Shown here: positions 1-44,674 of the stretch, piece by piece | How positions within the stretch are numbered: position 1 is the stretch's first letter | Layout of the letters: each line of letters begins with the position of its first letter | Assembly (NCBI GenBank): GCA_022822575.1 | Contig: JAJEBJ010000455.1 | Location: 1-44,674, forward strand | DNA from: Alphaproteobacteria bacterium | Lineage (GTDB): Bacteria > Pseudomonadota > Alphaproteobacteria > SP197 | DNA: 44,674 nucleotides | Reading direction: 5' to 3' | Translations under genes and position numbers: made by a program | The notes under the pieces: model-generated | What the model was told of the DNA's origin: nothing | The model's input: only the letters and a program-made list of their open reading frames with translations | Databases searched by the model: none

Positions 1-1
1 G

Positions 2-349
2 GTCGAGGTGGTGCCCGGTGTTTCCTCTCTCATGGCCTGCCCGGCGGCCGCAGGCCTGCCGTTAGCGGCGCGCAACGATGCGCTGCTGGTCTGTCCGGGC
101 ACCCTCACCGAGGCCGCGATGACGGAACGCCTCGCCTTTGCCGACTCTGTCGCCATCATCAAGGTGGGGCGCCATCTGGCCAGGATCAGGCGCGTACTCG
201 ATGCGGCGGGCCTGCTGGAGCATGCCTGGTATGTGGCCCATGCCACCATGGGACGCCAGGTCGTGATGCCCCTGGCAGCCGTCACCGACACCACCGGACC
301 CTACTTTTCCATGATTCTTGTTCATCGCCGCGGCGAGGCATGGCGATGA
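2..349 (+). CDS. cobI: precorrin-2 C20-methyltransferase (CobI/CbiL type), C-terminal fragment; the 5' end lies outside the window
   Basis: The frame is open from the window edge to TGA at 347-349. The tail (AIIKVGRHL...GPYFSMILVHR) resembles the C-terminus of tetrapyrrole methylases. The stop overlaps the next start (ATGGCGATGA), and cobJ and cobM follow. Confidence 0.7.
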   Translation, partial: VEVVPGVSSLMACPAAAGLPLAARNDALLVCPGTLTEAAMTERLAFADSVAIIKVGRHLARIRRVLDAAGLLEHAWYVAHATMGRQVVMPLAAVTDTTGPYFSMILVHRRGEAWR

Positions 350-2136
350 CCCTTCCCACCGGGGCCGCGGTGATCTGCCTTGCCGCCTCGGGGCTGCCGA
401 CGGCGAGACGGATTGCTGGAAGTCTGCCTGGCGCCCGCGTGCACGGCCTCGCGCACCGGGTGGGGGATGCCGATGTCGCATTCATGGCGACAGTTGACCA
501 TGTGGCGGGACTCTTCGCTGCCGGTGTGCCCGTCATCGGCGTCTGCGCCACCGGCATCCTGATTCGCGCGGTGGCGCCCCTTCTCGCCGACAAGACGAAC
601 GAGCCCCCCTTGCTGGCCGTGACGGAAGACGGAACATCCGTCATCCCGCTTCTCGGTGGCCACCGGGGCGCCAACCGGCTGGCGCGCCACTGCGCAGCGG
701 TGATGGGCGGCCATGCGGTGACGACCACACTGAGCGACGTGCGCTTTCCCCGCGCTCTCGACGAGATGCCACGCGGCTGGCGTCTTGCCGCCGCCTCCCG
801 AACGGCGCCGGTGATGGCCGCCGTCGCCGCCGGCGAGACGGTCCGCCTCAGCGTGGAGGCGGGCGATGGAACCTGGCTTGGCGAGACGGGCCTCGTCGCC
901 TCCGACGACGGGCGTTTCGAGGTGTGCGTGACCGACCGGGCCGACCGGCCGGCCGATCTCGTGATGCACCCCCCGGTCCTTGCCGTCGGCGCCGGCTGCG
1001 AGCGCGGTTGTGACGCCGGGGAACTGGTGTCGCTCGTGCTCGAGACCCTGGCCGCAGCGGGCCTGGCGCGGCAGGCCGTCGCCTGCGTCGCCAGTCTGGA
1101 TCTCAAGTCCGATGAGCCGGCGATGCTGGCGCTGGCCGAGCACCTCGACGTGCCGCTGGTGGTGTTTCCTCCCGAACGTCTCGAGGAAGAGCTGCCACGC
1201 CTTTGCCATCCATCGGACATCGTCCATGCCGTCACCGGCTGCCACGGCGTGGCGGAAGGCGCCGCCCTGGCGGTGGCCGGAGAGGCAGGCGATCTCGTGG
1301 TAGCAAAGACCAGGTCGCGCCGGGCCACCTGCGCCATCGCCCGGTCACCGGTCGCCATTGAAGCCGATGCGATCGGGGCGACGCCGGGCCATCTCGCGAT
1401 TGTCGGCCTGGGGCCGGGCGCAGACCATCTGAGGACCCTGCAAGCAAGCCGGGCCATCGGCGAGGCAAGCGACGTGGTGGGCTATGGCGCCTACCTTGAT
1501 CTCATACCCGCTCTGGTGCGTTCCAAGACCTGTCATGCCTTCGGCCTTGGAGAGGAGACCGAACGCTGCCGGCATGCCCTCGATCTCGCCGCTGCCGGCA
1601 GGAAGGTGGTCCTGGTCAGTTCCGGCGATCCGGGAATCTACGCCATGGCAAGCCTGGTGCACGAACTCGTCGACGGCTCCACCCGGTGGCGCAGTGTCGG
1701 GATCAGCGTCATTCCAGGCATCTCCGCGGTGCAGCTCGCGGCTGCCGAATCAGGGGCCCCCATCGGCCACGATTTCTGTGCCATCTCCCTTTCGGATCTC
1801 CTGACACCACGCGACACCGTGCTCTCCCGCGTGCGCGCAGCCGCCGAGGGTGACTTTGTGGTCGCCTTCTACAATCCGGTGTCCGGACGCCGGCGTCTTC
1901 TCCTCGGCCTCGCACGCGACATACTCCTCGAACATCGCGATCCCGCCACGCCGGTGGTCATCGGCCGATTGTTGGGGCGCGATGGACGTTCGCTGGCCCA
2001 CACGACACTGGCCTCCCTGGATGCCGGCGCGGTCGACATGCTGAGTCTCGTCATCGTCGGTTCGTCCCAAACCAGGCGCTACCGCCACCGGGGGCGCACC
2101 ATGGTCTATACGCCGCGTGGATACGACGCCTCATGA
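340..2136 (+). CDS. cobJ: fusion protein: CbiG-like cobalamin biosynthesis protein (N-terminal ~330 aa) plus precorrin-3B C17-methyltransferase CobJ/CbiH (C-terminal ~260 aa)
   Basis: The N-terminal half carries a CbiG/CobE-like block (LAVGAGCERGC...LASLDLKSDEPAML...VAEGAALA). The C-terminal half is a TP-methylase (HLAIVGLGPGADHL...VVLVSSGDPGIYAMAS...ISLSDLLTP). ATGA start/stop overlaps link it to both flanking cob genes. Confidence 0.85.
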   Translation: MAMTLPTGAAVICLAASGLPTARRIAGSLPGARVHGLAHRVGDADVAFMATVDHVAGLFAAGVPVIGVCATGILIRAVAPLLADKTNEPPLLAVTEDGTSVIPLLGGHRGANRLARHCAAVMGGHAVTTTLSDVRFPRALDEMPRGWRLAAASRTAPVMAAVAAGETVRLSVEAGDGTWLGETGLVASDDGRFEVCVTDRADRPADLVMHPPVLAVGAGCERGCDAGELVSLVLETLAAAGLARQAVACVASLDLKSDEPAMLALAEHLDVPLVVFPPERLEEELPRLCHPSDIVHAVTGCHGVAEGAALAVAGEAGDLVVAKTRSRRATCAIARSPVAIEADAIGATPGHLAIVGLGPGADHLRTLQASRAIGEASDVVGYGAYLDLIPALVRSKTCHAFGLGEETERCRHALDLAAAGRKVVLVSSGDPGIYAMASLVHELVDGSTRWRSVGISVIPGISAVQLAAAESGAPIGHDFCAISLSDLLTPRDTVLSRVRAAAEGDFVVAFYNPVSGRRRLLLGLARDILLEHRDPATPVVIGRLLGRDGRSLAHTTLASLDAGAVDMLSLVIVGSSQTRRYRHRGRTMVYTPRGYDAS

Positions 2137-2891
2137 CCGTTCACTTCATCGGCGCCGGGCCGGGAGCGGCGGATCTCGTCACCGTGCGCGGTCTGAGGCT
2201 GATCCGTTCATCGCCGCTGGTGCTCTATGCCGGCTCCCTGGTGCCCCGCGAGCTGGTGGCCGAAGCGGCGGACGATGCCCGCATCATCGATACCGCCCCG
2301 CTTCATCTCGACGAGATCATCGACCTCATGGCCGCCGCCAGCGACGCCGGTGAGGATGTCGCCCGCCTGCAGTCCGGCGATCCCTCGGTCTATGGCGCCA
2401 TCGCCGAGCAGATACGCCGCCTTGATGCCCTCGGCATCGCCTGGGATATCACGCCAGGCGTTCCCTCGTTTGCTGCTGCTGCTGCCGCCATCGGCCGGGA
2501 ACTCACCTTGCCGGAGGTCTCGCAGACGGTCATCCTCACGCGGACCGCCGTGCGGGCGAGCGCCATGCCGGAAGGGGAGAACCTTGCCGACCTCGCCCGT
2601 TCCGGGGCCACTCTCGCGATTCATCTTTCGATCAACAATCTCGCACGCGTGGTGCGCACGCTGGTTCCGGTCTGCGGGGGCGACTGTCCAGTGGCTGTCG
2701 CATTCCGTGTCGGCTGGCCCGACGAGTTGCTGATCCACGGCACGCTCAATGACATCCGCGACAAGGTCAAGCAGGCCCGGATCACGCGCACGGCGCTCAT
2801 TCTCGTCGGGCGCGTCCTCGAAGGAAGCGACTTCCGTTCAAGCTTGCTCTACGACGAGACCCACCACCACGTGCTGCGGCCCCGGCGCTGA
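2133..2891 (+). CDS. cobM: precorrin-4 C11-methyltransferase
   Basis: The N-terminus VHFIGAGPGAADLVTVRG, then LQSGDPSVYGA and ITPGVPSF, are the CobM/CbiF pattern. The length (252 aa) is typical and the start overlaps the cobJ stop. Confidence 0.9.
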   Translation: MTVHFIGAGPGAADLVTVRGLRLIRSSPLVLYAGSLVPRELVAEAADDARIIDTAPLHLDEIIDLMAAASDAGEDVARLQSGDPSVYGAIAEQIRRLDALGIAWDITPGVPSFAAAAAAIGRELTLPEVSQTVILTRTAVRASAMPEGENLADLARSGATLAIHLSINNLARVVRTLVPVCGGDCPVAVAFRVGWPDELLIHGTLNDIRDKVKQARITRTALILVGRVLEGSDFRSSLLYDETHHHVLRPRR

Positions 2892-3031
2892 ACGATGGCG
2901 CCGTTTTCAGAGGTGTGGCTCAAAGGGGGCTCGTTTGAAGCGTGCGCTGCGTCGCTTGCCTGGTCAGGCTTCCCCTTGATGTCCAGCACATTGGTGCCGG
3001 CTGTGACTCCGATGCTCGCGTGACGTCGTGT

Positions 3032-4195
3032 TCAAGCGCGCACGATGAGGGTTTGGGGCGAGCGCGTGGTGAGAATCTCACAACCCTTCTCCGTCAGGAC
3101 CGCGGAGTTGGAGATGAAGTAGTCGACGCAGTCCGTGTCGGTAAACCACGAATGAAGGTGAAACGACATGCCCTGCTTCATTTCCAGATCTGAATCGGGT
3201 GCAAGACTCGTGACCATGGAGCCTCCGGTCCAGCTCGGTGGGAAGCCGATCCCCGTCAGGTAGCCGCAGTGATGCCGCTCGTAGCCTTCGAGCCCCCGGC
3301 TTCTTGCGACTTCCCGCCAGGCAGCATAGGCGTCCCTGGCCCGTGCGCCCGGCACGATTGCGGCAACGATCGCCTCCATGGCGTCGATGGCCATCTCGAC
3401 GGAGCGTTCAACGTCGGCAGGGGCGCTTCCCACGTAGACCAGTCGGCCCATGGGCGCCTGGTACTTGCGGCAGGCTGCACCGATCTCCAGGAACACGGCA
3501 TCGCCGTTGCGAAACGTCTCGCCTCGCCACGTGGTGTGCTCCTCGCCGAGCCTGGAGGTCGGCCTGATGAACGGTCCGAAACCGGGATACTCGCTGCCCG
3601 CCAGACACAGGGCGCGCTGGCATTCGCCAGCGACTTCATGATCACTGGCGCCGTGGCGAATGGCGTCGATGGCCGCCAGCGTTCCGGCATCCGCCGCCTC
3701 GGCGGCTCGACGCGTGTAGGAAACTTCGAGCGGTGACTTGACGATCCGCAAGGTATCGATGATGCCCGAGCCGTCGCTCCATGCGGCCGCCGGAGCGCCG
3801 GCCTTGATGCGGCTTGCCGTATGCGGTGTGAGAAAGAGGGAGCGCTCCTCGAGTGCGACCCGGCCATCGCGAATTCCGAGAAGGCTCATCGCCTTGAGCA
3901 CATGGTCCGCCGGCTCCTCGCCATCGGAGTGACCGTCGAACGCGGCGTTGGCGACCTGGTTTGTGACCGTGATCTGCTCCATGGCCCGGGCGACAAGGCG
4001 CATCTCACCGTCGCGCGGCACGACGAGGACGTGTGTTGCGAAGAATCCCCAGTGATCGAGACCGGTGAGGTAGTAGATGTTCTCCGGACTGGCGACGAGT
4101 ATGCCGTCAAGATCACGCCCCGCCATTGTGTCGCGGAGCCTGTCAAGCCGTTGATCGAGTTCCTGGCGTGGAAAGGGCTCGTGAGCGGTCATCAT
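3032..4195 (-). CDS. M24-family hydrolase (creatinase / Xaa-Pro peptidase fold), divergent paralogue of the upstream DoeA-like gene
   Basis: There is a creatinase-type N-domain (ILVASPENIYYLTGLD) followed by a pita-bread C-domain (VKSPLEVSYTRRAAEAAD...). GGGAGG lies 6-8 nt before the ATG. It is the last gene of the nine-gene operon. Confidence 0.8.
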   Translation of the reverse strand: MMTAHEPFPRQELDQRLDRLRDTMAGRDLDGILVASPENIYYLTGLDHWGFFATHVLVVPRDGEMRLVARAMEQITVTNQVANAAFDGHSDGEEPADHVLKAMSLLGIRDGRVALEERSLFLTPHTASRIKAGAPAAAWSDGSGIIDTLRIVKSPLEVSYTRRAAEAADAGTLAAIDAIRHGASDHEVAGECQRALCLAGSEYPGFGPFIRPTSRLGEEHTTWRGETFRNGDAVFLEIGAACRKYQAPMGRLVYVGSAPADVERSVEMAIDAMEAIVAAIVPGARARDAYAAWREVARSRGLEGYERHHCGYLTGIGFPPSWTGGSMVTSLAPDSDLEMKQGMSFHLHSWFTDTDCVDYFISNSAVLTEKGCEILTTRSPQTLIVRA

Positions 4196-4222
4196 GCCGG
4201 CCTCCCGTGGATTGCTGGCCTG

Positions 4223-5410
4223 TCAGGTGATGACGCGGATGGCGCGTTCGACATCACAAAGGCGCTCGCCTCCGCCAGCGGTGACGACAAAGGACTCGGA
4301 AATCGCGGCGCCGTAGCGTTCCAGCCACACGCCCGACTGGAAGTGGAAGCACATGCCGGCCTCGAGGACGGTGTTGTCGCCGGGACGCAGGCTGGCGGTT
4401 CGTTCTCCCCAGTCGGGCGGAAAGCCGAGGCCGATTGAATAGCCCACGCGACTCTCCTTGCGGTAGCCGTGGCGGTTCAGCACGCCCTGCCAGACGGCCT
4501 CCACATCGGCGCATGTTGCACCGGGCCGGGCGGCCTCCAGCGCCGCGTTGCCACCGTCCACAATCGCTTCCGCAAGCCTGGCGACGTCACGCGGTGGCGT
4601 GCCGATATGCGCCGTCCGGGTCAGCGGCGCATGGTAATGGCGGCGGGCCGCAGCCAGCTCCATGACCACAAGCCCTTCATCGGGCAGGGCGTCGGATGTC
4701 CAGGTAAGGTGCGGGGTTGCCGTGCCTTCCCCAACCTGGATCAAAGGGCAGAGGCTGGTGTAGTCGCCGTGCCTTCCGTCGAGACCGCTGATCTGCGCGT
4801 GATAGACATCCGCGATAATGTCCATCTGCCGCACGCCCGGGCGAAGGCGCTCCAGCGCTCTTTCCATGACCCTTGTCGCAATTCTGCCGGCCTCGCGCAT
4901 GTACGACAGTTCCGCAGGCGACTTGACCAGTCGCGCCCAGTTCACCAGTTCGCGGTTGTCGGCGATCCGGGCGCCGTCCAGTCCGTCGACGAGGTGCCGG
5001 TGGGCTCTTGCCGTGTAATAGTGGGCGTCCAGTTCGACGCCAATGCGTGCCGAACTCCAGCCGCGCTGCCTGATCAGTTCGCACAGCTCGTCAAAGGGAT
5101 GGCGGTCCGGGTGGTGAACCAGGGGTTCGGAAAATGCCACGATGTTGTCGCCGGGAAGATCCGTCGTCAGAACGGCGGAAAGGGCGTCCTGAGCGCGGCC
5201 GAACCAAACCGGAAACCGGTCATCACGATGGAACAGCACGGCCTGTGGCGTATAGAACGACCAGCCGTCAAATCCTGTCAGCCAATGCATGTTCGCCGGA
5301 TCCTGGCAAATCAGAAGATCGAATCCAGCCTCGTCCATGTGTTGACGAACTTTGGCGCGGCGTTGCGCGTACTCAGATTCTTCGAATGCGGCTGTTGTCA
5401 TAAGGCTCAT
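4223..5410 (-). CDS. M24-family hydrolase, ectoine hydrolase (DoeA/EutD)-like
   Basis: 395 aa. The N-terminal block DPANMHWLTGFDGWSFYTPQAVL and the motif VKSPAELSYMREAGRI resemble DoeA/EutD as I remember them. The ATG directly abuts the upstream stop (TAGATG). Confidence 0.7.
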   Translation of the reverse strand: MSLMTTAAFEESEYAQRRAKVRQHMDEAGFDLLICQDPANMHWLTGFDGWSFYTPQAVLFHRDDRFPVWFGRAQDALSAVLTTDLPGDNIVAFSEPLVHHPDRHPFDELCELIRQRGWSSARIGVELDAHYYTARAHRHLVDGLDGARIADNRELVNWARLVKSPAELSYMREAGRIATRVMERALERLRPGVRQMDIIADVYHAQISGLDGRHGDYTSLCPLIQVGEGTATPHLTWTSDALPDEGLVVMELAAARRHYHAPLTRTAHIGTPPRDVARLAEAIVDGGNAALEAARPGATCADVEAVWQGVLNRHGYRKESRVGYSIGLGFPPDWGERTASLRPGDNTVLEAGMCFHFQSGVWLERYGAAISESFVVTAGGGERLCDVERAIRVIT

Positions 5411-6226
5411 CTAGGCTGTGGCGTAGCCCGACGCTGCATGGGGCGCCATGGCCCTTGCATGCGCGGCGATCGAGCGCGCCGTGAAACTGCCATCCGGCGG
5501 TGTATCACGGATGAAATGGCGCCAGGTGTCCCTGCCGCGCACCGGGATGGCAGACAGCGCCGGTCCGGCGGTCTGACGCACGTGGGCGGGCAGGTAGCGG
5601 ACCGCAACGGCGATGCGCGGCGACGCGGTACGGTTGATGCCGGACGCATGGGCAAGAAGACAGTGGTGGAGCGACATCTCCCCAGCGTTCAGGATGACCG
5701 GAACGGCGAGCGATTCATCCATATCGAGGACGATTTCCTGACCGCGGGTGAGGGCGCTTCGCTGGGACAGCGTTTCCCGGTGGCAGAGCTTGTCGTGTGT
5801 GTGGGTACCCGCCATGAAACGCATGCATCCGTTCTCGGGACGGGCATCGGTGAGGGCGATCCATGCGGTGCAGATCTCGAAGGGCTCGAGATTCCAGTAA
5901 TTGGCGTCCTGGTGCCAGTTGATGTGCTGCCGTTCCCCGGGCGGCTTGCAGAAGAGATCGGCCGCCTGAAGAAGGATGTCCGGCCCGATGACTGATTCGA
6001 CGCCGTCGAGCACGGCGTCATCTGTCGCGAGATCGAAGATCCAGTCGCAGAGCAGGTGCATCTTGATGCGCCAGGGGTGCTGCAGATCCGCCGGTGGTTG
6101 CTCCAGGAGCCTCTCGACGCGCGCGGCCGCTTCGCTGGCCCTTGCCGCGCCGATCGCATCCAAGGGAAAGACGTAGCCATCCCGCCTGTAGCGCAGCGCC
6201 GCTTCATTCGGGCGCTCGTCAGTCAT
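5411..6226 (-). CDS. phytanoyl-CoA dioxygenase (PhyH) family Fe(II)/2-oxoglutarate-dependent oxygenase
   Basis: WHQDANYW (the HxD iron motif), a later HH..LAHASG.N and an R near the C-terminus fit the PhyH/EctD-like superfamily. The start overlaps the upstream stop (ATGACTGA). Confidence 0.8.
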   Translation of the reverse strand: MTDERPNEAALRYRRDGYVFPLDAIGAARASEAAARVERLLEQPPADLQHPWRIKMHLLCDWIFDLATDDAVLDGVESVIGPDILLQAADLFCKPPGERQHINWHQDANYWNLEPFEICTAWIALTDARPENGCMRFMAGTHTHDKLCHRETLSQRSALTRGQEIVLDMDESLAVPVILNAGEMSLHHCLLAHASGINRTASPRIAVAVRYLPAHVRQTAGPALSAIPVRGRDTWRHFIRDTPPDGSFTARSIAAHARAMAPHAASGYATA

Positions 6227-7052
6227 GGTGCCGTTCCCACAGGATCGGCAGGAGGTCGCAGCGGTAGGGACCGCCTTCGATGAGTCCGTACTCCGCTTCC
6301 AGGAAATCCGTCATGTCGCGGGTCCAGGACCCCCGCCGACGATAGATGGCATCGCCCTCGGCGAAGCGCATGGTGAACCGCCTTGTGGTGCGTTGCGGTG
6401 GAGTGGCGTCTGGTGTGCCGTGCACCATGTGCGAATCGAAGACGAGGCAGTCTCCGGGCTGGAGCGCGTAGTCAACCCGGTCGCCGTGCTCGCTCAGACG
6501 GGAGAAATCGGGAGTCCTCTCGTAAATTCCGCGGGGATCGGCTTTCGGTCCGGTGCCCGCGAAACTCTCCGGCATGAAGAGCCTGTTCCATGTATGGGAC
6601 CCCTTGAGAAACGTGACGCCTTCGCCCCGGGCGACCGGCTCGAGAGCCATCCACAGCACGCACCATGTACCGTCAAGATCGAAATACGGTGCATCGTGAT
6701 GCCAGGGTGCCCGGTTGACGGCACCGGCCTTGCGTACGAGCCAGTTGTCGGTCACGAGCATCACGGAAGCAACGTCCATGAGTTCGCCGGTGATCCGGGC
6801 CGCAGGTGAATCGAAGATGAAATCACGCATCGCCGGCACCTGCTGCCAGATCCAGAAATCCGTGCAGTACGTGCCGGGTTTCGTATCCGCCGAATAGTCG
6901 ACAAACATCGGTCCGGGGCTTGCCATGCCCTGGTCGATGGCGTCGGAAGCAACGGCCAGCCAGTGAGGGTCGAAAGCCTCGCGAAGGCAGACAACCCCGT
7001 CCTCCTTGTAGGAGGCACGTTGCTCCGGCGTCGTCAGTAGCGAGTCAGGCAT
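6219..7052 (-). CDS. phytanoyl-CoA dioxygenase (PhyH) family Fe(II)/2-oxoglutarate-dependent oxygenase (second, divergent copy)
   Basis: PWHHDAPYF (HxD) and FDSHMVHG (distal His) are present. I place the start at the ATG at 7052 (MPDSLL...) because GAGGAG lies 5 nt upstream and overlaps the ehuA stop. The tracked ORF extends to 7106. Confidence 0.8.
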   Translation of the reverse strand: MPDSLLTTPEQRASYKEDGVVCLREAFDPHWLAVASDAIDQGMASPGPMFVDYSADTKPGTYCTDFWIWQQVPAMRDFIFDSPAARITGELMDVASVMLVTDNWLVRKAGAVNRAPWHHDAPYFDLDGTWCVLWMALEPVARGEGVTFLKGSHTWNRLFMPESFAGTGPKADPRGIYERTPDFSRLSEHGDRVDYALQPGDCLVFDSHMVHGTPDATPPQRTTRRFTMRFAEGDAIYRRRGSWTRDMTDFLEAEYGLIEGGPYRCDLLPILWERHHD

Positions 7053-7059
7053 GGGCTCC

Positions 7060-7872
7060 TCAATCCGCATCGAGCACGGCGCTGAGGAACATCCTTGTGC
7101 GCTCATTCTGCGGGTTGCCGATCAGCTGGTCCGGCGGGCCCTGCTCGGCAATCCTGCCCTCGTAGAAGAAGCAGACGCGATCCGAGATTTCGCGGGCAAA
7201 TCCCATCTGGTGCGTCACGATGATCATGGTCAGGTCATGTTCTCTGGCGAGCTTGCGAATGACGTTGAGAACCTCGCCGATCACCTCCGGGTCAAGGGCC
7301 GAGGTGACCTCATCGAAGAGCATGACCTTCGGCCGCATGGCAAGCGCCCGGGCGATGGCGACGCGTTGCTGCTGGCCGCCGGAGAGGCGCGACGGATGCT
7401 GGCCCGCCTTGTCGGCAATGCCCACCATGGTCAGGAGTTCCATGGAGCGCTCCCGCGCCTCATCCTTGCCGAGCCCCAGCGACTGCACGGGGGCCTCCAT
7501 GCAGTTCTCGAGCACGGTCATGTGAGGAAAGAGATTGAAGTGCTGGAACACCATGCCGATGTCCGATCGCATCCTCCTGAGGTGCGCGCTGCCGGCTCCG
7601 ACCAGGATTCCATCCCGTTCCATGTGGGTGAGCGGCTGACCATAGAGATAGATGACGCCGTCATCGATGGGTTCGAGAGTCATCAGGACGCGCAGGACCG
7701 TGGTCTTGCCCGAGCCGGACGGCCCGATGATCGAGACGATTTCATTGGCTGCGATGTCGAGATCAAGTGAATTGAGCACCGTGAGATCGCCGTAACGCTT
7801 GGACACCTTGGAGAACCGCACCGCAGGTGGATCATTTTCCTTCAGCCGGAGGGGATGTGCATTTCGGTCCAT
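7060..7872 (-). CDS. ehuA: polar amino-acid/ectoine-type ABC transporter ATP-binding protein (EhuA-like)
   Basis: It has Walker A GPSGSGKTT, the signature LSGGQQQRVAIARAL and Walker B VMLFDEVTSALD. The start is uncertain: ATG at 7872 or TTG at 7911. Confidence 0.85.
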   Translation of the reverse strand: MDRNAHPLRLKENDPPAVRFSKVSKRYGDLTVLNSLDLDIAANEIVSIIGPSGSGKTTVLRVLMTLEPIDDGVIYLYGQPLTHMERDGILVGAGSAHLRRMRSDIGMVFQHFNLFPHMTVLENCMEAPVQSLGLGKDEARERSMELLTMVGIADKAGQHPSRLSGGQQQRVAIARALAMRPKVMLFDEVTSALDPEVIGEVLNVIRKLAREHDLTMIIVTHQMGFAREISDRVCFFYEGRIAEQGPPDQLIGNPQNERTRMFLSAVLDAD

Positions 7873-7897
7873 GACTTTGTCTTGTCCCGGCAGCCCG

Positions 7898-8566
7898 TCA
7901 ATCGACACCAAGCGTGCGCCGGGTCCATGTCTCGAACCTTCTTAGACCGAATGCCGCCGGCAGGGAAATGGCGAGGAAGATGATGCCGACCAGGGTATAG
8001 GGCTCGAGAAAGCGGTAGGTTTCGGAGCCGACAGCATTGGCGGTGTGAAGGAGCTCGGCGACCCCGATCACAGAGAGCATCGGCGTGTCCTTGAAGATAC
8101 CGACAAGATAGTTCCCCATGCCCGGGATGGCGGGTGGCAGCGCCTGGGGAATGATGATCCTGAAGTAGCTCCTCCGTGTTGACAGATTGAGGGCCTTGCA
8201 GGCTTCCCATTGTCCCTTCGGAACGCTGTCGAGACCCGCCCGGTAGACTTCGGAAAGGTACGAGGCGTAGTGCAGGCCGATGGCGATCATGCCGGAGGTC
8301 CAGGGAGAGAGCGTCACGCCCACCTGCGGCCCGACGTAGAAGATGAAGAAGATCTGCAGGACCAGCGGCGTGGAGCGAATGAACTCGACGCATTCGCGTA
8401 TGGCGATCGTGAGAAGGGTGATGGACGTGCGCTGTCCCAGTGCGAAGGCCAGCCCGACCACAAGGGCGATGGCGTAGCCGATCCCGGCGGCGAGCAAGGT
8501 GTTGGTGGTGGCCAGGAGGAGACGCGGCAGAATCTCGAAGGTGAAGTCCCATTTCCAGTCGAACAT
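7898..8566 (-). CDS. ehuD: ABC transporter permease (EhuD-like, His/Glu/Gln/Arg/opine family)
   Basis: 222 aa and multi-pass hydrophobic, with an EAA-type loop (EACKALNLSTRRSYFRIIIPQAL). Confidence 0.8.
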   Translation of the reverse strand: MFDWKWDFTFEILPRLLLATTNTLLAAGIGYAIALVVGLAFALGQRTSITLLTIAIRECVEFIRSTPLVLQIFFIFYVGPQVGVTLSPWTSGMIAIGLHYASYLSEVYRAGLDSVPKGQWEACKALNLSTRRSYFRIIIPQALPPAIPGMGNYLVGIFKDTPMLSVIGVAELLHTANAVGSETYRFLEPYTLVGIIFLAISLPAAFGLRRFETWTRRTLGVD

Positions 8567-8569
8567 GGC

Positions 8570-9247
8570 CTATGCTCCGGGGATCCGGCCCATCTTGCGC
8601 GCCATGAATCTCTCGAGGGCCAGCATCGACGGCGATATCAGCAGTCGTGCCAGGAGGTAGTAGATGATGAGCGCTGTGCCGAAGGCCTCGGCGGAAAGGA
8701 AAGTCGAGCCGTTGATCTGGCGCGCCTCGAACATGAGGTCGGTGACGGAGATGAGCGCCACCAGCGCCGTTCCCTTGAGAAGCTCGATGAAGAGGTTGCC
8801 CCAGGGCGGCAGCATGGCGAGCAGCGCCTGCGGCAGGATGATCCTCGTCATGCGCTTGTAGGGGGAGAGATTGAGCGCGATGGCGACTTCGTACTGGCCG
8901 CGCGGAACCGAAATGATGGCGCCGCGGACGACTTCGGCTCCATAGGCGCCGAGATTCATGCCGACTGCGATGAAGCCCGCCGTGAATTTCTCAAGGGTGA
9001 TGCCGAACAACGGCAGCACGAAGAAGATCCAGAACAGCTGGATAAGGAGGGACGTTCCCCGGAAAATCTCGATGTAGGTGGTGGCAACGGAGCGGACGAG
9101 GACCAGCTTCGAGAGCTTCATCAGTCCCATCAGGAGGGCGATGGCAACCGCCAGCAAGGCGGCGAGCACGGTCTGCTGGACCGTGACGATGGTTCCGTCG
9201 ATGAAGCGCGGGCCGTACTCCACCAGAAAATCGAGGTAGTGTTCCAT
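8570..9247 (-). CDS. ehuC: ABC transporter permease (EhuC-like)
   Basis: 225 aa, paralogous to the downstream permease, with an EAA loop (EVAIALNLSPYKRMTRIILPQAL). Confidence 0.8.
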   Translation of the reverse strand: MEHYLDFLVEYGPRFIDGTIVTVQQTVLAALLAVAIALLMGLMKLSKLVLVRSVATTYIEIFRGTSLLIQLFWIFFVLPLFGITLEKFTAGFIAVGMNLGAYGAEVVRGAIISVPRGQYEVAIALNLSPYKRMTRIILPQALLAMLPPWGNLFIELLKGTALVALISVTDLMFEARQINGSTFLSAEAFGTALIIYYLLARLLISPSMLALERFMARKMGRIPGA

Positions 9248-9270
9248 CAGGAGTGCCCGCCGGTTTCAGA

Positions 9271-9314
9271 ATCCAGGGCCTCCCGACCGGGACAATGATC
9301 GGGAGGCCCTGGAT
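9271..9314 (-). promoter_or_regulatory. intercistronic stem-loop: perfect 16-bp stem with a 12-nt loop, between the binding-protein gene and the first permease gene
   Basis: ATCCAGGGCCTCCCGA (9271-9286) is the exact reverse complement of TCGGGAGGCCCTGGAT (9299-9314). There is no U-run after it on the minus-strand transcript, so it is not a classical intrinsic terminator. Confidence 0.6.
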
Positions 9315-9336
9315 CAAACACGCTGCAATCTGACGG

Positions 9337-10191
9337 TCAGCGGTTGGCGCAGGCATACTCCGTTTTGCCATCGCCTGGCAGTTGGGATGCCGTGTAGTCG
9401 TACTCCGCCACGGCGGCCATCATCGCGTCCGAACCGATCCAGGACGCCAGCGCATCATTGAACGCTGCGACGAAATCGGTGTCCTCGTGACGGAACGCTA
9501 TTCCGACCCAGTTGAAGGTCCATTCCGGGAGAAGGGATGGATCGGTGATGTCGATTTCGCCTTCGCTCTCCGCGGCAAGGGAGCGTGCCGTGAAGAACGT
9601 CACACCGCCGGCGTCGGCGCGGCCGGCGCGGACTGCGGCAAGAATCTCCGTGGGGCCGGGAACCTGCATGATGTTGGAGTCCTCGATGCCCATTCTCTTG
9701 GCGACTTCAACGATGTTGTAGCCTGCTCCGGTGACGATGATCGCTCCCATGTCGCGGATATCGTCGTAGGTCTGGATCCCCTTCGGGTTGCCTGCCGGGA
9801 CGATGAAGGCATCGCCGAACACGCCGATCGGTTCGGAAAACGTCACGTTCTCGCAGCGGCTGGCGAGGATGTACATTCCGCCGGTGATGATATCGAAACG
9901 ATTGGCGTTGAGCCCGGGAATCAGGCCGCCCCAGTCGGTCACCACCGGTTCGATATTGGTGATTCCCATCTCGGTCAGGATGCCGGTGGCGATTGCATTG
10001 ACGAAACCGAGCGGCTCGTTGTCCTCGCCGGGATAGGCCCACGGGACCTCGTTGGCAAAGCCGATGCGCACGGTTTCGCCGGCCATTGCCTTTTCGAGGA
10101 GTGTATGCCCATCCGCCTGGACCTGTGTTGTCCAGGGGGTCAGGACAAGGCTCGCGACGATCGCCGCCCACGATAACTTCATGAACTTCAT
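9337..10191 (-). CDS. ehuB: periplasmic substrate-binding protein of the ABC importer (EhuB-like, ectoine/hydroxyectoine-type)
   Basis: The start is set at MKFMKLSWAAIVASLVLTPWTTQVQA (a signal peptide). The mature part has type-II SBP blocks (LIPGLNANRFDIITGGMY, GNPKGI). The 81-aa upstream extension in the ORF track overlaps the M20 gene and is not protein-like. Confidence 0.8.
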   Translation of the reverse strand: MKFMKLSWAAIVASLVLTPWTTQVQADGHTLLEKAMAGETVRIGFANEVPWAYPGEDNEPLGFVNAIATGILTEMGITNIEPVVTDWGGLIPGLNANRFDIITGGMYILASRCENVTFSEPIGVFGDAFIVPAGNPKGIQTYDDIRDMGAIIVTGAGYNIVEVAKRMGIEDSNIMQVPGPTEILAAVRAGRADAGGVTFFTARSLAAESEGEIDITDPSLLPEWTFNWVGIAFRHEDTDFVAAFNDALASWIGSDAMMAAVAEYDYTASQLPGDGKTEYACANR

Positions 10192-10252
10192 GATGCATGA
10201 TCTCCGGATTGTCTCTTGAAATGTGCTGTACTCTGGCACGGGGTTGCTCCTG

Positions 10253-11422
10253 TCACAAGGAAGACGCCAGCTGGCGTCCCATCTTGCCGAGAAACTCGAG
10301 TCCTTCGGCCAATTCACCGAGTTCGATGTACTCGTCCGGCTTGTGAGCGCGCTCGATGCTGCCGGGTCCGAAGACGATGGTCGAGTACGCCGCTTCGCTG
10401 AAGTACCCGGCGTCCGTGCCGAAGGAGACGACATCCGCGCTGTTGAGCCCCGTCAGGCCCCGGACGAAGTCGATCGCGTCGCCGGCGTGGCGGTCGTCGA
10501 GACCCGGAACACGGGCCTCGATGGTCGTCACGATATCGGCCTCGGGGCAGCGCTCGCGCATTTCCGGAACGAGTTGCCGTTCACAGTAGCGGCGTATGTC
10601 ATCGACGAAATCCATCCCGTCGTCTCCCGGAAGCATGCGGATCTCCCAGTCGAATTCACACCATCCGGACGTGATGTTGCGCGCCGTTCCACCGTTGATC
10701 CTGCCGACATTGAGCGTTGGAAACGGCGGATCGTAGGGCGATTCCGCGACAGGATCGGCGGCGCACCTTTGGGCGTGTTCCTCGATGCGGCTGATGAGGC
10801 GCATGGCGTAGGCGATCGCGTTGACGCCGTTGAAGGGGTTGCACGAATGGGCCTCGAGGCCCGTGACGACGGTATGGAGTTCGATGGCCCCCTTGTGGCC
10901 CGAGACAATCTTCATGGTTGTCGGTTCACCGACGATGACGATGCCGGGGCGGAAGTCCCTCTTCGCCATGTCCCGCAACAGCACGGGCATGCCGAACCCG
11001 CCGATCTCCTCGTCGTACGTGAAGGCAATGTGGATGGGCCGCGAGAGTTCCATCTCCTGCCACGCCGGAACCGATGCCAGGACGCAGGCAAGGAAACCCT
11101 TCATGTCGACCGTACCGCGGCCATGGAGTCGATCACCGATCCGCGTCACTCGGAAGGGATCGGTCTTCCAGTGCTGACCGTCGACAGGCACCACGTCCAT
11201 GTGACCGCACAGCACGACACCTCCGTCGCTCGATGGTCCTATGGTGGCGAAGACGTTGGCCCGCTCCCCAGATTCATCGAAACTCAGCGACGAGGGAATC
11301 CCCCGGACCTCCAGAACGTCCCTGACGATGCCGACGATGTCGTGGTTGGGTTTTCCCGACACGCTCGGGCACGCGACCAGACGGGAAAGAATGTCGACGG
11401 CCGCATCAAGGTTCGCGTTCAC
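10253..11422 (-). CDS. M20-family deacylase (ArgE / acetylornithine deacetylase-like)
   Basis: LSRLVACPSVSG, VVLCGHMDVVP and TYDEEIGG are the M20 metal-binding pattern. I prefer the GTG at 11422 (preceded by GGGCGAGG) over the ATG at 11536, but this start choice is uncertain. Confidence 0.8.
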   Translation of the reverse strand: MNANLDAAVDILSRLVACPSVSGKPNHDIVGIVRDVLEVRGIPSSLSFDESGERANVFATIGPSSDGGVVLCGHMDVVPVDGQHWKTDPFRVTRIGDRLHGRGTVDMKGFLACVLASVPAWQEMELSRPIHIAFTYDEEIGGFGMPVLLRDMAKRDFRPGIVIVGEPTTMKIVSGHKGAIELHTVVTGLEAHSCNPFNGVNAIAYAMRLISRIEEHAQRCAADPVAESPYDPPFPTLNVGRINGGTARNITSGWCEFDWEIRMLPGDDGMDFVDDIRRYCERQLVPEMRERCPEADIVTTIEARVPGLDDRHAGDAIDFVRGLTGLNSADVVSFGTDAGYFSEAAYSTIVFGPGSIERAHKPDEYIELGELAEGLEFLGKMGRQLASSL

Positions 11423-11556
11423 CTGGCCTCGCCCTCCCCGCGCCCGAAAGGCTCGGAGGGTACGCAGTGGGTGAGACCGCTGTAAAGCCCGTTGCCGCGG
11501 GAGGGTGCTTGCAGATAGCGTTGCAACATCGGGCACGGTGTTCCGGAGACGGGTCG

Positions 11557-12345
11557 ATGGCGTGGAACCTCTTGTTCATTTCGATGTTCGGTGAGCGGGA
11601 TCAGTACGATCCCGTGAACTATCGCAGCATCTGTTCCTCGGGCCTCGAAAAGGACTGGATCGTGACATGGCACGCTGATGCTGCCGAACGGTCAGGCTTC
11701 TCGATGACAGCCGTCGACATCTGCCGCGGGGATGTGCTTCCCGAGGCCAGCCTGGTGGATTGCACAATTCTCGGTGGAACGATGCATGTCATCGACGAGA
11801 AGCGCGAATGGCTCGGCAGACTGAAGGACTGGCTCGCCGCCTACCGCGAGACGGCGCGACCCCTGCTCGCGGTCTGCGGCGGCCATCAGCTCCTCTCCAC
11901 GCGCCTGGCAGACGGCCGGCTCGTCGGCCGCCGCTCGGGCACCCTCGCCGGCACCAGCGACATACGCCTGACGGAGCGCGGCAGATCGCATGAGCTGTTC
12001 GCGGGACTCGGGCCGACAGCGCGATTTCACTTTGCCAACTATCTCGATGTCGAACCGTCGCCGGCGCAGCGCGAGCGCGTGCTTGCTGTGGACGATGAAA
12101 GCGAGGGCCTTGCCATCGATCACGGGGGCCACTGGTACAGTACGCAGTTTCATCCTGAATCCCGCAAGGCCACATGGGCGTGCACCTACGGCGCATCGCA
12201 TCCCGAATGGATCGATGCCTACGATGACGAGCATGACGGCGGCGTTGTGATCGACAACTTCCTCAAGCTTGCAGCGTCAGCCCAGACTTCGGCGGGACAG
12301 GCCCGATCAGTCGCGGCGTCCCGTCCCGCGGGCCACGGCGGATGA
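11557..12345 (+). CDS. class-I (type 1) glutamine amidotransferase domain protein
   Basis: The nucleophile elbow LLAVCGGHQLL and a later QFHPE are present. The ATG at 11557 is preceded by GGAG. Confidence 0.8.
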   Translation: MAWNLLFISMFGERDQYDPVNYRSICSSGLEKDWIVTWHADAAERSGFSMTAVDICRGDVLPEASLVDCTILGGTMHVIDEKREWLGRLKDWLAAYRETARPLLAVCGGHQLLSTRLADGRLVGRRSGTLAGTSDIRLTERGRSHELFAGLGPTARFHFANYLDVEPSPAQRERVLAVDDESEGLAIDHGGHWYSTQFHPESRKATWACTYGASHPEWIDAYDDEHDGGVVIDNFLKLAASAQTSAGQARSVAASRPAGHGG

Positions 12346-12777
12346 CTCCGCATGTCCTCCGCATCTTGGTATCAAACCGCAGTCCAAAGGATGTTGCATC
12401 TTCCGGTCCATCATACCTTGTAGCGAGTCACTGGATCGGAACGACCCATTGGGCTTGCGATGCTTCCAGTTTCCGATCCATTCATTCTCGTCACCTGACG
12501 TGATGGACTCATCAAGCCGGTTGAGGTTGGAAAACAGCCTCTCAGCAACTGCGTGCACCCAGACCCCACGTTGTGCGATTGCCGTGTATTCCTTGCGCTT
12601 GTAGTGACGGAGCATCTCGAAACCGACCGTGAAATGCACATCATTTCCGGCGTCGCAGAAGCCTCCATCGCGTCGCCCCTGGCTTCCGTTGGCCTGAGTC
12701 CTGCCGCTGCATTCAAGCAAGCGACAGAATGTCGTGCCCGAAGTTTCCTCGCCATCGCGGTGTTCCGCCCAGGTCAC
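12307..12777 (-). CDS. hypothetical protein (orphan ORF in an AT-richer islet); start and reality uncertain
   Basis: This is the only ORF in 12346-12798 with protein-like composition (…DVHFTVGFEMLRHYKRKEYTAIAQRGVWVHAVAERLFSNLNRLDES…). I recognise no motif. The annotated start is GTG and the first ATG is 54 codons in. The 3' end overlaps the convergent amidotransferase by 39 nt. Confidence 0.3.
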   Translation of the reverse strand: MTWAEHRDGEETSGTTFCRLLECSGRTQANGSQGRRDGGFCDAGNDVHFTVGFEMLRHYKRKEYTAIAQRGVWVHAVAERLFSNLNRLDESITSGDENEWIGNWKHRKPNGSFRSSDSLQGMMDRKMQHPLDCGLIPRCGGHAESSAVARGTGRRD

Positions 12778-12798
12778 TGGGCGACGCAGACGAAGAGG

Positions 12799-13668
12799 TC
12801 AGTTGTCCCAGCGGCGGTGGAGCCACAGCCACTGCTCGGGGTACTCGCGGATCCAGTCTTCGTAGGTTGCGTTGATCGCCCGCAGCATGGCGTGAACGTC
12901 CTTCTCTCCGTCTCCGGTCCTGACGACATTGAGGGGTCTGAAGAGGTGCACGTGAAAGCGTGCCCGAGGTTTGCGCAGGATGCGGATGGGAATGATCGGA
13001 ATGTCGTGCTTGAGCGCAAGTTCGGCGAGGGCCGGGGCGGTCATTGCGTCCCGGCCGAAGAAGGGGACCGGGACCCCTTGCGAGTACTTCTGGTCGCCGA
13101 GGACGGCGATGGCGCCCTTGCGGCGTATGCCCTTCAGCACCAGCTGGGAGCCCTTTCGCCCCTTCGGCGCCCATGTGCCGCCGCACTTGAGACGCCATGA
13201 CTGGATCAGGCGTTCAGCCAGTGGATTGTTCGCCTGGCGGTAGATGATGGTGAGGTCGATGTCCTTCTGGGTGGCGAGAAGGATCCCGAGGTCGAAGCAG
13301 CCGAAATGGGCGCCCATGAAGATCGACGGCAGGTGGGCAAACTCGTCGACGCCCGGATCACGGGTGACGGTGACCCGCGTGCCGCCATAGATATCGATGG
13401 TATGGAGATGCGGGAACTCGGCCACGAGGCGCCCGAAGTTGTCCCACATGCCGGTGACGATGCGCTGCACCTCCTCCGCGGTGATGCCGGGGAAACTCCC
13501 CTCGATATTGCGCCGGGCGATACGGTTGCGCGAGATGGCGAAGCGTCCGGCAAGCCGTCCGAGACATCCACCTAGAGCCGAGGCGTTCTCGATCCCGACG
13601 ATCCGGAAGAGAGCAAATCCCAGCCACAGGAATCCGGCTTCGACGATATCGCGCGGACCCGCCTTCAT
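12799..13668 (-). CDS. lipid A biosynthesis lauroyl/late acyltransferase family protein (LpxL/HtrB-like)
   Basis: It has an N-terminal membrane anchor and an HxxxxD-type region (GAHFGCFD). Its length (289 aa) and position directly after lpxK fit. The start overlaps the lpxK stop. Confidence 0.75.
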   Translation of the reverse strand: MKAGPRDIVEAGFLWLGFALFRIVGIENASALGGCLGRLAGRFAISRNRIARRNIEGSFPGITAEEVQRIVTGMWDNFGRLVAEFPHLHTIDIYGGTRVTVTRDPGVDEFAHLPSIFMGAHFGCFDLGILLATQKDIDLTIIYRQANNPLAERLIQSWRLKCGGTWAPKGRKGSQLVLKGIRRKGAIAVLGDQKYSQGVPVPFFGRDAMTAPALAELALKHDIPIIPIRILRKPRARFHVHLFRPLNVVRTGDGEKDVHAMLRAINATYEDWIREYPEQWLWLHRRWDN

Positions 13669-14642
13669 GACGCGGCAATCCCAACCCGATCGATCAGGGC
13701 ATCGAGGCTACCCTCTTCCCGGAACACCATCGTCACCGGCACCGGCTCGGCAAGGGGGCGCGTCTCCTCATCGAGGCGCACCCAGTCCTTTTCCGTCGTC
13801 ACGAGCCTCGCGCCCAGGGCGTTTGCCTCCTCGAACATCGCTGTCACGGTCATGGGATCATACCGGTGATGATCGGCAAAGCTTCGCGTCTTCACCACGT
13901 CGGCGCCGTGTTCCTCGAGAGTGGCGAAGAACTTGGCCGGTCTGGCGATCCCGGCGAAGGCGAAGAGCGGCAGGCCGTCACCCGGGATGGGACCGGCTTC
14001 GAGGCGGGCGTGGAGGACACACAACCCCTCGCCCGCCAGCATCCCCTCCAGGCCGTGATGGTCATCGCCGACGATGACCACCGTGCCGGCGCGCGACAGC
14101 GCGTCGGCGAGAGGCTCGCGCAGGGGTCCGGCGGGCAGCACCTTCGCGTTGCCGAAGCCGCGTGGACCATCAATGACGATGAAGGAAAGGGTCCGGGCAA
14201 GATGGACATTCTGCAGGCCGTCATCCATGATCAGGATATCGGCCCCGGCCCCGACGGCAGCCGCGGCAGCCCGGGCCCTGTTCCGTGCCACCCAGACGGG
14301 CGCATGGCGCGCCAGCAACAGGGGTTCGTCCCCCACGTCGCGAGACGTGTGGCGCTCCGGATCAACGGTCACCGGCCCGGTGTGGCGACCACCAAATCCG
14401 CGCGACAGGATATGGGGTTGCCAGCCACGGGATGAGAGCCTGTCGGTGAGAGCCCGCGCCGCAGGTGTCTTGCCGCCGCCGCCTACGGTGACATTGCCGA
14501 TACACAGCACAGGTACCGGTGCTCGCCATGGTTGTGCCGCTCGCCTGCGCAGGCGTGTTGCCGCGGTCCACACGCCGGCAATGGGCTGCAGGACCTGTGC
14601 CGTCGGGCCGTCACTTTCCCAGAATGCCGGCTCGCGCATCAT
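13665..14642 (-). CDS. lpxK: tetraacyldisaccharide 4'-kinase
   Basis: PVLCIGNVTVGGGGKTP (P-loop) and a length of 325 aa fit, and it lies between waaA and the late acyltransferase. Confidence 0.9.
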   Translation of the reverse strand: MMREPAFWESDGPTAQVLQPIAGVWTAATRLRRRAAQPWRAPVPVLCIGNVTVGGGGKTPAARALTDRLSSRGWQPHILSRGFGGRHTGPVTVDPERHTSRDVGDEPLLLARHAPVWVARNRARAAAAAVGAGADILIMDDGLQNVHLARTLSFIVIDGPRGFGNAKVLPAGPLREPLADALSRAGTVVIVGDDHHGLEGMLAGEGLCVLHARLEAGPIPGDGLPLFAFAGIARPAKFFATLEEHGADVVKTRSFADHHRYDPMTVTAMFEEANALGARLVTTEKDWVRLDEETRPLAEPVPVTMVFREEGSLDALIDRVGIAAS

Positions 14643-15907
14643 GGCTCTTTCTCGAAGAGCGGTTGCAGCGCCGCGAAGGCCCGGTCGAGTACGCCTGCGG
14701 CATCACCTTCGACGAGAGTTCTAGCCCGTTCACCCATGGTGCGACAGGCCTGTTCATCTCCAAGCAGTCCGGCGATGTGGCGGCGGAGGGAGGTGGCATC
14801 GGAAACCTCAATGGCGCCGCCAGCCGCCACGAGCCGCCGGGCGATGTCGGTAAAGTTCTGCATGTGCGGTCCGTACACGGTTGGCTTTCCCAGCCATGCT
14901 GCCTCACGGGGATTGTGGCCACCGTGATGGAGCATCGACTTGCCGATGAAGACGGCATCACCGAGACCAAGATAGAGACCCATCTCTCCAATACTGTCCC
15001 CGAGGAAGACATCCGTGGCGGAGTCCGGCATGTCCGCCTGTGACCGCCGCGCTATCGTGAGACCGTGCGCCGTTGCCTCCTCGGCAATGCTGTCCGCCCG
15101 CGCCGGATGGCGCGGCACGATGACGGTGAGAAGCCCGTCGATCGTGGTGGCGAGATCGAGGTGAATATCGCAGGCCAGCCGTTCCTCCCCTTCGTGTGTG
15201 CTTGCAGCCAGCCAGACGCGGCGCCCGGCAACGGCGCCTTTCAAACGTGCCAGTGCCTCCGGATCGGCCGGTGGAGGACCCGCTGTCGCCTTGAGGTCGC
15301 CTGTGACCACGACCCGTGTTGCGCCAAGGGCGGTGAAACGTCTGCCTTGCCCTTCGCTGGGGACAAGGACGGTGGTGAAACTGCCCAGAAGTCTTCGGCT
15401 GAAGGCGGGCAGCCGATTCCAGCGGGCGAAGGAGCGATCGGAGAGATGTCCGTTCACGAGCGCGGTGGGGATGTGCCGGTACTGCGCCTCGATGAGGAGA
15501 TTGGGCCACAGTTCTGATTCAACCCAAAGGGCTGCATCCGGTTGCCACCTGTCAAGGAAGCGCGCCACCGCTCCCGGAGTGTCGAAGGGGATGTACTGGT
15601 GAATCCATCCGGGTGGCTGCCGTGACTCCAGAGCCGCGGCAGCCGAGGTCGTCATGGTGGTGAAGAGAACGCCTGCGTCATGGGCGCCGGCCAGTCTCTC
15701 CGCAAGGGGCAGCACGGAGAGCGACTCTCCGACACTGGCGGCATGGATCCACAGGAGAGGCCCATCCGGCCGCGAAGCCGTGCTTCGCCCGAGCCTTTCT
15801 TCCCGGCGCAGCGGGTCCTCCTTGCCGCGCCTGAGGCGCCGCTCGATAAGGAGCGGGGCAAGGGGTTCGAGGAGGGCGGTGGCTTGGCGGTAGAGTCCCT
15901 GGATCAT
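14639..15907 (-). CDS. waaA: 3-deoxy-D-manno-octulosonic acid (Kdo) transferase
   Basis: LLWIHAASVGES near the N-terminus and a GT30-type C-terminal half (GGHNPREAAWLGKPTVYGPHMQNF) are present. It has ATGA overlaps with both neighbours. Confidence 0.9.
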   Translation of the reverse strand: MIQGLYRQATALLEPLAPLLIERRLRRGKEDPLRREERLGRSTASRPDGPLLWIHAASVGESLSVLPLAERLAGAHDAGVLFTTMTTSAAAALESRQPPGWIHQYIPFDTPGAVARFLDRWQPDAALWVESELWPNLLIEAQYRHIPTALVNGHLSDRSFARWNRLPAFSRRLLGSFTTVLVPSEGQGRRFTALGATRVVVTGDLKATAGPPPADPEALARLKGAVAGRRVWLAASTHEGEERLACDIHLDLATTIDGLLTVIVPRHPARADSIAEEATAHGLTIARRSQADMPDSATDVFLGDSIGEMGLYLGLGDAVFIGKSMLHHGGHNPREAAWLGKPTVYGPHMQNFTDIARRLVAAGGAIEVSDATSLRRHIAGLLGDEQACRTMGERARTLVEGDAAGVLDRAFAALQPLFEKEP

Positions 15908-17691
15908 GGCACCCTGGCATAGCCGTCGACACCTTCTTCCTCAATTGGTTGCAGGCGCGACAGCTGGGCATAGAGTCCGCCCTGGGCCAGCAGCGTGTCG
16001 TGGGTGCCGGACTCGACGATTCGTCCCTCATTGAGGACATGGATGACATCTGAATCGGCGATTGTGCTGAGCCGGTGGGCCACGACAATCGATGTGCGGC
16101 CACTGGTGAGGCGGGCAAGGGCCTGCTGGACTTGGCGTTCCGATTCGGAATCGAGGGAGCTGGTGGCTTCGTCAAGGATGAGGATCGGCGCATCGCGCAG
16201 AACCGCCCGGGCAATGGAGATTCTCTGTCTCTGACCTCCCGACAGGCGGATGCCGTTTTCGCCGATGAGAGTCTCGTAGCCGCGCTCAAGCTGCTCAATG
16301 AAGTGGTGCGCGTCGGCCACGCGTGCGGCCGCCTCGATCTCGTCCGGCGTGGCGTTCGGCTTGCCGAAGGCAATGTTGGCCTCGATGGTGTCATTGAAAA
16401 GCACGATCTCCTGGCTCACGACGGCAACCGCGTCGCGCAGACTCGCCAGGGTGACGTCACGCACGTCGGAGCCGTCGATGGAGATCCGTCCCTTGCCGAC
16501 ATCATAGAAGCGCGCGACAAGGTTGAGAGCAGTCGACTTTCCGGCGCCTGAGGGTCCGACGAGGGCGGTGGTCTGACCGGCCGGCGCCTCGAAGGACACG
16601 CGATCGAGAACCGGCTTCTCGTGGTAGGCAAATGAGACGTCTTCAAATCTCACCATGCCGCCCGCGATTGACAACGGCTCGGCGTTCTCGCGGTCCTGGA
16701 TCGCCGGTCTGATGTCGATGAGGGCGAACACCCGCTGGGCGGCGGCCAGCCCCCGCTGCAAGGCGTTGTTGAGGCGGGCAAAGCTCTTGAGGGGTCGATA
16801 GGCGAGGAGCAGAGCGGTGATGAAACTGAAGAAGGCGCCGGGGGTGGTGGTGCCCTCGATGACCTTCAATCCGCCGTAAACGATTGTGGCGGCAATGGCG
16901 ATGCCGGCCAGTGATTCCATGATCGGCGAAATTGATTCACTGGCCCTTACAGTCTTGACGCTGCGCCGGAAGAGAAGGTGGATGCGGTCGCCGAGCCGCG
17001 CCATGTGGTGGCCTTCCTGACCGTAGGCCTTGATGTGGCGGATGCCGCGGAACATGTCGGAAATGAAACCCGTGATGTGCTCGCGCTCGATCGCCACCTC
17101 GCGCGACCTGATCCTGACCTTGCGTCCGATCCTCTGGACACTGGCGAAGGCGGCGGGAAAGATGAAGAACGCGATGAGGCCCAGGACCCAGTCCTGGTAG
17201 AACATCATGGCGGCAAGGAAGATGAGGGTCAGCAAGTCCTTGACCATCGTTGTCATGGTCTGCGCCACCGTCGCCTGCAGGTCGTCGACATTGTTCATGC
17301 ATCCGGCGATCAGGGCGCCGGTCGAGGCCTTGTGGAAGTACGCGAGATCGGCGCGAATCAGGCTGCGGCAAACCCTTTCGCGTATATCCGCGATGATGCG
17401 CATGGAGGTGCGGGCCATGATCACCGCCTGGGCATACTCCGAGAGGCCCTTGACGAAAAAGAGCAAGAAGACGGCAATGGTGATCCACACCAGTTGTCCG
17501 CGGTCCTTCTCGATGAAGACCTCGTCGAGAATGGGCTGGACCAGCCAGGCATAGCCCGCAGTGCTGCCGGCCACGAGACCCATGAAAACGATGGCGACGA
17601 GTATGCGCGGAATGTAGCGGCGGACATGTTCGCGCACGATGCGCTTTACAATGGCGCGTGTCGTGTGATCGACAGTGTCGGTAGTGTTCAT
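15904..17691 (-). CDS. msbA: ABC transporter, fused permease/ATPase, MsbA-like lipid A/lipid flippase
   Basis: A six-TM exporter domain is followed by Walker A GPSGAGKST, the signature LSGGQRQRISIARAV and Walker B ILILDEATSSLD. I prefer the ATG at 17691 (MNTTD...); the tracked ORF begins at a GTG at 17754. Confidence 0.85.
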   Translation of the reverse strand: MNTTDTVDHTTRAIVKRIVREHVRRYIPRILVAIVFMGLVAGSTAGYAWLVQPILDEVFIEKDRGQLVWITIAVFLLFFVKGLSEYAQAVIMARTSMRIIADIRERVCRSLIRADLAYFHKASTGALIAGCMNNVDDLQATVAQTMTTMVKDLLTLIFLAAMMFYQDWVLGLIAFFIFPAAFASVQRIGRKVRIRSREVAIEREHITGFISDMFRGIRHIKAYGQEGHHMARLGDRIHLLFRRSVKTVRASESISPIMESLAGIAIAATIVYGGLKVIEGTTTPGAFFSFITALLLAYRPLKSFARLNNALQRGLAAAQRVFALIDIRPAIQDRENAEPLSIAGGMVRFEDVSFAYHEKPVLDRVSFEAPAGQTTALVGPSGAGKSTALNLVARFYDVGKGRISIDGSDVRDVTLASLRDAVAVVSQEIVLFNDTIEANIAFGKPNATPDEIEAAARVADAHHFIEQLERGYETLIGENGIRLSGGQRQRISIARAVLRDAPILILDEATSSLDSESERQVQQALARLTSGRTSIVVAHRLSTIADSDVIHVLNEGRIVESGTHDTLLAQGGLYAQLSRLQPIEEEGVDGYARVP

Positions 17692-17755
17692 CGGCGCTCG
17701 CGCGGCACGGTTCCGGAAGGATGTTCTACCGCAAGAGGGCGCGTCATGCGCCACT

Positions 17756-20823
<3,068 letters not shown>

Positions 20824-21001
20824 TCACAACGGCCAGATGAATGTTCGGTGGACATGGGCTTCTGATGAAGAGGAGGTGAAGGCGTAACGCGTCGGCACGG
20901 CACCCCTTCAGGGGAAGTGCCGCTCAGGCCGCCGCTAGGCCCAGAGCTGATGTCCCGAAACCGATCATGGCCCCTACCTAGTGTTGTCGCCCGAAGGAGT
21001 C

Positions 21002-21031
21002 AAGACGTTCGCCCCGACAGACGTTCGCCCC
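21002..21031. repeat. tandem direct repeat, 2 x AGACGTTCGCCCCG with a 2-nt spacer, in the leuA/pot divergent intergenic region
   Basis: The 14-mers at 21002-21015 and 21018-21031 are identical. Confidence 0.6.
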
Positions 21032-21247
21032 GGCACCCGGAGTCCCCTTCGTATGCACATCCGCCGTTGTCAGGTGTGCGAGGGCTTCCTGATGTTGTCT
21101 CGGTGGGTCCTGCAAGACCCCGCCTGACTGGAGTACTTTGTGGGCGCCTCGTCGTGAAGTCTCGATTGCTTGGTAAAAGCGCCCGCGAGAACTGATGACG
21201 GACAGACAGTATTGGTGATAGGACTGAAGGACAATTTGGAGGGAAGT

Positions 21248-22300
21248 ATGAACAAGTTCTTGCACACACTCGGCATGGCCTCCGCCGTTGCCATTGTTGG
21301 CGTTTCCGGCGCGTTGATGACGCAACCAGCTTCGGCAGAAGGCCAGCTCAACGTCTACAACTGGGGCGAATACATCAACCCGGAGGTGCTGACCCGGTTC
21401 ACCGAGGAAACCGGAATCGAGGTGACCCTCGACACGTACGGCACCAACGAGGAAATGCTGGCGAAGATCCAGGCAGGCGCGACGGGTTACGACATCGTGT
21501 TTCCGTCCGTTCACATGCGCGACATCATGCAGAAACTCGGGTTGCTGTACGACGCGAAAGTGAACACGCTCAAGGGCTTCGAGAACATTGATCCGATTGC
21601 CAAGCGGTCCCTCGTGGACCCCGAGAGTTCGTACTGTCTGCCCTATGCTTGGGGTGCAGTCGGCATCTTCTACAACAAGGAAGAAGCGGGCGAGATTACC
21701 TCCTGGGAGGATTTCTTCGCACTGCCCGACAATGGCAAGAAGATTACCATGCTCGATGACCTGCGCGAGACCATCGGCGTTGCTCTCATCATGAACGGCC
21801 ACTCCGTGAACACCGGGGATTCGGACGCTCTCAAGCAGGCCGAGGCATGGCTGCTGGAACGCAAGGACAAGATCTCGGCGTTCACCTATGACGTCGGTGC
21901 TCTGGTGCAGGCTGGCGACATCGCCGCGGCACACTGGTACGTCGGCGCGACATTCCTCGTGCTGCAGGAACCCGACCGGCTCGGATTCGTGATTCCGGAG
22001 GAAGGCGCGACAATGTATCAGGAGGACATCTGCGTCCTCGAGTCTGCACCGAACAAGGAGAGCGCAATCCGGTTCTTCGAGTTCTACATGCAGCCAGAGA
22101 TTGCCGCCCTCAACACGCTTCAGCAGGTGAACGGAACCGCCAATGTGCCGGCGCGTGATCTTCTGCCCGATGAACTCAAGAACAATCCGAACACCAATCC
22201 TCCACCGGAAGTGATGGCGAAACTGCAGATCTTCGAAGATCTCGGCGACGACCTGCGCAAGTACAATCGCGTCTGGACCAAGGTACGCACTGCTCAATAG
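21248..22300 (+). CDS. spermidine/putrescine ABC transporter substrate-binding protein (PotD/PotF family)
   Basis: The start is at MNKFLHTLGMASAVAIVGVSGALMTQPASA (signal peptide), preceded by GGAGGGAAG. LNVYNWGEYI is the classic PotD/PotF N-terminus. Confidence 0.85.
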   Translation: MNKFLHTLGMASAVAIVGVSGALMTQPASAEGQLNVYNWGEYINPEVLTRFTEETGIEVTLDTYGTNEEMLAKIQAGATGYDIVFPSVHMRDIMQKLGLLYDAKVNTLKGFENIDPIAKRSLVDPESSYCLPYAWGAVGIFYNKEEAGEITSWEDFFALPDNGKKITMLDDLRETIGVALIMNGHSVNTGDSDALKQAEAWLLERKDKISAFTYDVGALVQAGDIAAAHWYVGATFLVLQEPDRLGFVIPEEGATMYQEDICVLESAPNKESAIRFFEFYMQPEIAALNTLQQVNGTANVPARDLLPDELKNNPNTNPPPEVMAKLQIFEDLGDDLRKYNRVWTKVRTAQ

Positions 22301-22323
22301 CAGTCCGTTCAAACCGACCCACG

Positions 22324-23487
22324 GTGGAAAGAGGTTCTGGTCAGTTATCCGGAGTGCCCGGCGCCGGGCCGCCCGTTTCAGGCGGTCCGGTTGCCGAGGT
22401 GGTGCATGCGGTCAAGCAGTTCACTGCGCCTGAAGGCGGCACGGTAACGGCCCTCGACGAGGTGTCGCTGGCCGTTCACGCTGGCGAGTTTGTGACCCTG
22501 CTTGGCCCCTCGGGCTGCGGCAAGACCACGCTATTGCGCTGTATCAGCGGCTTCGAAGACCTCGATTCCGGCGAGGTGCGCATCGACGGGACATCGATGA
22601 CCGGTGTGCCGGCGCAACACCGGCCCGTCAACACCGTATTCCAGACCTACGCGTTGTTTCCGCACCTGCGCGTCGAAGCCAATGTCGCCTACGGCCTGGA
22701 GGTTACGGGCGTACCGCGCCGCGAGCGTGCGGAGCGCGTGGCCCGCGCCCTGGAGCAGGTCGGTCTCCAGGGCCTTGAACGCCGCAAGCCGGACCAGCTG
22801 TCGGGCGGACAGCGCCAGCGCGTCGCTCTTGCGCGCGCCATCATCAACCGGCCCAAGCTTCTGCTGCTGGACGAACCCCTGTCCGCACTCGACCGCAACC
22901 TGCGGCATTCCATGCAGCTCGAACTCAAGATCCTGCAGCATGGGCTCGGGATATGTTTCCTTTTCGTCACCCATGACCAGGAAGAGGCGCTGACGATGTC
23001 GGACCGCATCGTCGTCCTGAATCACGGCAGGATCGAGCAGATCGGGACGCCGGAGCAACTCTACCATACACCGGCGACACGCTTCGTCGCCGAGTTCATC
23101 GGCGACGGCGCCCTCTTCACTGGGAGTGTCGACGTCGGACCGGAACCGGTACTCGTGACCGGCGATGGCCTGCGGCTTCCGATTCGTGACGACGTGCCGG
23201 CGGGACGGAGATTGACGATGCTGCTGCGGCCCGAGCAGCTCGACGGTGCGCCCGTTTCGGACGATCCCGCGTTCGGCGTCCTGGAGGCGTCCCTTGAACA
23301 GTCTGTCTTCTACGGCGCGACGCGGCAGCTGGTGTGCCGCCTCGCCAATGGCGCCTCCATCACCGTCACCCCAGGTTCCGGCGCCGACGGGGACAGGCTC
23401 TACCGGGCCGAGCCTGGCGATGCGCTCAGGCTCGCCTACCGGCGCGCGGACCCACATCTGATCCAGGAAGCCAGCGATGGCGGTTAG
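22324..23487 (+). CDS. potA: spermidine/putrescine ABC transporter ATP-binding protein (PotA/PotG family)
   Basis: It has Walker A GPSGCGKTT, the signature LSGGQRQRVALARA, Walker B LLLLDEPLSALD and a C-terminal TOBE-like domain. The start is a GTG and could lie further downstream. Confidence 0.85.
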   Translation: MERGSGQLSGVPGAGPPVSGGPVAEVVHAVKQFTAPEGGTVTALDEVSLAVHAGEFVTLLGPSGCGKTTLLRCISGFEDLDSGEVRIDGTSMTGVPAQHRPVNTVFQTYALFPHLRVEANVAYGLEVTGVPRRERAERVARALEQVGLQGLERRKPDQLSGGQRQRVALARAIINRPKLLLLDEPLSALDRNLRHSMQLELKILQHGLGICFLFVTHDQEEALTMSDRIVVLNHGRIEQIGTPEQLYHTPATRFVAEFIGDGALFTGSVDVGPEPVLVTGDGLRLPIRDDVPAGRRLTMLLRPEQLDGAPVSDDPAFGVLEASLEQSVFYGATRQLVCRLANGASITVTPGSGADGDRLYRAEPGDALRLAYRRADPHLIQEASDGG

Positions 23488-24361
23488 GAGGGACCGGACC
23501 CGGCTCGCCTTCCTGCTCGGGCCGGTCAGCCTGTTCCTTGGAACATGTTTTATCGGCCCGCTCGCGGTCATGGTCATTTTCAGTTTTCTGGAGCCCGGGC
23601 TCTATGGCGGCGTCGAGTGGAACTTCTATCACTGGAATTTCGGGCGCATTCTCGGCTGGGCGGACGGCGAATGGGAGGACTTCGACTGGGTTTATGCCGA
23701 GATATTCGTGCGCTCGGCCCGGCTCGCCTTCATCAACGTCCTGATCACCCTTGCGGTCTGTTACCCCGCAGCGCTCTGGGTGCGCGGGCTTCCACCGCGC
23801 TTGCGCTTGCTCGTCGTGTTCCTGATTACGCTGCCCTTCTTCGTCAGTTTGGTGGTGCGCCTGTTCGCCTGGGTTCTGATCCTGCGGCCCACGGGGTTCC
23901 TGAATTACGTCCTGGTCGGCCTTGGCGTGATCGAGGAACCGCTTGACATCATCTTCACGGAAACGGCCGTGCTGATCGGCATGGCTTACATCCTGTTGCC
24001 GTTCATGTTCCTGCCGGTCTATGCGTCCGTAGAGAAGCTCGATCGTTCGCTGGTCGAGGTGTCGTCGGACCTCGGCGCAAGTTCGTTTCAGACCTTCTGC
24101 AGAGTGACAATACCGCTGACGCTGCCCGGCATCGCCGGCGGCTGCGTTCTGGTGTTCATCCCCAGCCTCGGCAATTTCATCGTCCCTGACCTCTTGGGCG
24201 GCGCCAAGGTCCTGATGATCGGCAACCTGATCGAGCAGCAGTTTCTTTCCGCTCGCAACTGGCCTTTTGGCGCCGCCCTGTCGGTCATGATGATGGCCGT
24301 CATGTTTCTGCTCATTCTGGTCTATCTGCGGCGCATCGGACGGATGCAGACGAGGCCATGA
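23477..24361 (+). CDS. potB: polyamine ABC transporter permease (PotB/PotH-like)
   Basis: It is multi-pass hydrophobic with an EAA loop (EVSSDLGASSFQTFCRVTIPLTLPG). It overlaps the ATPase stop. Confidence 0.85.
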   Translation: MAVRRDRTRLAFLLGPVSLFLGTCFIGPLAVMVIFSFLEPGLYGGVEWNFYHWNFGRILGWADGEWEDFDWVYAEIFVRSARLAFINVLITLAVCYPAALWVRGLPPRLRLLVVFLITLPFFVSLVVRLFAWVLILRPTGFLNYVLVGLGVIEEPLDIIFTETAVLIGMAYILLPFMFLPVYASVEKLDRSLVEVSSDLGASSFQTFCRVTIPLTLPGIAGGCVLVFIPSLGNFIVPDLLGGAKVLMIGNLIEQQFLSARNWPFGAALSVMMMAVMFLLILVYLRRIGRMQTRP

Positions 24362-25179
24362 AACTGCGTTTCAAGCAGCGTCTATTCGGCACCTATGGAG
24401 TGCTGTTCCTGGTGTTCATCTACGCGCCGATCATCATGATCGTGGCGTTCTCGTTCAATTCCAACCCGATCAACATGATGGTCTGGTCGGGGTTCACCTT
24501 CGACTGGTACTGGACGATCTTTGGCTATCCGACACAACTGAACGAGGAGACGCTCTACGTCGAATCCACCGATCAGTTGCTTGCCGCCGTCAGGAACAGC
24601 CTGATCGTTGCCGCCTTCACCACGACCATTGCGACGGTGCTGGGCACCATGACGGCGCTCGCGCTCTACCGCTACCGTTTCCGCGCACAGCGTTTCTACC
24701 AGGGCCTGCTCTACATGCCCATGGTGATGCCCGACATCGTGCTTGGCATCGCGCTGCTTGTGTTCTTCGTCGCGATCGGCATGTCGCTCGGGCTGTATTC
24801 GATCATCATCGGTCACTGCACGTTCCTGATCTCCTATGTCTTCGTCGTGGTCAGTGCCCGGCTCGCCGGCATGGACAACACGCTGGAGGAAGCCAGTGCA
24901 GACCTTGGTGCCAGCGAATGGGTGACGTTCCGCCGCGTCACGCTGCCGCACATCGCGCCCGGCGTCGTCGGCGGTGCGTTGCTCGCGTTCATCATCTCCA
25001 TGGACGACCTCGTGATCACCTACTTCATCGCCGGGCCCGATTCGACCACGCTGCCGCTTTTCATCTACGGTATGTTGCGGCGTGGCGTGAAACCCGAGAT
25101 CAACGCTATCGCCACGCTGATGCTGTCGTTCACCTTCATCATCGCTTCGCTCGGCCTCTATCTGCGCCGGCGAAGCTGA
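24358..25179 (+). CDS. potC: polyamine ABC transporter permease (PotC/PotI-like)
   Basis: It has an EAA loop (EASADLGASEWVTFRRVTLPHIAPG) and an ATGA overlap with potB. Confidence 0.85.
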   Translation: MKLRFKQRLFGTYGVLFLVFIYAPIIMIVAFSFNSNPINMMVWSGFTFDWYWTIFGYPTQLNEETLYVESTDQLLAAVRNSLIVAAFTTTIATVLGTMTALALYRYRFRAQRFYQGLLYMPMVMPDIVLGIALLVFFVAIGMSLGLYSIIIGHCTFLISYVFVVVSARLAGMDNTLEEASADLGASEWVTFRRVTLPHIAPGVVGGALLAFIISMDDLVITYFIAGPDSTTLPLFIYGMLRRGVKPEINAIATLMLSFTFIIASLGLYLRRRS

Positions 25180-25192
25180 CGGGACCCCGGAC

Positions 25193-26278
25193 ATGCCCAA
25201 GCTGCGCGGGCGCGACCTCGGCCTGCCCTTTCCCGGAGAGACCGGCCCCCGCAACGCGATTACGGACGTGCCCGGAGTGGAGGTCGGGTTCACCACGAGG
25301 ATCGAGGGCGAGGGGCCGCTGGTCGTGGGCAAGGGACCGGTCCGGACCGGTGTCACCGCCATCCTGCCCCTCGGCCGGCATTCCACACCCGAGCCGGTCT
25401 GGGCCGGCATGTATGCCCTGAACGGCAACGGCGAGATGACCGGGACCCACTGGATCCGCGATGGCGGTTACCTGGTCGGGCCGGTCTGCATTACCAATAC
25501 CCACAGCGTGGGGATCGTCCACCATGCGGCGACGAGGTGGATGATCCGGACCTATGCCGATACCTGGCACAGCGAACACCTGTGGGCGATGCCGGTGGTC
25601 GCCGAGACCTACGACGGCGTTCTGAACGACATCAACGGCCAGCACGTCACCGAGGCAGACGCGCTCGCGGCGCTCGACAGCACCACCTCCGATGCCGTGC
25701 CTGAAGGCAATGTTGGCGGTGGCACCGGCATGATCTGCTATGAGTTCAAGGGCGGCACCGGCACTGCCTCACGCCGGTTGGCTCTTGAGGGTTCGGTGTT
25801 TCACGTCGGCGTCCTTGTACAGGCCAATCACGGAATTCGGCCCTGGTTCACGGTCCTCGGTCGCCGGCTAGGCCCATGCATGATGGAGGAGCGCCTGTTC
25901 GAAGCCGAGCAGGGCTCGATCATCGCGATTATCGGCACCGACCTCCCCCTGGCGCCACACCAACTCACGCGACTGGCAAAGCGTGCGGCGATCGGCATCG
26001 GGCGCGGCGGGACACCCGGCGGCAACAACTCGGGTGACATCTTCCTGGCATTCAGCACCGCAAATCGCGGTCCACTGCCTCAGCTTGCCGCGCTACGGCG
26101 CGACTTCGTTATGATCAACGACGAGGCCTTCGATCCGATTTACCTCGCCGCCGTCGAGGGTATCGAGGAAGCTGTGATCAACGCCATGCTCGCGGCCGAT
26201 GATTTGACCACGGTGCGCCCGTCCGGCCACGTCTGCCGTGCCGTCGACGGACAAAGGCTGATGGAGCTGCTGACCTGA
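25193..26278 (+). CDS. DmpA/BapA-type aminopeptidase, peptidase family S58 (P1), Ntn-hydrolase
   Basis: GPRNAITDVPGVEVGFTT at the N-terminus and GGNNSGDIFLAFSTAN (the self-processing site region) are characteristic of this family. Confidence 0.8.
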   Translation: MPKLRGRDLGLPFPGETGPRNAITDVPGVEVGFTTRIEGEGPLVVGKGPVRTGVTAILPLGRHSTPEPVWAGMYALNGNGEMTGTHWIRDGGYLVGPVCITNTHSVGIVHHAATRWMIRTYADTWHSEHLWAMPVVAETYDGVLNDINGQHVTEADALAALDSTTSDAVPEGNVGGGTGMICYEFKGGTGTASRRLALEGSVFHVGVLVQANHGIRPWFTVLGRRLGPCMMEERLFEAEQGSIIAIIGTDLPLAPHQLTRLAKRAAIGIGRGGTPGGNNSGDIFLAFSTANRGPLPQLAALRRDFVMINDEAFDPIYLAAVEGIEEAVINAMLAADDLTTVRPSGHVCRAVDGQRLMELLT

Positions 26279-26303
26279 CCCCTCTTGCATGACCGGGTCG
26301 CCA

Positions 26304-27278
26304 TCACTTGGGTAGCGTAGGATAGTCCTGGTTCCGGTCCAGCATGTCCCGGATCTCGTCCATCTGGCGTTGCATGGTATCCATGCGCTGCAGCAGAACC
26401 GAGACTCCGGCCTCGCTGACGGCATGGAGATCTTCCCTGAGCTCCACGGATTCGGCGTGGCCCTGTTCGGTCATGGCGTTGACGATCACGGCAATGAACA
26501 AGTTGATGACGGCGAAGCTGGTCATCAGGATGAAGGGCACGAACACCATCCAGGCGTCCGGGTACTGCTCCATCACCGGGCGAACGATGCCCATGGACCA
26601 GCTTTCCAGGGTCATGATCTGGAACAGCGAAAAGAGGCTGTCGCCAATGGTGCCGAACCAGTCCGGGAACGTCTCGCCATAGAGCTTGGTCACCATCACG
26701 GCGAAGACGTAGTAGACCAGCGCCAGCAGGGCGAGCACGCTCGAAACGCCGGGGATCGCCGCCATCAGGGCCATGACCACCCTGCGCATCGAAGGCACGA
26801 TGGCGACAAGCCTCAGCACGCGCAGGATGCGCAGGGAACGCAGCACAGAGAGGTTTCCGCTCGCCGGCGCCAGGGCGATCCCGACGACAACGAAGTCGAA
26901 GACGTTCCAGCCGTTCGTGAAGTAGCGCCAGCCGAAGGCGAACAGCTTGGCGATGATCTCGATCACGAAGATGGCCAGCACGGCGTCGTCGAGGAACCGC
27001 AGCAGCGTCCCGGCGTGATCCATCACGCCGGACGACGTTTCCAGGCCGAGCGTGATGGCGTTGAAGACGATGACGGCGGTGATCGCGCGGGTGACACGTG
27101 GGCTCTCCATGAAGACGCCGACCCGGCGGCGCACCCGATTGAGCGGCGAATTCGGCGTCGGCAGTGCGGTCACGGCGTGTCCTCCGGCAGGGGGTTGAGA
27201 TCGACAGGCGAGATTGCGGTGAGGGTTCCCGTTTAGCGAACTGGCCCGCCAGGAGGAACCCTTCGATGAAGTCCGCAA
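26304..27278 (-). CDS. voltage-gated sodium channel, bacterial single-domain type (BacNav / NaChBac family)
   Basis: The S4 segment has Arg at every third position (LRSLRILRVLRLV). The pore filter is FQIMTLESWSMG, and a C-terminal coiled-coil-like tail follows. The N-terminal boundary is uncertain, and homology appears to begin around PLNRVRRRV. Confidence 0.85.
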   Translation of the reverse strand: MRTSSKGSSWRASSLNGNPHRNLACRSQPPAGGHAVTALPTPNSPLNRVRRRVGVFMESPRVTRAITAVIVFNAITLGLETSSGVMDHAGTLLRFLDDAVLAIFVIEIIAKLFAFGWRYFTNGWNVFDFVVVGIALAPASGNLSVLRSLRILRVLRLVAIVPSMRRVVMALMAAIPGVSSVLALLALVYYVFAVMVTKLYGETFPDWFGTIGDSLFSLFQIMTLESWSMGIVRPVMEQYPDAWMVFVPFILMTSFAVINLFIAVIVNAMTEQGHAESVELREDLHAVSEAGVSVLLQRMDTMQRQMDEIRDMLDRNQDYPTLPK

Positions 27279-27443
27279 GGAATGCGGGCATGTCCATGAT
27301 CGGGACGGTGGCGCTGTCGGGCAACGCCCTGATCAGACCTCCCTGGACCCCTGCACCGCGTAGCGCGACATGGCTGTCCGGGCGGTTCCGCCATCGGATA
27401 CGGCAGGGATGTCAGCGGTCGTCCACAATCCGGTCCATGGTCA

Positions 27444-28967
27444 TCATGACGCGCATCCACGCGGTTCCTCGCCAAGACAGTCGCGGAATGCGCCGTCGGC
27501 GATGGCGGCGGCGACGGCGGCAACCTCGCCGGTCATGCTGCGGTCGTCGTCGAGGGGCGGAACGATGAGACGCAGTGCGTCGCGCAGACATCCCGCGACA
27601 CGGGCGTGGCGCGGCGGATTGCGCAGATCGAAGGCCTGGGAGGCAACGATGAGTTCGGCGGCGGCAATGCCGGTAAGGTGGCTGACCGCATCCCGTGCCT
27701 GGCGGACTGCCACCCAGGTCATTGGTGCGTGGTCCTCGACATGGTAGGTCGAGCTGTCCAGCAGGCTGGCCGGTGCGCCGAGCAGGTGGATCTCCTTCGA
27801 CAGGGTCTCCGACGTGAGCGACAGGAGGCCGAGACCGGCCCTGGTGGTACCGTGGCGCGTCAGCATGTCGGGCAGTCCGGTGAACTGGTTCTGCATCAGG
27901 CGGCCGACGCGCTGTGCCGCCATCGTCGCAGTCTGGGCCATGGCAAGAGTGAGGGCATCGAAGGCGACCGCCATGGCCGGCGTGTGGAAATTGCCGGTGG
28001 ACAGGATGTCGCCGTCCGCCGCCAACACCAGGGGGTTGTCTCCGGCGCCGTTGATCTCGACAGTGACATTGGGCGTCGCGAAATCGATCGCTGCCCTCAG
28101 ACTGCCGTGAACATGGCTGACGCAGCGCAGGCTGATCGGATCCTGGACACGGCGCGGTTCCGCAGGATCGAAGAGCGCCGTTCCCTCGAGCTTGTGGCGC
28201 AGACTCAGGGCCGCCCGGGCCTGGCCGGGTGCGCCACGGGCCATCACCACGCGGGGGTCGATAGGCCCGGGATTGGCGCGGAAGGCCTCGAAACCGAGAA
28301 CGACAATGCCGTCCATCAGCTCCAGGAGATGATCCAGATCGGCAATCACCAGGGCCGCCTGGCCAACGGAAACGGCATTCGAGGAGCAGAGAGCCAGACC
28401 CTCCTTCTCGCGCAGCTCGACCACGTCGATGCCTGCGCGCGCCATGGCTTCCGCGCCGTCAAGGAGTGTTCCCCGGAACCAGGCGCGCCCTTCGCCGATG
28501 ACGGGAAGCGCCATGTTGGCGCACAGCGCCAGGTCCGAGGCGCCGATGGAGCCGATTCCGGGAACAAAAGGGTGAACGCCCTTTTCAAGCATCGCGCCCA
28601 GTGTTTCAGCGATGAGCGGGCGTACCCCGGCCCCTCCCTGTGCCATGCCGGCGGCCCGTGAGAACATGGCGGCCCGCACGGCCTCCCCGGGGAGGGGCTC
28701 GCCGGCGCCGCAGGCCCGGGCGAGAACCACGATCCGGCTGTAGTCCCCGCGGTCCGCTTGGTCCACTTCGTTCACCACGCGCCCGCCAAGGCCTCGGGTC
28801 AGGCCGTAGACAGGTCGGTCGGAAGCGCTGAACCGCTCGACCACGGCACGGCTCTCTTCCATGCGGGATCGCGCCTCGCCGGCGATTGCGACCGTTGCGC
28901 CGCCACGGGCCACAGCCACCACGTCATTGATTCCAAGCGGAGTGTCTCCCAGCAGGATCGTCGTCAT
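27444..28967 (-). CDS. histidine/aromatic amino-acid ammonia-lyase family protein with a disrupted MIO triad
   Basis: It has full-length HAL/PAL architecture (507 aa; VYGLTRGLG, SSNAVS, QDPISLRC). Where the canonical enzymes read GASGDLAPL, it reads GSIGASDLALCANM. Confidence 0.8.
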   Translation of the reverse strand: MTTILLGDTPLGINDVVAVARGGATVAIAGEARSRMEESRAVVERFSASDRPVYGLTRGLGGRVVNEVDQADRGDYSRIVVLARACGAGEPLPGEAVRAAMFSRAAGMAQGGAGVRPLIAETLGAMLEKGVHPFVPGIGSIGASDLALCANMALPVIGEGRAWFRGTLLDGAEAMARAGIDVVELREKEGLALCSSNAVSVGQAALVIADLDHLLELMDGIVVLGFEAFRANPGPIDPRVVMARGAPGQARAALSLRHKLEGTALFDPAEPRRVQDPISLRCVSHVHGSLRAAIDFATPNVTVEINGAGDNPLVLAADGDILSTGNFHTPAMAVAFDALTLAMAQTATMAAQRVGRLMQNQFTGLPDMLTRHGTTRAGLGLLSLTSETLSKEIHLLGAPASLLDSSTYHVEDHAPMTWVAVRQARDAVSHLTGIAAAELIVASQAFDLRNPPRHARVAGCLRDALRLIVPPLDDDRSMTGEVAAVAAAIADGAFRDCLGEEPRGCAS

Positions 28968-29791
28968 CGTCCGTTCTCCCGATCGTCATGGGGCATGTGC
29001 CCGGCAGCAAGGCTTCCAGCGATATCGTCGATTGCCCGAGGAAGATCGACGACGGTGTCGATGACATGATGGGCGCCGGCCTCGTGGAGAGGTGCTGCGG
29101 CCCTGGTCCTCAGCCGACCGATTTCTGACGCGTCGAGGCGTGCCAGGTCGTTCTCGTCAAGCCCGACACCGTTCCCCGACAGCGTGACACCGACGGCCCA
29201 GCTGCCGGCGGCGACAGCCTCCGCGATGCCGGGTGCGGTGTCGTCCACCTTGACGACGGCACTCGCCGGCCAGACGGCAAGATCGATAAAGCAGCGGTAC
29301 ATCATGAGTGGCGTGGGTCTGCCGGCGGCAAGGTCGTCCGAGCACACCGTCACCTCCGGCGCAAATCCTTGCGTTTCGGCCAGGCGGGCAAGGGGCGTCA
29401 GGACGGAGCGGGGATACCCGGTGGTCGAGCCGATCCTGACACCGCGCCGGCGCAGGTCGCCAACAACGTCGGCAGTGCCCGGAATCAGGGCGGAACGACG
29501 GAGAGCTGTGTCCTTGATGCGTTTTTCCAGGATCCCGTGAAGACGGTCGATGTCGCCAGCCATGATGTCCTGGCCATGAACGTGGCGCCATGCAGCGGCG
29601 ATGCGGGGCAGACGTGCCAGAACCTCGATGTGGTGGCGTTTGCCGAGGCCCATGGGCCCCCTCGCCTCGTCATCACGAATCATGACGCCACGATCGGCGA
29701 AGATCTCGATGAAGGCCTCGACCGGTGCCCTGGAACCGAAATCGACCACCGTGCCGGACCAGTCGAAGATGACTGCCTTGATCCCGCCCAT
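28964..29791 (-). CDS. phnX: phosphonoacetaldehyde hydrolase (phosphonatase), HAD superfamily
   Basis: AVIFDWSGTVVDFGSRAPVEAFIEIF (DxxGT nucleophile motif), PMGLGKRHH (the Schiff-base Lys region), IGSTTGY and VKVDDTAPGI match PhnX throughout as I recall it. Confidence 0.85.
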   Translation of the reverse strand: MGGIKAVIFDWSGTVVDFGSRAPVEAFIEIFADRGVMIRDDEARGPMGLGKRHHIEVLARLPRIAAAWRHVHGQDIMAGDIDRLHGILEKRIKDTALRRSALIPGTADVVGDLRRRGVRIGSTTGYPRSVLTPLARLAETQGFAPEVTVCSDDLAAGRPTPLMMYRCFIDLAVWPASAVVKVDDTAPGIAEAVAAGSWAVGVTLSGNGVGLDENDLARLDASEIGRLRTRAAAPLHEAGAHHVIDTVVDLPRAIDDIAGSLAAGHMPHDDRENGR

Positions 29792-29924
29792 GTCCTCCGG
29801 CCTTCGTGCCCCGGGTCAACGTAGCCGGGACCCTGGTTCTCTCCAAGCCCCGGCATGCCGATGGCGCCTTGCACGGGACGCTCGGGCCGCCTTAGGCTGG
29901 CGGGGGTCGGGGAGAACAGGTTCC

Positions 29925-30641
29925 ATGTCGCGCGCACGCTTCGCCAGTGACGGAAAGGGTGGTCTGACACGTCACGTGCCGATCAGGATTCCACATCACG
30001 CGGCCCTGCTGGTGGTGGATGTGCAGGTCTACACAGTGACGCCGGGTGACGGTGAATTCGGCGACATCGACCCTTGCTCCATTCCGGACCATCTCGCCTA
30101 CTACTTCGCCCGCCTTGAAGGGGTGACCCTGCCGGCGATCGCCCGCCTTCAGGACGCGTCGAGACGGGTCGGCATGGAGGTGATGTACACGGTCGTCGAG
30201 GCCCTGACCGGCGACATGCGGGACCTTGGGCTCGATTATCGCATCTCGGGCATCGGCGTTCCGAGAGGTTCGCCATGGGCCGACATTCCCGAAGCCATAG
30301 CCCGTCACGACGACGAGATCGTCATCTCGAAGACATCATCGAATGTCTTCGTGTCGACCAACATCGACTACGTGCTGCGCGCACTCGAGATCGAACAGAT
30401 CGTGATCTGCGGCCTGCTGACCGACCAGTGTGTCGAATCGGCGGTGCGCGATGCCTGCGATCTCGGCTATCTGGTGACGGTGCCGGAAGACGCGTGCGCC
30501 ACCATGAGCAGGGAGCGGCACGAGCAGTCGCTCGACATGTATTCGGGGTATTGCCGGATCGTGACGAGCGATGATGTCGTCACCGAGCTCGCCGGATTTC
30601 CCGCAACCGGTGAAGCCGGTCTGCGGGCAGTGACAGCCTGA
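29925..30641 (+). CDS. isochorismatase-family cysteine hydrolase
   Basis: The Asp-Lys-Cys triad context is present: ALLVVDVQ, VISKTSSNVF, ICGLLTDQCVESAVRDA. I chose the ATG at 29925 (GGGGAG upstream). The tracked ORF start at 29601 lies antisense inside phnX. Confidence 0.8.
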   Translation: MSRARFASDGKGGLTRHVPIRIPHHAALLVVDVQVYTVTPGDGEFGDIDPCSIPDHLAYYFARLEGVTLPAIARLQDASRRVGMEVMYTVVEALTGDMRDLGLDYRISGIGVPRGSPWADIPEAIARHDDEIVISKTSSNVFVSTNIDYVLRALEIEQIVICGLLTDQCVESAVRDACDLGYLVTVPEDACATMSRERHEQSLDMYSGYCRIVTSDDVVTELAGFPATGEAGLRAVTA

Positions 30642-30651
30642 GGAGACGCCC

Positions 30652-31254
30652 ATGGAACGGATCATTGTCCCGCCATCAGAAGGTCGTGCGGTGCGTGTCA
30701 CCGCCGGCCAGTCCATCTCCGTTGCGACGCCGAAGGGAGGCCAGGCGGCCGATTTCTTCGCCTACAACAGCACCAATGTCGACGAATGGCTGTCGCCACC
30801 GCACACGTGGGTCACCACGTTCTCGCTCAAGCCGCGCCCGGGCGACGTCTTCCTGTCGCGATTCAGACGTCCGATGCTGACGATGACAGCGGACACCGCA
30901 GACGGCGTCCACGACATGCTGCTCGCGGCCTGCGACCAGTTCCGTTACGAGTTCTTCGGCTACCGGGGCGTGCACGCCAGCTGTTCCGGGAACCTTGAGA
31001 TCGCCATGCGTCGCGAGGGCTACGAGATTTCGGTCATTCCCCAGCCGATCAATTTCTTCACCAACGTGCCGGTGGATGACGAAGGACGCCTGACGGCTCC
31101 CGCCAACCGGGTCAAGCCGGGCGCCAGCGTGACCATGGAGGCATTGATGGACCTCATCTGCGTGGTCTCCTCGTGTCCTTTCGACATGCACGCCGAAGGC
31201 TGGGAGATCAACGCCGGCAACGAACCGACGGAACTCGAGATCGAGGTGGAGTGA
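30652..31254 (+). CDS. DUF1989 / urea-carboxylase-associated family protein
   Basis: IVPPSEGRAVRVTAGQSI...GGQAADFFAYN...DMLLAACD...CSGNL... resembles the DUF1989 family by recall. It lies 10 nt after the preceding gene. Confidence 0.65.
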   Translation: MERIIVPPSEGRAVRVTAGQSISVATPKGGQAADFFAYNSTNVDEWLSPPHTWVTTFSLKPRPGDVFLSRFRRPMLTMTADTADGVHDMLLAACDQFRYEFFGYRGVHASCSGNLEIAMRREGYEISVIPQPINFFTNVPVDDEGRLTAPANRVKPGASVTMEALMDLICVVSSCPFDMHAEGWEINAGNEPTELEIEVE

Positions 31255-31266
31255 ACGCGCCGCGGG

Positions 31267-31731
31267 TCAGCGCTTGGAGAACTGGAAGCTGCGGCGCGCC
31301 TTGCGCTTGCCGTACTTCTTGCGTTCCACGACCCGTGGATCGCGCGTCAGGTAGCCGTTGGACTTGAGCGTCTTGCGCAGCACCGGTTCATGGAGCGCCA
31401 ATGCCTTCGAGATGCCGTGACGCAGGGCGCCGGCCTGGCCCGACAGCCCGCCCCCATTCACCGTGCAGAAGACGTCATACTGGTCGACACGGTCGGCGAC
31501 ATGGAAGGGGCGGCCAAGGATCAGCCGCCAGGTGCCGCGCGTGAAGTACTCCTCGACGCTGCGGCCATTGACGATGATGCGTCCCACACCGGGTTTCAGC
31601 CAGACGCGGGCAATTGCGTTCTTGCGCTTGCCGGTGGCATAGGAGCGCCCCAGGGAATCAATCTGGGGTTCGGGAAGCTGGATGTCGGCGTCGGGAACGG
31701 CGAGTTCCTGGGTTTCGGCCACGATCGCCAT
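31267..31731 (-). CDS. rpsI: 30S ribosomal protein S9
   Basis: [37 protein letters not shown] and the C-terminal [17 protein letters not shown] are present. The start is set at MAIVAETQ. Confidence 0.95.
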
Positions 31732-31733
31732 GG

Positions 31734-32198
31734 TCAGGCAGCCCTTCTGTTCTTGGGGTTGCGCGCCGCCAGGTCGAGAACCTCCGGCTGCTGCGCTTCG
31801 TGGGGGTGATGCGACCCGGCATACACCTTGAGTTTCTTCATGACCTGGCGGCCGAGCGGATTGCGGGAGATCATGCGCTCGACTGCCTTGATGATGACGC
31901 GCTCGGGGAAAGCCCCGTCGAGCCGCTCGCCAAGGGTCTGGCCCTTGATGCCGCCTGGCCAGCCGGTGTGCCAGTAGAATGACTCCCCGGCCCGCTTGTT
32001 GCCCGTCAGGTGAACCTTTTCGGCATTGATGACAATCACGAAATCCCCGCAATCGACATGCGGCGAAAAGGTCGGCTTGTGCTTGCCCCGCAGGACATCG
32101 GCGATTTCAACGGCCATGCGTCCGAGAACGAGATCCTCGGCGTCAACCAGATACCACTTGCGCTCGACTTCGCGCGGCTTGGCAACGTAGGTCTTCAT
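31734..32198 (-). CDS. rplM: 50S ribosomal protein L13
   Basis: [29 protein letters not shown]...YWHTGWPGG matches L13, and rpsI lies immediately downstream. Confidence 0.95.
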
Positions 32199-32353
32199 GC
32201 GGGTTCCGAATGGCAGTCAGCCAAGCGCAGCGGAAGCAGCGCGACCAAAGGGAGCGCGGAACCTAGTCAACATGTCCGGTGGTGTCAATGCCCGAATCCT
32301 CATCGCCGAGACTTCCATTGCCCCCCTGTCTGCCGCTTGGCTACAGTGCGGAC

Positions 32354-33133
32354 ATGGACGAACCGCTTCTCCTCACCACTCAGGAGGGCCAGGTCGCGCA
32401 ACTGGCCCTCAATCGCCCGAAACAGCGCAACGCGCTCAGTGTCGCATTGATGGCAGAGCTGCAGGACGAACTCGATCGCCTGGCGGACCGATCCGACGTC
32501 CATGTCATCGTCATCGCGGGCAAGGGCAAGGCGTTCTGTGCCGGTCATGACCTGAAGGAAATCCGCGAGCATCCGGGGGCCGACAACTACAACCGCCTCT
32601 TCGATCAGTGCAGCCGCTTGATGACGACCATCGTCAGGCTGCCCAAGCCGGTGATCGCCAGTGTCGGAGGCATCGCGACGGCGGCCGGTTGCCAGCTGGT
32701 GGCGAGCTGCGATCTCGCCGTGGCCTCGGTGGAGGCAACCTTCGCCACGCCCGGCGTCAACATCGGACTCTTCTGCTCTACGCCCATGGTCGCGCTGTCA
32801 CGCAACGTGGCGCGCAAGCAGGCCATGGAGATGCTGCTGACCGGCGACGCGATCGACGCGGTGCGGGCGCGGGATCTGGGTCTCGTCAACCGCGTGGTGG
32901 CGGCTGGCGATCTCGACTCCGCGACATCCCGGTTGGCGCGAACTATCGCCTCGAAGTCCCCCCTGACCCTTGCCATCGGCAAGGAGGCCTTCTACCGCCA
33001 GCTGGATATGCCCCTGGATGAGGCATACGCCTACGCCAGCCGGGTGATGACCGAGAACATGCTCAAGCGGGACGCGAAGGAGGGAATCGATGCGTTCCTC
33101 GGCAAGCGCGCTCCCCGGTGGCAGGGTGAGTGA
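32354..33133 (+). CDS. enoyl-CoA hydratase/isomerase (crotonase) family protein
   Basis: LNRPKQRNAL, GKGKAFCAGHDLKE and VIASVGGIATAAGCQLVASCDL are present. The start is set at MDEPLLL (ATG at 32354). Confidence 0.85.
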   Translation: MDEPLLLTTQEGQVAQLALNRPKQRNALSVALMAELQDELDRLADRSDVHVIVIAGKGKAFCAGHDLKEIREHPGADNYNRLFDQCSRLMTTIVRLPKPVIASVGGIATAAGCQLVASCDLAVASVEATFATPGVNIGLFCSTPMVALSRNVARKQAMEMLLTGDAIDAVRARDLGLVNRVVAAGDLDSATSRLARTIASKSPLTLAIGKEAFYRQLDMPLDEAYAYASRVMTENMLKRDAKEGIDAFLGKRAPRWQGE

Positions 33134-33627
33134 TGGCCGGTCACGACCACTACAGCGATGAGTCGTTGCGCTCGATCCTGCGGCGCTGCCGCACCATCGC
33201 CATGATTGGCGCCAGTCCGAACTGGGTGCGACCGAGCTACTTCGCGATGAAGTACCTCCAGGGCAAGGGATATCGCATCATTCCGGTCAATCCGGTCGCT
33301 GCCGGCCAGACCGTGCTGGGAGAAACCGTGCGGGGGTCCCTCGACGAGCTCCAGGCGCCCGTTCCCATGGTCGACATCTTCCGCAACTCCCAGGCGGCCG
33401 GGGGCATCGTCGACGAGGTCATCAGGTTGCGGGACGACAAGGGTTTCCAGGTCGTCTGGATGCAGCTCGGGGTGCGGAACGATGCCGCTGCCCAGAGGGC
33501 CGAGGCCGCGGGTCTCGAGGTCGTCATGGACCGCTGCCCGAAGATCGAGTACGGACGGCTCTCCGGGGAACTCTCGTGGAGTGGCGTCAATTCGGGAATC
33601 ATCACGGCGAAGGTGCTCAGATTGTGA
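33130..33627 (+). CDS. CoA-binding domain protein (YccU/YneT-like)
   Basis: IAMIGASPNWVRPSYFAMKYLQGKGYRIIPVNP is a Rossmann-like CoA-binding fold. It has an ATGA-type overlap with the upstream gene. Confidence 0.8.
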   Translation: MMAGHDHYSDESLRSILRRCRTIAMIGASPNWVRPSYFAMKYLQGKGYRIIPVNPVAAGQTVLGETVRGSLDELQAPVPMVDIFRNSQAAGGIVDEVIRLRDDKGFQVVWMQLGVRNDAAAQRAEAAGLEVVMDRCPKIEYGRLSGELSWSGVNSGIITAKVLRL

Positions 33628-33684
33628 CACCCGCCATTTGCCGTGTTGCCAGGGAGCGAATGTGCCGCTGGAAAGGGGGCAGTG

Positions 33685-34974
33685 ATGAATGACGGTGACC
33701 GCCGCTACGGCATGGAGACCCGTGCCGTCCATGCCGGGGCGCGACCCGACCCCGCAACCGGAGCAAGGCAGACACCGGTCTACCAGACGACCAGCTTCGT
33801 GTTCGACGACGTCGAGCACGCAGCCTCGCTCTTCAATCTCCAGACCTTCGGCTATTTCTATTCGAGGCTGACCAACCCGACAGTGGCGGTTCTCGAGGAA
33901 AAGATCGCCAACCTCGAGGACGGTCGCGCCGCCGTCGCCTGCGCCTCGGGCCATGCGGCTCAGTTTCTTGCCTTCTTCACCCTGCTTGAGCCCGGCTCCC
34001 ACATCGTTTCGTCGCGCTATCTCTATGGCGGTTCCGTGACGCAGTTCACGAAGTCCTTTGCCAGGCTCGGCTGGCAGGCCGACCTCGTCGATCCCAACGA
34101 CCCGGATGTCGTGGAGGCAGCCATCCGCGACGAGACCCGCGCCATCTTCGTCGAGGTGCTGGCCAATCCCGGCGGTATCGTCGTCGACCTCGAACCCCTG
34201 GTGGCGATCGCACGCCGCCACCGGATTCCGCTTGTCGTCGACAACACCCTGGCGACACCGTGTCTCATCCAGCCCATTCACTGGGGGGCCGATATCGTCA
34301 TCCATTCGGCGACCAAGTTCATTGGCGGCCATGGCACGTCGATGGGAGGCGTTGTCGTCGAGTCGGGTGCGTTCGACTGGTTTGCCAGCGGCAAGTTTCC
34401 CGGCATGACCGAACCCGAAGAGGCCTACCACGGCCTCACCTTTGCCGAGACCTTCGGTGATTTCGGATTCACCATGAAGGCGAGAACCGTGGCATTGAGG
34501 GATTTCGGGCCGTCACTGTCGCCGGCCAATGCCTTCCATCTCATCACCGGATGCGAGACCCTGCCCCTCAGGATGCAACGTCACTGCGACAACGCGCTCG
34601 AGGTCGCCCGTCACCTCGAGGCTCACCCCAAGGTCGCCTGGGTCTCCTATGCCGGACTGGAGTCGAGCCCGTGGCACGATCTCGCGCGGAAGTACCTGAG
34701 GAACGGTTTCGGCAGTGTCTTCACCTTCGGTCTGAAGGGCGGCTTCGATGCCTGCACCCGCATGGTCGAGGCATCGGGTCTCTTCAGCCATCTTGCCAAC
34801 ATTGGCGACACGCGAAGCCTCGTCATCCACCCGGCCAGCACGACGCACCGCCAGCTCACGTCCGAGCAACGCGCCACCGCCGGCGCCGCCGACGACACGA
34901 TCCGTCTCTCCATCGGCATCGAGACGGTCAGCGATCTGATCTGTGATCTCGACGAGGCCCTGGAAAGGGCCTGA
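33685..34974 (+). CDS. metY: O-acetylhomoserine aminocarboxypropyltransferase (sulfhydrylase), PLP-dependent
   Basis: ETRAVHAG, YSRLTNPT and SATKFIGGHGT (the PLP Lys) are present, and the length of about 430 aa fits. Confidence 0.9.
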   Translation: MNDGDRRYGMETRAVHAGARPDPATGARQTPVYQTTSFVFDDVEHAASLFNLQTFGYFYSRLTNPTVAVLEEKIANLEDGRAAVACASGHAAQFLAFFTLLEPGSHIVSSRYLYGGSVTQFTKSFARLGWQADLVDPNDPDVVEAAIRDETRAIFVEVLANPGGIVVDLEPLVAIARRHRIPLVVDNTLATPCLIQPIHWGADIVIHSATKFIGGHGTSMGGVVVESGAFDWFASGKFPGMTEPEEAYHGLTFAETFGDFGFTMKARTVALRDFGPSLSPANAFHLITGCETLPLRMQRHCDNALEVARHLEAHPKVAWVSYAGLESSPWHDLARKYLRNGFGSVFTFGLKGGFDACTRMVEASGLFSHLANIGDTRSLVIHPASTTHRQLTSEQRATAGAADDTIRLSIGIETVSDLICDLDEALERA

Positions 34975-34977
34975 CGC

Positions 34978-35484
34978 CTACCGGCACATTCCCCTGGATC
35001 CTTCGGCGCACACCTTCGCGCCATCCGTCCACGTGGCGCCGGTGAGGGTAGCGCCGGTGAAGTCGACATCCCTCAGAACGGCGCCGGTGAAGTCGACGCC
35101 GGTCAGATCAGCGAAGAGGAACTTGGTGTCCCGGACCTCGACGTGCCGCATGGAGGCCCCCGAAAGGTCGGCCCTGTCGAAGCGTGCGCCGGTGAGCTTC
35201 GCGCCGTCGAATGTGGCGCCGGAAAGATCCGATTCGACGAAGCGCACGCGGTAGCCGTCAATGCGCGAGAAATCGGCATTCCGGAGGTTCGCGTTGCTGA
35301 GCGCCGCGCCGCGCAGGTTGCCACCGGCGAGGACGGCCCCGGGGAAATCGATGCCGGAAAGGTTGCAGCTGCGCCAGTCGACGTTTTCAGCCGGAAGGTC
35401 GTTGCATCCGGCTTCGGCCGCACTTCCTCCGGCCACCGCCAGGAGTGCGATGACGGGAAACAGGGAAAGTGTGCGGCCGGCCAT
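34978..35484 (-). CDS. secreted pentapeptide-repeat protein
   Basis: The signal peptide MAGRTLSLFPVIALLAVAGGSAAEA is followed by continuous A(D/N)LxG-type pentads (ANLRNADFSRI..., ADLSGASM..., ADLTGVDFTGAVLRDVDFTGATLTGA). Confidence 0.8.
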   Translation of the reverse strand: MAGRTLSLFPVIALLAVAGGSAAEAGCNDLPAENVDWRSCNLSGIDFPGAVLAGGNLRGAALSNANLRNADFSRIDGYRVRFVESDLSGATFDGAKLTGARFDRADLSGASMRHVEVRDTKFLFADLTGVDFTGAVLRDVDFTGATLTGATWTDGAKVCAEGSRGMCR

Positions 35485-35540
35485 CTTGGAGCACGGTCTC
35501 CCGGGCACGCCTGACATGCGTGCCCGGGAAGGCCCACTTT

Positions 35541-36953
35541 CTAGATGCTGTAGTACATGTCGAACTCGATGGGATGAGTGGTGGTTTCGAAAGCCATCAC
35601 CTCTTCCCACTTGAGTTCGAGATAGCCGCTGATGAGATCATCGCTGAAGACCTCACCTTTCTTGAGGAAGTCATTGTCCTCCTCGAGGGCGTTCAACGCC
35701 TCGCGCAGGCTGCCCGCTACCGTCGGCACATCCTTGAGTTCCTCGGGCGGCAGATCGTAGAGATTCTTGTCCATCGCATCGCCTGGATGGATACGGTTCT
35801 CGATGCCGTCGAGGCCGGCCATCAGCATGGCCGAGAAGGCAAGGTAGGGATTGGCGGTCGGATCGGGGAAACGGATCTCGACACGCTTGGCCTTCGGTGA
35901 TGTGGCATAGGGAATACGGCAGGACGCAGAACGGTTGCGCGAACTGTAGGCGAGCAGCACCGGCGCCTCGTAACCCGGAACCAGTCTCTTGTAGCTGTTG
36001 GTCGAGGCGTTGGTGAAGGCGTTGAGAGCCTTGGCGTGACGGATGATGCCACCGATGTAGTAGAGCGCCATGTCGGAGAGGTCGGCATAGCGGTTCCCGG
36101 CGAAAAGCGGCTCTCCGTCCATCCAGATGGACTGGTGAACATGCATGCCGGAGCCGTTGTCGTACATCACCGGCTTGGGCATGAAGGTCGCCGTCTTGCC
36201 GTAGCTGTGGGCGACCCGGTGGACGACGTACTTGTACGCCTGCACGTGGTCGGCGCAGGTCAGCAACGAACCGAAGGTCATGCCGAGTTCGTGCTGTGCC
36301 GGTGCCACCTCGTGATGATGCTTGTCGATGGGAAGACCCATTTCTTCCATGGTCGTCAGCATCTCGGAGCGCATGTCGCTCAGGGAATCAATGGGCGGAA
36401 CGGGGAAGTAGCCGCCCTTCTGGCGTGGCCGGTGGGCGAGATTGCCCGTACCTTCGTACTCGGTGTTGTCGTTGTAGGGTCCTTCATCCGAATCGATTTC
36501 GTAGCCCATGGCGTGGGATTCGGTGGTGAAGCGAACGCTGTCGAAGACGAAGAACTCGAGCTCGGGCCCGAAGAAGGCCGTGTCCCCGATGCCGGTGTAC
36601 TGCAGATAGGCTTCCGCCCGTCTCGCCAGCGACCGCGGATCGCGCTCATAGTCCTGTCCTGTCGACGGCTCGTGGATGTCACAGTTCAGGATGAGCGTGG
36701 GCTGCGATTCGAAGGGATCCAGAACCATGGTGGCAGGATCAGGAATGAGGGTCATGTCGGATTCGTTGATGGCCTTCCAGCCGGCGATGGAGGAGCCGTC
36801 GAACATGACACCGTCGGTGAACATGTCTTCGTCAACCATGCGTCTGGACAGCGTGAGATGCTGCCATTTGCCCCTTGGGTCGGTGAATCGTAGGTCGACA
36901 TAGGGGATGTCGTCATCCTCAATACGCTTGATCACACTTTCGGCATCTGACAT
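35541..36953 (-). CDS. glnA: glutamine synthetase, type I
   Basis: 470 aa, with FDGSSI, the ATP-site region [16 protein letters not shown], and NLYDLPPEE (the adenylylation Tyr loop). Confidence 0.95.
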
Positions 36954-36997
36954 CGCGGAGTCCTTCCCGGTTGTCTGTTGGAGATTCGAGCGTGGTT

Positions 36998-38699
<1,702 letters not shown>

Positions 38700-38884
38700 A
38701 CCGGCTCCGCCGAACCTGGTTCGGGCTGTCCGAATGACTTCATGATCAGCATCGAATCCAGATTTCAAGCTGCCGGGCCAGAACTTCAGCAGGCACCACG
38801 GTTCCGTGCTCGGCAACTGCATGGTGATCGGCCACACCGAGAGAGTTGGCATCTCGGGGTTTGGTGACATCAACATTCGGCGGG

Positions 38885-41800
38885 TCAGGTTGTGTAGACC
38901 AACTCGGGTAGCACGACGTTCCATCTTTCCTGACGGAGTCGCGGCCGGAAGCTCTCTGCTGAGTCGGACCGATAACGCACGGTGATTGCATGGACGCTGC
39001 CTTCAACCAAGGTGGCGCCCTTCGGTGGTTCGTACTTCCGGGCGAGGCAGCCAACAGCAATGCCATGCCGGTCGATGATCAGCACCCGGTTGCCGTCCTG
39101 TCTCAGGCTGATCGGGTCGCCGGCAGCGAGGCTGTCGAGGGCCCGGAGCGCCGGATGACCGGCGGCCATCTGTCCCGCAAAGTCCAGGACGACCTCCGAC
39201 AGGTTGAGTGTCCTGTAGATCTTCCTGCAGTCCGCCACGCCGTCGCCGTTCACTTGCGGGGTGCGATGGGTCACTGCCGGTCCGCCCATGTTGCCGATGA
39301 AGGGATGACGGCTTCCCATCGAAACGACCGCCAGGCTGCGCCGGGCGCGGGTCATCGCGACGTAGTAGAGCCGCCGTTCGGCGTCGATGTCACCACCGTT
39401 CGAATTCCGCCCCCAGCCACCGTCCAGAATGACCACATCGTCGAATTCGAGACCTTTTGCCCGATGCGCCGACAGGAGCAGCAGGCCGGTCTGGCGTTTG
39501 CGGGCATCGCGGCCCCATTCGGCAAGCCACTCGATGACATCCCTGCAGTCGGTCTCGCGGTCACCGAGTTCATGGAGCAGGTCATCGACGCTCTCTCGCA
39601 GGACGGACCACCATGGGCCTGGGGGTTGACGCTCCACCCATCTCGCCATGTCGGCAGCGCGGATGACAGAACTCGAGTGTCGCCTGAGCCAGTCTACAAG
39701 GCTTTGGGTTTCGCGCAGACGCCACACGCTGGGCGGATCGTCGGATCCGGCCTGGACGGAGATGTCATGAGCTTCGCAGTAGCTCCGCACCGGTCCCAAC
39801 AGCCGCCAGTGGCGGGCGATGACCGCCGCTTTCTCCCAGTGCCAGTTGGGGATCTGCTGGGACAGGCGCTCCAGTTCATTCACTGCCAGGACGGCCTGGA
39901 CGGCTTCATCGTCGGGCCCTCGCAGGATCTGCACCCGACCACGCCCGACAGGATCGAGCCGTTCAAGATCGCCCCCTGGACGGTCCTTCTGTCGGCTCTG
40001 GTTCACGACAATGTCGTGACCGGCCTTCATGCGGTCACTGGCCGGTGCGATGAGCATGTTTGCGGCATCAACGATGTTGGCCGTCGACCGGTAGTTCTCG
40101 ACCAGGTGAACCGGGCGCGCCGAATAGTCATTCTCGAAGCGCCGGATGAATGTGACAGACGCGCCCTTGAAGGCGTAGATGTTCTGGTCGTCGTCGCCGA
40201 CGGCAAAGAGACTGAGCCGGCTGTCTTCGTCCTCCACCGATCGCCCGGCAATGGCAGCGATCAGTTCATACTCGTCCGGTCCGATGTCCTGATACTCATC
40301 AACCAGGATCCAGCGATAACCCTCGATTATCGAATCACGCTGTGCCTCGGCCTCGTCACGGGAAAGGCCGTCGCCCCGCAAAAGCGAAACCGCCTGCCGG
40401 AGTATCCTGTCAAAGTCTCCTTGCGAAATGTCGCCGGACTGACCGGCGAAGCTCGCCCCGACCAGGCGCATCGCCAGACCGTGACAGGTGGACACCGTCA
40501 CGCCGCGGGCATCGTCGCCGAGAAGATCGACGAGCCGGCGCCGTATCTCGGTTGCTGCGTGGCGGTTGTAGACGAGGGCGAGGATGCCTCGCGGATCCTG
40601 CCGGCGGACCCGGATCAGGTATGCGATTCGGTGCACCAGGACCCGTGTCTTTCCCGATCCGGGGCCGGCAAGCACGAGAACACTTGTCTGCTCACGATCA
40701 TCGGCGACGATCCGGGCCTGCCGGGCGTTGGCGAGGGACTCGACGATTGCGGCCCAGGATTCCGGAGTGGTCTGGCGCCGGAGCGCCGCAGCGCTACGGG
40801 GCAGCCACTTCTCGACGAACCCCTGCCGGTCGTGAGTAAAATAGTCGTCCATCAGACGCAGTGCATCAGGCATGGATTCCAGCCCACGCTCGGCGTAGGT
40901 CGCAATGATGTGGGTCTGGAGAGTTTGCTCGTCATAGTGGATATGAAGTGGCTGGTAGTCGGTCTCGGTGAACTTCCGGTTGCCCGGGTCGAGACGGATG
41001 GTGATCGCGGGCCGGAAGATCGTGAGTCCCCTGCCGAGAGTGACCACGGCCTGCTCGTGGAGCCAGAGCAGGGCGTGGTCGAGCAGGCTCGAAGGATCGC
41101 TGATCTCCTGTGAGAGCTCGAGGTCGTTTCCAAGCGCGGAGATCAGCGCGCCCAGCGTTGTTGGGACCTGCACGTCCTTCCCGCGGGCCCTGGCGGGTGC
41201 GGTATCGGCAAGCGACGCAAGCAACACGTCGGCGGCCCTGCGTCGGAGCCGGGACGTCAGTGTGAGCTTGTCCCAGGGGCGCTGCAGGCGGAGCGAGAGG
41301 TGCTGGCGATCGATCTTGCGCACCTGAAAGCTGCCGACCCCCTCCGCATCTTCCCGGCCATCCCGGGCGATCCCCCGGATGAGCTTCTCGACGATATCGG
41401 GCCGAACCGTCGCGTGACCGGCGTCGCGCAGCAGCTGAGAAGCGAGTCGGAGGCTGAGGGAGGACACCTCGCCGACTTTCAGGTCGGGCGCGAGTCCTTG
41501 CATCCGGTCAAGCAGTTCGCCTTCCAGTCCGGACACGTCAACGAGGCGCTTGCGGGATGAATCCTCGACGCCGAGATGAATGAAGACGGTGATTGACGTG
41601 TCGTTCGATGCGATCCCCAGTTCCTCGAGAAAACTGAGTGCCTTGCGCAGGCGCGCTGGCGTGAAGCCGGACTCCCCGCAGAGTTCGTCGGTCGAGATGC
41701 CGCGGTCGGGCGGGGAATCGAACAGGCTACGCACCAGCCGGAGAAGCTTCGCCCGGTACCCCGTACTCGCACTGGAGGCTTCGATCCGTTCGCGGGCCTC

Positions 41801-44008
41801 GTCCATCGTCCGGATCTTCAACGAGGATGGGAACACGCGGACGAAGTTCTCGTCGCGCTTCAGGAGAGCTGCCTCTTCCAGCCACGAGACGGCAATCTTC
41901 ACCCGAGTATCGTCGGAATCCCTGTCCCTTCCGAAGTCCCCATCGATGTCTTCCTTGACGATCTCGCCGGGTGTGGCGATGACTTCGCCATCCCGCCTGG
42001 ATCGCCGTGCGAGACGCCGCAGGGACTTCAGGATCGTCGCGATCTCCTTCTTGTCGAGACGCCCGCGCGCCGAGAGACGAAACTGCTTCTCGATGTCGTC
42101 GTTGCAGTAGAGCAGGACGCAGCGGGCGGGCTCGCCATCGCGACCCGCGCGCCCGGCCTCCTGGACATAACTCTCCAGCGAGCCCGGGATGTCAGCATGG
42201 ATGACAAGGCGGATGTCGGGCTTGTCGATGCCCATGCCGAATGCGTTGGTTGCCACGATAATGCGCAGTTCGCCGTCGGTGAACTGCTGCTGGGTCTCCA
42301 GCTTGGCTTCGGGCTTGAGCCCGGCATGGTAATGGGCGGCGGCGTACCCCTTCTCCTTCAGGAATTCTGCGATCCTCTCGGTCGCGCTGCGGGTTGCGCA
42401 ATAGACGATCGCCCCCGACGTGCCATCACCGGGCAGTGCGTGTCTGAGAACTGAAACGATGTCGCCAAGCTTTCCGGTATTGTCCGTTTGAACAACGTCA
42501 AATGAGAGATTGTCACGCTGCGCGCCGCCATCGATCCTCTGGAGATCGATGTCGAGCTCCTCCCGAAAGTGTCCGCATATGTCGTCGATGACGCCGGGCT
42601 TGGCTGTTGCCGTCAGGCAGATCAGTGGAGCGGGTGCGCTGTCGGCGGAGTATTCGCGAACGAACCGCGCGATGTACCGGTAGTCCGGGCGAAAGTCGTG
42701 ACCCCACTTGGAGACGCAATGCGCTTCGTCGACGATCCAGTAACCGACCTCCCGCTGTTCCAGGATCGACCGTACCGAGGGGTTTCTCAGTTGCTCCGGC
42801 GAAACGAGAAGCATGGACGCATCGCCGAGGCGAACCCGGTCGAGCGCATCATGGCGTTCGGGCAGCGACAGGAGACCGTTGACCGTAACGCAGGACGATA
42901 TGCCCTGCCGTTTCAGGCTGGCGACCTGATCGGCCATGAGCGCAACGAGCGGCGAGATGACGACGGTGAGTGCGCCGGTCCGATGATAGGCCGCGAGCGC
43001 CGGAAGCTGATAGCACAGGGATTTGCCGGTCCCGGTCGGAAGGATTCCGAGAACCGGGGTCTTTGCGAGCCCGGCTGCGACGATGGCCTCCTGCAGGGAG
43101 CGGCCGTCACCGCCGGCCGGTTTCGGCCTGAACCCTTCGAAGCCGAACCATTTGCCAAGAAGGCTGACCGGGTCGGCCCAGGTCCGGCACCACGCGCAGT
43201 CAGGGTCGGTGCAGGATGTGTCACGGAGCCTTCGGACGAGTGCGCCGGCTTCGGGAAACTGATGGCGCACCCAAGGCGGCATGACGGAGTCGTCTCCGGC
43301 CACCGAAATCCAGGAAAGGGCGTAGGCAAGAGACCACCCGGTCCGCTCGGCCTCCAGGATCGCCTGTTTCGTCTGGCGGATGCAGGCCCGGTCGGAGAGG
43401 ACATGTCGAATGGCCTTGTTGGCCTCAGGAGCGTCGGGTCTGGGCGCATCTCTCACCGACCGGAAGACTGCGTCGAAGCCCTGCGGGTTCTCACTCGACG
43501 TGATGAGCCAGTGGAGCGCGGCCAGGAGGTCGGGATCGTGTCCTGCAAGCTTGCGCAGTTCGTCAAGCTGGCTTTGCAGGACGGTGAGGACGAGCCTGGA
43601 GTCCTGCTCGGGGTCGCTGGCGTTCCCGGCTTGCAACCGTCCATCCTTGTAGTGCTTGACCAGGCGGTGATAGGGATTGCGGGGAAAGGCGAGCGGATTG
43701 AGCCAGAGCGTGTCAATCGGAGGCTTCGCCAGGATCTGCAGTCCGGCATTCGCCTCCCTCAGATACGGCAGATCGTGCAGGATGACGTTGTGACCCAGCG
43801 CCAAGTCCGCGCCGGAAGAATAGGCATCCAGCGCGAGCAGGGCCTCCGCAAGGTTGCCACCACGATAAGTGCAGGTGACGCTCTCATCCGACCGGACGGC
43901 TGCGAAGCTCAGAATCCGGCCGGTGTTCGGATCGACTTCGAGGTCGACAGAAACGCATCTCGAGACAAGGTCCGCCTTTTCCACTGTGTTCCCGATTCCC
44001 TCCCCCAT
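38885..44008 (-). CDS. 1,707-aa multidomain protein: N-terminal DnaQ-like (DEDD) exonuclease module, RecQ-family SF2 helicase, long helical linker, UvrD/Rep-family SF1 helicase, and an unassigned C-terminal domain
   Basis: This is a single uninterrupted ORF.
- Exonuclease module: VSVDLEVD and GHNVILHD.
- RecQ core: LPTGTGKS (nt 43019-43039), VDEAHCVSKWGHDFRPDY, ATNAFGMGIDKPD and QEAGRAGRDG.
- UvrD core: AGPGSGKT (nt 40646-40666), ILVDEYQD, VGDDDQNIY, ENYRS, SAHRAKGLEFD and YYVAMTRAR. Confidence 0.85.
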   Translation of the reverse strand: MGEGIGNTVEKADLVSRCVSVDLEVDPNTGRILSFAAVRSDESVTCTYRGGNLAEALLALDAYSSGADLALGHNVILHDLPYLREANAGLQILAKPPIDTLWLNPLAFPRNPYHRLVKHYKDGRLQAGNASDPEQDSRLVLTVLQSQLDELRKLAGHDPDLLAALHWLITSSENPQGFDAVFRSVRDAPRPDAPEANKAIRHVLSDRACIRQTKQAILEAERTGWSLAYALSWISVAGDDSVMPPWVRHQFPEAGALVRRLRDTSCTDPDCAWCRTWADPVSLLGKWFGFEGFRPKPAGGDGRSLQEAIVAAGLAKTPVLGILPTGTGKSLCYQLPALAAYHRTGALTVVISPLVALMADQVASLKRQGISSCVTVNGLLSLPERHDALDRVRLGDASMLLVSPEQLRNPSVRSILEQREVGYWIVDEAHCVSKWGHDFRPDYRYIARFVREYSADSAPAPLICLTATAKPGVIDDICGHFREELDIDLQRIDGGAQRDNLSFDVVQTDNTGKLGDIVSVLRHALPGDGTSGAIVYCATRSATERIAEFLKEKGYAAAHYHAGLKPEAKLETQQQFTDGELRIIVATNAFGMGIDKPDIRLVIHADIPGSLESYVQEAGRAGRDGEPARCVLLYCNDDIEKQFRLSARGRLDKKEIATILKSLRRLARRSRRDGEVIATPGEIVKEDIDGDFGRDRDSDDTRVKIAVSWLEEAALLKRDENFVRVFPSSLKIRTMDEARERIEASSASTGYRAKLLRLVRSLFDSPPDRGISTDELCGESGFTPARLRKALSFLEELGIASNDTSITVFIHLGVEDSSRKRLVDVSGLEGELLDRMQGLAPDLKVGEVSSLSLRLASQLLRDAGHATVRPDIVEKLIRGIARDGREDAEGVGSFQVRKIDRQHLSLRLQRPWDKLTLTSRLRRRAADVLLASLADTAPARARGKDVQVPTTLGALISALGNDLELSQEISDPSSLLDHALLWLHEQAVVTLGRGLTIFRPAITIRLDPGNRKFTETDYQPLHIHYDEQTLQTHIIATYAERGLESMPDALRLMDDYFTHDRQGFVEKWLPRSAAALRRQTTPESWAAIVESLANARQARIVADDREQTSVLVLAGPGSGKTRVLVHRIAYLIRVRRQDPRGILALVYNRHAATEIRRRLVDLLGDDARGVTVSTCHGLAMRLVGASFAGQSGDISQGDFDRILRQAVSLLRGDGLSRDEAEAQRDSIIEGYRWILVDEYQDIGPDEYELIAAIAGRSVEDEDSRLSLFAVGDDDQNIYAFKGASVTFIRRFENDYSARPVHLVENYRSTANIVDAANMLIAPASDRMKAGHDIVVNQSRQKDRPGGDLERLDPVGRGRVQILRGPDDEAVQAVLAVNELERLSQQIPNWHWEKAAVIARHWRLLGPVRSYCEAHDISVQAGSDDPPSVWRLRETQSLVDWLRRHSSSVIRAADMARWVERQPPGPWWSVLRESVDDLLHELGDRETDCRDVIEWLAEWGRDARKRQTGLLLLSAHRAKGLEFDDVVILDGGWGRNSNGGDIDAERRLYYVAMTRARRSLAVVSMGSRHPFIGNMGGPAVTHRTPQVNGDGVADCRKIYRTLNLSEVVLDFAGQMAAGHPALRALDSLAAGDPISLRQDGNRVLIIDRHGIAVGCLARKYEPPKGATLVEGSVHAITVRYRSDSAESFRPRLRQERWNVVLPELVYTT

Positions 44009-44238
44009 CAGGAATACGCAACAGACATGCGGATGCCGGCCAGAGCGATGTGCAATCTAGCGGAGATCGGTCTGTCAATGAACATCGGCGCCCGTGCTGC
44101 CAATGATCCACCTGTAGCCTCATGGTTCGTGTCGCCTCGTTGCCTGCATGAACCGTCTCGCGCGGGCCGCCAGCGGCGCAGGTTCCGATGTCGTCACCGG
44201 CTTGAACGCGCCTCGCGAAGGTCCGTGAGGTCACGACG

Positions 44239-44674
44239 ATGACGTCGTTCGAAGGCCAGCCCAGGACAGAAGACGGTCTCCGGAGGGATCTTGCGACGAT
44301 AGGCATCGCTCAGGGGATGACCCTGCTGGTCCACTCCTCGCTGAGTTCGATCGGCTGGGTGGTCGGCGGGGCTCCAACCGTGGTGCGTGCACTCCTGTCC
44401 GCACTCGGGGAAGGCGGTACGTTGGTCATGCCGGCGGCGACGCCTCTTTGCGCGGATCCCGCGACATGGACGAGTCCCCGACTGCCGGAGGCCTGGCTGG
44501 ATGACGTCCGGGAGCATCTTCCGGTCTTCGACGCCCAGACGACTCCGACAACCATGGGCGCCATATGCGAGAGCTTTCGCACCTGGCCTGACACCCTGCG
44601 GAGCACTCACCCTGTCGAGTCCGTCTGTGCCCGCGGCATTGAGGCGCCAGGCATTGTCAGCGAACACCCCCTGG
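44239..44674 (+). CDS. aminoglycoside N(3)-acetyltransferase (AAC(3)/Antibiotic_NAT) family protein, N-terminal 145 codons; continues past the window edge
   Basis: This ORF is not in the supplied track because no stop falls in the window. My translation from the ATG at 44239 (GAGG 8 nt upstream) gives MTSFEGQPRTEDGLRRDLATIGIAQGMTLLVHSSLSSIGWVVGGAPTVVRALLSALGEGGTLVMPAAT..., which is the AAC(3) family N-terminal signature. Confidence 0.7.
   Translation, partial: MTSFEGQPRTEDGLRRDLATIGIAQGMTLLVHSSLSSIGWVVGGAPTVVRALLSALGEGGTLVMPAATPLCADPATWTSPRLPEAWLDDVREHLPVFDAQTTPTTMGAICESFRTWPDTLRSTHPVESVCARGIEAPGIVSEHPL

Follow-up and report, generated by a model that had tools for sequence, protein, structure and literature searches.

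The canonical ectoine clusters with which the locus described here can be compared are those of Sinorhizobium meliloti (ehuABCD-eutABCDE), Ruegeria pomeroyi (uehABC-usp-eutABCDE-asnC-ssd-atf, with enuR) and Halomonas elongata (doeABCD). Additionally, Boas Lichty et al. 2026 described putative clusters in Thermodesulfobacteriota and in Bacillota/Actinomycetota that have two eutD homologues and no eutE, with the amidohydrolase gene abgB occurring in the latter (PMC13188858). These variant clusters are a precedent for the operon analyzed below.

We examined a window, meaning the whole stretch of 44,674 nucleotides of DNA that was analyzed, from an alphaproteobacterial sponge symbiont. Sequence comparison suggests that a nine-gene operon in this window probably serves the uptake and catabolism of ectoine and/or 5-hydroxyectoine, or of a very close analogue, by a variant system. 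An undescribed variant route for consumption of an ectoine-like osmolyte is the most likely reading, since parts of the operon recur in reshuffled form in other marine bacteria and in some cases lie next to known hydroxyectoine genes. An earlier note on this DNA had left two options, ectoine or hydroxyectoine on one hand and a different osmolyte on the other; comparative context favors the ectoine link, with another ectoine-like substrate still plausible. The nine genes occupy positions 3032-11422 and are listed here with a stem-loop and a divergent neighbor:

11557..12345 (start about 11557), plus strand: divergent class-I glutamine-amidotransferase-like amidase (Pfam GATase)
10253..11422, minus strand: M20, ArgE-type deacylase, operon gene 1, GTG start (Peptidase_M20, M20_dimer)
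9337..10191, minus strand: SBP, periplasmic, EhuB-like subfamily (SBP_bac_3)
9271..9314, minus strand: stem-loop between the SBP and permease genes, perfect 16-bp stem and 12-nt loop
8570..9247, minus strand: EhuC-type permease (BPD_transp_1; TIGR03004 245, cut-off 197)
7898..8566, minus strand: EhuD-type permease (BPD_transp_1; TIGR03003 279, cut-off 205)
7060..7872, minus strand: EhuA-type ATPase (ABC_tran; TIGR03005 403, cut-off 345)
6219..7052, minus strand: PhyH1, Fe(II)/2-oxoglutarate oxygenase, MysH-like subfamily (Pfam PhyH)
5411..6226, minus strand: PhyH2, Fe(II)/2-oxoglutarate oxygenase, ThoJ-like subfamily (Pfam PhyH, 102 bits)
4223..5410, minus strand: M24a, DoeA/EutD-like ring hydrolase (Creatinase_N, Peptidase_M24; TIGR02993 418, cut-off 613)
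3032..4195, minus strand: M24b, second creatinase-fold hydrolase (Creatinase_N, Peptidase_M24; best NCBIfam DoeA_2, 206, cut-off 575)

Coordinates and Pfam domains confirm the earlier description of nine same-strand genes separated by -8 to 89 nt. From M20 to M24b the intergenic gaps are 61, 89, 3, 25, 7, -8, 0 and 27 nt, with ATGACTGA at the overlapping PhyH1/PhyH2 junction (-8 nt) and TAGATG at the PhyH2/M24a junction (0 nt). Seven congeneric sponge MAGs carry the whole block in the same gene order, with amino-acid identities of 58-100% and different outer flanks, and the arrangement is therefore more than a chance association. Portions of the block are matched by contigs of RNA libraries from two sponge samples. 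Such contigs span the full SBP gene, and in two samples the ones that cover this gene end at 9319 and 9392, near the stem-loop at 9271-9314, which hints weakly at segmental stability of the mRNA. The nine-gene block contains no EutA, EutB, EutC, EutE, DoeC, DoeD or regulator gene, and the operon has neither a transaminase nor a dehydrogenase gene, nor Ssd or Atf. As noted before, the operon has no adjacent regulator gene in this window, but related loci carry one of the GntR/FCD type. In the host genome as a whole, no DoeA, EutA, EutC or EutE scores above cut-off.

In genomes beyond the seven congeners, the part of the operon that is widely conserved is a core. Across Alpha- and Gammaproteobacteria this core module consists of the importer, M24b, PhyH1 and the amidase, with the DoeA-like M24a, PhyH2 and M20 as lineage-specific additions. 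The earlier view that the second M24 protein and the first PhyH protein were the additions is thus overturned. Two cultured roseobacters, Shimia abyssi DSM 100673 and Ruegeria lacuscaerulensis, possess the core module, which makes the hypothesis testable.

The importer is of the Ehu type, as first proposed. EhuA, EhuC and EhuD pass their NCBIfam equivalog cut-offs, and the SBP falls just under that of the EhuB model TIGR02995 (182 versus 190.9), with only ~53 from the Lys/Arg/Orn and cystine models; its closest PDB match is EhuB 2q88 (E 1.3e-23). The SBP also retains the EhuB ligand-contact pattern in kind. The EhuB of P. lautus contacts its ligand through a Glu, three aromatics and an Arg, with the same spacing as in the SBP here (PMC6915088). 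The pocket check suggested in the earlier note therefore supports pattern and spacing, but all three aromatic cage residues have changed (E48 W51 W87 Y107 R112, or E-W-W-Y-R, versus E-F/Y-Y-F-R in EhuB) and equivalents of EhuB Thr133/Glu134 are not clearly retained. Of 21 module SBPs, 20 have the E-W-W-Y-R pocket, and it occurs in three further SBPs, two of which adjoin DoeA-like genes. At only 27% identity to a bona fide EhuB (L148, 399 bits), the SBP is, by these comparisons, a member of a distinct EhuB-like subfamily. A uniformly altered pocket and this low identity speak for an alternative in which the same architecture handles another ectoine-like zwitterion from sponge or plankton, namely another cyclic amidine, guanidino or imidazolium carboxylate. 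The pathway made up of Ehu-like, DoeA-like and EutB/EutC-like proteins would in that case be a paralogous one with changed specificity. We regard such a shift of substrate as plausible but less likely than the ectoine reading; the aromatics vary among genuine EhuB proteins as well (Y, F, F in P. lautus; PMC6915088), and the three other importer components exceed their curated cut-offs.

Both M24 proteins have the creatinase fold, but their relationships to DoeA differ. M24a matches DoeA 6twk with an E value of 2.6e-103 and an identity of roughly 50%, as estimated from the printed alignment, and keeps 77 of the 84 DoeA-invariant columns (92%), defined as those near-invariant in 22 DoeA references, nine with adjacent DoeB; M24b keeps 40 of the 84. 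The phylogeny that had been called for places M24a in its own six-member clade inside the DoeA-like group, in agreement with the earlier assignment of one M24 protein as DoeA-like, but M24b in a separate clade with 99% support and a long stem. The two proteins are only 28% identical, and M24b replaces all five prolidase metal ligands (E237, P248, Y312, H348 and S362). These features show M24a to be a predicted DoeA-type, metal-free ring hydrolase in a sister subfamily to the canonical clade, and M24b to be a second, distinct putative hydrolase with the same fold.

Two candidate amide-cleaving enzymes accompany these hydrolases. M20 passes acetylornithine-deacetylase models (NF005710 454, cut-off 412; TIGR01892 358, cut-off 298) and is conserved across the seven congeners. 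It had been placed where a DoeB-type enzyme would be expected, and this gains weight from an ArgE-like M20 adjoining DoeA-like genes in two other genomes (G146/L155 and L038), there beside EutB and EutC-like genes. AbgB-type enzymes also belong to the M20 family. We propose that the ArgE-type M20 is an N-acetyl-diaminobutyrate deacetylase that replaces DoeB/EutE. The second enzyme, overlooked in the earlier note, is the product of the divergent amidotransferase-like gene, which is part of the same unit as the operon. This protein has Cys (CGGHQ) and HPE motifs, and its gene lies complete beside the block in five of the seven congeners, is matched in part in a sixth, and adjoins M24b in L044, L047 and the roseobacters. 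In L048, L046 and G146 a CN_hydrolase (nitrilase superfamily) or an amidase-signature enzyme substitutes for it. The amidase next to M24b is displaced non-orthologously between lineages, and the presence of three unrelated amidase families beside M24b suggests that hydrolysis of an amide is a necessary step, as it is for EutD/EutE. The amidotransferase-like protein is proposed to be the amide-hydrolysis partner of M24b.

The acetylornithine-deacetylase scores of M20, weak PepQ matches of the M24 proteins and the membership of the SBP in family 3 could also fit a system without an osmolyte link, in which an ordinary importer of polar amino acids or dipeptides is paired with ArgE and Xaa-Pro dipeptidases. 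This is highly improbable, as M24b lacks the prolidase metal ligands, M24a is DoeA-type, the SBP strongly prefers the EhuB model over the amino-acid models, and relatives associate the block with EutB and EutC-like genes.

The two oxygenases are not close paralogues (BLASTP E = 8). Each retains the H-x-D iron motif with a conserved His further on, and PhyH1 also has a conserved Arg; across 14 homologues of PhyH1, residues H118, D120, H211, R225 and R229 do not vary. PhyH1 adjoins the importer in 22 loci, in 20 of which M24b is present beside it as well. The PhyH2 model (pLDDT 93.5) has its best structural match in ThoJ, a beta-hydroxylase of a dimethylhistidinium residue in a ribosomal peptide (6zyl, Z 32.8, 36% identity, with EctD at Z about 20); the corresponding sequence match has E 3.5e-47, and the family is large (3657 matches). 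The suggested kinship with EctD extends to the superfamily only, and MysH and ThoJ are the nearest characterized relatives. An EctD orthologue was ruled out for either protein, with PhyH2 scoring 30 bits on TIGR02408 (cut-off 336) and PhyH1 giving no match. A profile of PhyH1 homologues has MysH (9c9n/9pze) as its best PDB match, with E about 3e-35. The proposed reaction of MysH is hydroxylation of a mycosporine-like amino acid at the alpha-carbon of a glycyl substituent, with hydrolysis following (PMC10666671). We judge the nitrogen at this position to be amidinium-like, part of a delocalized cation. As the hosts are marine and a literature search found no catabolic route for mycosporine-like amino acids, one could suppose that PhyH1, like MysH, takes off an N-carboxymethyl group and that M24b hydrolyzes the vinylogous amidine. 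We give very little credence to this, since the SBP is EhuB-like and of the small-ligand kind, DoeA-like, EutB and EutC-like genes accompany the module, PhyH1-MysH identity is roughly 30% as estimated from the printed alignment, and no other gene indicates a cyclohexenimine substrate.

The association with hydroxyectoine genes comes from three other genomes in which the E-W-W-Y-R SBP subfamily and DoeA-like proteins, together with M24b-like or PhyH1 proteins, adjoin EutB above its cut-off of 413, with ArgE-like M20 in two of the three and EutC-like genes also in two. G146/L155 has one arm with GntR, an ArgE-like M20 and a DoeA-like gene (580 bits), divergent from an importer arm with the E-W-W-Y-R SBP, EhuC, EhuD, EhuA, EutB (431.6 bits), EutC-like (457 versus 472; cyclodeaminase model 476, cut-off 408), CN_hydrolase, M24b-like (46% identity) and a class-III aminotransferase. 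The arrangement in G186/L156 resembles this (EutB 429), with no M20, EutC-like gene, CN_hydrolase or aminotransferase detected. The sponge MAG locus L038 carries PhyH1 (75% identity), EutC-like (442), the importer, M20, EutB (420), GntR and an M24a-type hydrolase (432 bits). No module locus contains an EutA-like gene. The bridging scores are modest, with DoeA at 561-580 versus 613, EutC at 442-457 versus 472 and EutB barely above cut-off; every pathway-specific protein except EhuA/EhuC/EhuD is at or under cut-off, which could mean a related but different solute. Additional points for changed specificity are the remodeling of about half of the DoeA-invariant positions in M24b, the action of MysH and ThoJ on other delocalized-cation substrates, and the 18 matches to the DoeA model in the host genome, a number consistent with many substrates. 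Likewise, a DoeA-like gene outside the module (501-675 bits) occurs in four of five module-bearing genomes tested and exceeds the cut-off in two; the two with examined context (Shimia, Arenicellales) adjoin a TRAP or Pot-type transporter. Set against this, M24a retains nearly all DoeA-invariant residues, EutB exceeds its cut-off in three related loci, and none of the results indicates an alternative natural ligand.

For the ectoine or hydroxyectoine reading, the SBP with EhuC, EhuD and EhuA would import the solute, M24a would open the tetrahydropyrimidine ring to give N-alpha-acetyl-diaminobutyrate, and M20 would fill the role of EutE/DoeB by removing the acetyl group. M24b and the amidotransferase-like amidase would act as a second hydrolase/amidase pair, perhaps on the hydroxylated solute, the other ring-opening regio-isomer or an oxygenase product. 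PhyH1 and PhyH2 may replace the poorly understood EutA/EutB/EutC steps by O2-dependent chemistry, and the operon does not encode the final steps from diaminobutyrate to aspartate. We infer both the oxidative nature of the route and the role of each oxygenase.

Among individual enzymes, MysH (Nostoc linckia, palythine biosynthesis) belongs to the same PhyH subfamily as PhyH1 and shares its H-x-D...H motif, and its substrate bears, as does ectoine, a carboxylate-bearing carbon on a nitrogen judged part of a delocalized cation; however, MysH resides in the biosynthetic mysABCD cluster while PhyH1 is in an importer/hydrolase operon. In both structure and sequence, PhyH2, a member of a very large marine family, is closest to the thioholgamide non-heme iron monooxygenase ThoJ (6zyk, 6zyl); EctD (3emr, 4q5o) shares superfamily and fold with the PhyH2 model. 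Modules from roseobacters and Arenicellales, in contrast to the window's operon, encode a PLP dehydratase (best match threo-3-hydroxy-L-aspartate ammonia-lyase, 322 bits, under every equivalog cut-off) and an aspartate dehydrogenase (325 bits in Shimia, cut-off 253), the same dehydratase and imine-reductase logic as BhcB/BhcD (beta-hydroxyaspartate dehydratase, iminosuccinate reductase) and EutB/EutC. Like the canonical ectoine clusters, the operon has a binding-protein-dependent importer, equivalog-level in EhuA/EhuC/EhuD, co-transcribed with an M24 ring hydrolase close to DoeA and an N-acyl deacylase, and module relatives carry EutB, EutC-like genes and an aminotransferase. It differs in having an ArgE-type M20 and a Cys-type amidase instead of EutE/DoeB (AstE/AspA family), in the absence of EutB, EutC, Ssd and Atf here and of EutA throughout the module family, in the lack of an EnuR or AsnC regulator, with GntR/FCD in relatives, and in the E-W-W-Y-R pocket, the M24b clade and two PhyH oxygenases. 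The putative clusters of Boas Lichty et al. also have two DoeA/EutD-like hydrolases each and lack eutE, some with abgB and an EhuABCD importer, but they keep eutB, eutC and atf with no oxygenase reported (PMC13188858). In contrast, the operon here combines two Fe/2OG oxygenases and a displaced amidase without eutBC, and its lineages are sponge and marine Alpha- and Gammaproteobacteria.

The nine genes between positions 3032 and 11422 are tightly packed on the minus strand; the coordinates given in the earlier note hold, and each of the domains that it named has been confirmed by Pfam.

Genes of the operon, read from M20 to M24b
10253-11422, minus strand: M20, ArgE-type deacylase
9337-10191, minus strand: SBP, EhuB-like binding protein
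8570-9247, minus strand: EhuC
7898-8566, minus strand: EhuD
7060-7872, minus strand: EhuA
6219-7052, minus strand: PhyH1, Fe(II)/2OG oxygenase
5411-6226, minus strand: PhyH2, Fe(II)/2OG oxygenase
4223-5410, minus strand: M24a, DoeA-like creatinase-fold hydrolase
3032-4195, minus strand: M24b, second creatinase-fold hydrolase

The gaps between these genes, in the same order, are 61, 89, 3, 25, 7, -8, 0 and 27 nt. Cobalamin genes and lipid A genes flank the operon, as does a divergent gene of class-I amidotransferase-like type, and, as had already been remarked, no regulator is seen in the flanks within the window. Additionally, neither the operon nor its flanks contain the EnuR regulator or a diaminobutyrate transaminase and aspartate-semialdehyde dehydrogenase (DoeD/DoeC or Atf/Ssd). 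The listed ORF of the amidotransferase-like gene begins too early, at 11467, with orthologues aligning from about 11566, and we place its probable start at the in-frame ATG at 11557. The 134 nt from the start of M20 to this gene (11422-11557) are the sole candidate for a divergent promoter/operator region. A promoter and terminator scan returned neither a sigma-70-like site nor, at the ends of the operon, a terminator, a result that is uninformative at 63% GC.

The host is a metagenome-assembled genome (MAG) of 3.46 Mb in 498 contigs (97% complete, 7.9% contamination), and sponge metagenomes of several studies contain DNA of the window. Seven congeneric genomes, whose public records are titled Alphaproteobacteria bacterium MAGs, have the nine-gene block in intact and colinear form, with amino-acid identities to the window of 84-100% in six of them and 58-86% in one. 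The outer flanks of the block differ among the seven; the divergent amidotransferase-like gene is present in full in five, with a partial match in a sixth. RNA-library contigs cover the whole SBP gene in two sponge samples of one study and also match fragments of M24b, PhyH1, EhuA, EhuD, EhuC and the amidotransferase-like gene, which is consistent with expression of the operon in the sponge host, DNA carry-over into these assembled RNA contigs being possible. Most of M24a, PhyH2 and M20 is without RNA-contig cover, and such gaps say nothing about expression. Between the SBP gene and that of EhuC there is a perfect inverted repeat of 16 bp with a loop of 12 nt (9271-9314), and the SBP-spanning RNA contigs of the two samples end just short of it, at 9319 and 9392. 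These contigs also have greater depth than the other operon pieces, a depth that cannot rank genes as it comes from assembled contigs and not from reads. The contig ends near the repeat and the greater contig depth weakly hint that the SBP segment of the mRNA may be stabilised.

The importer genes EhuA, EhuC and EhuD are recognized at equivalog level by NCBIfam models (TIGR03005, 403 against a cut-off of 345; TIGR03004, 245 against 197; TIGR03003, 279 against 205), and SBP falls just under the EhuB equivalog cut-off (TIGR02995, 182.1 against 190.9), with EhuB as its closest solved relative (2q88, E 1.3e-23). The ligand contacts of EhuB, which we take to be Glu21, Phe24, Tyr60, Phe80 and Arg85, correspond to E48, W51, W87, Y107 and R112 of the window SBP. 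These contact positions fit the spacing of the pocket of P. lautus EhuB, which consists of E110, Y113, F149, F169 and R174, plus V222 and E223 (PMC6915088). SBP keeps the Glu, the Arg and, in kind, the three aromatics; the equivalents of Thr133/Glu134 align ambiguously, with either N159/I160 or V161/E162. The E-W-W-Y-R pocket is kept in 20 of the 21 SBPs of the module, by which we mean the related importer and enzyme clusters of other genomes, and a bona fide EhuB (399 bits) has an E-Y-Y-F-R pocket. Because of this pocket and of only 27% identity to the true EhuB, SBP is placed in a distinct EhuB-like subfamily. It keeps the carboxylate clamp, the Glu and the aromatic cage, a combination that would suit a zwitterion with a delocalised cation. 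An Arenicellales locus (L042:10861-17400) has two tandem copies of an Ehu-like importer after PhyH1, and both of their SBPs (78% and 69% identity to that of the window) have the E-W-W-Y-R pocket.

Both creatinase-fold hydrolases score below the DoeA cut-off of 613 (TIGR02993; 417.6 for M24a and 149.6 for M24b), and the best NCBIfam model for M24b is DoeA_2, at 206 against a cut-off of 575. The two are 28% identical. In a maximum-likelihood tree of 60 creatinase-fold proteins, M24b forms a separate clade with strong support and a long stem, and M24a belongs to a six-member clade within the DoeA-like group, outside the core clade that contains all proteins above the DoeA cut-off. Of 84 columns with near-invariant residues across 22 DoeA references, M24a keeps 77, with conservative changes, and M24b keeps 40, with changes mostly in the C-terminal catalytic half. 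At the metal ligands of the 1pv9 prolidase, presumably D209, D220, H284, E313 and E327 (numbers that are consistent with the sequence motifs), M24b has E237, P248, Y312, H348 and S362, and by our own reading of the sequences M24a and DoeA have the same pattern at the first three positions. With the metal ligands replaced in this manner, M24a and M24b are not metallopeptidases. A prolidase or dipeptide function was rejected on the replacement of all five ligands in M24b, and use of an ordinary amino acid or dipeptide by the operon is unlikely. Judged by sequence, M24a is very probably a ring hydrolase of the DoeA type, and M24b is a related hydrolase with a predicted remodelled pocket. DoeA-like proteins of 501 and 619 bits are also encoded outside the module in Shimia abyssi (L120:4335-10667) and in an Arenicellales genome (L118:7871-10943), respectively. 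The former has a TRAP large-permease gene and a metal-dependent hydrolase among its neighbours and the latter has Pot-type ABC permeases; no DoeB is near either gene, and both contexts are non-canonical.

M20 passes acetylornithine-deacetylase models (NF005710, 454 against a cut-off of 412; TIGR01892, 358.5 against 297.7), and its context argues for a catabolic N-acyl compound as the putative substrate. DoeB/EutE genes adjoin DoeA in canonical loci only. There is no gene of this AstE/AspA family in the block, and the best EutE match in the host genome (253 against 402.7) is on another contig.

The two oxygenases have no detectable similarity to each other in pairwise comparison. Each contains the H-x-D...H iron triad and the 2OG-binding Arg, the invariant residues being H118, D120, H211, R225 and R229 in PhyH1 and H105, D107, H193 and R204 in PhyH2. 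Orthology to the ectoine hydroxylase EctD was rejected for both, with PhyH2 scoring 30.3 on TIGR02408 (cut-off 336.5) and PhyH1 giving no match. A model of PhyH2 (pLDDT 93.5) is nearest to ThoJ (Z 32.8, 36% identity), with EctD at just Z about 20, and the PhyH2 family comprises thousands of marine sequences. The closest solved relative of PhyH1 is MysH, for which the proposed reaction is hydroxylation at the alpha-carbon of the C3 glycyl group on a mycosporine-like amino acid, followed by hydrolytic loss of that group (PMC10666671). The operon is unlikely to serve the catabolism of mycosporine-like amino acids, and the literature on this process in bacteria and on the MysH structure yielded nothing on the module. 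PhyH1-like proteins of 35-45% identity are present in many marine Gammaproteobacteria without importer or M24 genes, and a protein-atlas search with PhyH1 returned generic PhyH clusters only. A homologue of 70% identity in a Paracoccaceae MAG (L040:7064-9783) stands alone between DDE transposase genes and is probably the relic of a disrupted module; another non-module homologue, in L041, adjoins uvrB. The surroundings of these two genes provided no functional context.

A PhyH1-homologue profile retrieved 80 loci from one-genome-per-species contigs, and synteny mapping placed PhyH1 (at least 54% identity) beside an Ehu-like importer in 22 of them, with M24b also there in 20 of the 22. These loci come from the window's genus, from one MAG each of Hyphomicrobiales and Candidatus Poriferihabitaceae, from two Arenicellales MAGs, two gammaproteobacterial MAGs of sponges and an uncultured alphaproteobacterium, and, among roseobacters, from Shimia abyssi DSM 100673, Ruegeria lacuscaerulensis HKCCD5857, a Pacificibacter MAG and an uncultured Rhodobacteraceae genome. 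Thus PhyH1 and M24b, which the earlier note had regarded as added to the operon, constitute its conserved core together with the importer. It is M24a, PhyH2 and M20 that are additions, specific to the genus of the window, two other MAGs showing partial overlap. The Shimia module has one arm with SBP, EhuC, EhuD, EhuA, aspartate dehydrogenase, a PLP dehydratase, a GntR/FCD gene and an amidotransferase-like gene, and a divergent arm with M24b followed by PhyH1. The gene beside M24b is amidotransferase-like in most lineages, a nitrilase-superfamily (CN_hydrolase) gene in Poriferihabitaceae (L048) and in genome G146, and an amidase-signature gene in locus L046. That this position is occupied by three unrelated amidases indicates that an amide-hydrolysis step would be required after M24b.

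The roseobacter copies of M24b (L050, L051, L054 and L049) are near-identical across genera, with tree branches of 0.07 or less, and the module of Shimia abyssi adjoins SLT and VirB4/TrbE-type conjugation genes (L054:11520-15396), which together suggest a recent horizontal spread by a mobile element. Roseobacter-like M24b and PhyH1 genes are also present on two short contigs assigned to a Polaribacter MAG (L052 and L053), which is probably a binning error and not an occurrence in Bacteroidota. The host genome also encodes a 274-aa protein with two tandem EctC (ectoine-synthase) cupin domains beside a TauD-family dioxygenase (L121, contig C437:10960-11784), and a homologue of 49% identity is directly beside the module of the Hyphomicrobiales MAG (L044:14015-15127).

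EutA, EutB and EutC are all missing from the operon, and the best matches in the host genome to EutA (203 against 318) and EutC (128 against 472) are below cut-off. EhuB-like proteins sampled in 150 genomes of the class included three further members of the E-W-W-Y-R subfamily, two of which are beside DoeA-like genes. In G146, one arm of the locus contains GntR, an ArgE-like M20 (455 bits on the model matched by the window's M20) and a DoeA-like gene (580 bits), and the divergent arm contains SBP, EhuC, EhuD, EhuA, EutB (431.6 against a cut-off of 413), an EutC-like gene (457 against 472, above the cyclodeaminase cut-off), CN_hydrolase, an M24b-like gene (46% identity to M24b, 26% to M24a) and a class-III aminotransferase. 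A shorter locus in G186 has GntR and a DoeA-like gene (561 bits) divergent from SBP, EhuC, EhuD, EhuA, EutB (429 bits) and an M24b-like gene. Finally, a sponge MAG (L038) combines PhyH1 (75% identity), an EutC-like gene (442), the importer, M20, EutB (420, above cut-off), GntR and a hydrolase of the M24a clade. By the gene content of these three loci, all unusual components of the operon except PhyH2 occur elsewhere alongside the hallmark genes of hydroxyectoine use. None of the module loci yielded an EutA-like gene.

We consider it reasonably probable, and the best-supported reading, that the operon serves uptake and catabolism of ectoine/hydroxyectoine by a variant route. The solute would be imported by the Ehu-type system, its ring would be opened by M24a, and the ArgE-type M20 would deacetylate in place of EutE. 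M24b and the amidotransferase-like amidase may form a second hydrolase/amidase pair, and the two oxygenases may fill the functional space that is held elsewhere by EutA, EutB and EutC. The main rival, a paralogous pathway in which the whole set serves another ectoine-like solute, is a serious though rather unlikely alternative. It is favoured by nearly all specific components scoring just below curated cut-offs, by the uniform change of the SBP cage residues and by 18 matches to the DoeA model in the host genome (e.g. C202:7070-8212, C403:2772-3806 and C20:1357-2544). With these matches, nine to PhyH1 and similar PhyH counts in congeners, the creatinase-fold M24 and PhyH families are expanded genus-wide; no second related cluster was present at other M20, amidase and M24 paralogues on contigs C484, C138, C202 and C403.

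A more specific proposal, which we regard as quite improbable, is that the core of importer, PhyH1, M24b and Cys-type amidase is an oxygen-dependent ectoine/hydroxyectoine route that bypasses diaminobutyrate. PhyH1, with PhyH2 in the window's genus, would oxidise C6, the ring carbon by the amidinium nitrogen; M24b would then open this ring, giving an amide of asparagine or aspartate type; and the amidase and M20 would release aspartate, or 3-hydroxyaspartate from hydroxyectoine. The amidases beside M24b would presumably favour primary amides. Such a route, if true, would explain why these amidases are interchangeable and why EutA is constantly absent. It would also account for the aspartate dehydrogenase and 3-hydroxyaspartate-dehydratase-like enzyme that roseobacter and Arenicellales modules have instead of a transaminase and semialdehyde dehydrogenase.

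Our literature searches found no description of the M24b clade, of MysH-like or ThoJ-like oxygenases in an ectoine-type operon context, of amidase displacement beside M24b or of the E-W-W-Y-R binding-protein subfamily, and searches on ectoine with dioxygenase or aspartate dehydrogenase turned up nothing on the module. Ectoine and hydroxyectoine are common marine osmolytes and nitrogen-rich nutrients. If ectoine is the substrate, the family represents alternative chemistry that could clarify unexplained hydroxyectoine steps, and many "M24 peptidase", "PhyH" and "ArgE" annotations in marine metagenomes would be corrected; if the operon acts on some other compound, the family points to an unknown osmolyte or nutrient that is exchanged within sponge holobionts. 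The substrate question can be tested directly in two cultured bacteria that carry the module, Shimia abyssi DSM 100673 and Ruegeria lacuscaerulensis HKCCD5857. Clusters with two eutD homologues and the amidohydrolase gene abgB but no eutE have been noted, unvalidated, in other phyla (PMC13188858), and there is only one established scheme of ectoine catabolism, within which EutA, EutB and EutC have yet to be assigned their roles (PMC8739950). The locus described here is a member of a recurrent mosaic cluster family of sponge symbionts, Arenicellales and roseobacters that replaces EutE, drops EutA and brings in new enzyme clades, namely a distinct creatinase-fold hydrolase, MysH-like and ThoJ-like oxygenases and interchangeable amidases.

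Follow-up and report, generated by a model that had tools for sequence, protein, structure and literature searches.

A candidate MIO-independent trimethylamine lyase among proteins named histidine ammonia-lyase

Introduction

Can a protein of the histidine ammonia-lyase (HAL) fold still be an enzyme when the triad that gives rise to the MIO electrophile has lost its glycine, and if so, what would it eliminate? In MIO-dependent enzymes, the cyclisation uses the amide nitrogen of the triad Gly, and the triad Ser is the residue turned into the MIO methylidene; we know of no MIO enzyme with a third triad residue other than Gly. The question arises from one gene, here called P0001, in a 44,674-nucleotide stretch of alphaproteobacterial DNA (the window). 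The original prediction, made from the letters of the window, held that its product probably cannot form a normal MIO and may have a different chemistry or a non-catalytic role.

27444..28967, minus strand: P0001, lyase gene, 507 aa, PF00221 (HAL/PAL fold)

Results

P0001 has the HAL fold and scores below the histidase cut-offs

P0001 matches PF00221 with an E-value of 4.8e-129, the fold that characterises the MIO-dependent lyases and aminomutases (HAL, PAL, TAL, PAM, and TAM). Its scores lie below both NCBIfam HutH cut-offs (TIGR01225, 358.7 against 539.15 bits; NF006871, 381.9 against 524 bits). In public sources its relatives are named 'histidine ammonia-lyase' or 'aromatic amino acid lyase', and a query of the ESM Atlas returned generic family names only. 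Elsewhere in the same genome, contig C222 encodes a canonical HutH of its own, which reads GSVGASGDLAPLAHLS and QDPYSLRC. The AlphaFold2 model of P0001 (pLDDT 92.3) superimposes on the family structures (HAL, TAM, PAL, and ergothionase) with Z 42-45 throughout, including Z 44.0 and an rmsd of 2.5 over 495 residues, at about 26% identity, for ergothionase 6s7j. The fold comparison does not discriminate: all family structures tie, and ergothionase is inseparable from HAL by Z 42-45. By phmmer, P0001 matches Pseudomonas putida HAL with E-values of 7e-62 to 9e-62 (213 bits) and ergothionase 6s7j with 2.5e-57 (198 bits), slightly under the HAL score; we counted this difference of 213 versus 198 bits against a place for P0001 in the ergothionase branch.

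The glycine codon is genuinely missing

The residues compared below map to the following positions.

28530..28544, minus strand: codons GGC GCC TCG GAC CTG for G142-A143-S144-D145-L146, the MIO-precursor loop position, without Gly
28122..28145, minus strand: QDPISLRC, residues 275-282, with the conserved carboxylate binders Gln275 and Arg281 and with Ile278 at the HAL Tyr280 position
28794..28808, minus strand: YGLTR, residues 54-58; Tyr54 corresponds to HAL Tyr53, the presumed beta-proton acceptor, and Arg58 to HAL Thr57
28716..28718, minus strand: codon of Arg84, which aligns with His83, the imidazole binder of HAL and ergothionase
27816..27818, minus strand: codon of Leu384, which aligns with Lys384, the thiolate binder of ergothionase

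The loop codons (28544-28530, context PGIGSIGASDLALCANMAL) fall within 28527-28556, where a GAS-D motif one codon short, without a frameshift, had been reported. Reading the codons bears this out, as does phmmer, whose alignment to P. putida HAL (1gkm/1gkj) holds one single-residue gap in P0001, opposite Gly144 (gsigas.dlalcanm in P0001 versus gsvgasgdlaplahm in HAL). The Ala/Thr/Cys-Ser-Gly triad is thus absent from P0001, which reads Ala-Ser-Asp with the Gly position deleted; since Gly144 is lacking, no MIO is expected. The alignment to 1gkm (vqdpyslrc) also places Ile278 opposite Tyr280, as had been claimed for QDPISLRC at residues 275-282, and the spacing put at about 135 residues is 133 from D145 to I278. 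The HAL motifs cited in the original prediction agree with the sequences of the solved structures 1gkm and 1gkj, the latter being the Y280F mutant of P. putida HAL.

A codon missing from an assembled contig may be an assembly or sequencing artefact, and a check for a 3-nt deletion had been proposed. This explanation is excluded. Contigs from all four runs checked, which come from four studies and two of which may be the window's own source, span 28200-28900 without inserted or deleted letters; a second strain variant in one run differs by 18 substitutions and no gaps over 28470-28677; and the same short loop recurs in relatives down to 49% identity. The search for orthologues with the GAS-D signature found the Gly position empty in 120 of 121 relatives, the remaining one being a fragment gapped at the site.

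MIO-linked residues are replaced and the presumed elimination machinery is kept

P0001 had been described as otherwise well conserved, which holds only in part. Like P. putida HutH (1gkm/1b8f), it has the fold, the length, and the residues equivalent to Tyr53, Gln277, Arg283, Asn313, Phe329, and Glu414; the beta-proton-accepting Tyr and the carboxylate-binding Gln/Arg/Asn align as Tyr54, Gln275, Arg281, and Asn311. Unlike HutH, it lacks not only Gly144 but also the MIO-adjacent Tyr280 and Asn195, replaced by Ile278 and Ser195, and has Arg58 for Thr57. Of the two imidazole binders, the N-pi binder is present as Glu411 (HAL Glu414), whereas the position of the N-tau binder His83 is Arg84. Because His83 is the stated imidazole N-tau binder in HAL and in the characterised betaine lyases, Arg at this position may mean a non-imidazole side chain.

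The same pattern runs through the 121 database relatives. HAL position 280 is Ile in 110, Leu in nine, Val in two, and Tyr in none; position 195 is Ser in 116, Ala in five, and Asn in none; and position 83 is Arg in 120. In the loop, Ala-Ser is kept in 84, as in P0001, and Thr-Ser in another 18, while a further 18 also lack the Ser (15 AA, two TA, and one AL). These counts support the original view that no normal MIO forms and that the chemistry differs. Tyr53 is retained in 119 relatives and Glu414 in 120, the exceptions being gaps; among 60 aligned clade rows, Tyr53, Gln277, Arg283, Asn313, and Phe329 are invariant and Glu414 is kept in 59, with Thr in L039. With dN/dS of 0.09-0.26 between P0001 and 11 orthologues, the gene is under purifying selection, and together with the retained residues this makes the suggested non-catalytic role unlikely. 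Position 384 is more varied (Leu 70, His 18, Ala 9, Met 9, Ile 8, Phe 3, Gln 2, Val 1, and Lys 0), so members of the clade may not share one substrate.

We mapped 66 related loci, 59 of them with a called lyase; L019, L029, L037, L056, L057, L070, and L073, where no lyase ORF passed calling and clustering, were left out of the maps, the table, and the tree. In the tree, P0001 lies inside a 48-row clade (SH-aLRT 98). A sister clade of 12 rows has Lys at 384 and adjoins hutF and hutI, or a gene for an MttB-family methyltransferase. In a sample of the class, seven of 401 genomes, counting G000, match the clade profile with at least 470 bits, too few for a co-occurrence test. A scan of 8000 candidates gave no fused form longer than 888 aa, a result that carries little weight. 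As judged from the alignments, a short Ala/Thr-Ser/Ala-Asp loop, Arg83, an aliphatic residue at 280, and the lack of Lys384 would together define a signature that separates the clade from true histidases.

P0001 shares the hallmarks of the MIO-free histidine-betaine lyases

Ergothionase and the histidine-betaine trimethylammonia-lyases have the PF00221 fold without the Ala-Ser-Gly triad, as far as the published descriptions go (bioRxiv 10.1101/2025.08.13.670108, 10.64898/2026.04.22.720169). The MIO-free state is the shared signature of a branch that is already described, and P0001 shares its hallmarks. Treponema denticola ergothionase (ergothioneine trimethylammonia-lyase, PDB 6s7j/6s7q), whose trimethylamine-lyase activity is characterised, likewise lacks the triad and has a loop one residue shorter than that of HAL. 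An ungapped alignment of the clade member L069 with 6s7j, together with an alignment holding both P0001 and L069, shows that P0001 and 6s7j have in common the short loop, Arg at HAL position 57 (YGLNRG in ergothionase), Ser at 195, and an aliphatic residue at 280 (Leu in ergothionase). The catalytic Tyr, the Gln/Arg/Asn carboxylate binders, and Glu414 are common to both as well. The two differ in the loop, which reads Ala-Ser-Asp in P0001 and Glu-Gly-Asp in ergothionase, at His83, which is Arg in P0001, and at Lys384, which is Leu in P0001. Lys384 is described as the residue of ergothionase that binds the ergothioneine thiolate (bioRxiv 10.64898/2026.04.22.720169), so that ergothioneine itself is an unlikely substrate of P0001.

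Three Shewanella enzymes are also described as MIO-less and as releasing trimethylamine, namely the hercynine trimethylammonia-lyase Swoo_3913 of S. woodyi and SO_3299 and SO_3057 of S. oneidensis (bioRxiv 10.1101/2025.08.13.670108, 10.64898/2026.04.22.720169). By their published description, they resemble P0001 as PF00221 proteins that keep the catalytic Tyr, the carboxylate binders, and the Glu; those that take thiol-free substrates are reported, like P0001, to have a residue other than Lys at position 384 (Gln434 in SO_3299). They differ in that the imidazole-binding His is described as kept (His117 in Swoo_3913), whereas P0001 has Arg. They are also reported to be periplasmic and coupled to a flavocytochrome reductase, whereas the N-terminus of P0001 is like that of an ordinary HAL and no reductase gene of this kind lies beside it.

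One clade member has a pathway context supported by curated models, the lyase of Pandoraea anhela (L046). It lies in the same 48-row clade and is 48-49% identical to P0001; of the 18 active-site positions tabulated, the two proteins agree at 16, Arg83 and Leu384 among them. Unlike P0001, it reads Ala-Ala-Asp in the loop and Val at 280. A gene for S-methyl thiourocanate hydratase (NF058531, 956.7 bits against a cut-off of 880) overlaps the L046 gene by 13 bases, and one for S-methyl thiohydantoin desulfurase (NF058532, 494 bits against 450) follows downstream after about another 0.6 kb. We infer from this gene context that L046 is the lyase of an S-methyl-ergothioneine cluster.

Gene context varies across the clade

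Neither of these two genes lies beside P0001, and no urocanase-type or Ert-type neighbour was found in the window. In the host genome, which is 97% complete, the best matches to NF058531 (585.6 bits, cut-off 880) and NF058532 (120.2 bits, cut-off 450) are below threshold. L046 is the only clade member for which we found the lyase together with both. NF058531 exceeded its cut-off in one of 10 clade genomes searched, and a urocanase homologue occurs within 7 kb at one of 66 related loci. The host has a divergent second urocanase on contig C290, and by tblastn neither this gene nor its copy in G001 has Ert-type neighbours. In the Lys384 sister clade, five genomes, one of them unpublished (G012), were searched for thiourocanate hydratase (NF058530), and none had a match above cut-off. 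Neighbourhoods differ widely among subclades, and no gene cluster accompanies the lyase at more than 13 of the 59 loci. Some members adjoin a D-hydantoinase and a carbon-nitrogen hydrolase (the Lichenihabitans group) or an ErtE-like carbamoylase (L033). In one subclade a 2OG oxygenase gene follows the lyase; the host genome holds no close copy of it (best 37% identity). The host also encodes a TMAO demethylase (1153 bits, cut-off 1100), 13 MttB-family matches, and four MIO-less paralogues. Given the demethylase and the MttB-family matches, it can handle methylated amines.

Immediately upstream of the lyase lies a gene of another pathway.

28964..29791, minus strand: gene for phosphonoacetaldehyde hydrolase, PhnX (TIGR01422, 304.3 bits, cut-off 220), sharing 4 bases with the start of the lyase gene

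A full-length PhnX gene is upstream of the lyase at only five of the 66 related loci (L008, L011, L012, L013, and L017). Elsewhere it survives as remnants, with both ends only in L014, L015, and L016, the last 20 codons in L009, and the first 59 in L021, and it is absent at L010 and L030; the lyase is intact at all of these loci, with dN/dS of 0.13 and 0.14 at L014 and L016. This loss and decay beside an intact lyase rules out PhnX as an obligate partner, and PhnX is probably an operon neighbour that the lyase does not functionally require.

Discussion

The reading that we favour, and hold to be rather probable by analogy with the characterised enzymes, is that P0001 is an active MIO-independent trimethylamine lyase of the ergothionase/trimethylammonia-lyase branch, acting on a thiolate-free histidine betaine of the S-methyl-ergothioneine or hercynine type. 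For this reading speak the features shared with ergothionase, the retained catalytic residues, the low dN/dS, the gene context of L046, the hut or MttB-family neighbours of the Lys384 sister clade, the hydantoinase, hydrolase, and carbamoylase genes beside other members, and the host's capacity for methylated amines. Against it speak the lack of urocanase-type and Ert-type neighbours in the window, the sub-threshold NF058531 and NF058532 matches of the host, the rarity of such genes near relatives, the differing neighbourhoods, the varied position 384, Arg in place of His83, the slightly better score to HAL, and a fold comparison that does not discriminate. The substrate would be an alpha-N,N,N-trimethyl amino acid; its trimethylammonium would be a good enough leaving group to dispense with an MIO electrophile. 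Tyr54 would remove the beta-proton while Gln275, Arg281, and Asn311 hold the carboxylate, and trimethylamine would depart to give an alpha,beta-unsaturated acid, likely a (substituted) urocanate. With Glu411 kept and Lys384 replaced by Leu, the likeliest substrate is a histidine betaine that has no free thiolate. Arg in place of His83 points to a reshaped side-chain pocket, and for this reason the identity of the substrate is the weakest step.

It is on this step that the main alternative bears. The same MIO-free elimination might act on a non-histidine substrate, such as another amino-acid betaine or a sulfonium compound, with Arg84 and Arg58 binding a non-imidazole side chain. The near-universal Arg at position 83 (120 of 121 relatives) and the lack of hut or Ert genes beside P0001 and most relatives fit this idea. 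It is also in line with a DMSP-lyase-type cupin (PF16867) that the clade member P0108 carries as a fused domain (residues 44-186, E 6.9e-30) and that at L039 has a gene of its own 27 bases upstream of the lyase, and with the 13 MttB-family matches, which suggest that the host meets many quaternary amines. However, the imidazole N-pi binder Glu414 persists in 120 of 121 relatives, L046, the sole member with a pathway context from curated models, points to an imidazole substrate, and Arg58 is no marker of a new side chain because ergothionase has it too. On balance, we regard a non-histidine substrate as possible but unlikely. Much less likely is a non-catalytic descendant of the ammonia-lyases with a structural or regulatory role: the MIO triad, Tyr280, Asn195, and His83 are all lost and no pathway neighbourhood is conserved, but the active enzyme ergothionase shows the same losses save that of His83, every aligned row retains Tyr53 together with the Gln/Arg/Asn that bind the carboxylate, 59 of 60 retain Glu414, and selection is purifying. 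That P0001 is still an ammonia-lyase or aminomutase, with an MIO-like electrophile made from Ala-Ser-Asp, is scarcely credible. The Ala-Ser or Thr-Ser of most relatives would suit it, but the 18 relatives without Ser keep everything else, Tyr280 and Asn195 are absent from all 121, and cyclisation is known to proceed through the Gly amide nitrogen.

The PhnX gene raises one more reading, namely that the lyase and a co-transcribed PhnX break down a phosphonate, the lyase yielding phosphonoacetaldehyde or its precursor from an aminophosphonate or trimethylated phosphonate and so replacing a missing PhnW. The 4-base overlap would be in keeping with this, as would the absence of a PhnW above cut-off in the host genome (best 139.2 against 400.8 bits), and a phosphonate group might be bound by the additional conserved Arg residues. 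We nevertheless consider it very improbable: the lyase outlives phnX across the related loci, Arg58 and Arg84 also occur in clades with hut-gene neighbours, and, by reasoning, we could write no HAL-type elimination leading from a known natural phosphonate to phosphonoacetaldehyde. If true, it would be an undescribed route, in which an MIO-less HAL-fold enzyme feeds PhnX in a sponge-associated bacterium without PhnW.

For the favoured reading, a trimethylamine lyase acting on a histidine betaine, the consequences reach beyond this locus. The chemistry of the clade almost certainly differs from its public naming as histidine ammonia-lyase, and by analogy its members probably release trimethylamine, a climate-relevant and host-relevant metabolite. 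Our search, limited to non-subscription literature, found no paper characterising this clade or an S-methyl-ergothioneine lyase, and the degraders of ergothioneine, hercynine, and their S-methyl derivatives are still poorly mapped; the signature would help to tell clade genes from true histidases in genomes and metagenomes. The host was found in runs labelled sponge and coral metagenomes; together with its four MIO-less paralogues, 13 MttB-family matches, and TMAO demethylase, this recommends it for a search for new betaine substrates.

A one-residue-short loop in a HAL/PAL-family lyase

The lyase under study, P0001, is encoded in the window as follows.

27444..28967, minus strand: P0001 gene, 507 aa, full-length PF00221 match (E 4.8e-129)
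28544-28530, minus strand: loop codons GGC GCC TCG GAC CTG (Gly-Ala-Ser-Asp-Leu), within PGIGSIGASDLALCANMAL

The original prediction held that this protein lacks the Gly of the MIO-forming Ala-Ser-Gly triad and carries Ile in place of the Tyr of QDxYSxRC. Alignment to P. putida HAL (PDB 1gkm) using phmmer confirmed both points: a single query gap lies opposite Gly144, and Ile278 of QDPISLRC aligns with Tyr280. The same alignment revealed three further replacements that had not been listed, His83 to Arg, Asn195 to Ser, and Thr57 to Arg. P0001 keeps the Tyr, Gln, Arg, Asn, and Glu of the family active site, with Arg84 for His83 and Leu384 for the Lys384 of ergothionase, and falls under both NCBIfam histidine ammonia-lyase cut-offs (381.9 vs. 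524 bits and 358.7 vs. 539 bits). Its AlphaFold2 model is confident (pLDDT 92.3, pTM 0.93) and matches the whole family at Z 42–45, including tyrosine aminomutase 3kdz (Z 45.2), 7tqr (Z 44.6), ergothionase 6s7j (Z 44.0, rmsd 2.5, 495 residues aligned), and HAL 1gkj (Z 42.2). On this predicted model the fold is confirmed, and the structure match does not separate functions.

As a check for a 3-nt deletion artefact, contigs from four runs, each of a different study, were compared across 28200-28900; none has an inserted or deleted letter, and two of these runs may themselves be the source of the window. A second strain variant, present in one run, differs by 18 substitutions and no gap. In a database set of P0001 and its 120 best relatives (n = 121, identity down to 49%), the Gly position is empty in 120 sequences, and the last is a fragment with a gap there. 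The pair ahead of Asp is AS in 84, TS in 18, AA in 15, TA in 2, and AL in 1, with Ser also missing in 18 sequences (AA, TA, AL), and position 280 is Ile in 110, Leu in 9, Val in 2, and Tyr in none of the 121. The indel-free contigs and the short loop in relatives leave a sequencing artefact with practically no probability. Together with a dN/dS of 0.09–0.26 against 11 orthologues, they indicate that the P0001 gene is neither an artefact nor decaying.

The short loop is a hallmark of the ergothionase branch

L069, a more distant member of the clade, can be aligned through the loop to the ergothionase of T. denticola (PDB 6s7j) without a gap; the two loops read SIGSIGASDLCVLAH and RSSIGEGDITTLSH, respectively. 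In the multiple alignment there is no indel between P0001 and L069, and HutH carries one extra Gly; therefore, the ergothionase loop is equally one residue short. Like P0001, ergothionase has Arg at HAL position 57 (YGLNRG) and Ser at 195, and its Leu at 280 (LQDPLSFRC) is aliphatic, as is the Ile of P0001; however, its Lys384 is Leu in P0001. According to two preprints (bioRxiv 10.1101/2025.08.13.670108; bioRxiv 10.64898/2026.04.22.720169), trimethylamine leaves well enough that MIO is not needed, the beta-proton is taken by Tyr, the carboxylate is held by Gln/Arg/Asn, and the imidazole by His and Glu; the latter also has Lys384 of ergothionase binding the thiolate. Since these features are common to ergothionase, the originally noted oddities of P0001 are a hallmark of a known cofactor-free branch, which supports the earlier view that it probably forms no normal MIO and may follow another chemistry. 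Enzymes of this kind have been described before, and P0001 adds a new, as yet uncharacterised one to the MIO-less trimethylammonia-lyase branch. Its side-chain pocket, with Arg84 and Leu384, differs from those of characterised enzymes.

Sixty-six related genomic loci were compared, of which 59 yielded a lyase ORF 440 aa or longer and seven were lost in gene calling and clustering. The alignment and tree comprise 64 rows (the 59 locus lyases, P0001, and four own-genome paralogues). Tyr53, Thr56, Arg57, Arg83, Gln277, Arg283, Asn313, and Phe329 occur in each of the 60 clade rows, all of which lack the loop Gly and are aliphatic at 280. Position 195 is occupied by Ser in 57 rows and by Ala in the other 3, and Glu414 is present in 59, with Thr in L039. 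Lys at 384 (ergothionase numbering) marks a 12-row branch (SH-aLRT 82; 39–48% identity to P0001) and occurs in none of the 48-row branch that holds P0001 (SH-aLRT 98). In the database set (n = 121) this position is L in 70, H in 18, A in 9, M in 9, I in 8, F in 3, Q in 2, V in 1, and a gap in 1. The clade is sparse in its class, with profile matches of at least 470 bits in 7 of 401 genomes (an even sample, G000 counted). Two Lichenihabitans lyases of the clade go with a DMSP-lyase-type cupin (PF16867): in P0108 (720 aa) it is an N-terminal fusion, and at L039:1526-2128 its gene lies 27 bases upstream of the lyase.

Gene neighbourhoods of relatives

The best context anchor is a Pandoraea anhela locus, L046, whose lyase belongs to the 48-row branch and has an Ala-Ala-Asp loop and Leu384. 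The order at L046:1630-11809 is peptide-type ABC transporter, porin, lyase, hydratase, desulfurase, and 3-mercaptopyruvate sulfurtransferase-like gene. The hydratase gene overlaps the lyase by 13 bases and scores 956.7 bits on the S-methyl thiourocanate hydratase NCBIfam model (cut-off 880); about 0.6 kb further downstream, the desulfurase scores 494 bits on the S-methyl thiohydantoin desulfurase model (cut-off 450). NCBIfam holds no model for a MIO-less lyase of this type. The locus is apparently a complete S-methyl-ergothioneine utilisation cluster, and by context its lyase is the trimethylamine-releasing first step.

The Lys384 branch adjoins hutF (695.6 bits) and hutI (472.5 bits), or else an MttB-family methyltransferase gene. 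In two genomes, G014 and G015, its lyase is on the same contig as a urocanase-family gene, at a distance of about 10–12 kb, and a PF00221 gene of 621–623 bits, about 27 kb away, which we take from its score to be canonical HutH. Lichenihabitans-type members adjoin genes for D-hydantoinase, carbon-nitrogen hydrolase, RidA, FAD oxidase, and a peptide-type binding protein, and at L033 an ErtE-like carbamoylase gene lies 28 bases upstream of the lyase. These contexts fit imidazole-betaine catabolism. Neighbourhoods vary from subclade to subclade. In one subclade (L017-L025, L049, L053), the same-strand order is response regulator, lyase, DIOX_N/2OG-Fe(II) oxygenase, a 373-aa protein without a family match, HAD-IIA hydrolase (TIGR01459), and cytoplasmic-type molybdopterin oxidoreductase.

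Window neighbours and possible roles of P0001

The P0001 gene has the following neighbours.

28964-29791, minus strand: phnX, a clear phosphonoacetaldehyde hydrolase gene, upstream of the lyase, overlapping its start and co-transcribed with it
29601-30641, plus strand: isochorismatase-family amidohydrolase gene, divergent from the phnX-lyase pair
30652-31254, plus strand: DUF1989 gene, after the isochorismatase-family gene
Downstream of the lyase: ion-transport protein gene
Also neighbouring: PotD-like ABC transporter, then S58 peptidase gene

The DUF1989 protein resembles the N-terminal part of TMAO demethylase and urea-amidolyase-associated proteins, and its pairing with the isochorismatase-family gene is kept in the closest relatives. 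None of the listed neighbours is an Ert or Hut gene. In the own genome (97% complete, 7.9% contamination), no gene passes the cut-off for S-methyl thiourocanate hydratase (best 585.6 vs. 880 bits) or S-methyl thiohydantoin desulfurase (best 120.2 vs. 450 bits). A urocanase homologue lies within 7 kb of the lyase at only 1 of 66 loci, and the cut-off of the hydratase model (NF058531) is exceeded in only 1 of 10 clade genomes. Given these absences and the varied neighbourhoods, the function read from context cannot simply be transferred to P0001.

P0001 probably releases trimethylamine, independently of MIO, from a histidine betaine that has no thiolate. That it applies this chemistry to an onium compound other than a histidine derivative is conceivable but unlikely, and for a gene that is not decaying, a non-catalytic product has only a slight chance. 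An MIO-like electrophile with ammonia-lyase activity is scarcely credible against the 18 database sequences without Ser and the lack of Tyr at 280 throughout that set.

A phosphonate role together with PhnX draws on the overlap of phnX with the lyase start and on a genome without PhnW above cut-off (best 139 vs. 401 bits). However, only 5 of the 66 loci have a full-length phnX upstream of the lyase; the gene is internally deleted in L014-L016, survives as end fragments in L009 and L021, and is missing from L010 and L030, and the lyase is intact in all seven. Because phnX is rare, broken, or lost while the lyase persists, we treat the pairing as lineage-specific and such a role as very doubtful.

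Paralogues and host

Of the five PF00221 genes in the own genome, four lack the MIO triad and the fifth, on contig C222 (L001), is a canonical HutH with GASGDLAPL and QDPYSLRC. Besides P0001, the triad-less genes are on C269 (L003; GSIGSSDL, QDALSFRV, Lys at ergothionase position 384), C51 (L005; GQGGAGEIL), and C396 (L007; GATGPGEVM). The genome also has 13 matches to the MttB family of quaternary-amine methyltransferases, one of which has a TGA codon in frame, and a TMAO demethylase that passes its cut-off. About 20 further matches to the C-terminal end of the demethylase model are weaker, at 79.9–199 bits, and stay under the cut-off. The host appears to specialise in methylated amines and could plausibly own several betaine lyases. 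Runs holding the window stretch are labelled sponge, coral, or marine metagenome, or bear a coded organism name.

A second, divergent urocanase-family gene adjoins a thiolase gene on contig C290 (L074:1420-3219, minus strand). It scores nearly equally as hutU (588 bits), thiourocanate hydratase (565 bits), and S-methyl thiourocanate hydratase (585 bits), and has a 95% identical counterpart in a related complete genome (G001:C1:537531-539132). Elsewhere in the window, a catabolic-looking cluster (3032-11536, minus strand) encodes two M24 proteins of creatinase/prolidase type, a pair of PhyH-family dioxygenases, the ATPase and two permeases of an ABC transporter, and an M20 peptidase. A 1707-aa protein (38885-44008, minus strand) joins a DEAD/Helicase_C module to a UvrD-type helicase module, and the start of an aminoglycoside 3-N-acetyltransferase family (PF02522) gene (44239-44673, plus strand) is cut by the window end.

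Follow-up and report, generated by a model that had tools for sequence, protein, structure and literature searches.

A single-chain fusion of an exonuclease-like domain with RecQ-type and UvrD-type helicase cores: a candidate one-gene defence against invading DNA

We describe a gene which joins a DEDD-fold exonuclease domain and two helicase motors of different superfamilies in a single polypeptide. It is found in a contig of 44,674 nt from an alphaproteobacterium; this whole stretch of DNA is called the window in what follows. The explanation which we somewhat favour is that the fusion gene codes for a self-contained and mobile helicase-nuclease, a one-gene candidate defence against invading DNA, either phage or plasmid. 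This reading is supported by the architecture of the protein, the invariance of its catalytic residues, its presence as a stand-alone gene, its mobility and the defence genes found around its homologues. It is also supported by the absence of the gene from phages, the lack of a LexA box in 35 of 36 loci, the fast divergence of the C-terminal domain and the disruption of plasmid copies.

The gene and its domains

The protein contains, in this order, a DEDD-fold exonuclease, a helical domain with four cysteines, a RecQ-type SF2 core, a linker, a UvrD-type SF1A core and a C-terminal beta domain. All features are listed in Table 1; the codon of residue n starts at coordinate 44008-3(n-1). The true start of translation is likely to be the GTG at codon 9 and not the annotated start of the ORF, judging from the homologues. 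A GGAGG sequence is found 14 nt upstream of this codon, a long spacing.

Table 1. Features of the fusion gene and of its surroundings in the window
Feature	Coordinates	Strand	Basis
Whole ORF, 1707 codons and stop	38885..44008	minus	ORF intact; full-length homologues
GTG at codon 9, likely true start	43982..43984	minus	Gives 1699 aa, the length of most close homologues
DEDD-type (DnaQ-like) 3'-5' exonuclease fold, residues ~17-157	43538..43960	minus	AlphaFold2 model, Foldseek, invariant acidic tetrad
All-helical domain with four invariant Cys, residues ~158-295	43124..43537	minus	AlphaFold2 secondary structure, conservation
RecQ-type SF2 helicase core, residues ~296-650	42059..43123	minus	Pfam, NCBIfam, homologue alignment
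Conserved linker, residues ~651-1085 (~435 residues)	40754..42058	minus	No Pfam match
UvrD-type SF1A helicase core, residues ~1086-1565	39314..40753	minus	Pfam, NCBIfam, homologue alignment
C-terminal domain; beta-rich folded part, residues ~1594-1707	38888..39313	minus	AlphaFold2, Foldseek, identity per region
Class I/II aminotransferase gene, convergent neighbour, not part of the system	37530..38699	+	Window annotation
Aminoglycoside 3-N-acetyltransferase (AAC(3)) gene, 5' part, divergent neighbour, not part of the system	44239..44674 (window end)	+	
Divergent intergenic region between fusion gene and AAC(3) gene, 230 bp	44009..44238	.	No sigma-70 consensus, no LexA box

The window is a metagenome-type contig of 44.7 kb, and at 64% GC long shadow ORFs are frequent, so that an artefact has to be considered: either a chimera formed during assembly from separate recQ and uvrD genes, a case which the earlier note on this DNA had named as a refutation, or a long ORF that arose by chance in GC-rich DNA. 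The probability of such an artefact is negligible, and the homologues already refute it. The same domain order is shared by over 100 independent full-length homologues, with identities of 56–91%. Cultured strains also supply such homologues, from closed genomes or from plasmids (Silicimonas algicola CP034588.1, Cereibacter pORIO1, Thiothrix pTfr153 and Allochromatium pALVIN01), and in the homologue alignment conservation continues across the linker without a break. The single ORF with three enzymatic modules which the note had read from the sequence is thus real, as Pfam, NCBIfam, AlphaFold2/Foldseek and the conservation of homologues agree.

The N-terminal exonuclease domain and the cysteine domain

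The exonuclease domain is not detected by any sequence model in Pfam or in PDB sequence and profile searches of the N-terminal domain. Its AlphaFold2 model (residues 1–295) is confident, with pLDDT 88.5 and pTM 0.87. When this model is compared with the PDB by Foldseek, the top matches are without exception 3'-5' exonuclease domains of the DEDD type; the best one is the exonuclease of Staphylococcus aureus DinG (PDB 9ii8), with E 4e-3 and probability 1.0. The E-values of these matches are weak and the matches are mutually consistent.

The motifs of the domain are D22-x-E24, H73-N74-x4-D79, D99-T-L, P-Y113-H114, K118 and D132-P-x2-D136. We compared the window protein with 37 divergent full-length representatives: D22, E24, D79 and D136 are invariant in 38/38, at the positions which had been proposed from the sequence. 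With its predicted RNase H-like fold and four invariant acidic residues, the domain can be placed in the DEDD (DnaQ-like) superfamily. The fifth residue of that superfamily, either the His of the DEDDh type (H-x4-D) or the Tyr of the DEDDy type (Y-x3-D) in Exo III, had not been recognized before and is indeed absent, which leaves the domain outside both types. D132 occupies the position of the Tyr; this position, separated from D136 by three residues, is Asp or Asn across the family. H129, found in part of the wider family, is Asn in the window protein, and the position is variable. Conserved candidates for the missing residue are Y113 (36/38), H114 (37/38) and K118 (38/38); Y113 and H114 sit 22–23 residues upstream of D136. 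Since the canonical fifth residue is missing, exonuclease activity is not certain. The N-terminal domain taken alone is widespread: it forms 1165 clusters at 50% identity, distributed over many phyla and many plasmids.

The helical domain which follows has a putative zinc site, as may be inferred from four cysteines invariant in the same set of proteins. Three of them (C266, C271 and C274) form the cluster which had been noticed just before the RecQ core; the fourth is C209. The domain continues into motif 0 of RecQ (WFGFxxFR).

The helicase cores, the linker and the C-terminal domain

The SF2 core matches DEAD at residues 304–472 (9e-29) and Helicase_C at 531–625 (7e-25) in Pfam. It belongs to the RecQ family, with 303.5 bits for NCBIfam recQ_fam TIGR00614 (cut-off 219.8) over residues 303–646. 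Motif 0 and the aromatic-rich loop SKWGHDFRPDY, hallmarks of RecQ, are both invariant, and motif VI has the sequence QEAGRAGRD. The Walker A lysine K329 and the DEAH box (427–430) do not vary in 33 homologues. The protein is not an orthologous RecQ: its scores for TIGR01389/PRK11057 are 357 against a cut-off of 640.2 and 259 against 1015, and the equivalog match spans only model positions 4–347 of 591. No RQC, RecQ_Zn_bind or HRDC domain is found in Pfam at E ≤ 0.1. The complete RecQ core described earlier is therefore complete as a motor, with Walker A and DEAH intact, but it is the motor core only, without RQC and HRDC.

A profile search of the linker against the PDB gives E ~1 at best, with a marginal HTH-like signal near residues 747–798. 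Its first ~150 residues are common to stand-alone RecQ-like proteins, as tblastn matches to loci with RecQ only reach residues ~800–865. Nothing significant was found in Pfam or in PDB sequence and profile searches for the N-terminal domain, the linker or the C-terminal domain.

In the SF1 part, Pfam detects UvrD-helicase PF00580 from residue 1094 (1.8e-39), AAA_19 at 1097–1281 and UvrD_C PF13361 at 1509–1562 (4.7e-15). The core has the Walker A lysine K1120 and DEYQD at 1237–1241, both invariant in 33 homologues, together with VGDDDQNIY and RRLYYVAMTRAR. The invariance of GPGSGKT, DEYQD, VGDDDQNIY and YVAMTRAR places it in superfamily 1A with UvrD, Rep and PcrA; the full set of SF1 motifs claimed for it is borne out by Pfam and by the homologues. 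It is not an orthologue of UvrD, Rep, PcrA or helicase IV, for which it scores 136–175 bits against cut-offs of 543–1168.

The C-terminal domain is modelled by AlphaFold2 with pLDDT 94–98. It is the fastest-evolving region, with 27–36% identity between clades, and it changes much faster than the motors, as expected of a specificity or sensor module. A stand-alone helicase of Sphaerotilus, formed by a UvrD core and this domain, aligns to residues 1088–1704; by sequence comparison the two are one evolutionary unit. In Foldseek, the C-terminal domain has its top matches in Rad5 and HLTF (their HIRAN domains) and also in HamB; these matches are weak (E 0.1–0.9), those to Rad5 and HLTF having E 0.1–0.4 and TM ≤ 0.4. 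The Pfam HIRAN model PF08797 has no match at E ≤ 5 in 19 C-terminal domains.

Genomic context

The convergent aminotransferase gene and the divergent AAC(3)-like gene reported as neighbours are confirmed by the coordinates and strands in the window; glnB and glnA lie beyond the aminotransferase gene. Two loci with closely related proteins (L100, at least 90% identical, and L001, 91%) have the same stable housekeeping surroundings (glnBA, rplM-rpsI) with no defence island, and 3' synteny is conserved between the window and its nearest relatives. In this lineage the gene appears to have settled beside glnBA and to be inherited vertically. The dpd cluster, PsyrA and GajA are absent from the window, and they are not conserved as partners in other homologue loci. 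A LexA box of the alpha- or gammaproteobacterial type is present upstream in only 1 of 36 loci. The scan for promoters and terminators around the fusion gene was uninformative.

Throughout the family the gene stands alone, as the earlier note had proposed: no operon partner is found over 24–35 loci. In 24 loci there is no neighbour family common in position; the only matches are between pairs of the same lineage, and H-NS genes in two loci. Nor is any small flanking ORF conserved across the homologue loci. ORFs of 932 aa downstream of three homologues (L005, L007 and L009) were considered as a conserved partner and rejected, their proteins being unrelated. Synteny varies across lineages, so that strict conservation in core synteny, which had been given as an argument against a defence function, is not observed.

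In most of the ~35 loci sampled, genes of defence systems, toxin-antitoxin systems or mobile elements lie within 10 kb (a raw tally, without a background rate). Among them we find loci with BREX; with McrBC and an HNH gene; with a type III restriction subunit, an integrase and a resolvase; with RES-Xre, PIN and SNF2 genes; with type I restriction-modification and an HNH gene; with type I-D CRISPR-Cas; with RES and BrnT toxins; and with HipA. PDC-S37, HmaC, HsdR and ZorABCD (Zorya I) directly adjoin homologues, while DRT9, Hma and type IV restriction enzymes are found near them. Neighbouring genes at other loci score over 1000 bits on their own PADLOC models. Some other homologue loci are purely metabolic.

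Distribution and mobility

Full-length homologues at 50–57% identity are found in Alphaproteobacteria, Chloroflexota (Dehalococcoidia), Acidobacteriota, Actinomycetota (Acidimicrobiia), Binatia and Gamma- and Betaproteobacteria. In 22 large plasmids there is a copy with coverage of at least 80% of the protein; when partial matches are counted, 241 plasmids match. Relatives at 79–83% identity have surroundings which are unrelated to one another; three were examined, and two of these contain integrases or transposases. From these sequences the family appears to be horizontally mobile, moving between bacterial phyla and plasmids. A collection of 50,697 phage records contains no full-length copy, only matches to the RecQ core. 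Plasmid copies are frequently disrupted, which fits a costly accessory gene.

Two apparent variants were rejected. In Nostoc pNPUN02 adjacent RecQ, UvrD and 3'-5' exonuclease CDSs resemble a split-gene ("Rosetta stone") case, but they abut one another and are pieces of a single disrupted gene: in alignment, the CDS called 3'-5' exonuclease falls on the UvrD module, in its C-terminal part, and is not a separate DEDD exonuclease. Representatives of 800–1400 aa, which might have formed a separate family with exonuclease and RecQ only, end at arbitrary positions and look like truncated genes.

Possible functions

As a defence, the enzyme would load on DNA with a free 3' end, a nick, a gap or a fork, structures which are abundant in foreign DNA as it enters or replicates. 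The 3' end may be held by the C-terminal domain, and the two 3'-5' motors would unwind and clear the DNA; the N-terminal 3'-5' exonuclease would then degrade the exposed strand, so that replication of the foreign DNA is aborted. A more specific version is tentative, and we lean slightly against it: the family would be a one-gene system of new architecture, widespread and as yet unnamed, against phages or plasmids, in which a fast-evolving and possibly HIRAN-like C-terminal domain captures foreign 3' ends, RecQ-type and UvrD-type motors unwind and a non-canonical DEDD exonuclease degrades. The stand-alone defence or anti-plasmid gene suggested in the earlier note gains from guilt by association, as homologues lie near defence genes, plasmids, integrases and IS elements, but it finds no such support in the window and in L100 and L001, with their housekeeping neighbourhood. 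Several observations count against a defence function. The window copy and its nearest relatives stand among housekeeping genes, and some other loci are metabolic. The canonical fifth DEDD residue is missing. The proposed mechanism does not account for the cooperation of two motors for which the same 3'-5' polarity is expected. A HIRAN-like C-terminal domain is suggested by Foldseek matches at E 0.1–0.9, with no Pfam HIRAN match.

The gene could instead code for an accessory enzyme of DNA repair or replication-fork processing, a bacterial analogue of WRN or of exonuclease-DinG with an added UvrD-type motor which strips proteins. It would act on stalled forks, gaps and recombination intermediates of the host and spread horizontally like other accessory repair genes. 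We consider this unlikely, although a fair number of observations agree with it: exonuclease plus RecQ is the layout of WRN, the best match of the N-terminal domain comes from DinG, a genome-maintenance protein, and the weak top matches of the C-terminal domain are from the fork-remodelling Rad5 and HLTF. The window copy and its closest relatives lie stably beside core genes, and a stand-alone UvrD relative with the same C-terminal domain sits among metabolic genes, adjoining dbpA. What speaks against repair is the patchy distribution across phyla, the many copies on plasmids, the repeated proximity to restriction, BREX, Zorya, Hma, CRISPR and toxin-antitoxin genes, the lack of SOS boxes upstream and the frequent pseudogenes. 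The fork-processing alternative of the earlier note is weakened but keeps some probability.

Still less probable is a service to the mobile elements which carry the gene, as a factor for plasmid or island maintenance, replication, establishment or anti-defence and not for protection of the host. Besides the 22 large plasmids with full-length copies, IS elements, integrases and resolvases flank copies of the gene, and on a Deinococcus plasmid a distant homologue adjoins a replication initiator gene. Such a context discriminates poorly, because defence islands themselves commonly ride on mobile elements. Moreover, the place of the gene with respect to genes for replication, partition or transfer is not constant, many copies on chromosomes are found outside any recognizable element, 192 of the 241 matching plasmids (partial matches counted) are typed as non-mobilizable, and phages lack it.

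If the candidate defence is confirmed, it adds a widespread single-gene system absent from current defence catalogues. It would also be a rare natural instance of SF2 and SF1 motors which work on one polypeptide with an exonuclease, and so a compact model of the way in which helicase-nucleases distinguish the replication intermediates of foreign DNA from the DNA of the host. If it is a repair enzyme, it would be the counterpart in bacteria of the WRN-like exonuclease-helicases, with one motor more. In both cases the catalytic residues for clean mutant tests are all identified.

Comparison with known systems

The architecture had not been recognized as a named defence system, and no model of PADLOC-DB v2.0.0 covers its full length: the best match has 390 bits and spans residues 282–667 only. 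We found no description of an exonuclease-RecQ-UvrD fusion in the literature. DpdF (3.5e-117) and PsyrT (8e-91), both over residues 282–667, are the best PADLOC domain matches, with GajB (1e-51) on the UvrD part. The likeness to DpdF, PsyrT/RqlH and GajB is confined to helicase domains. The protein is not a DpdF (NCBIfam 207.9 against a cut-off of 550, and no dpd neighbours in the window), nor does it belong to Gabija: the GajB matches are at domain level only (residues 1195–1420) and there is no conserved neighbour in 24 loci.

The eukaryotic Werner syndrome protein WRN, with which the gene had been compared, also has an N-terminal DEDD-superfamily 3'-5' exonuclease followed by a RecQ-type motor in one chain. 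This order holds, but WRN is of the DEDDy type, with RQC and HRDC and without an SF1 motor. The fusion protein lacks RQC, HRDC and the Tyr, so that it is not of the WRN type; it has a Cys4 domain before the motor, and a UvrD core and a beta domain are added. The resemblance is most likely convergent. In S. aureus and Bacillus subtilis a DEDD exonuclease is fused N-terminally to the SF2 helicase DinG (PDB 9ii8; PMC12345164, PMC12525004). This bacterial combination of DEDD exonuclease and SF2 helicase provides the best structural match of our N-terminal domain, but DinG is an XPD-like 5'-3' helicase of ~900 aa, coded by a conserved genome-maintenance gene and without a second motor. HLTF and Rad5 have a HIRAN domain, which binds free 3' DNA ends beside the motor and is the weak top fold match of the C-terminal domain; they differ in being SNF2 translocases with RING domains.

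RecBCD and AddAB are also two-motor helicase-nucleases which process DNA ends and destroy foreign linear DNA. RecBCD is formed by several subunits; its two motors, both SF1, have opposite polarity and its nuclease is of PD-(D/E)xK type, whereas the fusion protein is a single chain with a DEDD exonuclease and with SF2 and SF1A motors, for both of which 3'-5' movement is expected. Nhi, Hna, Hhe, PDC-S37, DdmD and ZorD are large proteins which combine motor and nuclease, stand alone or nearly so, and are found in defence islands and on mobile elements. They have endonucleases of PD-(D/E)xK, Vsr, HNH or Mrr type and a single motor, in contrast to the DEDD exonuclease and the two motors from different superfamilies described here. 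Several one-protein helicase-nuclease defence genes are direct neighbours of homologues of the fusion gene.

The gene and its helicase modules

The giant gene is a real open reading frame, found where the earlier note had placed it, with 1707 codons and a stop. The majority length among its close relatives is 1699 aa, which is also the length of three of the four other proteins in its 90%-identity cluster. Such a length fits initiation at codon 9, a GTG: codons 1–8 are probably not translated. There is a GGAGG 14 nt upstream of this GTG.

Both helicase modules previously proposed are clear in Pfam. The RecQ subfamily model TIGR00614 (NCBIfam) gives 303.5 bits versus a cut-off of 219.8, while the orthologue-level NCBIfam models recQ, uvrD, pcrA, rep, helD and DpdF are all below cut-off. 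Judged by its sequence, the protein belongs to the RecQ subfamily and to the UvrD superfamily, and it is no orthologue of RecQ, UvrD, Rep, PcrA, HelD or DpdF. It is neither WRN-type nor a Gabija or PsyrTA component. Residues 1–295, 650–1085 and 1565–1707 have no match at E ≤ 0.1 in Pfam.

Coordinates of the features in the window, in the giant protein and in the loci of its homologues
Feature	Position	Strand	Remark
Pentapeptide-repeat protein gene	34978–35610	-	adjoins glnA
glnB, glnA		-	beyond aminotransferase gene
Aminotransferase gene	37530–38699	+	convergent with giant gene
Giant gene	38885–44008	-	
Codons 1–8	43982–44008, with the GTG of codon 9	-	
Gap to AAC(3)	44009–44238		230 bp
AAC(3)-type acetyltransferase gene	44239–44674	+	divergent, at window end
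DEAD	residues 304–472		Pfam
Helicase_C	residues 531–625		Pfam
UvrD-helicase and AAA_19	from residue 1094		Pfam
UvrD_C	residues 1509–1562		Pfam
RecQ subfamily TIGR00614	residues 303–646		NCBIfam
Metabolic block, L001	741–10001		
Metabolic block, L100	388–10001		
PDC-S37-type gene, L005	3969–9860		
Homologue, L005	9857–15547		
H-NS family gene, L087 (Silicimonas)	7897–8226		
H-NS family gene, L094 (Cereibacter)	7812–8210		
Gene pair, L089	4108–6668		
684-aa helicase, L098	8761–10815		

The N-terminal region

The AlphaFold2 model of residues 1–295, obtained from 54 sequences, is confident, with a pLDDT of 88.5 and a pTM of 0.87. Its first half is organized as beta-beta-beta-alpha-beta-alpha-beta-alpha (strands 18–25, 32–38, 46–48, 69–72 and 97–99). 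It is followed by a disordered loop (119–129), a long helix (133–157) and an all-helical domain up to residue 288. In the PDB, Foldseek finds no match to this model at E ≤ 1e-3. Of the 50 best matches, almost every one contains a DEDD 3'-5' exonuclease domain; among them are S. aureus DinG (9ii8_A, E 4e-3, probability 1.0), T7 DNA polymerase, a TREX1 homologue, Pol II and archaeal B-family polymerases, EXD2 and exonuclease X.

We compared 37 divergent full-length representatives with the window protein. D22, E24, D79 and D136 are invariant in the 38 sequences, as are H73, D99, L101, K118, P133 and four cysteines (C209, C266, C271 and C274), a putative zinc site. The fold matches, weak in E value, and the invariant tetrad support the predicted DEDD exonuclease fold with its metal-binding residues, in line with the layout noticed earlier. 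By fold and tetrad the protein falls in the DEDD superfamily, and this domain may be catalytically competent. A motif-III His or Tyr had been looked for in vain: indeed, the fifth residue of DEDDh and DEDDy enzymes is not at its usual place in the 38 sequences. Position 132 is Asp or Asn; position 129 is variable, His in part of the family and Asn in the window protein. Y113 (36 of 38) and H114 (37 of 38) are conserved candidates for this residue.

The linker and the C-terminal domain

Identity across phyla is 60–68% in the RecQ core and 57–63% in the UvrD core, 44–53% in the N-terminal domain and linker, and only 27–36% in the final 140 residues. Compared with PDB sequences, the linker profile has only matches with E ~1, to HTH regulators near residues 747–798. 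Matches to relatives in other phyla that have RecQ alone extend to residues ~800–865, which assigns the beginning of the linker to the RecQ-like module.

A plasmid of Sphaerotilus sulfidivorans (L098) codes for a stand-alone helicase of 684 aa, 35% identical over residues 1088–1704. Since this alignment takes in the C-terminal domain, UvrD and this domain form one evolutionary unit, and their stand-alone presence shows that the C-terminal domain predates the fusion. The helicase gene adjoins dbpA, among transport genes.

In the AlphaFold2 model of residues 1545–1707, the part ~1594–1707 is folded and beta-rich (pLDDT 94–98). It has no significant Foldseek match: a probability above 0.5 is reached only by K. 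lactis Rad5 (E 0.1), the HIRAN domain of HLTF with DNA (E 0.17 and 0.36) and part of Hachiman HamB. The Pfam HIRAN model matches none of 19 C-terminal domains. An alignment of the domain has no catalytic signature, and its invariant positions are limited to one each of Leu, Gly, Asp and Trp. A HIRAN-like 3'-end binder is a lead only, suggested by the model.

Size and distribution of the family

A search covering 5.8 billion proteins gave over 100 homologues that span the full length (~1700 aa), 56–91% identical and with the same Pfam architecture. Those bearing a name are called "RecQ family ATP-dependent DNA helicase". Across 33 of these homologues, when aligned, no helicase motif of either motor varies, and the linker is conserved without a break. 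An assembly chimera, which the earlier note had considered, is ruled out by this number of full-length homologues and by the unbroken linker. Residues 1–295 alone, compared with 1.84 billion cluster representatives, match 1165 clusters at E ≤ 1e-3, 743 at ≤ 1e-10 and 205 at ≤ 1e-30; they form the protein N-terminus in all but one of the 150 clusters listed. Full-length representatives have 1700–1890 aa; the shorter ones stop at arbitrary points and look truncated. The family is real and widespread, and we found no description of an exonuclease-RecQ-UvrD fusion in the full-text literature searched.

Some Rhodobacterales versions have ~100–290 extra residues: 1825 aa in Silicimonas (P0043) and 1999 aa in Ruegeria and relatives (P0046, P0053, P0056, P0057). 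The 1999-aa forms contain zf-dskA_traR and HTH_24 (Pfam); in P0046 the extension is at the C-terminus.

Full-length copies with 50–57% identity are found in Alphaproteobacteria, Dehalococcoidia, Acidobacteriota, Acidimicrobiia, Binatia, Gamma- and Betaproteobacteria, and copies with 37–45% in Pseudomonas, Verrucomicrobiia and Arenicellales. A copy spanning at least 80% of the protein is present in 22 plasmids; more distant ones are found in cyanobacterial, Bacteroides, Deinococcus and Aliarcobacter plasmids. The 50,697 phage records searched contain nothing beyond the RecQ core. The family is horizontally mobile and in part plasmid-borne.

Plasmid copies are split or IS-interrupted in several cases: frameshifts, truncations or an IS1634 insertion are seen among matches H5, H8, H9, H17, H21 and H22 (Rhizobium, Nostoc). 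Four MAG copies (L011, L012, L017, L021) are also broken, with long-read sequencing errors as a possible cause.

Genomic neighbourhoods

The neighbours in the window are those previously recognised, with glnB and glnA beyond the aminotransferase gene and AAC(3) on the other side. Two close relatives, L001 (protein 91% identical) and L100 (at least 90%), keep the aminotransferase-glnB-glnA-...-rplM-rpsI side. Between giant gene and AAC(3) both have a 9-kb metabolic block that the window lacks, consisting of an SBP_bac_5 gene, aconitase, ADH, aldehyde dehydrogenase, MTTB and PhyH. The separation of ~9 kb, versus the short gap in the window, points to a recent indel at this junction. The pentapeptide-repeat and AAC(3)-type families both include antibiotic-resistance determinants. 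Relatives at 79–83% identity have a context unrelated to the window locus: a molybdopterin oxidoreductase locus, in one case with downstream transposases, and an island with two integrases, an Eco57I-type enzyme and IS1595.

No gene family has a consistent position when all ORFs within 10 kb are clustered in 24 loci. When the 900-bp flanks of 32 loci are compared in translation, matches occur only within a lineage, apart from H-NS genes in two loci. The lack of an operon partner claimed for the window thus holds for these loci. The neighbours which are found form a classic defence-island signature, as a tally of loci and not a statistic.

Neighbours of the homologues
Homologue	Neighbours
Sinorhizobium medicae	BREX (PglX, PglZ, BrxL)
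Silicimonas algicola	McrB-McrC, HNH-HIT
Metagenome contig L089	type III restriction subunit, integrase, resolvase
Metagenome contig L091	RES-Xre, PIN, SNF2
Nostoc	N6-methylase, helicase
Microvirga	IS6, IS630
Cereibacter	RES (two copies), BrnT
Rhizobium	HipA
Thiothrix	type I-D CRISPR-Cas
Allochromatium	type I RM, HNH
Ca. Methylophosphatis (L014)	HmaC directly upstream
Dehalococcoidia MAG (L020)	HsdR upstream
Alphaproteobacteria MAG (L026)	ZorABCD immediately downstream
Tritonibacter scottomollicae (L005)	PDC-S37-type protein directly upstream
20 unannotated loci, pooled scans	DRT9, second Hma, type IV restriction enzymes, PDC-S01, HEC-06

In T. scottomollicae the gene for the PDC-S37-type protein (1963 aa, PADLOC E = 0) overlaps the start of the homologue by 4 nt, and both may be co-transcribed; the homologue has a C-terminal extension of ~150 aa. 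The DUF4011 and MTES_1575 restriction-endonuclease Pfam matches of the pooled neighbour scan are probably part of this PDC-S37-type protein. The H-NS family genes of L087 and L094 lie 0.8–1.2 kb upstream of the homologue, their proteins are 42% identical to each other, and they may reflect xenogeneic silencing of acquired DNA. In L089 a gene pair, coding for a HATPase_c-like protein and a TOP6A/Spo11-type Toprim protein, adjoins the homologue in the island with integrase and resolvase; this module may itself be a defence system.

Possible function

The family joins its architecture and intact catalytic motifs with the absence of a partner gene, recurrent defence neighbourhoods and absence from phages. 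With modest confidence, we class it with the helicase-nuclease defence genes, as a variant of them that would attack foreign DNA. The stand-alone defence or anti-plasmid gene proposed in the earlier note is partly supported: architecture, lone gene, mobility and neighbourhoods favour it. The housekeeping context of the window copy agrees instead with the main alternative, an accessory enzyme that may act in fork processing or repair, as analogies to WRN, DinG and HIRAN proteins also suggest. The distribution of the family and the neighbours of its homologues argue against such a role, as does the lack of SOS boxes: upstream LexA boxes are absent in 35 of 36 loci. The protein could also serve the mobile elements which carry it.

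RecQ and UvrD helicases both have 3'-5' polarity, as DEDD exonucleases do, which makes a mechanism of attack plausible. A defence protein of this kind would load onto 3'-ended, nicked or forked replication intermediates, unwind them and digest the strand thus exposed, starting at its 3' end, with the variable C-terminal domain as the presumed recognition module.

PADLOC v2.0.0 gives only domain-level matches to the protein, in agreement with the failure to recognise a named defence system from the sequence. The nearest functional kind are the one-protein helicase-nuclease defence genes (Nhi, Hna, Hhe, PDC-S37, DdmD, ZorD), from which the giant protein differs by its exonuclease combined with two motors from different superfamilies.
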